NCBI GenBank assembly: GCA_044892525.1
Contig: CM097885.1
Coordinates: 25,236,001-25,300,000 of the forward strand
DNA length: 64,000 bases
Source of the DNA: Schmidtea polychroa
Lineage: Eukaryota
Reading direction: 5' to 3'
Each line of letters opens with the position of its first letter. Position 1 is the first letter of the stretch. The notes under the pieces are model-generated. The model made no database searches. It saw only the letters and a program-made list of their open reading frames with translations, and had not been told where the DNA came from. The translations under genes and the position numbers were made by a program. This document shows positions 1 through 64,000 of this stretch, piece after piece.

Positions 1-900
1 TGGAGTTGTTGGTAAAATTAAATATTACCAATTAATGAGCGTGCTTTTTTTAATAACAATAATGAGCTCCAGGCAGTATATACTTTATTGATTGACACAA
101 TGGATTACCGATTTACAGTGACACAAATAATTCAATATTACAAAAATGACTCGAGTGCTTATGACAACCCTTCGAGAGGATATCACGTTTATAATACAAC
201 TTAAAATTCACAATCACATGACCGCTGCATTTGGTTTCAATGACTGGCAGATTCAATCTAGTTGCTTTCTTAGCTTTAACTGAAAATTCCTCGATTACTT
301 TAATTTGTTTAAAATCGTTTATACCATATCTTTGTAATTCACCTTGGTTTCATTTAAATTCTGTTTCCTTATTTCCTTATTTTCTGTTTCTTTACAAACT
401 CTGTCTCCTTTTTTTCATTTACAAATTGTACCCTGTTAGAAATTCTTTCTGCTGATTCAAGTTGTGTTTCCTTTTATAGTCTGCAACCTAATGGAATTTA
501 TTGATATTTTGCTTAGATTCTTTTCCATAGTACATTCCTTTTGATCATTTCCAGATTTTTTATCCTCTCTGACAACTGTCGAGATATATCATTTTTGAAG
601 ACATCGTTTCACGACTTCCCAAGTGATCCCTTGATTTATTTCAAACAAACGTTGAAATAAGAAAATCCAATTCTGATTTTTTTTCTATTTTCTGCTTTCT
701 TTTTATGCAATATTAATAACGACCTTGTCTTATTTTATTGTTTAATTTATTGGTTTTTGCAATTCACTTTTCATTTTTCAATTTCATCTCGTTCTTAATT
801 TTCAGAATTCTGTTACAATATATAATCTATTTTGTATATTTTGTAAATTTTTCCCTCTTGTACTCACAAATTTAACGCTTTTGATCCTTCAAACAATTAT
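1..900. mobile_element. Dispersed decayed repeat with homologues at ~3880-4760 (inverted) and ~19170-20040
   Basis: Shared blocks such as TGGAGTTGT, GATATCACGT and GATTCAA.TTGTGTTTCC; the purine-rich strand looks like decayed coding sequence. Confidence 0.6.
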
Positions 901-923
901 TATTATTAATATTAATATAAATA

Positions 924-1033
<110 letters not shown>

Positions 1034-4000
1034 TATTTACATTAATTTTATCTAAATTAAATATTTCTCTCCAAACATTTTCTATCTGATTTGGCAGATT
1101 ATTATTTACAACCACATTTAGTTCTGGCATGTAGAATAATAATTCCTCGAATTATTTCCTGCTTTCGAAAGTATAAATTTTGGTAAAGAAATTTTTAACA
1201 TTTTACTTGAATATTATACAAGCAAAATATCATTTGCATTTAATAAAGTGTAATTAATATTAATTAAAATTTACAATATTAACAATTATATTTTTATAAT
1301 AATTATTACGTTTTAATGGTTTTCGAAGGTGGAGTTAATCATAAACTAAATTTCAAGTCAGCTCAAATTTCCAAGTCATCCTTAAAAATCATTGAAATGG
1401 CGTCCTTTATTGCTTTTAATTGGAACTCTATTCGCAAATTTGCAGAAAGATGATAAGAATTTGATAACATTATTTTATTGTTTTCCATAACTTTGCCGTC
1501 AAATCATTTCCAGGTGCGCCATATTCAACTATTTACCTAAATTGTTATGACAAATTCATTTTTTAGCTCTTGGGTTCTTAGAAGTCTTTGATTATGTTGA
1601 TTTAATTTTCATCAGTTTTCACATTTAAAATTACTCCAAATTAAATTTTAAAAATCCTAATCATAAATGTTTAACTCAATTTAATTCAAGTTTTTTTCTG
1701 AAATTTTCAACAGTTGAGGCGTGGTAATTTTTAAAATTGATGCAACTATTAGTCACAAATATAATTACTTTAATTTAATATTATAAAAACTTTTTTTTTC
1801 AAATTTCACCATTGTATTTATTACAAAGCTTATAGACTATGAATCAGTAAATGTATCGATGTTTTTGATATATTTACTGATTCATAAGCTTTTAATAAAT
1901 ATTTAAGCTTTTTTTAAGTCTTTAAGCTTTTTAATAAATATTTAATTTAATATAATTTAATATATATTTTACTATATAAATTAAACACGAATTCCAACTA
2001 ACTGACATTTTAACTATATTATTTTTTAATTTGTTTTAATGTTTAATTTTTGTTTGTTCAAATTGACTGATAAACAAAAGCATGTAAATATAATAAATAA
2101 AATAAATTAATAATAATTATTCTTATCATTTACTAAAAGTTAATAATTAATTACATGATAAATTATACAATAAAAATAATAATGATTATTCATCAAAATT
2201 TAACAATTCTCATAATTCATGATTTTGATTTTTATTTCTTCTTCCGGTTTAAATTCATTCATTTTAAACTTTTTAATATCATTATCTTGTAAATATTTAG
2301 TATTATTTTTATAGTTCATTCTTATCAAGCTCATGTCCCCAAATTTTGCTTTGCTAAACTTCCTATTTTATAACAAAATCATAAGTAGTTTCATTCATTT
2401 AGAGATATTGAAGAGTTTTAATTAAATCATCAATTACATTCACAGATTTCGTTACTTTTATTTTTTGTCTTGCTTTGAACACTCGATGCAAAATGACTGA
2501 CAGTGCTTTGCTGCTCCGACTGCAATAATATTTCAAATAAATTAATAATTTACGATTTGTGTTTGACAACGCATTTTTAATATAATCGGTATTAGGTTGA
2601 TTTGTCTGACAATTTATCAGCTCAATGTGCCTAATAACAGCATGTTAAAAAAGGCCTGTTTTTTCCGTAGCGCTGAATGTCAAAATCTAATTTATCTTCA
2701 TTTCGATTATAAATCAATATTTAATTGTCAAATTTATTTTTACATTATTCTGAAATTAGCAAATACATAATTTCTCTTATAATCTTGAAAAACTTCTTAA
2801 ATCTTTCAACCAAGTTCATAATTTCCTTGAGATTTGATAAACTTTTCCGTCGTAGACGCCATATTAGGTATTAATTAAACTTGAAAAATTAAAATTAATA
2901 TTTATTTAAGAAGCTTTTGTATCTCTAAAATTATGCAAATTAATTTCAAATAGAAATTGTTAATAATTTTAATTAATTTAATTAGCCCATTTAATAATTT
3001 TAATTAATATAAATATTTTAATATTTTAAAGGTTTTGTTTCTTAATTATGTCGAAAATTTTAAATTTATAAAAAAATGGCTGAAGTCTCTTGCAAATTCA
3101 TCGAAAACACTAAAAGAGAAATTCGCAATCCAATTATTAATAAATACATCTTACAATTATAATTACTTCTTTTTCTTGTTTTAATCAGTGCCTGATGGGA
3201 AAATATTGTCATGTAATAACTTCAAATAACGAAAGATTTTTCATAAGATACTAATAACATTTTATCCTTTACTTAAAGCGTTTTATATTTAATATATTAA
3301 TATACTAAATATTATGTTGGAATTAATTCAAGAAAATTTCCGGAAAATATATTTACAGGATCGTACAGATTTGTAAACCCAATTTTAATTACAGTCAATC
3401 CTAAAATTTCCTGCCCATTAATTTGTAGAAAAATGGGAAAGATATTACGTTGTCAAGTTGATTGCGGTAGATGACAAATACAGGAAATTTGCAGCAAGTA
3501 AGGAACATGCGGAAATACAAGGTTAACCTCAAGTAAATATTAGGAAATTAATTAGCGGGAGTTTTTAAATAAATTCTGCAAATGAAAAATTCTTTCTTCC
3601 TTACATTTGTTATTACTGTTAAAAAAAATTCAAATTGAGTAACAGTAGTATATTATTTAATTATTATTAATAATATATTGTTAATATATAATTATTTTAG
3701 TAGGAGTTACTAGATAAAATAAATTGTAATATGAATATTGACGGGCCCATCAGAATTACTATCTAATTTTGCTTTAATATTTCTAATAATAATAATTATA
3801 ATAGAGACGTCTTTAATTATTTTTAATTTGTTAAGGATACCTAAATAATAAAATTAAATAATTATTAAAGTGAGCAAAATGATTGAGGAAAAGGTATAAA
3901 ATAAATGATATGCAGTTCCAGAATTCTGAGGAGCAGGAGATTGAAGAGGAAATAGAAAATAAAAATGAAATCGCCAAAAATCAATAAAATCAAACAATAA

Positions 4001-4947
4001 AATACGACAAGATCATTCTTAATTAACAAATATATATCAAAGAAGGGAAAACAAAAACCAAAACATAATTGAAATTAAATTATGATATCTCCACAAATTG
4101 TCCGAGATATGAAAAATTGATCATCGAATTTGGAGAATATCTCGATAGCTGTCATAAATAATAGGAAAATAAGAAATTATTCAAGCGTATGTGCTGGAAG
4201 TAAAATTAATTATTTGTAAGAGTTATTGAATGGATATCAGACTAAAGGCAAAACAAAATTTGAATTTAGAAAAGAGAAAAAGAGGCAAATGTTAAAAAAA
4301 ATGGGAATCACTATTTCTAAAAAGAAGAAAGAAAGATAGGGAAACTGAATAAACGAAACTCAAAGCTAATTACGAAATTACCGGAGAAAAAATTGTCAGG
4401 TCCGAGAAGTAATCTAAAACAAATTAAAGTTATTAATTGCACGTATCAAATAATTTAAAGTCAAAGCCAGGAAAGTAAGTACACTGATTCTACCGATTGT
4501 CAAAACCATAAACAGCAGTTAAGTGGTTGTGAATTCCGAGTTGTGTCACAGACGTGATATTCCTCCCAAAGGCTTGTAATAAGCAGTAAAATCGTTATTT
4601 TAATATTGAATTATTTCTGTCGCTGTAAAATGGCAATAGATTGTGTTAATTAACAAAAGTTTATATTGTCTGGAATTCGTCACTGTTACTGTTATCAGAT
4701 AAACAGGCATTGAAGTTAGATCAATAATTGTTAATTTCATATTTAACCGACAACTCCAACAAATTGCATTAGTTTTGTCTATTTTATATTTAATTAATCA
4801 TAGGCCATGTAAATTAATTTCTTATCCTACTGAATCATAATTAAGTCTAATACTAAATTAAATTAAAAGTATACCTAAAATCAAATTTTTACTATTTACT
4901 ATTGAAATAAAAATACCACCATGTCGATTAGAACATCCAATCAATAT

Positions 4948-4960
4948 AATAATAATAATA

Positions 4961-5033
<73 letters not shown>
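4948..5033. repeat. (AAT)n microsatellite
   Basis: Direct reading. Confidence 0.95.
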
Positions 5034-5036
<3 letters not shown>

Positions 5037-6729
5037 AATTTTTAATATATTATATTATTATATTATATAAATTTAATATTTAAAAATATTTTTATTCATT
5101 CACTTTTAGTCGGTTTAATCTTTAATTAGGGAAGGCCATTTAAAATAAATTTTGAACAAAATATGATCAAAAATCATTTTGGAAGATCGGAAAGACTGTC
5201 AAAAATGTCTTAATAATATCTTGATTAAATGTTTTCATTACAAAAATGAAATATCCAAAAACTAGAAATATTCATTAAAGTTTAATAATTTTTATTCTGA
5301 AAGAAATAATTAGTTTTTGTTTGAAATATTTTGCATATGATTGAGCATGAAAGGAGTAATTAAAATAATTATGATAATTATATAACTAATAAATTTAATT
5401 AGTTTTGATAAAAACAGAAACTTGTAATAAAAATATATCCTTTTCCAGCCTCATTTGAGGAGAAGTTGCAAATTATACTTTGTTTTTAATATATTTTCTA
5501 ATATCTATGACTCTGTTGAGGTTAAATTTTATGGAACATTTAGTTGTTTTTCATTTGAATTGTTAATTGTTAATTTAACACACACACACACACACATATA
5601 TATATATTATATATATAAAGTAAACGCATAATGAATTTAATAGTAATTCTATTTTTAAACATATTTAGTAATTAGAGTTTGTTTAACTGCATTATTTAAA
5701 TATAAACGCCAACAATAATTTTAAATAAATTATTTCATGAAATTGTTTGGGTTAGCACTAAAATCAAAAAATTTTATATAAAAAGGAAAGCATAACAAAT
5801 ATGAGTAAAATCAATAAAAGTGCAAAATTAATTAAAACTTACTAAAAATCAAAAATCAATATTGGTTGAACGCCAAATTGATAGACGAGTTTAGAAATTA
5901 TAATGAAAATTTAATTAGGTATTCACAGGGAAAGTTAGTGCAAACAAAACAAATTAATTAATTGGTAATGGAAATCCCTAGCTAATGGGAAGCCCGAGCC
6001 CATGGGAAATCCGATGCGCAGTGAGACCCGAGCAATCAAATAAGAGAGGGAATATTTTGAGACTTAATCAAGAGTAAACAAATTAAAACAATTAGAAAAC
6101 CCTCAAATATTGACTTAGGATTCCTGGGGAAATAAATACTTGCAATTCTCTAGATAATTGGTCTCTCAGAAATAGTATAAAAAGAGAGCTCAGAAATAAG
6201 CAAGCCGCCATTTGGTAGTAAAGAGAAAAACGAAAAAAAAAGAAGCATAAAATCCGGCAATCAATAATCGATAGAAGAAATCTAGTAATTAAAAAATGGT
6301 AAGACTCGTACAAGAAAAGATGATTGCCCTTTGGGTTTTCTACCTTATAGAGCGGAAAATTGCCTTGAGAGAAAGGTGCAAATAATGACACATTGTAATT
6401 GTGATAAAGATCGAATAAAATTATTCTGTGTTGGGTTTCGATTTATTTGGTTAAATAAGAACACAAGGAGTCAAAGAGAGAACCGACTTTCAAATAAAAA
6501 TCCAACATCTTTTTTGCCACATATCAACATGGGGCATCCAATAGTAAATTCCTTACAAACGTTTAAAAATGACTGGCACTAATTCATGTTATAAAATTGT
6601 CTGGACTACCGAGAAATCTTTGTCAAAATATATCAATTTTTTTTATTTAATTTTACACAAAATCATTTTGATATCTCGTTTTATGTATGATTTCATTTCG
6701 CAATAAGGTAAAAAAGATTTATGTAAGAA

Positions 6730-6930
6730 AATATTAATAAGTCAGTCGCTGACTCCTTATTAAAGTTCTTCTTTGGAAATGAAATATTGGACTTTGTGAG
6801 GTCTCAAAAAATTTATTTTAAATTCAAATCTGAATATTTTGTTAAAAACAGGGGAACTCAAATACTACGAACATCCCCAGCCTATTCACAAACCTGTGAC
6901 TTAATCGAAAGATTCCATTGCATTTCCATG
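6730..6930 (+). pseudogene. Degenerate LTR-retrotransposon integrase fragment
   Basis: ..VADSLLKFF...GTQILRTSPAYSQTCDLIERFH resembles G....T.PY.PQ.NG..ERF. Confidence 0.5.
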
Positions 6931-7664
6931 CTTATTGGTGGCATACAGTCAGATTCACTGAAATTTACAATGTACTATACTATACTACGATGTTATTTCC
7001 CTTTTCATTATTAATTAATTGCTATGTAATATTTTTTTGTTAAAAACCTTTAAATTTTAATGTTATTTGTAGATCAACATTTTTCTTATAAAATAAATTA
7101 AATTAAATTCTATAATTTTATTCCAATATTATCTGAAAATCGACGCCCCCCCCCCCCTCTTGAGTGTCGAAAAGTTTATATAATTTAACCACATAGTTCC
7201 TAGCAAAAATCCAAATAACTTATAACTGTATACTTATATTAGTAGTAGAATAAAAATGAAGGTTCATTTTCAAATACCCTTCGATATAGCAAAGGATATT
7301 CGGAAATGAAATTTTTTGGTACTCCTTATAATTTTAAAAATTTATTAATCTGCAATAAAATTATTTTAAAGGCATTTATTTTATTTTTGCTGTTTCCTTT
7401 TTCCTCTTTATTTAATTCAGTTGAAAACCTTGAATAAAATTGTAAACGTCCCCGTTTCAGTTGTTGATACAGCAATTACGTCTACCTGACTATCAACAGG
7501 AAATTTGTAGACTGAAATTTTATCTTAGAATAAACAAGGCAGCAAATTCTTAATTATCCTTTTTCAAATGTTAAAATATCTGATCATGATCATTTTGGTA
7601 ATTACTAGAGGAATTAAATTTCTATAAACACCTTTTCCTCTCAAACATTCTATAATAAGTAATT

Positions 7665-7677
7665 AATAATGATGATG

Positions 7678-7771
<94 letters not shown>

Positions 7772-7848
7772 TAAAATGATAATTTAAGCCTTTTGCTGCA
7801 AATAATGTATTTAATGAAAGAATTTTCGACTATACGATAGTCCTTGTC

Positions 7849-7938
<90 letters not shown>
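7665..7938. repeat. Two (AAT)n arrays separated by a short repeat element
   Basis: Direct reading. Confidence 0.95.
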
Positions 7939-9523
7939 CAAAGATCTTTTCATTTAAATACATTAAAATTTTTTATGTGATTCAGCAATTTTCTCTTGGT
8001 CCCGTGATTTCGATCAATCTATTTTTAGTCAAATTCTGACTATTTAAAAATAATTAACTTTAAATTTAATATTTCAATTATTAGTTAGACTTTTCGATAC
8101 TTTTCTCCTTTAATCTTTAACCATTTTCCAAATTTCTAAAAAAAATTTAAGTTGGAATTATTTTAAATAAATTCTAAAACACTAGAAAAACCATCAAATT
8201 GCATATTTTTATAATTAAAAAATCCAGTGATAAATGATTGTTGCCTATATTTTTTGTCCGTCTATGTGTAATTTTATTATGGAGTTGCTGTGTGTTGTGT
8301 ATGTGTGTTTTTATTTAATTTTCTCACCTTTGTTATTTTTCTGCCTTTCTGCTTAATTATTTTTCTGTCACTTTTTCGATTCCTATATTAAATATGTTAA
8401 CTTTCGAAGCATTAAAATTTTACACACAGGTAAGTTGATATGTTCCTATACTATAAATTTATTGATTTTTTTAGATTATAGACTATGTTAACTTTCGGAA
8501 TTAGGTGTATAGTAATTGCCTTTAATTTATGCCACTCTCCTTAATTTATATTCATATTTCAAGTATGTGTGTTTAATTTTTCTATAAATAAATAAATAAT
8601 GTCTTATACTATACTTTTATTTATTGTAAAACGTAAATTTTTTAATATACAGATGTAGAAAATGAGAAACAGGTAGAAAAACTAATTTAACACGAAAACA
8701 CTTCACAGTAAAAATACATATAAACTTTCAATATATGTAATTGCTGCATGGAATATATTCATTTTACAATATTATTATTTGGAAAAAAATGACAGATAAA
8801 AATTTAGAATTTGATGCCGAAATACGTTTTTGATAAATTAAAAATATAATTTGTGCTAAACTTAAAATTTTAGTGCTGTTCTACATTTGTGGTTTACAAC
8901 CTGTGGGTCACGACTCCAACAGAAATCATCTGGGACCTTCTGAAAATTAATTTTTTTAATCAATTTTACAATTCTTAAATCCTACTGTGATAAGTTCACG
9001 CTTTTGCGGTTTAATCTGTCCGAGTACTATAATAGATATTTTTACAATTCCAAAATGGCGATAAAAGGGTAGTTACGTCACTGGATAGATTTATTATAAT
9101 TACACGAATGTCAAATAAGTATGAGATCAGTTCAAATTGTGATTGTGATAATCCTTTTGATGAGTTCCTCTCAGCCTCACTATTAATTTATCTTATTTAG
9201 TATTTTATTTCTAGATATTTTTCATTAGAACAACTTTTCCTTTAAGATGTTTTTTAAATGTTTTTCGAATTGTTACCGTTTTGAATTTGATTGTCTCTTC
9301 CATTTGGTGATAAACTCGCTGATGATCCTGATTTGTTCTGTTCTGCTTCACTTCACATATAATTATCGTTGATTCAATATTTTAATAATTTAACTCTTTT
9401 GTTTGTATATAATTTTTTTTCAACCTGGATTTATTTATTCACAGTTGATTGCATCTTTTATTTTTGTCTATTTTATTATTTTTTTAAAATATCCGTAAAA
9501 AATCCTTTACAATGATTATTAAT

Positions 9524-9706
<183 letters not shown>

Positions 9707-11150
9707 TTTCAAATAAAACACTATGTAATCCATTTCAGCAGTGTTTATTCATAAAATGAAATATTTTAATCTAAAATGGATCCTAATTACTCGAATACAA
9801 AAGTTTACAAGTATTAATTGTACTATAACTTATACTATATAACTATATATACATAAAAAGTCAACAATTATGTAAATTTATTTAACCTTTTGTAAACGTT
9901 ATCAAAAAATTTATGAAAAATAGTTTTCAAAAAACGGAAAACTGAAATGTCTACTAATGATCTGATTTGGGAATTTTTTTTTCCTAATAAAGTTCAAGAA
10001 GTCACGTAAGGAGCAATCTGGCAATGCTCATTAATTCCAAAGATAATTATGACCGAATGATTGATTTGCACATTTTCTGATAATACAAAATCAAAAAGGA
10101 AACAAAAATTAATTTCATTGAAACTTTTAATTTTTTCTGTCATATTATCTACGGTGAAGAGCTAGTGAGATAATTTGGAAATTGCTTCTTTTCCCTATTT
10201 TGGAGCATTTATATTTAAATATTTCAAAAAGAAATAATAAGTCCGTGCTCCAGGATTCATAACAGCGAGAATATTGATAGCCCTTAATATAGAGCAGTAT
10301 TAGAACAACAAGTATTTATAAACGCAACCAATTTTATGGCCAACAAATATAAATTACTAATTCTCACAATCTTAGAAATAATTTTCACTGATATAATAAT
10401 AATTATAATTATAAATGAATACTTTATTTATTTACATGCAGATAATAGCAAGTTTTGCCAATTTATTATTATTATGAAATAAATTTAAATGTTATTATTA
10501 GACATAATTATTAAATATTAAATGAAAAACAAAAAAACTTAATTAAAATTCAATTTAATTTCCAAAAATTAAATATGAAAACATAATTATTCAAGCAAAT
10601 ATATTTTACAAATGTGGCTTTATCTAAAAATAAATAAATTTTAAAAGAATTGTTTATCCAAATTGGATAAATTATGCTTCATTCGAAAGGGAAAAGTTGA
10701 TTTTAAAATAACAGAAATCAAAACGTTAATTATAATAAATAATTTATTAAAGTTTATATTGTATGGTTTTATGTTGAAATTTTTAGTTATCCATTAATTA
10801 TTATTTTTAGAAAAACTCTTCAAACAAAAATATCATTTGTTTAAATGTTATTGTACTGCAATCAAAGATTGCTTACATAAGTTTGATTTTATGTTTTTAA
10901 TTATTATTAAAAGTTCTGTAGTAAATATTATGGATTTATCATTAGAATAAAAAATCATAATTAAAATAAATAATATATCAACAAAAGAAAACAGATCAAA
11001 GGTGACCAATAAAAACAATATTTTACTGATATTAAATTAAATTTATTGATTTCTTTTCCATTAATCATGACAACGGTAACACATTTTGAATATAATTTTA
11101 TATAACTTAAAATTTGTCTAAAAAGTACTTTAGTTCATGAACATTTTGTG

Positions 11151-11152
<2 letters not shown>

Positions 11153-11221
<69 letters not shown>

Positions 11222-11255
11222 TTATTATTATTATTACTATTATTATTATTATTAA

Positions 11256-11292
<37 letters not shown>

Positions 11293-11325
11293 TTTTTTTT
11301 ATTATTACTATTATTATTATTATTA
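11153..11325. repeat. Imperfect (ATT)n microsatellite
   Basis: Direct reading. Confidence 0.95.
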
Positions 11326-12127
11326 CAATAAATATTAATGTAATAAATGTGATTATTATTACTATCATTTTCATTATTATATTTTTCGCATTAATTTATT
11401 CTAACTTTTATTAAGTTATTATTATACAGGTATTTTTAATAAATTTGTAAAAACAATTACAATTATTTCCAAATTATCTTTTTGTTCATCACTGTTCCTT
11501 TCGCATATATTTAACATGCTCCTAGATTTACAAAACAATAATCCCAAGTAAATTTAGAATTTCTTTTGTATCTAAAAAATAATCGCAAACGATTCTTGAA
11601 TTTCAAAGAAAATCCAGTCAACTGACAAAAATGTAAACCTGAAAAGATTTTGTGATTATTTGTTGAGGAAAATGAGTTTTTTCCTTTATGAAATAATTTA
11701 CATACGATTATTGCTGTACTACCGTTTCTATTCGACGACAACATAAAAGGCAAAAGATCGCATTAAATTACTTTTTTTCTCTTTTGACTTGAAAGATTTT
11801 ATATTTTTTGTAACAATTTATCGATTGATTGGGAAAGTGATATTGATTATTTAGGAATTTTCCCTATCTCAAATTTAGATTATAAGGAAATATGTGAGAA
11901 TCGTGACGTAGAGTAAGAGAGATATGTTTAAATTGTACATCTTTTAAATAAAAGACAAACGAGGAGTGTTAATCTCAAAGTCTAACATATTTGCAATAGA
12001 TCAAAGGTTCTCAATCTATATGTTTTATAACACATTTAAAGATAAGTAACCATGAAAATACATTTAAAATATCATTCGATCAAAGTTAACTAGAAAGGGA
12101 TGTTGCAAACAGAAGTTATCCTCATAG

Positions 12128-12454
12128 ATGTGATCCTGCTACCTCATGATAAATTATCGCGCACCCTCACTAGAAAAATACTTTTGATTATAAGGAAATT
12201 GTATTATTTATTTCTAAAGTGTGAATTGTGCAAATTATTAATTATAAATATAGTCAGTGACAAATTTTCTTTTCTGACTTTGGTCAGAGCCCTTTGCCGA
12301 GGAATTATTTTTTGACTATAAGAAAACGATAGTAATGATTTTTAAGTGCAAAATCAATATTTCATATAAAATTCAATAAGAATGCTTCCTTATAGTCAAA
12401 AATAATTTCCTAGTGAAATGCGCGATATCTCATCATAAGGTATCGGGGTTACAT
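12128..12454. mobile_element. Old MITE/foldback-like element
   Basis: ~85-bp degenerate inverted arms (ATCGCGCA..CACTAG..TTTTGATTATAAGGAA / TTCCTTATAGTCAAAA..CTAGTG..TGCGCGAT). Confidence 0.6.
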
Positions 12455-12990
12455 AACCCTCCTACTTACTAATATTAAGTAGTAATAAATTACACCTCCA
12501 TCAAAAACTAGCAAAAAGAATGGAAAAATTATTATGTTTCATAAAAACGAATATTATTTTCTATGCAATTTTCATACAAAACAAAATAGAGACGTATTTT
12601 ATTTAAGAAAAAAAGATTCTAAATTACCATCACAAAAGGTTTTCGATAGTTTCTTGTAAATATAAAAAATTTGATTTAAATACATTTAATTGTGAAAATT
12701 TTATTCTGGAATAGGATTTATTTACGAGTTTCACTTGAAAAAGGAAAAGATAAAGATTATAAAGGGTCTTGAAACGGCCTTTTGCAAATTCACAAATAAT
12801 ATTTTTCTACTGCGACTTTTATTTTAAATTTGTCTCTTTGAACTACCCTTCAATGTTAAGTCGTTCAATTGTGTATAAATACTTATTTTTACTGACTTTT
12901 AGGGATCGGAATTTAAATTAATGCCATTTTTCAAATTGTTTTATTTGAGGAGTAAATCAATGTCCTAAAAACATTAATTTATCGAAATCA

Positions 12991-13199
<209 letters not shown>

Positions 13200-13764
13200 C
13201 AGTTCTAAATTTAAAATCAGTAATTTTCGTGAACAGTTAAAGATTCAATAATAAAAAGGAAAGAGATCGAATGAAAATAACAAAATTTTACTACTGAAAT
13301 TTTTGTGAATTTATTTTTACATTCTACAAAACAAATCTGTGAAATTGAATTTGTAAAATTGTCTGAGATCAATTTGAAATTTCACACCTGCGCCATTGAT
13401 TATGATCATTAAAACAAAAACAATTGATATCGAATTTTGCCACGATGATATTTTCTGAATACTCTTTAGATTTCTTTGAAAATTCATCTTCATTGGCAAT
13501 TTTGATATTTGAAGGAATATTTTCAAGGAATCATTGTTTTAATTATCGGGCAAATTCATTTTATTACAGCAGTTTCAGTAAACAAAAAAATAGAATTTCA
13601 GTTTATTGAAGAAAATGTCAATAGAAATTCTTATTTGCTGTAAGAAGAAATAAGAGACCCGAAAAGAATAAATAAAAATAAATTTAAACAAATAGTAATA
13701 ATATAATTAGAATAATGTTAATGTTAATATAATATAATTATAACAATTTATTATTATTATTATA

Positions 13765-13824
<60 letters not shown>

Positions 13825-13852
13825 TTTTTTTTATTTTTATTATTATATTTAG

Positions 13853-33324
<19,472 letters not shown>

Positions 33325-33425
33325 TCTTTTTTTCAATTTTTCTTTTGTCATTTATTCCAGAGATATATTAGATTTTGTTGAAGCTTTAATTATATTTGTA
33401 AGTCCAGTTTATGTAAGCAGAAAAA

Positions 33426-33585
<160 letters not shown>

Positions 33586-34989
33586 ATTATGAGTATGATT
33601 ATTAATACATTTAGAGATTTTCAAATGGATTGTAAATTATTTTGTGCTGTAAAAGAAGTATTATTATTATTTAAATATTAAAGAGATTTTATTTTATCGT
33701 GTTTTGGTAAGCTCATTGACTTCTGTGAAATTGTGAATATATCAAATTCCATTTCGAGTGGTTGTGTGCTAGTTATTTTATTAAATATAATCAATTTTTA
33801 ATAATTAAATAATAACAATAAGGTTGGTTTTAATTATAACAACAAAATTAATAATAAAAAGTTGATTAAATTTATTTATTTATTTTCACATTGTAGATCG
33901 ATTTTTTATTTTATATTTAGCACACAATTTTTGGCAAAAGAGGCTATGCTGAAAATTCAAAAAAAATAAAAAACAACCGAAATATCGTTTATTTTATTTA
34001 TTGTTTTGATCTATATTATAGATTCTATAGTCTTACAAACATTAATATGAAAATTATATTTATAGATAATTTTTAGATACAAATACATAATAATTAATTT
34101 GTTTTATACTTCTAGGTAATTTACTCTAAAATGATAAAAACAAAACAACAATTATTTAATTACTCATTATATACGTATATATTTACAATTTGTTTTGTAT
34201 AATTTGTTTGGTTGAATATTAACAGAATACAAAAATGTTTGATCAACTAAAAATTCTCCTATTAAGCTAAGAAGCTAACCTACGTATCCAAGTTGACCTA
34301 CAATGCTACACTAAACATAAAAGGGGAAATCAAGTAGAGAATTTGGAGTACTGAGAAAACAACCAAGCTGGGATAAATCTTATAAAAATTAATCAACCAA
34401 ATTATACAACAAAATAATATATCCTTTGAATTAAAAGAATTATTAATAAAATATCCGGGAAGAGAAATCCGAAAATATTCCAAATTATATATTTTTAAGA
34501 ACTGAATCTCTAATCAATGAAAACTCCACTTCTACGATAATGGTTATCTGTCTTCTTTATCATTTTATCCTTCGATGGACGAATTTAGGTTTTTTAACTC
34601 TGAAGGTATTTGTTGCTTTTGCGAAATTTTTATAGAGAGTGTGTATATATTTATATTAAGGAATCGAGTTCCGTCTCGGAAATCAAATAATTTTGAAATG
34701 TAATTAACTTTTATGATAAGTGAATCTTATAAAAGTATTTTTAAAATTATTTTCTGTCTTCTTTTAAATTATTCCTACTCTTTATTTCTTTCAATTTTTC
34801 TCTCTTTTCCTTCCTAGACTAAATATGAGGTATTTATATACTATTTTATCGTGAGTCAATATAAAATTAATGACTGTTTTTGAGTTTAGATAATTAAACA
34901 AAACTTAATGAATTTGACTATATTTAGAATTGTGATATTTTATTTTATTTATTATATTCTAACATTGACAAACACATGGCACTGAAATA

Positions 34990-35501
34990 AATATTTGAAA
35001 ACGCCAATCGAACGTCACTTATATTATATACTTCCACCGATTCACTGTCATCATCAAGTAGAGACGAAAAAAACTACAAAGATTTTAAATTGCTTGCTCG
35101 AATAAATTGAAAAAATTTTTAAAAATACTAATTTGAAAAATTTTTTAAAAAACTAAATATTTTAAAAATTTTTTACAAAATATATTTTACTAAAGAATAA
35201 TTTTTATTTTAAAAAATTAAAAGAAATTTAGAATTTAATTAAAATAAATTTTTTATTAGATTTAATAATTTTTTACATTAATAAATAACATCATTTTTAA
35301 TGTATGACAATACAGAAACCCAGAAAGTTATTCTTTGAATTAACACATAAATGATTTAGTTTATCATTTTGAAAACTTTTTAAATTTTGTACGAATAAGC
35401 AAATTAAAATCTAAAAAGACTTTGCGTTTCAACCCAACAATGACAGTGAATCTGTTGAACTATATAGTATAAGTGATATTGAATGGACGTTTTCAAATAT
35501 T
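34990..35501. mobile_element. Old MITE-like element
   Basis: ~130-bp degenerate inverted arms (AATATTTGAAAACG..GATTCACTGTCAT / ATGACAGTGAATC..CGTTTTCAAATATT). Confidence 0.65.
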
Positions 35502-36000
35502 AAGTTATACATATATATTTATAGTAAGTTAAGGCAGTGAGCCTGACATAGATTTTATGGTCATTTCATTTAAATTTCGAAAACTTTCTCCATATAAAAT
35601 CAAGACAAATTAGATAAAACCATAGATGTAAAAGCCGTATTTTTATTATTCCCAAAAACCATCATTTTTTCCGTTTTTTATTCTTTTTTCGATTTTTATT
35701 ATTATACTTCTTTTATTATATTTTTGTCGGATGTCTCTTTCATTGCCTCGTATTTTCTCGAATTGAACTAATGGACGTAATGGACAAGAAATAAGATTTA
35801 TAAAAAAATGGTTAATTAACAATTTTGTTCAAAAATAACAAAATTGTGGTCGATCTGTATCAACAGTTTTTAAAAAGATGTTTTTTCGAAATGCAACCAT
35901 TTTGGTTAAAAATTGTTTTGATAAATTTTATTTTTCTATAAATTTCGAATATATTCCAATAAATCAATTATAATAAAAAAAATATATTTCTTTATCCCAA

Positions 36001-36329
36001 ATGCCAAAGGAAAGGAGTACGGAATGGATTCATGTTACTGTGATAAACGAGAGAGAAAAAAATCTGAATTGGCCAAATTCAAATGCATTTACTGTGACAA
36101 AGTTTATTCTGGTGGAATAATCCGTGTTAGAGGTCATCTTGCAGAAGAGAATATCATTATAAAATCATGTGAAAAAGTGCCGGCCGATATAAAAAATATG
36201 ATTAAAGAAGATAATATTGAAAGGGCAAACCAAGATGAAATGAAAAGAAAACGAGAAACGTTGGACAAAGCGACTAAACGTGATGCAAAATCGGACACAT
36301 TCATACACTTCAAGTTCAAAACAATATAG
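36001..36329 (+). pseudogene. hAT transposase N-terminus with BED zinc finger, frameshifted and truncated
   Basis: MPKERSTEWIHVT.. (frameshift in an A-run) ..KCIYCDKVYSGGIIRVRGHLA...SCEKVP. Confidence 0.78.
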
Positions 36330-36490
36330 TGTTCTTCTCGTTTTGGATCAAAATCACTTGAAAAAGGCAGTGCCGAAAAATCGTGAATATCAAAAATAAA
36401 TCGATATCATTACTGATTCATAGTCAAGTGTTTTAATAATTACAATGTCAATAGAAAAGAAATCAGTGGTGAAAATTGAAAAAAGTTCTT

Positions 36491-36537
<47 letters not shown>

Positions 36538-36562
36538 TAAGCATTTATTTTTACATATTCTT

Positions 36563-37018
36563 TCAGTGTGAAGGTTGAGCTTGCTTACGAGAAAAGATAA
36601 TGTTCCATCTGCGTTCCAAAGTCGACAAACAAACCCTTATTTCATCATCAATTGTGAGAAGTCTCTCTCTTTTAAGATTTGATTTCAGTAAATGCTGAAA
36701 AGCGAAACTCACGCAACCACACCTAAAAAATGTATTCGAATACCAACAGAAGCTTGTTCAAATATAATGTCTCTTGGAACAACTTCAAAAAATACTAGGA
36801 GTTATCAAAAAGCACAATATGCTGCCAGAATTGAAGTATGATCTATTACTTCGATTTAAATTTCCTTTTAGTCAACGGCAATATGGCGCAATTTTTAAGT
36901 AATTAATAAGTTATAAAATATATTTGCAAGATCTACCTGAGTAATTTCAGAGTTCAAAAACCCTAGCAATTTTGAATATTTTTCAAAAATCTTGTGGCTT
37001 ACAGGTTGGGAAACACTG
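36563..37018 (-). mobile_element. Internally deleted Buster/Charlie-type hAT element
   Basis: Reverse strand starts CAGTGTTTCCCAACC (TIR-like, at 37018) and ends with a degenerate ..FSAFTEIKS..RERLLTIDDEIRVCLSTLERRWNIIFSRKQAQPSH*, the typical Buster C-terminus. Confidence 0.78.
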
Positions 37019-38510
37019 ATCTACTAGCAGAGAATGGGCAACAAAAATCAATTGAGATTACATCAAATGGTTGAACACTACTGTAGATTTAATTCGTTTT
37101 TTTTAGTTTTCATTGTTACTGTCTTAAGCTTTTAACTTATTTAATAGTTTTGAATTTCTAGTCTAATTGCTTCCTTCATTTCTTCTTTATCATATCTGGG
37201 TATTATGTATTCTAAAATCTTCCTCGTCCGAGCATCGTATAATGGTATAATTTCTTATGCATTTCGAAAATGAATTCTTCTTTTTTTCTTTTGGTATCCA
37301 AATTTTATCATTTATTGTTATTATAATTCAACTCAAAAATTTTTCTTTGAAAAATAATTTCCAATTGTAAATCCATGTTCCCGAAAAAATTCAAAATTTT
37401 TGTACATTTTTGTGATTCAAAGTTTTTATCACGTCCAAATTACTTTAATCTGTTTATCTGTTTATTTTTAACATTAAATAAAACAAAAGTAAAAATAAAA
37501 CAAGATTAAAAATAAGTAAAACACAAGTAATAAAATAAGAAAAGCAAGTAGTTACAAATGAAACACATTTTAAAATGCATAAAAGCATAAAATTAATAGC
37601 ACTATTATTCAACTTTAGGATTAAACCATCTTCACCATAAAGTTACTCAAATCATTAATATGGCCAGTAATATGTTCATTTTGAGGAATAAACTTCAACG
37701 AGTAGCAACATCTCCCTGTTATTGCGGTTAAAATCGATTTCCCCGCGCGAGAATCCTTACTACAACTATCATTAATATTAGTCTAAGTAGTAACCCTTTT
37801 ATTAATAGTCAAGTAGCGATTTTCAACTTGCTATCCTCATTATCATTCGCCTGCTGATGCCACTGTCATGAAAATAATTATGTACATGTAAGATAAAGTA
37901 CAAAGGTTAATGAAAAATTAAATCATAGTAGGTAGAAGAAAACATTATTAAATTTTCGAGTGGTATCCGCAAAATCATTAATACGACCATCATTCGAATC
38001 AGGCCTATATCTAGCAGTATTAAGGTATTTAGACCTATAACCCTCAAATACTTTGGTACTATTAGCCTTAATAATACGGCTGTTGACCATAATAATTTTA
38101 AGGATTTTTTTATTATAATTTAACATGATAATTTACTACTATTATTATGATTGACCTGTAAGTATTACCCTTTTCCTCTTTATGGCCATTAGGGTCCTAC
38201 TACTGTTCTGAAGACCATGGAACCGTCTCATCACCGAGCTATTTGTTACCCAGCGATTTTCTTCTAGCTTAATAATACCCACAAAATTGACGAAAAATTA
38301 AACCGCGACGAACCAAATCATTTATTTTGTTGATTTTTCCAATGTTATCTTTACAGAATTATGACACAAATCAATTCCCAGCTGAAACCCTGCTTTTCAT
38401 ATGTGGACATGAATGCCTTAATGCCCATACAGCAGGAGAAAATAAAGTTATTAAAAAAAAGATCAATCGGCCTGAAGAGGATTTTGTTTATCCCCCTCTA
38501 GAAGAAAATG

Positions 38511-39340
38511 TGTTGGGCTAGAACCGAGAATTGAGAGTTGGTTTTAATGGATCGAAAATAAATAACATAAAAACCGCACAAAGTGGATTTAAAAATGTAC
38601 TATCATACACCAAATAATACAAAATAAAGTACACAACACATTGAAAATAAATGAAATACGTGGGTTAATTCGGGATACGCAGGGGTCACGGTCACAAACA
38701 CAGTTAAGAGAAAAATAAAGCATTCAAACTATCTACCAATTAGAAAAATAAAAGAATAGTAAATAAATTGAAAATTGAAACTAAAAATGTTTCCAGTAAA
38801 ACTGATAAGAATTAAAATAAAATTAGTTAAAATTATGTAAATCATAAAGTTGATAGAATTAAACGATTAAAATTAAAGAAAATTAAAATAAAATTAGCGA
38901 AAATTATTTAATTTATTAAAAAGAGAGGTTGAAGACTATAAATCAGTAATAAATCAGTAATAAATCAGTATTAAATCATAACGTATCTCAGCGGTGCATT
39001 TCGATGAATCAAAAGTCTGTATGTGTTTTTTGTAAGTGTTGTGTTTGTGTGTAGTTTTTAATTTTTCTTCCACTTTTCAGATTTCTATAGTATAAGATGT
39101 ATCTGACTGCACTCTAAATGAGAACATCAACGTGAAATTAAAGTAAGTATGTATGTTTCTATGTAAGATTATTGATTTTTTTGTTATATTATAGGAAACG
39201 GTTCTCAGTGGCGTTTGGTGTAAATACTGATTGCAAATTCAGTTGAAGTTAACACAATTTAGAACACAAATTTTGAAGATAAATTTCAACTTAACTTGTG
39301 AACTTATTTTCCGTGTAACCTGCTCTCGGTTTTCGGTCTA
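38511..39340. mobile_element. LTR-like dispersed repeat
   Basis: Starts TGTTGGGCTAGAAC (reverse complement at 58116-58129); internal part is homologous to ~22260-22435 (inverted) and weakly to ~8250-8480. Confidence 0.5.
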
Positions 39341-40063
39341 TGCCATCGTGGTAAGTTTGAAGTGGATTTGGTCATTTTATGAAATGTTATGATTTAATAA
39401 AACTTTATAATCAATTTAATTTAAATTAATTTTTATGTTAAGTAGTTTAATAGCTAAGGTCGTCGTAATCGGATCGCTCATATTTCGATAAAAATTTTTT
39501 AATGATGTTTTATTCGATTTCATTGGGTAGATGGTGCCATTGAATCTGAAAGGGTTCGCGGTGGGTTGATGCCGATTCGTATCCTTGAGGGTTCTAAGCA
39601 CGCAGTTGATTTGGATCCGTGGAGGGCCCTCCGGCGGGTTCGACACTGGACTTTATTTATGAATTTTTATTGAGTTAAAAGTAGTAAAGAAAATGAGATA
39701 GGTTGTAACCAAAGAAGGTTTGGATTTGGGGTGATATTGGAGTTATGATTTCGATTTTTTTAAAAGATAAGTCGAATATCATCGAATATAACAGAAGGTA
39801 TGGAACAAGATCTTTTCAATCTTAAAGGTTCTGAAAATATTATAAAATTACCTTCAGTTGAAAATAAACATACAAAATTACTGAAATATATGAAAAGGAA
39901 ATTTAAGACAAAAAACATTTATCCAAAACCAATTATAAGAAACACCAGAAAATATAAATAGATATTTTCATTCGAAGGAAATCCTTTGATGGAGTTGTTG
40001 ATAAAGATCATAATAATCCGGACCTGAAAATGTTGAAAAATATATAATGACATAGAGAAAAAA

Positions 40064-41275
40064 GGAATAATCCTATTACACACTGTTTAATTAAAAACAA
40101 ACTGTTTTAATTAAAATACACTGTTTAAATATTTAACCAAATTATTTATTTAAAATAAAAATGCCGCGAATCCAAAATATAACAAAACTTACGGAATTAA
40201 TATACAACGATGAAGAGCTAATTGCAACCAGATTTAAATCCGACAGTCTTTATGATGACTTGAAAAAATCCAAACTTGAAGTATTAGAATTTGTGGCTAG
40301 CTTAGGACTTATTAAAAATACTATGGATTGTGAAATGTGCAATGCACACATGAAGTTAGTAAAAGCGAAAAGGCTAGTTGATGGTTATGTGTGGAGCTGC
40401 ACACTCCCATGCCGAAAATCAACTTCTGTGCGATTCGACTCAATATTTTTCGATAGCAAGTTACCGCTAAAAGATTTGTTGATGACTATATTTTTTTGGT
40501 CAAAAAATCAACAACAAGATGAAATTTCTAATGATTTGACTTTAAATAAAAATACATTGGTCGAAAAATGTAAAGATCTTCGTGAATTGTGTGCGATGGG
40601 TTTGGAGGGATTCAACGATGTATTGGGGGGTATTGATGCGGACGGAAATCCAATCGAGGTTGAGATTGACGAGTCATGTTTTTCGAAAAGGAAATATAAT
40701 AGAGGCCGTCTAACAAACAGTAAGTGGGTTTTCGGCGCTTATGAAAGGGGTACTAAGAAGTGTTTTTTGGTAATAGTGCCTAATAGGAATGCTGATACTC
40801 TATTAAGAATAATAAATACGCGTATTCTGCCAGGAACAAGAGTAATAAGCGATGGATGGGCGGCTTATCGTCGTATAATTGAAAGCGGGCTTTTTACGCA
40901 CGACGTTGTCATACATGCGGACAACTTTGTTTCACCAACAGATACAAGCGTTCATACGCAAAATATCGAATCAACATGGGCTCATGCTAAAAGAAAATTA
41001 CGAAACCAATACGGATCGAAAAAATTATATTTAGCGGGTTATTTAAGTGAGTTTTTGTTTCGTCGGAAGTGTGATAAGTTTAAGGTCTTCAATGAGATTC
41101 TGCTGGTCATCCGGAAATGGTGGTAAATTATATTTAGGTTATAACTTGTGTATTATAATTTATAATTTGTATTATAATTTGCAATAAATATTAAAACAGT
41201 TTGTTTTAAATAAAACAGTTTGTTTTTAATTAAACAGTTTGTTTTTAATTAAACAGTTTATAATAGGATTATGCC
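40064..41275 (+). mobile_element. Merlin (IS1595/ISXO2-related) DNA transposon, apparently full length
   Basis: TIRs GGAATAATCCTATTA / TAATAGGATTATGCC (1 mismatch); subterminal AAACAGTTTGTTTTTAATT-type repeats; perfect 8-bp TSD AGAAAAAA at 40056-40063 and 41276-41283. Confidence 0.93.
40161..41126 (+). CDS. Merlin/ISXO2-like DDE transposase, 321 aa
   Basis: N-terminal CEMC...WSCTLPC zinc motif; VEIDES, KRKYNRGR, WVFG, ISDGWAAY, HTQNIES, YLSEFLFR; no stops or frameshifts. Confidence 0.95.
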   Translation: MPRIQNITKLTELIYNDEELIATRFKSDSLYDDLKKSKLEVLEFVASLGLIKNTMDCEMCNAHMKLVKAKRLVDGYVWSCTLPCRKSTSVRFDSIFFDSKLPLKDLLMTIFFWSKNQQQDEISNDLTLNKNTLVEKCKDLRELCAMGLEGFNDVLGGIDADGNPIEVEIDESCFSKRKYNRGRLTNSKWVFGAYERGTKKCFLVIVPNRNADTLLRIINTRILPGTRVISDGWAAYRRIIESGLFTHDVVIHADNFVSPTDTSVHTQNIESTWAHAKRKLRNQYGSKKLYLAGYLSEFLFRRKCDKFKVFNEILLVIRKWW

Positions 41276-41927
41276 AGAAAAAATAATGAAAGATTTATTC
41301 GAAAAACAAGAAGTTTTAAATTTTGAAATAATTTCTGTCCAATAATGTTCGCGATTGTGCTTTTATCTACTTTGTTGTACTCTGTTCGTTCTGCCTGTGC
41401 TGCAGTTTTCAATTTTAATTTCTTTACTACTGTTGCTTTTTAATTTTGAAGGCAAGTTCATAGAAGAATAACGATTATTATGTTGCAAACTATTTTATAG
41501 CAATTAGATTCTCGTGACAGAAAGTATTTGACATGCACAAAATTCGGTCTGTTGCCAGTAGCGATTAGTTTGGGTTAATTTAATTAAGTATAGCACAAAA
41601 TAAACATAAATAACATAAAATTATAAAATAAATTCGATTTTAGAGTAAGAATAAAAATAAAATCAATAAAGTGGTAAGAATTAGTATGATAAAACAATAA
41701 CAAATTTAAACTTAATATTTATAAATTTTGAAACTTTACTAAACATGATAACACGGAGAGGATTGAAAATGTTAATCGAGTCTAAAATCAAATTTTGTTT
41801 TGTAAATTAAAATTAGAATTAAAAGCTAGCAGCCGCGAAATGAGTTCTTAAATAAGTGACTTTGAAATTTTTTAGCTTCGCAAATAAATAAATCTGATAA
41901 ATGGAAATTTAAGTATAAATTTAGAAA

Positions 41928-42267
41928 ATGTCCAGTCAACTCTATCCAGATAAGGAAGAATATCAATCGGAACGGATCACTCGACTCCGAACCCGATGGA
42001 TTTCGTACTACATTCGCAATTGGATCGGGGGAAAGACTGGAGGATCTTGGACCTGTCATCCCTAACCGGACTGGAGCCCCAGCGTGGGTCAAGCAGGAAC
42101 CTTGCCGCAACCTGCTGGAGGAAGCCCGCACACAGGCCGAGAGATAGCTTGCGGAGGACAAATACAAACCTCGACGAATCAAGGCTCATATTCATTCCGT
42201 AGAAGCCGGCAAATCAGTTGGGGAGGCAGAGGTCGAGTCGACCCCTCCACGGAGGCGCGGGAGATGA
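41928..42267 (+). pseudogene. Unknown protein family, copy A (frameshift plus internal stop)
   Basis: MSSQLYPDKEEYQSERITRLRTRWISYYIRNW / ERLEDLGP...AWVKQEPCRNLLEEARTQAER*LAEDKYKPRRIKAHIHSVEAGKSVGEAE; homologous to copies B and C. Confidence 0.7.
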
Positions 42268-43379
42268 TCAATAACAATCAGATGTTCTCTAGCCCACGGA
42301 GAATACAAAAGCCAATTTTTATTTTTGAGTTTTCTTAATTTGGTACTTGACATTGACGGTTTATGGGTCATTTTGATATGATAATTGCTTTTCTGTTAAA
42401 ATTGGAATTGCAGTCGGTTAAAAATTTTATGTGCAATTAATGTATTTATGATTTTGTGCTGTTATTTAAATATACAAATTTTTATTCTTAAGTCTGATAA
42501 ATAAATATATTATTCCTTTTGTTGATATTAAGCTCGGGTTGGGTATTGTACCACAAGAAGGGATTGATTATAAAATACAAATTTTTTTTTATTAATATAT
42601 ATTTGATTAATTTAGTACAAAAATAAAAATTTGGATTTATCTGTAAGTCGCTCAATCCATTTGCACTTTAGCACCCTTAGGCAGGTGAATGTTATAATGA
42701 CAAGCCCTAACTACGTTTAATAAATTCATTTATTAGCTTGAATGTGAAACTGAGGCTTATAATACATTGTTACTTACCTGGAAATTAACGATAAGCTTTA
42801 TAGTAAAATTAGTTACTAACTTGAAATTAAAGACAAGTTTATATTGAAATTATTTACTAACTCGCAATCAAAGATAAGCTTTATATTAAATTTGTTTATT
42901 AATTCGAATTTGAAGTTAGATTTTATAGTGAAATCCTTTATTACCTTGAATTAAAGATAGTATTATTGGAGTTTAAGATAAGTCTTATAATCCAATGTAA
43001 AATCTCTTGTAGTTTTCCATAAATATACGAATGTTTATATTAATAAAATTTTGCTAGTTGTTTAAATTGATTAATTTGGTAACTCCATTAGGCGATTTTT
43101 TCTTTTTAATTGCAAATATTTACCTGCTCAGGGACCAAAGAAATTATCTCGAATCGGATATTATATTTCCACTCGAACCAATCTCAGGGAGGCGTAATAC
43201 AACGATTCGCGTCTTTTACACTTTCTCTGTATTCCCTAACTGGAATTGATGTAGGTGGCTGGAACAGCATCATCGCTTTCGGTAATTCTATTTGTTTTTA
43301 TTTAACTGGTATTTTCAGTGTCTTGTGCTGCTCTTCCTCGGGACGGGGATCAGTCTTATCATACTCCGTTGTCCCTCCG

Positions 43380-43700
43380 TTTAGCATGTCTCTTCCAATG
43401 GCAGACCCTGGACTATATTTCTCTCTTATGAAAAGGGATTTCATGTCTTATTATATGTCTGTAATCAGAATTCCAATTTCATTCCAAGTCTAGGTACAAA
43501 ATAACTCTATTTTTACGTTCCTAATGTCCATCCTCGACAGATAAGTCCTCAGGAGAAAATGGGTTAATTATGATATTTCGCATTCCTCCGATGCCTTCCA
43601 CTGTGGGTTGTATGACTACCGGAGTCCTGATCTGCAGGGATCTCTCCTCGCCCAGTGTATGTCTACTTCAATCAACGAAAATTCTATCATGGGAGGATTT
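43380..43700 (-). pseudogene. Degenerate retropepsin (LTR retrotransposon protease)
   Basis: Reverse strand gives a disrupted DTG-like segment, then PTVEGIGG (flap) and AIGRDML in the expected order. Confidence 0.55.
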
Positions 43701-45320
43701 TACAATCTTCTGTAATTCCGTGCCATTTTAATGTTAGAAGCAGAAATTTCCTTTCAAATTTCAGAAGATTGACAATCCTTCAAGTTGTCTCATCTGGGCA
43801 ACCCTTCAGCCAATAAAAGTTCGATTTCAGGATATATTTTCATTTGTTATTAATTGTTTGATTTTTCATCTAGGAGGGTTTGCAGTTCCCTTGATAAACT
43901 TTGCCTGATTACTTTTTTCTGAGAGGATTTACAATTTCCATTCAATCAGTGTTGATTTATGCGTATATTTTTATTACTTTTAATAAATCTTGTTTGATTT
44001 TCCTTTTTGGAATTAGTTATCATTTATACAGTAAATTTTTATTCCAGTTTAGGCTTTTTGTTTTTATCCAAATGAATTTACGACTCGATTTTTGTTTCTA
44101 AATAAAGTTGGATCTACACCGAATTGAACTAACTTGAGAAATTACTTGAGGGTTGTTGTCCGACAAAAACTATGATTTATCGAAAATTCTAACTTGTCAA
44201 AAGTTGCATATGCTTAATTAGGTAATTTATTTTGGTGTGGTTAGGGGACGGTGGTCATTTTACTTGAGGGGGTCGTACATAGAATTCATAAATTATAATC
44301 TTTAAAACTTCAAAATTTAGTCAAGCTTATGAAATAAATAATTTGCATTGATAAATGGTAGTAGTACTTAAAGGGGGGGGGGGTCACAATTAAAAATTGT
44401 AAATTATAATATTAGAGTTAAAACATATATAATTAAACTATTTAGGTTAATGTACTTATTATCAAGTACGTCATTGGTTTAATCATGAAGTATTTAAAGG
44501 TTTTACCTTCGACTTTTTAACTTGACATAAATAGATCTAATTTACATAGGCAACATGTGAGTCTTAGTTATCAATAGGGTGATATAGATAAATATATGTA
44601 GAACTATAAGGGGGTTAGGGTGTTCGTGGATGTTAGTATGTCGGGTAGTTTCGATTTTCGTTACTTCGGCCGAGAACAAGGGAGTCTGTTGCTAATTTTG
44701 GATTGATGCGTTATTATGATAGGATTGGTAGGAGATTTTTTAGGCTAAATTTAGTAACAACATAAAAAAATAGATAAATCTAATGTTTTGCCCAATAAAA
44801 GTTGGAGGTTGACCATATAGGCTAATTGACAATAATAGGGTGAAAATTAAAGTAATATGGATCTATTGAATAATAATAATACAATAATTTACATAATAAA
44901 ATTAATCAATGATGGTAAAATTCGTAATGTATAAATTAATCAATATCATTAATGAGGACGATACAATATTTATTCATAATTTTAACTCATTTGGATACTT
45001 TATTAACACAGAATTAGGTCATGATTGTTATTGAAGGTTAGGTTCGTCAATGTATTAAAGTCTCAATTAAAAAGACAATACAAGATTGTAATAAAAAAGA
45101 AATTCGAATTAAAGAGCCAATTCAACATCGTCAATCCAAAAGACAATGGAAATTTGTAAAAAAAGACAATATATTTTTTATATTTAAAATATTTTTAAAT
45201 TTGTTGAGCATTACTTTTTCTAAGTGTTATTATTATTATTAATATTGTGTATATGAAAAAACACATTGTCTTTGTTCTAAAAATAGATTAGCCTTTGTCT
45301 TACCACCTCTTAAATACCTT

Positions 45321-46153
45321 TCATGACAAGTGGATTTGGTGTGTTGTGTCTTATCACTTTATTCTAACACTAGTAACGCCTAATTGCCATTTGAAGTGAT
45401 TACATACTGGTTTTAATCCGATGGGATCTAACATACCTCATATTGGATTTCCATTTATTATCGTACCCCAAATGCTACTACTTCTTGGTAAATCAAAATA
45501 ATTTTGTGATAGGTAAATACAACAATTTTTATTTCTTGATTTTGTAACTTCGTAATTAGGAGGAAGTGTGCTCCATGACTCATTGTTTTGTCATTTTTTG
45601 ACATAGCCCCTAGGATATATATATATATACATATATATACATATGTACATTAAGGTTTGAAAAAGTTCGAAGGTTTTTGACCCTTTGAAGGTGGAGGACC
45701 TACCATATACATTCGATGGTATTACTATTGGGTAGACCTCTTCAAGACCTTTCGAATGATACCCTTGTTCGAAGGTTTGACCTCATGTGACTTTTGGAAT
45801 TCAAATTTGAAATGAGTCATATGACCTTGACGAGTCATCAATTAAAAGAAATTTTTCCTAGGGGCTATGTCAAAAAATGACAAAACAATGAGTCATGGAG
45901 CACACTTCCTCCTAATTACGAAGTTACAAAATCAAGAAATAAAAATTGTTGTTGTATTTACCTATCACAAAATTATTTTGATTTACCAAGAAGTAGTAGC
46001 ATTTGGGGTACGATAATAAATGGAAATCCAATATGAGGTATGTTAGATCCCATCGGATTAAAACCAGTATGTAATCACTTCACATGGCAATTAGGCGTTA
46101 CTAGTGTTAGAATAAAGTGATAAGACACAACACACCAAATCCACTTGTCATGA
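45321..46153. repeat. Near-perfect long inverted repeat
   Basis: Arms 45321-45615 and 45856-46153; by eye one substitution and one 3-nt indel; 240-bp spacer. Confidence 0.93.
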
Positions 46154-48121
46154 CATAATAGTATACCTAAGGGACCATCAGCACCTCATACCACAATCTA
46201 CAGACGCCAGACGTCTCGTTTCTACTACTGATTAATCTCGATAACTATATTCGAGAAAAACACGAATTATCGGCAGTTAATTCACCTAACAGTATCCAAC
46301 GATTGCATTTTATCTCATAGACACTGCAAATGCACAGCTAATTAACCAACCTGATCGATTTAGCTTATACAGACTAGATAATTCGGCTAATTGGCTTATG
46401 TGACAATTCACGTCATCTGTTAATGATACGGGTAGAGTAGACTAAACTCATAATGTTCCGATTAAGTCTTTTCTAAAAACTTAGTAGAGTTCAAATAGTC
46501 AATTCAGGTCACATACCTATCTAGATAATAACTGACAATTTGAAGTGATAATTCGAACAATCGTACAATGATAATGAAACGGATTCTGCTACATATAATA
46601 AATTTTTCTCTAGTAAAGTCGACCGATCCCTCCCCACTAAATAATCTAAAGAGTAAGGATCACCGGGTAAAAGTTTTCGCCTTGATTTTTGGCGGTTAAA
46701 TCCAGTTAGAATAACTAGATGTGAGGGGAAATTATCCTATAAATTATGCTAGCTCATCGTTGAGAGGAGTCTGGATAGGCTTCTTTAACTGGCTAAGTTT
46801 ATGTCTTCATTAAACAAACTACAAGTAGGTGGGCAAACGATAAACTACTGTTGTTGAGAAATGCGTTTAACTTAGGTCAGCTCATTTAAATATATTTATG
46901 ATACACCGAACATAGGATTGAATCAATTAATCATTTCCATAGGAAATCTCCCTTCTTACTCGTTCATCACAACTCTAAATAGTCTGCGAAAATTGTCATA
47001 TAATTTGTTTAAATATTTTATAAATCGTTAAATTAAAACTATCAATTTGAATAAATAATGACTCCAGGTTGCTTTAATGAGTCAAGCACCCCCAAAACCT
47101 TTGTCATTCACGGCAAACGACGCACCTTCGACGTCGCCAATCAAACCAAAACGCCGTCAACCCACCCAGGCATAAAGAAACAAGAAGTGGAAGGTCCTAC
47201 GAGGCGAAATTAGTCGCCGAAGCCGTACTAGGAAATCAGCAGGCGTCAGTCGAAAAGTCACATTTATCTCATCCTCCTTTTAGAGTTATTCCGCCCAGTA
47301 CTTCTTGGGAAGACAATGCGAGAGACTTCTCTGACTTGGACGAAATGTTCGCCGGGGCTTCCCCATCTACGTTATAAAACTCAACGAGAATCCTGAAATT
47401 TTAAAGACAACAAATAACTGAGAAATTGTCCACGACATTAGTTGTGTTGATGTGATATACTGGGTATTATATTAATTATATTATTGGGTATTATATTAAA
47501 AGTTTTGTGTTTATGTGGTGTTGTCTTTTTCAATGTTTCCACAATGTGATTTAATGCAGTATGATTGTTGGATAATGTATGGGAGAAATAAAAGAGTACG
47601 GGTCGATGGTTCGATGAGTGATACGAGACGTAAGTCCTTCTATATGCAGTCAGGAGATGAGTAAGTCGAGATGTGGTGGAGGAGTAGTCCTAAGGCAGGG
47701 GCTCACCGTGTCCCGCCATCATAGCACAGTACCAACATGATGAAAATGATGGGCGTCATGGTGAGGAAATAGTCATCGGGGTTTTTGGGCTAGCGGTCAA
47801 CGACGAATGCTTGTATATTTTCGATTGACCTTCATCCCCTAATAGCGAACGAAGGTGTTCTGACCTAGACCGACGACCCAACATCTCCCCGGAACAGAAC
47901 CAAATCAATCAACCTCACCAATCATCTATTACCCAGTTCCGGTCGTTTATTCGGCGAATTTTGAATCAACCTCAGTTCGTCCGCTTCCACAGGCAGTAGT
48001 TAGTGGTCCATTGCTATTTATTGGCCTTATTATGGCGGCAACTGCATCACCAGTCCAGCCTCAGAAGCCCAAACGGAAACACCTGCGTTGTGCGTTGCGT
48101 TGGGTAGCCATGAGATGAGAT

Positions 48122-48337
48122 ATTTCTGAAATAATTGGGCCAGGAGCTTCTACAGTTGCATCAATTGTCGAGAAAAACACTCGTAAATCGATTTTACAAT
48201 TTGACAAATCCAGAATCATCAATGCCATGGAAAATGATGAAAATTACTATGATTTTGGAAGATTTTTAGGAATCACCATAAGTACAGCCAAATGTATTAT
48301 TTACAAATATAAAAAATATGGTGAAATGTTGAGTTAA
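48122..48337 (+). pseudogene. Tc1-like transposase N-terminal HTH fragment
   Basis: RKSILQFDKSRIINAMENDENYYDFGRFLGITISTAKCIIYKYKKYG has a paired-like HTH pattern; truncated. Confidence 0.6.
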
Positions 48338-49072
48338 AAGTAGAAATTAGTGAAGATTCTTTGGATATGAGATCAACCAACAGCCACAATTTTTGATTGG
48401 TGAAAACAAAAATTGACTAACCAGTGCAGCAATATCCAACTATGAATAACTTCAAAATGGCTGAAAGTTTAGTGTGAATAGCCTGAGTTCTACAAATGAT
48501 CAAAGTCAAAAATTAGTGTGTAGAGCTACTAAAAGTGATCGTGAAAGGAGCCCGAAATTAATTCAGAACTACAAAAACTGATGTTTTAAAGAATTCAACT
48601 ATGAATAGTAGCTCTTAATTTTGAATCAAACAAGTTCATGTGAAAATCGATAAATTACGATATTACCGATTAGTTAAAGCTAGCTTTTGGAGAGACAAAT
48701 TATGTAAAATGAAAGAAATGTTTGATTTGTTAATAATTTTATGATAATATATTTTTATAATTGTAAAATAATTTTGAATTTTATATTGATAATTTTAAAT
48801 TAATAATAAATTTATATTGATCATTTTATTAAAATTATATAAATTATATTTATATGGCAGAAATACGAAACCTCGGGTGTACCCAAATTTGTTCCAATTT
48901 TATGAGATGAATAATTCAGAATTCAGAACGATAAACACTGAAGTTTTAAAGAATTCAACTATGAACAGCAATTATGTTAACTTTGAATCAAACAAATTCA
49001 CGAGAAATTACATAACACTAAAGGAACCTTTAGAAATGTATAATTTCCATGAAGGGCTGGATTAAAAGCCCG

Positions 49073-49152
49073 ACCTACACCTTCGATATATTATGACGAT
49101 TTCTAGTACAAAACTTGCAAAGTTTTTAGAGTTTCCTACCGGGAATGAGGAT
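49073..49152 (+). pseudogene. Partial duplicate of the BAF-like 5' end, retaining ATG at 49093
   Basis: Near-identical to ~49338-49417; reads MTISSTKLAKFLEFPTGNED and then diverges. Confidence 0.75.
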
Positions 49153-49357
49153 AATTTGAAGCTCGATGAGAGAAAAAGTACAAAAATTGTCAGTTGGTGT
49201 TTAGTATTTAAAAAAACCGTTAAACAAATCAGAAAACTTAAAAATATTAAGATAGCTAATTTATAGTAAATTATAAGTCGTATATTATATATTATTGTCA
49301 GTCTCTTTGTAGCTGGGTAGTTCCATAGTTATTACTTACCTACACCTTCGATATATT

Positions 49358-49543
49358 ATAACGATTTCTAGTACAAAACTTGCAAAGTTTTTAGAGCTTC
49401 CTATCTGGAATAAGGATGTTATCGAAACCCCAGGTGTTGGAGATGCGTTAGCAAAAAGATTTACCGAAAAAGGCTGCAATGCCAAACAAGCTAGTATTTG
49501 CTTTGACGCAATTGATGCCTGGGCTGATTTGATTCTATTATAA
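49358..49543 (+). pseudogene. BANF1: BAF (barrier-to-autointegration factor)-like sequence, start ATG>ATA, central ~30 aa missing
   Basis: ITISSTKLAKFLELPIWNKDVIETPGVGDALAKRFTEKG^CNAKQASICFDAIDAWADLILL* versus recalled BAF [38 protein letters not shown][...][21 protein letters not shown]. Confidence 0.8.
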
Positions 49544-51330
49544 ATTAATATAAATTAGGAATCTCACCAGGTTTATTTGATACTTGATTGTTTTGATAGT
49601 TCAAACGAATTTACGATGTTTAATGTTTTTGTTATTTTGATGTTAAAAATAATTTTTTGATGCGTTTTTATTAACTTGATTTATGTCTACAAAATTGTCT
49701 CATTTTTATGCCCGATTCTGTAACACATACAAAAAAATCGTGGCTCTACGAAACACTACAAATAGGAGTCTGTGATACCATACATAAACCGATTATCAGA
49801 TCAGATTATGTTTATGCACCTTTCTAATTGAATGTATTAGTGTTGGGAAATATGGCTAATTTAAGGTTAATTTTGAATAAAGTTCTTTGAATGGGCGCTC
49901 GGTAAAGGACATTTATTAGCATTGAAAGGTTTGTAAATAGTTTTGTATTTTAAAGCCCGACTTATTTAACCAAGCGTCGGTAAAGTGGGAAATGTATTCA
50001 ATATAAGCCAATCTGAAAGGAAAGCAGAAGAATGTGAGTACTGACATGCAAAAAGACAATCGATACAAATATGTACCACATGCAAGTAGAAACATCGTCA
50101 ATGAATCCGAAATATTTTTCATGTGTAGAATCAAAAAGCACAAGTTATAGATAAAATTGGTATATTTATTTATAAATTGCATGCTACAAAGTGTAGGTAA
50201 TTTAGATATATTGTTACAGTTCAAGCAACTGTTGGGTTATAAACAACCGCTGCCACTTAAAAGAATTCATATACAAAAAAATTCAATGGAAAGACACTAA
50301 AAGCTAAATTCAGATGCTCCAAAGAAACCCTCAAAAACCAATACAGAAAGTAATTAACATTTTGTTTTATTCTGACATTATTAATAGTGATCAAAATTTT
50401 GCACACCTTATTTTGGAAATTATATATATTAACAATTACTTAAATTAATTAATTACTAATTATTATTAAATTAATGTAAACATTTAAATTTTATTTATTA
50501 ATAAATTTATAAATATTAGGTAATTCAGCAATGAATAAGAATTCTGAAATGAGTGAAAATGATTATCGTATATATGTAAAATTTTCAAAATTTATTTCTT
50601 TTTTTTGTAAGTTAAGAATATGAATTATATATTTTTGAAATCCAACAAGATTGAGGAGAAATAATAAATTTATATGATTTTTGTAAATCAATAGTATCAA
50701 TTTGTAGAGGAGATCGTTACGAATCGAATGAAATCAAAATATTATAAATTAATAAAATATTAAATTAAATCTATTTGAAGCATGCAAGAAAATTATTATT
50801 GATAAAATAGTTTTTATTGTAGTTAAAATCGAATTAAAAGTCGAGTTGTCGTTAGATTTTATATTTTAATGGATTTGTAACGTTAATTTATTATTTTATT
50901 CAATTAGAGCATATAATAATTAATATATATTATATAATTGTTTAGCATTAATGTTACTCTTGTTATTAATATAAAATCCCTTTAATTATTTGATGTTTTT
51001 AACTGATTGAATTTTATTGAATTTGTCTTAGAAATGTGTGGTCTTCAAATTTGGAGATAATATTTTACATTTTTGTATCGTAATTCATCAAGTACGATAT
51101 TGAATTGTTTTTATGAAAACACAAACTAATCTAGCAACGGCCTTGTATATATTTATATATCAAATAAATTGAGTTAAAAAAATTTAAATGATTGTATAAA
51201 TATATCAAATCAAATTATTTAAGGTATATACATTTATTTGTGTTTTATTTAAATAATATATATATAGACAATTTTAATTTGTTATTATAATAAATCTTAT
51301 TTAGATGTTTTCTTTTAGTTTTTTTATAAC

Positions 51331-51565
51331 ATGGCGTCACAGGCCGTATTCGACCATTACATTTTAGAAAAGATTTTATATCAAAAATGATGCCTCGACG
51401 CATATTACAGATCTTAAAAGGATGATGAAAGAGAACCATATTTCAACAGATGAGGCGAAAGTTCGGAATTTGTTAGAATCATTGGAAGAAAACGCTGGTA
51501 TTGAGCTTATGTCACTACCAGGGTATGCGAAGAATACTAAGGATTATAAAGAAATTAAAGGTTAA
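51331..51565 (+). pseudogene. Degenerate gag-like N-terminus
   Basis: MASQAVFDHYILEK / DASTHITDLKRMMKENHISTDEAKVRNLLESLEENAGIELMSLPGY..DYKEIK, a gypsy gag-like pattern with a frameshift. Confidence 0.4.
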
Positions 51566-52598
51566 TTTTTAGGCTTATACAGAATAAAAGAAAGACAAAT
51601 TTTCTCCATTTTCGATTATAAAATTTAATAAAAGTGATCTATCTTTAAAGTTTATAATTAAACTGAAGGTAGAATTATTTTAGAAAGAACCCGGGTTAAA
51701 TGAAGACGAAAGAGAAATAATTGTATTATTGGCATTTTCCCGAGAATTAAATAATGAAAAGACAGCAGTTTCCATACAGTTTAATCATCCAAAAACTTAT
51801 ATAATCTAATAACAAATTTTAATTTTTTTATTAATGTAGTTGCCTTAATTCTATTTTTTTCCTGAAGGGGATGAAAAATGAAGTTCATTTCTACATTTTT
51901 TGGCTCTATTTTAGAGAAAGTGATTCTTAATATTAATGCTATGTAACTATAAATAAGTCTATTTCTTATATAACTTTTTCCCAGTTTCATGACATGTTCA
52001 CAAATATAATAGGAACCAGGCATTGATATCATTATTTTGGCATGTTCAATTAGATTACGAAGAGACTTTACTCAAATCTTTTTTTAATTCTAATTTTAGT
52101 ACATTTATAAATATTTGTTTAATTCTGGGTAATTTTATAACTCTATTAATTCAAGTTGATATCTGGACTCAATTTCTTCAACATTTACTAAAAATTGAAT
52201 ATTAATTTCCATTTCTTTGAAATCTTTTAAAACAATTTTCAAATTCGTTGTGAAATTTAGTAAGTTTCACCGCATATAATTGGTGGGTTACAGGTACTGC
52301 AAAATCTTTACCTCCTCATGCTGTTTCCAGCGTAACCCAGAATACAATTTATAGCTGACCACTTGATACCCGTTGAGCAATCAACGTTGGTACTGTATCA
52401 AGGGTTTGGGCACTAGCAAAAAGTGAGCATGCTTAACATACTATAATTGTCTAGTACCCACTGGGGTTCACGGACTACCGATAGAAGGTCTATGTCCGGT
52501 TTCTTTTCGTCCCCGTAGCAATAATCATCAACAAAAAAAAATCAAAAGATACAGTCATGGATACACCAGTAAAGATTTATTCGGACAACATGGACAAC

Positions 52599-53063
52599 TT
52601 ATAGTGTCCTGGTCGATTCTCTTGGTGTAGCCTCTGATCCAGTAGAATGGAGAGTTAATTGGGCCTGGCTGGCTTGCCTTATTCTCGCTCGCGCCGCTTT
52701 ACCCGGCTGAATCTTCTTCCTCGGGATTGCTGTTGTTGGGGTGCACCCCTTCGATTGGTGGAGCAACTCACTCGTGGGTCGGATCTTGGCAATGACCTCT
52801 CGATCAAGGTCCTGTTGGTGTACCTTGACCTCCAGCTCCCTCACTCTCAGGCGGAGGGCCCGCAACTCAACCTGATCTTGTGCACTCTGGAGTTGTAGTT
52901 GAGTGATCAACTCTATCCGTTTTTTCATTTCCGCTGGCGGGAACCAGGTGCATTCGAAATTCCGGCAGTGGGCCTTGACTCGTGCTAGCTTGGCCCGGTA
53001 TTCCTCTGCCTGTTGTTGCGCCCGTTCCCTATCTGCTCGCATCTCTTCCAGGAGTTTTAGCAC
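52599..53063 (-). CDS. Hypothetical coiled-coil protein with basic tail, possibly spliced at the 5' end
   Basis: 154-codon GC-rich ORF with heptad-like stretches; acceptor-like ttcgttttag immediately upstream. Confidence 0.5.
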   Translation of the reverse strand: MLKLLEEMRADRERAQQQAEEYRAKLARVKAHCRNFECTWFPPAEMKKRIELITQLQLQSAQDQVELRALRLRVRELEVKVHQQDLDREVIAKIRPTSELLHQSKGCTPTTAIPRKKIQPGKAARARIRQASQAQLTLHSTGSEATPRESTRTL

Positions 53064-53556
53064 TAAAACGAAATAAAATCAATGAATTTTACATCAGCAT
53101 CGAGGGTCGAGCATCATTATGAGTATCAATGTTAAAAGTAGGTAATCCCCTCGTCTCAGTCCTCCGCTACGCACACCCCAAAACCGAGTTCTATGTATCT
53201 TACCCAACCTTATAGTGCTGTCAACGCTATAGAAAATTGTAGTCAACAATAATGATACTCCATGTCATGAACATTACTAAGAATCAAACAATCCACACAA
53301 TTAAGTTATCATCGACCACCAAGACACAAACAAACATTAAATAATTATGAACTATTAAGACCTAACGAATAATATTCGAATCCTGGATCAAAGATGTTTA
53401 ACACAGTACATATCACACAATACACCCAATAACAAGGTCATCACATAATAATTAGTTTTTATCACAAGTTTTTCGTTTTGACACAACACGGACGTCAGTC
53501 GTACCGTGCCCGCTAGTCTTCGGTTCCGTACTCTCCTTGGTTGAGCTGGCGGTCTT

Positions 53557-53991
53557 TCACGGGCGTCCGCGTTTTCCCAGTCGTTCCAGTCCCCGTTGCG
53601 ATCTTCTTGGGTATTCCAGCCCACGTTGGAGAGCCGCGGTTCGCTTTGGATGGCATTGGGCTCGTGCGTACCCGTCACAGTCTTCCATCTTGCCGGCCAG
53701 GGTTGCTTCTTCGAGCCGGTGTAATCGGTCCACCGCTTCCTTTACCTCGTCAAAGGCATCGATCAAAGCTAATGACGCGCAATTGATGTAACGCTCAACC
53801 TTCGGCGTTACGGGGACTACATTCTGGTAGGTCCAATCATGGATCTTATACCAGATCCACCTGGACCTCAGGCGAGTGAGTTCTTCTTCCTGGTCCAGTC
53901 TGGTAACTTCGTCTGCCTCCTCTTGAGTTAGGTTGCGTCTTGATGCGGATGCCAAGGGATTCGCGTGGCTGTCTTCTGATCCAAGCTTCAT
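53557..53991 (-). CDS. Unknown protein family, copy B (open 144 aa; C-terminus possibly frameshifted)
   Basis: EELTRLRSRWIWYKIHDW...PKVERYIN...AVDRLHRLE; GC-rich island. Confidence 0.6.
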   Translation of the reverse strand: MKLGSEDSHANPLASASRRNLTQEEADEVTRLDQEEELTRLRSRWIWYKIHDWTYQNVVPVTPKVERYINCASLALIDAFDEVKEAVDRLHRLEEATLAGKMEDCDGYARAQCHPKRTAALQRGLEYPRRSQRGLERLGKRGRP

Positions 53992-54204
53992 CTACATCTA
54001 GTTACCCCCAGACGTTTAATACACAATTTCATTCATGTTCGAATTGCTAATTAATTAATTTAAGTCGACTTGGGAATCGCGAAAGTCAAGGCCTACAAGT
54101 ACCAGTTAGGAAATTACAGTTCGTATATTTACATTGGGAATCCATTATTTTAGGTTTGATGAATCAATAGTTGGTGCAGTAAGGACGGATGTTTAAAGTT
54201 TTAT

Positions 54205-54370
54205 ATATTAAACTTCCAACACTGGTTGTTTAAATCATTTAAAGATTTATTTCATTAATTTATATCAAGTCACATTAATTTAAATATTAAACTTCCAATG
54301 CTAGTTGTTTAAATCATTTAAAGGTTTATTTTTGTTAATTTATATCAAGTTACATTAATTTAAATATTAA
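54205..54370. repeat. Two tandem ~80-bp units
   Basis: ATATTAAACTTCCAA...CATTAATTTAA repeated twice. Confidence 0.85.
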
Positions 54371-55927
54371 TTTGCATTTATTTAAATGTAAACATTCATT
54401 TTTATAATTTAATTTTGCTCTCTGTTGATGATTTTGTCAACAATCAAACCGTGCTACTAGGACCCATCCTGGGAAACGGATATTGTAAATTGCCTGAATT
54501 TAAATTCAGCCCTTTGTGAGTCCCTGGCCAGGATGGTTGTAAGTGGCTTTCTCTTCAACGGACACTTAACGGGTAAGTTGAAGTTTGATTTTAACTTGTC
54601 TGATTTCAGGGACAGTCTCTTGATGCTCCACGGTAAATACGATACCTTAAATAATGGATTTATGACACTATTGCCGGATGGTAGTTCAGACTATGCCAGT
54701 ACGCTAAATTCATGAGATACTTAGCTGAGAATTGTTATTCCTTTCCGGTTGGGGATCTATGCCGTGAGTTTTTAAGTTCTCTATTTACTCCCGAGGATAT
54801 TCAGGGATTTCTCAGTTGTTGTCGTGATTACACTGATGGAAGTAATTGGTCAGATAATTTTCACGAAACGAGCCTACGATGGAATTTAAATTTGCGTTTC
54901 TATTTTTTTTTCTATGTGGTTTTCTATTTTTACTTGGTTATTTTGGTTAATAAACTTTTGAGTTTTTGGTCTTTACATAATCCTAAGTAATTAATTCAAT
55001 TTTCCAAAGTAGCGTCGACATAATTTTATTTTTCTGAAGTAGATAAATAAACTGGGGTGTTTCCTCCCCCGATGATCTGGGAGACAACTATGCCTCGATG
55101 CGGTTGTTATTAACATGGGCAGACATATGTGCACACACGGACATATACGCATGTCCAAACATAAATGCATAACTTAAATTTAAATTATTGATCCTATCGT
55201 CGTTTACCGGGGGGGGGGGGGTTGTTACTAAACATAGATTCAGTGGTTTCCTGAAATTTTATTGGAGGGTAGGGTTATTGTAACTAAATTAGGACATAGG
55301 GGGATCCCAGAATCAACAATTAGCAAAAATTTAAATTTAAAAAAAAAATAATTATTTTAATAACTTAATAATAATGATAGTGATAACATTAGTGGTAATG
55401 ATAAGGGCGAAACTGCTAACGGCCGTAATAATATTAACATTAATAATTATAATAACAATAGTAATAATAATAATAATGATAATAATAATAATAATGATGA
55501 TATTAATAATAATAATAGCGATAATAATAATACTGATAAGGATAATAATAATAATAATAGTAACACCCATAATAATGATAATGGTAATATTAATAATAAT
55601 AGCCAGGTTAATAACAACAATGACAATAAGGTTAATGATAATGATAATGGTAAATGTAGATTCGTAATTTATAAGGTTACTACATAGGGGAAATCATTTT
55701 CGGGAAGTTATGAACGCATTTTCCACTCTGAGATATGCAACGATATTTCTAAAGTAATGTAAGCTAGCTGAGCCTAGAAGCAGATTAAACTAATACTTCT
55801 AGGTAGTCATTAAGGACCATAGGAGTCAAAAAGGGTCGTTTATAAAATTTTATAGGTAATCATTCCAGATATATATATTACAAGTCACTTTGTGCAAGGG
55901 GCATTTATGCAAATTCTCGAACAATCC

Positions 55928-56720
55928 TTTTTAACATATTATAATTCAAATATATATTAAAATCAGTTAATTTAGGACATTTATGTAATGGGTAATGTAT
56001 ATATATTTCGGGGGGGGGGGGGGGGGTCATTTAAGAAAATTCATAATTTATCGTTTCCTAAACCTACTGTAAGTTAAGTATATGCTAAGGAAGATTAATA
56101 TACTTCTATATACTATTATATAGTGATGATGTACACTTTATTAATGTAATTTTAAGAGAATTAATAATAATAATAATAACGATCCTAAAGATGGAAATTG
56201 CTAGATTATCACTTTTAACATATTACTATCCAAAATTACATATTTCAAATAAGTTCATTTAGGACATTTGGGTGATGAATATATATTCCGGGGGGTCATT
56301 TGAGAAAATTCATCATTTCCTAAACCTACTGGAAGTTAAATATATATTAAGGAAGATTAATATACTTCTATATACTATTATATAGTGATGATGTACACTT
56401 TATTAATGTAATTTTAAGAGAATTAATAAAATAATAATAATAACGATCCTAAAGATGGAAATTGCTATATTATCATTTTTAACATATTACTATCCAAAAT
56501 TACATATTCAAATAAGTTCATTTAGGACATTTGGGTGATGAATATATATTCCGGGGGGTCATTTGAGAAAATTTATAATTTATCATTTTCTAAACATAAT
56601 GTAAATATGTATTAAGAAAGCTTAATATACTTATATATGCCATTATATGGGAATGATATACCATTTATTAATGTAATTTTGGAAAATCAATAATGATAAT
56701 AGTAATGATGCCAAAGTTGA
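55928..56720. repeat. Three tandem ~265-285 bp units
   Basis: Units start TTTTAACATATTA at ~55928, ~56213 and ~56477; each has TTTAGGACATTT and a G-run followed by TCATTT. Confidence 0.9.
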
Positions 56721-57446
56721 CAATATTATTAGGACACACAAAAAAAAATCTTTGAAGATTTTATATCAACTAAATTTCAATACACATAAAGGTAAGAATG
56801 AAAATTTTGAAGGGATTTTAGTTTATAATAATACACATCGAGCGTGAACTAGATTACATTGAATAAAATTATGAATAGTATTAATTTGAGTCTGGGATAT
56901 TTCCCGTTTAGATGTTCCTAGTGATATATTTCCTATAGAAGGTTTAAGTGTTTATTTTTGGTATGTCTTTTACCGAAAGGTCGAATTAATTAAAATTTTC
57001 CTACTTTCCCGACTCAACTGAATACGGTACGATAGGCCTTATTGTGTTATGTTTCCCGCGATTACTTTCCCGAAGTTTATTTCGTCCGCATAGTCCCTAT
57101 GACTATGCCAACTACCGGTATGGATTTACCGCCCTACTCCTGGTTAGAAACCATTTGTTCGTGGCGACCTCCGGTTAAAAAAAAAATTTGAAATTTTTAT
57201 GCATGTGGGGTCGTAGACCCAAAAATTGTGCATGTGGCTATTAGTTGGAAGCAAGACTACCCATTCACGACGACGCTAGTCACTCTTGTTCAGTAATAAT
57301 CAAATATGGAAAAAGATAAAAATATAACTAATAAGATGAAATATAATGATAAAAGAACAACCATAAAATAAATATAATCAACAGTGCTTACTCTCGGTGT
57401 CGATTAGATTTTCGATAAAAACTTTTGGCATACAAAAAGATTAAAT

Positions 57447-58090
57447 TGTGACCGAAATGCGTCAGTATATATACCTATTTTGTACACGTGTATGTATTGA
57501 TGCATTAAAACAAACTCGAATTCTTTTTATTCCAGAATTTTCTATTTCGTGATTTTGATATTTTTAATGGAAATTTTAGTGCTATAATTTTTGTTTTTAT
57601 TTTTAAATTTTTATTTTCTAATTATTTTTCATTAATTTTACGTCCATGATGGATTTGGAACGGTTCCAGAACATTCTATTTTATTTTTAATACAATTTTC
57701 ATTTTAACTGCTGTTTTATGAATTTCTTTTTAAGATTTTTTTATTTTTAATAATAATTTATTTATTTTCTCTAACTTTTGTTGTTCTAAATGGCCGTTGT
57801 GATGGTCGTCGCCATTTTATGGAATGTTCTGGGTTTTTCTGAAATCTTTTTACTGTTTTTATCGTCTTTTAAGTTATTCGAGTTTGCTTTTTGTAATTCT
57901 ATGTTTACTTGGTCATTTTTGAGTTAGATTTTGCATAACTTCTTGCTTTTGTATAATTTTTATTTAATTTCTGTGTTTTAGTTTTTTGTTGTTTTTTTCT
58001 TTAATTACTATTGTTTATTTTGTGTAGTTTTTAATATTTAACTATACTTTTTGCTTTTTGCATGCTGTGTACCTACACATTTCGGTCACA
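57447..58090. mobile_element. Solo-LTR-like element
   Basis: TGTGACCGAAATG...CATTTCGGTCACA termini (TG..CA); strongly T-skewed interior; no clear TSD. Confidence 0.55.
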
Positions 58091-59027
58091 ATTAGAAATT
58101 TGGGTCTAGAAGTCAGTTCTAGCCCAACATAATTTTAATTTATTATCTGTAAGATTTTTTATAAAAACTCTTGGAATAAGATATTTTTTATGAAAGACAT
58201 ACTTATGAAAAAGATATGTTGAGCATTAAAGATCTTTATATTATAATCCAAAGGCCATCAATAAATTGATTTTTCTTTGAAGTTGTACCTTTAACTTATT
58301 GAAATGATTAAAAAAATTTACACCAAATAAAATATGGATAGACCATCTTGGGCCAATGTAGTGTAATTTCTTTTGACATAATAATTTATTTTAAATATTA
58401 TTTATTGTTTCTATTTTTGAAAAATACTGAATTTCTATTTCTATTATCAACCCATAAGTTTATCTTTATCAATATTAGTTACGGCATTATTTTTAAGAAG
58501 CTATAAAAATAATCCATTTATTTATAAATATTGATAAAGCTTTCAGGATTCTCATATATAGATAAAGAATTTACGCAATTCTTGAACGATATGGAAAAAC
58601 TGAAAACTTGAACAGAAAGTGAAATAAAAGCAAACCAAACTTCACCGAGAATCAAAAAGTGAATTTTAAATCTCAAAGCCAGAACGGTTGGAAAAATTGT
58701 TAGAAAATTTCATATATCTAAATATTTTTTTTTGAAATTCACCTTAATAATTCTGTTGAATAAAAAAACGAGTACAAAAATCTGAGAAATGCAAAAATAT
58801 TTGAAAAATTTGAAAATGTACAAGCTGGTGGTTTACTGATGATTAAGTATTTTGCAATGTCGCCTCTCCGTCATATAAATTCAGGGGCAAAAAAAATGAA
58901 ATCCAACTATTCAATTTATTCAGATATCACAAAGATGCAGCTAATAGAGTACAAAGGTATAACCAAAAAAACAAGATCAGTTCAAGTGAGTAACATGAAA
59001 ATCATCGTCAATAATCGATAAGTGAAA

Positions 59028-59362
59028 TTAGGTTACATTTGATTCTTCCGGCGCCTCGTCGTCCTCGGCCTCTTCCAGAGGGTTTCCCACCTCTTTCGCT
59101 CTAAGCTGGCCTTCGATCTTCCGTAATCTGTACTGGGCGACTTCTACCGCCATTCGTGCCTGGTCACGGGCATCTACCAGTTGATTGTTGTAAGGCTCCG
59201 TTTTCACCCAAGCCTGGGTCCACTCCGGATCACCGGGCCGTAATTGTCTAAGTCTCAACCTCGGTCCCAGTCGTGAATTTTATACCAGATATATATGGTC
59301 TGGAGTCGAGTGAGTAGCTGCTGGTTTGGCTCGTCATCGTCGTAGTTGTGGGATTGAGACAT
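59028..59362 (-). pseudogene. Unknown protein family, copy C (one frameshift)
   Basis: MSQSHNYDDDEPNQQLLTRLQTIYIWYKIHDWDR / LRLRQLRPGDPEWTQAWVKTEPYNNQLVDARDQARMAVEVAQYRLRKIEGQLRAKEVGNPLEEAE. Confidence 0.72.
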
Positions 59363-59711
59363 TCTTAATTAGATAAGTATGGTTAAAGGTTTAAGTCCGA
59401 AAGGTCATCTTCTATGGTTCATTCGTCCAATTACGTCACAAAATAATGATGGGTTGAATATTTGATCATAATCACTCATATAAATTTGTATCGTAAGTTA
59501 AATGGTAATCAATTAGAAAATTAACTGGTAAATTGAAAGGTTAATTAACTGGTAAATCGAATCGTAAATTAGGTCATAAAGGAATTATAAACTGACTGAT
59601 AAATTAAATTGTAATCACAATATAACTTCATCTAAATAAAAATAAGATTTTTAGGCCCGTACGCTTAGGTGACAAGACTTCTTGGTGGGAGGCGATGACT
59701 TGGAAAAAGGG

Positions 59712-60050
59712 TCATGGTGCACTGGGAAGATGTTGTCCGCTTCGTGGATGGGGATACTGACGATTTTTCGAGTAGAGGCCGCCTACAAGTAGACTTTGTG
59801 AAGAGCTTCCGATTGCTCTTTTATCAGACTCCGTTGAGAACGGCTCTCGGAGATTAGAGCGTCGCGACAGTGTTCGCTGCGGTACAATTTCTTCTGTACC
59901 TCTTTCATTTGTACTGGGCTGAACCATGTACCTTCCAGTTCGTCGATTTTTCTTTTGTATCAACCGATCTGGGCCTGCAAATCTTTGATGATAGTTTTTA
60001 TCTGAACACAAGAAACAGGGTCGTAACACAGGTCTTGTATTCGGTAGCAT
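59712..60050 (-). pseudogene. Gag-like ORF fragment with degenerate CCHC zinc knuckle
   Basis: CFLCSDKNYHQRF, with the final C reachable by a 1-nt shift. Confidence 0.4.
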
Positions 60051-61803
60051 TTTGGAGAGCTATAAAGGAGAGCTATGATAAACTGAATATACTAAATTTA
60101 CAGAGTTATTAATTTGACGCGACTATCCGTTTATCGTCTCGAATATTCAGCAAGAAAATTAAACCAGGGCTGGTGTGTAAGAGAAATTCCCCCCCAGACG
60201 CTCGATCGTTGTTCCGTTGTGCATTATTTGTTTATCAGAAATCGACTAGTAACATAATATTATCTTGACGAATGCAAATAAATGCTCATTAAGCATGAAG
60301 ATTTCGTAATTGAGCAAAATTATTAGCCTCTAAATTTCCCTTAAAAATACTAAATCGCTTTTAAGATCAAAACAAAGGATGTAGGTCCGTGTATTTCCCC
60401 AAAACTTTCCTTTTCCCATTGGATGATTTTCGCACATGGGGGTTTAATGAATTGCGATCACCAATCCATTTAGATTTAATTATTATCTGTAATATTTAAT
60501 TTCAAAATTTGGATTTTAAAGAATTTTAATCGCATTCTATAGTCGTCCGTTGATTGCTCAAAATTATCTCGATTGGCGAAAAATTTTATCTAAAAATCTG
60601 AACTACAGGTTTGGGTGACATGTCTCATGGCAATTATTATCCGACGCACTCACCTACTACTATGCAAGATGGTGAAAATTGCACTGGGTATGTCATGTGG
60701 TGAGATTCCTTACTGCTAGTAGTTGCTCGTGATCGTGTTATTTGTAACGTATACCCACATATGGATGTCACTACTAGCATTTGCAAGGTGCGTGTTCACG
60801 GGTTTCTATTTGATGGAATTTTAATTACTCTAACATATTGAGTTGGAAAAATTTTCAGATGTCGCATTCTATTATGTTAGTTCACATCAATCCTGCAAAT
60901 TGGAACTCGTCGCTGTAACCCGCAATTTCTCCGGTGTTGGATATATTAAGCTAGGGAGAATTTTTCTAAACTGTCTATAAGATTTCTATTGATTTTATTT
61001 TAGCGACGTATATTCGTAATGAGTCGAATGGAGGATTTTTGCACGGGTAGTTCAAAAATAGTTAATGAATGTTTCTAAATAAAATATTTTTATACATATG
61101 GTCTTGTTATTCAATTTTTTCGTTGATGATACTGTTATATTCTATTGTATGATTGTCATGACGCAAGAGTGAAAATTCCGAACCAGATTTATTCTCAGAA
61201 ATAAAACATGAATCTCAATTTTTCAAAAATGGAGAAATGAGTTGGAGGTGAGTGCTAATTGAGTTATTTACGAAAATTAGAGATCCCGATTTATGAATGG
61301 TGATAGTAAGATTTTTTCGAAAAGCGAGAATTATGGTTTGTAGAATTATTGCAGACCTGAAGATTGTAGCTTCCTCAATCACTGTGAAAAGTGAACATTA
61401 CTTTCTTTCGCTTGAGAATTTATTATACATCTTGTCTTCTACTGTTCTAACTAAATTTAGGTGACCTTCAGTGACGGACCCGTGAGGAAGCCTCCACATT
61501 ACAGCCCGAATCAACTGCGTGATTGAAAGGTTTCATGTCCACCGGCTGAGCACCCGAAGGCCCCTCACACTATGACATGAAACGTCTCAACTCCACGTTC
61601 CTCATAAAAATGAAATCATAAAATATTATGTCATGAAATCAAAATCATAAAAACTTCTGAATATCTAGTTTATTGTTATGAATCACATTCGAACATTTTA
61701 ATTATTAGCATCATTAAAATTACGGAAAAGATCAAATGAAGAGAAAGTTAGCACAAAAGTGAAATTTTAATTATCTCAAATATCCATGATTACTTTATCG
61801 ATA

Positions 61804-62357
61804 TGAGGGCTGAGTCGAAATGAATTTGTTACACTTTTGAAATAGTCTGCGTTGGTTCCTAATGCTGATTGTTCCTTAAATAATTCCGGTTGTCGGTATG
61901 TCGCTACTGATTTCTTGATCTATAACAGTCGATATTTTTTATGATTCGCTTACCTATAAAATTTTTGAGTTAACAGTGATTCTAATGATTTTGGTGCTTT
62001 ATTATATACTGATTTTTCGTGTGTGCGGACCAATCAGAATTGAGTACCGCTTAGTTTTTCTAATTTAATTTACTTTTTTTGTTTTTTTGGTTATTTTTCT
62101 TATTTTTCTTATATTTTTTTATTTGTTTCTTTAATTTCCTCATTATTTACTGAATTTTACGTCATTTTATTCGTTATTTTATTTTTCTTATCTTAATTTT
62201 CTTATTTTTATTCTTTGTTTTAATTCTTATATCTTAATTTATTGTTTCTTTTGTATTTTGATTCCAGTTTATTTTTAAATTTGTTTGTTTTATTTTTATT
62301 TTATTTAACGACTTGCTTATCCTAATTTCCTAGCTATGCTTTCGACTCAGCCCAACA
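61804..62357. mobile_element. Solo-LTR-like element
   Basis: TGAGGGCTGAGTCGAAA...TTTCGACTCAGCCCAACA termini; T-skewed interior; no clear TSD. Confidence 0.55.
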
Positions 62358-63559
62358 GTAGTAACTATAACGACAATAGTGGTTTGTAGGATTTATATTT
62401 TATAATTATATAGTTATACTGAAAATTTAGTAATGACTTCTAATTTATAGTGTTATAAGTTATGCCTCTCTTTCCATAACTGAACATCAGTAATATTTTG
62501 CAATTCCTACAGAGTGTTTAATGTTCAATTCAATTTATAATTTCGTAACTGATACGGATTTATACTCTTTGGATTGATACTAACGAAAGTTTATATTTTA
62601 AGGGTAATAGGAATTCGAAATTGAATTTCTCAAGTGTGGATCTATAATTTAGGAATAATATAATTTTAGGAATAATAGATTCATAGTTTACCTTTTAGAA
62701 ACGATGTGAATTTGGGATTCATATTTTATAATACAGGTTTATGAGTTATCAGTTAAGAAATAATATAGTTTAGGTATGATATAAATTTATAGTTTGTATT
62801 TTCAAGAGTATTACGAATTGGTAATCCATATTTTATAATGTAGGTTTATAAATTATAATTTAGCAGTAATATAAATTTTGGTGTCATGGTTTTGGTTTAC
62901 ATTTTTAGGAGTACTGTAACTTTATAATTTGGACTTTCTTAAAAAAAAAATTCCGGAATTTTGAGAAAATATCTGTTTAAAAATTTAGTTGTCTGGGCTG
63001 TCGGTAACTTATACTTTTATCTCCCACCAAATACTCACATTCGCTGAAGCAAGAAACAAAAAAATGGATTATTTGTATATTTTCAGCGACAGTTATGACC
63101 CAAAAACGGAAATCGATTGGTTGATCTACATGTTATGATTACTAATAAAGAATATAGACTTTGTTATTTTACATTTAAATGTATTTTAGTAATTTAGTAA
63201 AATTCATGCTATTAAATTAATTTAAATTTGTTTTAATTAACGATCGAACATTAAAAAAATAACCTAGTGACTAAGTCTTAGTCGGATAATCTTGACTGAA
63301 GGCTTTAACCATTTTGGTTTTTCTATAATATATAAAATATCCAACAACTTGGCGGTTTTGGACCATCACATTGATTTATTTGATTTATTTATTATTGTTG
63401 TATCGTGCGTATACATATTGCAATAAGTAGTAAAAGCAATAACACTTATATTTTCAGATTAACTTTATTTACGAAATTTTTCACTAATTTTTAAATGTAA
63501 GTATTTAATTTTCAAATTTTTAATTATTATAAATTATTTTAACATTAATAATTTTAAAT

Positions 63560-63860
63560 TAAAATTGAAAGTTTTTTTAATAAGTTATGCTTTCCCAAAC
63601 GGAAATCGATTGGTCAAAGCACGAAAGAATGTCAATTCAATACCATCACTAATCATAAAAAATGAATTTTTTATGATCCCTATTGGTGATATTTGAATAG
63701 CTTTACTTATTAATGAGGGCCATGGGAGCCAATATTTAAAATATTTTATGTCACAAACTTTCTCGGGAGCGTAGTCAATAATTTCCCAAAATTTCATGGC
63801 GATTGGATGAATGGTGTAGTAATGGATACAGGACATACATTAATTTATTTATATATTATG
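63560..63860 (-). mobile_element. Helitron-like 5' fragment
   Basis: Reverse strand TGTATGTCC...CATCCAATCGCCATGAAATTTTGG motif typical of non-autonomous helitrons. Confidence 0.45.
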
Positions 63861-64000
63861 CAACATAAAAATAATAATAATTATCAAGATTGTTACATTT
63901 ACAATAAAAATCAAGATTAAAATTGTCAGAACGATACTGATCAATCAAATGCTTATAATTTCGATTGGTCTAACTGTATTAATTTTTATTGGATTTTTTT

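Follow-up and report, generated by a model that had tools for sequence, protein, structure and literature searches.

The window, the whole 64,000-nucleotide stretch of Schmidtea polychroa DNA analysed here (contig CM097885.1, positions 25,236,001 to 25,300,000), holds three decayed copies of one gene, called ORF A. A first-pass annotation had described them as an unrecognised small protein family of large LTR retroelements. The features are listed below in window coordinates.

38511..42370, + strand: truncated LTR, most likely host of copy 1; LTR start motif at 38511, right end approximate
40064..41275, + strand: DNA transposon with terminal inverted repeats; ISXO2-like transposase ORF at 40137-41126
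41928..42267, + strand: ORF A copy 1, beta type, broken; indels near 42026-42071, in-frame stop at 42145-42147, C-terminal end PRRRGR
52281..58129, - strand: complete solo LTR, alpha type, holding copy 2; TG...CA ends, ATTA/ATTA target duplication (4 bp)
52281..52500, - strand: conserved LTR 3' block, predicted U5; covarying multi-hairpin RNA structure
52576..52581, - strand: AATAAA, predicted poly(A) signal, directly past the stop of ORF B
52599..53062, - strand: ORF B exon, open, about 154 codons; starts right after the acceptor AG (53064-53063)
53557..53991, - strand: ORF A copy 2, alpha type, broken; 50-nt deletion near 53988, stop directly after RGRP
55929..56719, - strand: tandem repeats of about 263 bp in the variable middle of the alpha solo LTR; predicted intron
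57392..57480, - strand: promoter and exon 1, predicted from conservation; TATA-like at ~57473, Inr-like at ~57454, ATG at 57431, last exon base at the donor A (57392)
59028..59362, - strand: ORF A copy 3, beta type, broken; gaps near 59219 and 59050, AT-hook lost
59657..60020, - strand: broken B-homolog remnant of 'ORF C' type, sharing about 51% identity with the LTR ORF from a second giant family

Three copies of one gene

Across all six frames of the window, the motif by which the family had been recognised is present three times and no more, once in each of these pieces. Their kinship withstands a control for composition. A profile made from alpha-type relatives of copy 2 only gives 19.9 and 23.7 bits for the N-terminal pieces of copies 1 and 3, the best of 500 shuffles each reaching 6.3 and 5.2 bits. 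With this profile the later piece of copy 3 is marginal (6.8 vs 5.1 for shuffles) and the two later pieces of copy 1 go undetected (no score, and 0.4). With the beta-only profile, all six pieces exceed their own shuffles (14.8-61.7 bits); copy 2 scores 282 bits on its own alpha type and 23.0 vs 9.5 for shuffles on the beta profile. At the DNA level, copies 1 and 3 are 65.7% alike across 248 nt, and the alignment of copy 2 with either of the others spans only 49-60 nt.

The copies are GC-rich islands, as had been described, with GC contents of 0.55, 0.55 and 0.52 for copies 1 to 3 vs 0.27 window-wide. Copies 1 and 3 are indeed split by frameshifts, which hid them from the ORF track; damage is not confined to these two, since copy 2 has lost its acceptor and native start with the 50 nt near 53988, both being present in the three close relatives compared (3/3). 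The truncated LTR at 38511..42370 yielded neither B nor the 3' end block, and the remainder of the LTR of copy 3 was not found. The DNA transposon sits between the LTR start at 38511 and copy 1. Of the remnants proposed to surround the copies, the LTR context is confirmed. A Pfam scan (E<=0.05) of 54 window segments, 2 in the LTR and 52 picked out of a list of 92, gave no protease, zinc-knuckle or gag-like match; the motif scan of the window returned one weak knuckle-like 21-mer (47693-47755).

ORF A lies inside the LTRs of giant Burro-type elements

Two genome searches provided 2005 and 2730 candidates, 150 of which were scored in each. In elements of 34-36 kb, ORF A is located within the LTR (4.3-5.9 kb) and outside the internal region, so that each element has two copies and solo LTRs carry it too. 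It is an accessory gene of giant elements, as suggested, but one placed in the LTR and not an extra internal ORF. Among 11 pairs of A matches examined, 6 are the two LTRs (99-100% identical) of such elements, E11 being longer through an insertion. The others are two cases of separate LTRs, two segmental duplications and one unresolved pair (5/11), and a spacing of about 30 kb was rejected as proof of an LTR pair. The elements E8, E9, E1, E10 and E2 measure 33.9, 35.1, 36.3, 35.8 and 36.9 kb, all above 30 kb. LTR hallmarks (TG..CA, PBS, 4-bp duplications) were observed in 5/5 elements checked, one duplication being uninformative (AAT run). Before the 3' LTR, where a classical polypurine tract would be expected, a conserved stretch that is not purine-rich is present in 5/5 elements; the plus-strand primer would be atypical or placed elsewhere.

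The frame order of the carriers is Gag-CCHC-MATH-fusion-PR-RT-RH-IN-ankyrin, with domains scanned for E8. There, two adjacent stretches scanned separately contain open frames of 2280 and 2510 codons, in which Pfam matched CCHC, MATH/TRAF, PR-RT-RH-IN, ankyrin and RING domains and, in frame with gag and protease and lying between them, an env-like fusion protein (Monjiviricetes_fusion, E 3.5e-31 and 5e-30). According to the available part of a review (PMC6431247), Burro1 exceeds 30 kb, with an internal region of about 25 kb, a giant frame and a fusion protein between gag and protease; some of the BIR, BCL2-like, SUMO-like and dUTPase motifs are described there as detected by HHpred. The carriers share with Burro1/GYPSM1 their total size and that of the internal region, the giant frame with CCHC, MATH/TRAF, PR-RT-RH-IN and ankyrin domains, the fusion protein and the presence of accessory ORFs. 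In contrast, Pfam matched none of the BIR, BCL2-like, SUMO-like and dUTPase motifs in the scanned E8 frames (E<=0.01, as compared with HHpred in the review), and A and B lie in the carrier LTR whereas the part of the review available names no ORF there. The carrier is filed as Burro-type by architecture only, not as Burro1/GYPSM1 in the strict sense.

Purifying selection and a C-terminal AT-hook

Median dN/dS values are 0.14 for A-alpha, 0.11 for A-beta, 0.135 for B-alpha and 0.07 for B-beta, from pairwise comparisons that are not independent because the copies are related. The pN/pS ratio is 0.15-0.23 for shared variants and higher, 0.29-0.53, for singletons. A and B are under purifying selection. 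This had been proposed for A as past selection; since elements with 99.98-100% identical LTRs have open A and B frames, it is not only past. Conservation at the protein level despite DNA divergence is also borne out, with 11 residues invariant across A types though the DNA barely aligns. Could these frames be GC-rich LTR segments kept for a DNA or RNA role and open by chance? No homolog was found and no transcript junction observed, but this reading is highly improbable and mainly refuted by the codon pattern, given such dN/dS with dS near or above 1 and the invariant residues.

Two elements of the A protein stand out: an invariant helix motif, RL.TR.IW..I.DW, and a C-terminal AT-hook of PRKRGRPRK type, often preceded by TP in beta copies. 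By pattern, an RGRP core flanked by basic residues is found in 33/39 aligned A proteins; Pfam AT_hook matches 22/39 (best E 0.012). The hook is retained across A types that are only about 33% identical. No membrane segment was detected in A or B. A is likely a DNA-binding protein, which would contact AT-rich DNA through this hook. Taken singly, an AT-hook binds weakly and unspecifically, and it may act as a nuclear signal or bind RNA. The C-terminal motif recalls AT-hook proteins (HMGA family; Pfam PF02178), with the difference that A has one hook only, on an unrelated helical region, and that homology does not extend past the motif.

Apart from this short motif, the earlier statement that no known domain is recognisable holds, no domain family being matched. 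Pfam searches with A and B gave nothing beyond AT_hook and weak, chance-level matches. No A homolog was found among 8000 candidates, nor in a search of 1.84 billion representatives; the best hit to PDB sequences had E of at least 0.6. The structure model of A (pTM only 0.30) gave no Foldseek match at E<=0.001, and the Atlas gave no usable match for A and generic coiled-coil leads for B. One unnamed protein matched by B is itself an alpha-type B. An A-B complex prediction in which alignments were not used was uninformative, with a score of 0.01. A and B have no relative found in the databases searched, which are largely microbial and make these blanks weak, nor does any homolog or fold point to a function. 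The literature consulted contains no description of ORFs inside Burro LTRs, although Grohme 2018 and Lee 2026 may describe such ORFs. As two selected LTR genes without a relative found, A and B offer a direct handle on the control of promoter, splicing and silencing of a giant element.

The partner gene ORF B and a second giant family

A partner gene had been missed: in the usual order, A is followed by ORF B, which combines a coiled coil of long helices, a TWFxP kink and a basic helix (residues 120-148, mixed K/R). In a second giant family, of which one element was examined, a B homolog is present (29-37 bits vs 6.4 for the best of 1000 shuffles) and A was not detected; A is therefore dispensable for a related element. 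The B homolog of this family has a genomic ATG right after AG in 6/8 contexts, and the candidate donors of the element examined have G as their last base.

Two small accessory ORFs ahead of gag are also known from MDG1/412, where, in the part of PMC11952523 available, sORF1 and sORF2 are described upstream of gag, with a short transcript ending at an early poly(A) site. These sORFs differ in that they are unspliced and drawn between LTR and gag, and in that sORF2 encodes a membrane protein.

A predicted transcription unit within the LTR

The LTR itself probably forms a whole transcription unit, with a TATA element, a short exon 1, splicing to A or B, and a poly(A) signal; this degree of belief applies jointly to the start, the exon-1 splicing, the A|UG start and polyadenylation, all inferred. 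Transcription would start near LTR position 670, and the short exon 1 would be spliced either to the acceptor immediately ahead of A or to that ahead of B. The latter junction would join A|UG, creating an in-frame start codon by splicing, and the RNA would be polyadenylated after B. With such a start and end, the R region would span 3-5 kb and include both A and B, and every solo LTR left unbroken would be an independent unit for the expression of A and B, capable of acting in trans. If this is true, solo LTRs would not be the inert scars for which they are usually taken, but a large reservoir of protein-coding units.

The sequence patterns are consistent with this model, with donor and acceptor counts that are not independent because the copies are related: the base before the donor is A in 34/35 distinct donors, the B acceptor junction reads AG|TG in 61/66 and an AG lies two bases upstream of the ATG of A in 55/60. 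The exon-1 ATG is in matching phase in 26/35 and out of phase in 9/35. A poly(A) hexamer lies between B and the 3' block in 32/36 alpha and 30/35 beta LTRs. In the comparison of contigs of guessed RNA status with a part of the window's solo LTR and a part of a beta LTR, neither of which includes exon 1, the rows listed contain no joint at the predicted splice sites, which speaks neither for nor against the model. Splicing of A to B into one protein was rejected, there being no conserved donor within A. Spliced-leader trans-splicing was also rejected as the source of the B start, since the AUG-terminated leader known from flatworms would not be in frame with B. A start codon made by splicing has a precedent in the Drosophila gypsy env, which, in the available part of PMC2585583, is internal and joined as AT|G; the junction of B is predicted as A|TG and LTR-internal.

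LTR types as proposed modules on one gag-pol

A is about 33% identical between LTR types and the gag-pol beneath about 95%; dS is 0.14-0.33 in pol and ranges from 0.9 to saturated in A and B. U3, the 3' block and the leader group by LTR type, gag-pol does not. A and B types are matched in 87/102 contexts, none being clearly mixed, 4 ambiguous and 11 without B. Deeply diverged LTR types thus share one gag-pol. The several lineages supposed to carry the gene are in fact diverged LTR types on one near-identical gag-pol, and the second family's element has no detectable A. LTR, leader, A and B would be inherited as one typed module, although simple linkage could explain why A, B and LTR are inherited together. 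An exchange of R-U5 only, at first strand transfer, was considered and rejected, because U3 and the leader also group by LTR type. With diverged LTR/leader modules and a homogenised gag-pol, a definition of Burro families on RT only conceals several regulatory types.

Possible functions

The overall explanation, in which the A product likely binds AT-rich DNA through its hook and likely acts on its own LTR to keep it transcribed, has about an even chance. A would be helical and nuclear, with the AT-hook holding it on the AT-rich LTR and its RL.TR.IW..I.DW helix recruiting or blocking a host factor, in the manner of a retroviral transactivator or of a VANC-like anti-silencing factor. This regulation of its own LTR in chromatin, through tether, host-factor helix and typed module, is inferred as the best explanation, at slightly less than an even chance. 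VANC, as presented in the available part of PMC5735166, is an anti-silencing protein of Arabidopsis VANDAL elements; the likeness lies in an element-encoded trans factor that diverges with its own non-coding, tandem-repeat-rich parts, and the difference in a DNA transposon facing plant DNA methylation.

Regulatory genes that overlap U3 or precede the 3' LTR are familiar from retroviruses, such as foamy virus Tas, HIV Tat, Rev and Nef, HERV-K Rec and MMTV Sag. A and B resemble these regulators as small spliced accessory genes with basic motifs and a probable action on their own cis sequences. They differ in being predicted wholly in R, downstream of their own LTR promoter, in that solo LTRs could express them, and in that no sequence similarity was found, including to Rev/Rec-type factors. 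A Rev/Rec-like switch is nevertheless the main rival to regulation of the own LTR: B, as a helical oligomer with a basic helix, alone or with A, would bind the structured LTR 3' end or leader RNA for export or packaging of the unspliced genomic RNA. A heavily spliced element needs such a function, and in 7/7 internal accessory ORFs checked the ATG is preceded by an AG at a distance of 0-3 nt, so the element RNA is probably multiply spliced. The structure of the LTR 3' block covaries (9/46 pairs with changes on both sides, 97.4% of cells paired), and this block would belong to an intron in spliced RNA; B carries its basic helix and is common to the second family. However, what A has retained is a canonical AT-hook, structured U5 and leader regions are ordinary in LTR elements, and this role suits B better than A. 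Overall it seems rather unlikely.

HMGA1 is a cofactor of retroviral pre-integration complexes, and with an AT-hook in A and a very AT-rich genome and LTR ends, A might be an HMGA-type stand-in that bends the AT-rich ends of the LTR or anchors the integration complex on AT-rich chromatin. Such a role is improbable: integrase is about 97% identical across elements in which A is about 40% identical, and thus does not co-vary with it.

Burro elements make up a major, PIWI-controlled share of planarian genomes, and one of them is reported, at second hand, to help stem cells survive. Extending the regulation of the own LTR, Burro LTRs may be two-gene units, hundreds to thousands of solo LTRs making A, an AT-hook chromatin factor, and the helical B, which would act in trans and type-specifically on their own LTR and leader. 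Ancient modules would be swapped as 'alleles' onto one enveloped gag-pol, giving a counter-silencing or Tat/Rev-like circuit in an animal stem-cell genome. This full scheme is speculative and looks doubtful.

A and B might instead be host-directed effectors, acting on host genes or stem-cell survival and supplied by solo LTRs. Another Burro1 cargo, the anti-apoptotic RING/BIR region, aids regeneration according to the available part of PMC13465017, citing Lee et al. 2026, and many solo LTRs keep open frames, only 10/150 best matches having a stop in a ranking biased toward intact copies. This effector role is nonetheless quite improbable, as all three window copies are decayed, and the excess of singleton over shared pN/pS points to selection during transposition and not to domesticated loci.

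The three pieces in the window

The first-pass annotation had proposed three diverged copies of one small protein family, lying as GC-rich islands among retroelement remnants. The window contains the L/I-TRL..R.I.Y.I..W motif in three places, 41976 (+), 53880 (-) and 59314 (-), in islands of 52–55% GC against 27% for the whole stretch. The kinship of the three pieces withstands composition control: with a profile built from copy-2-type proteins alone, the first piece of copy 1 scores 19.9 bits and that of copy 3 scores 23.7 bits, whereas the maxima in 500 shuffles per piece are 6.3 and 5.2 bits, respectively. The later pieces of copy 1 are undetected by this profile and are detected by a beta-type profile (25.2 and 14.8 bits). 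All three copies are broken remnants of ORF A, a gene carried inside the LTR of Burro-type Gypsy giants; copy 2 belongs to the alpha and copies 1 and 3 to the beta LTR type. Copy 2 lacks 50 nt at the place where the acceptor and start are located in 3/3 close relatives, and its reading frame meets a stop directly after RGRP. What was not confirmed is the claimed neighbourhood of protease, zinc-knuckle and gag remnants, none being found among the 54 window segments scanned.

Features of the window (local coordinates)
32263–33324 and 20872–23748 (+): host gene exons, the last one with a KIDINS220-type SAM domain (E 6e-23)
35925–36329 (+): BED-finger-like remnant (weak Pfam match, E 0.06), probably from a hAT transposon
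38511: start of an LTR that most likely holds copy 1, which lies 3.4 kb behind it, with a 1.2-kb DNA transposon between
40064–41275: DNA transposon of ISXO2/Merlin type, bounded by terminal inverted repeats, its transposase frame open over 329 codons
45321–46153: MITE-like inverted-repeat element, 830 bp, near-perfect, with arms of about 300 bp (98.7%)
52281–58129: complete solo LTR holding copy 2, with ATTA on both flanks
Copy 3, 59028–59362 (-): LTR fragment adjoining the remnant of another element

A barrier-to-autointegration-factor (BAF)-like segment is also present at 49181–49953 (Pfam SAM_BAF, E 2e-6), with an 89–100% identical match just past the window end (L196, 4391–5400). The segment is read as a BAF gene, or a pseudogene of one, that was duplicated locally.

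Carrier elements

In searches of the species' own genome, copy 2 drew 2005 candidates and an open relative of beta type drew 2730 (candidate counts, not copy numbers), of which the best 150 each were scored. Many ORF A matches are paired on one strand at a distance of about 30 kb. Eleven paired contexts were fetched, and six of them are both LTRs of one element, 99–100% identical and 4.3–5.7 kb long; the other five comprise two cases of separate LTRs, two segmental duplications and one with neither assigned. Together with the position of copy 2 inside a complete solo LTR, these pairs bear out the suspected association with LTR retroelements, and ORF A is a high-copy gene of the LTR.

The elements checked (n = 5) all have a PBS and end in TG...CA, and their target sites are duplicated over 4 bp, with one duplication, in an AAT run, uninformative. 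Within the internal region of one full-length element, E8, a single frame runs for about 4,790 codons (scanned as two pieces) and encodes CCHC, MATH/TRAF, viral fusion protein, PR, RT, RNase H, integrase and ankyrin domains; RING and TRAF-finger accessory ORFs accompany it. This layout matches that of the planarian Burro/GYPSM1 elements (PMC6431247, section 7) and by itself points to a planarian host. The carrier elements are already known.

Complex retroviruses likewise have genes at or within their LTRs. In the literature searched, the coverage of which stops short of Grohme 2018 and takes in Lee 2026 only as cited in PMC13465017, no description of ORFs within the LTRs of Burro turned up; the nearest precedent for two small ORFs comes from PMC11952523. 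The finding itself is real, namely two protein families without match in the libraries searched, with putative functions.

Several other features of these giants were observed. No ATG occurs in the first 103 codons of the giant gag-pol frame (L111, 3159–3470), a region nevertheless conserved between elements; initiation here, too, may therefore rely on a splice or on a codon other than AUG. Just upstream of the 3' LTR, no classical polypurine tract was recognised in 5/5 elements (L022, L029, L113, L118, L121); a conserved stretch, GC-rich then T-rich, stands there instead. Another full element (L125–L129, G000:C2:81150001–81200000) carries a non-LTR-like insertion within the giant frame, and Burro sequence in opposite orientation abuts both its LTRs; these are nested insertions.

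Selection and protein anatomy

ORF B, the partner gene, is located 0.2–0.6 kb behind ORF A. Both are under selection, past selection having been suggested for the family of A: the medians of pairwise Nei–Gojobori dN/dS, taken over non-independent pairs and excluding a single B homolog as well as three old rows from A, range from 0.068 to 0.141.

Median dN/dS by gene and LTR type
A-alpha: 0.141 (166/171 pairs with dS>0.15; 19 sequences)
A-beta: 0.109 (125/136 pairs; 17 sequences)
B-alpha: 0.135 (43/45 pairs)
B-beta: 0.068 (23/45 pairs; 22 saturated)

Constraint is weaker on singleton variants (pN/pS 0.29–0.53) than on shared variants (0.15–0.23), which is what selection at the time of transposition would predict.

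The ORF A protein (121 aa in beta, about 150–190 aa in alpha) begins with a variable acidic stretch, followed by a helix with the invariant RL.R.IW.....W pattern and by another long helix, and ends in an AT-hook at the C terminus; its structure model (pTM 0.30) does not give a confident fold. Apart from this short AT-hook, it has no homolog in the libraries searched, which are mostly microbial, in line with the earlier failure to assign a known family. The ORF B protein (about 155 aa) has two long helices, an invariant WFxP break and then a basic helix. No membrane segment was found in A or in B.

Predicted expression from the LTR

A CACGTG box stands together with a TATA box and an Inr-like motif roughly 650 nt inside the LTR, after which come an exon, short and variable, and a donor; two further promoter matches have no donor within range. 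The last exon base is A in 34/35 distinct donors, its neighbours being variable, and B starts with AG|TG in 61/66 contexts, so that the predicted splice would create the AUG of B. The first helix of B is without methionine in E8 and in a second element, E9. The start codon of Drosophila gypsy env is likewise made by splicing (PMC2585583). An AG lies two bases ahead of the ATG of A, in the same phase, in 55/60 contexts, and the phase of the exon-1 ATG matches in 26/35. No conserved donor was found within A, which argues for A and B being alternative products; exon 1 would be spliced to either the A or the B acceptor, and the AUG of B would form at the latter junction. No such junction was seen among the listed contigs, tentatively taken as RNA, that matched LTR parts lacking exon 1. 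In 32/36 alpha and 30/35 beta LTRs, a poly(A) hexamer is found past B and ahead of the 3' block. All seven internal accessory ORFs checked start 0–3 nt behind an AG (1–4 contexts each).

In one beta LTR (L110), a 14-bp inverted repeat noticed by eye (about 5218 and 5850) connects the first 60 nt of the LTR with the Inr-like motif some 620 nt off.

A possible regulator of its own LTR

A could tentatively be a nuclear AT-hook regulator acting on its own LTR, either as a transactivator or as an anti-silencing factor, a proposal that we place slightly below an even chance; the best explanation overall seems to us equally likely to be right or wrong. This role is suggested by the AT-hook, which alone among recognisable features is shared by all types, by the very AT-rich LTR and by the inheritance of the gene with its promoter. 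Burro elements are also PIWI targets (PMC8532177), and the VANC proteins (PMC5735166) offer an analogy for a regulator of its own element.

A Rev-like role is the chief competing reading and would fit the covarying structure in the last 220 nt of the LTR. There, 9/46 pairs have changed on both sides (27 sequences chosen from 87), with a covariation score reached by 0/500 shuffles, a control that ignores relatedness. However, RNA structure is commonplace in U5, and a structured LTR end suits B better than A. Regulation of the LTR through the AT-hook is the preferred role for A.

Typed modules on one backbone

The RT-integrase DNA of six elements is 94.9–99.2% identical, without any division along LTR types (alpha–alpha 95.9, alpha–beta 94.9–96.8). 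In contrast, the middles of alpha and beta LTRs do not align, identity between types falls to 32–38% for A and 36–41% for B, and dS in A and B runs from 0.9 to saturated, against 0.14–0.33 for pol. A and B agree in type in 87/102 contexts, none being clearly mixed. Grouping by type holds for U3, for the 3' block and for roughly the first 1.5 kb of the leader, but not for the 600 bases at the end of the internal region. Set against the shared pol, this grouping indicates that the whole LTR-plus-leader is an old module, recombined with a common coding region. An exchange of R-U5 alone was not supported, since U3 and leader also follow the LTR type.

A second giant family

A second giant family of about 30.7 kb, with fusion protein, RT and gag, is represented by the element at G000:C3:21380001–21417000 (L186–L189), the 4236-bp LTRs of which are 99.98% identical; a genome search gave 6547 candidates. 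Its LTR holds a single ORF, C, a B homolog of 253 aa that scores 29–37 bits against a B-only profile (best of 1000 shuffles, 6.4). No ORF A was detected in the one element scanned. Unlike B, ORF C has a genomic ATG directly behind AG in 6/8 contexts and the candidate donors end in G, a contrast drawn from one family. Within this LTR, a 28-nt stretch is repeated around positions 548–625.

A further element remnant lies in the window at 59657–62364 (-), with an LTR-end-like block, a PBS-like motif at 61558 and a broken C-type ORF, so that the B homolog is apparently downstream of the PBS and not inside the LTR. The same order is seen in another genome stretch (L083).
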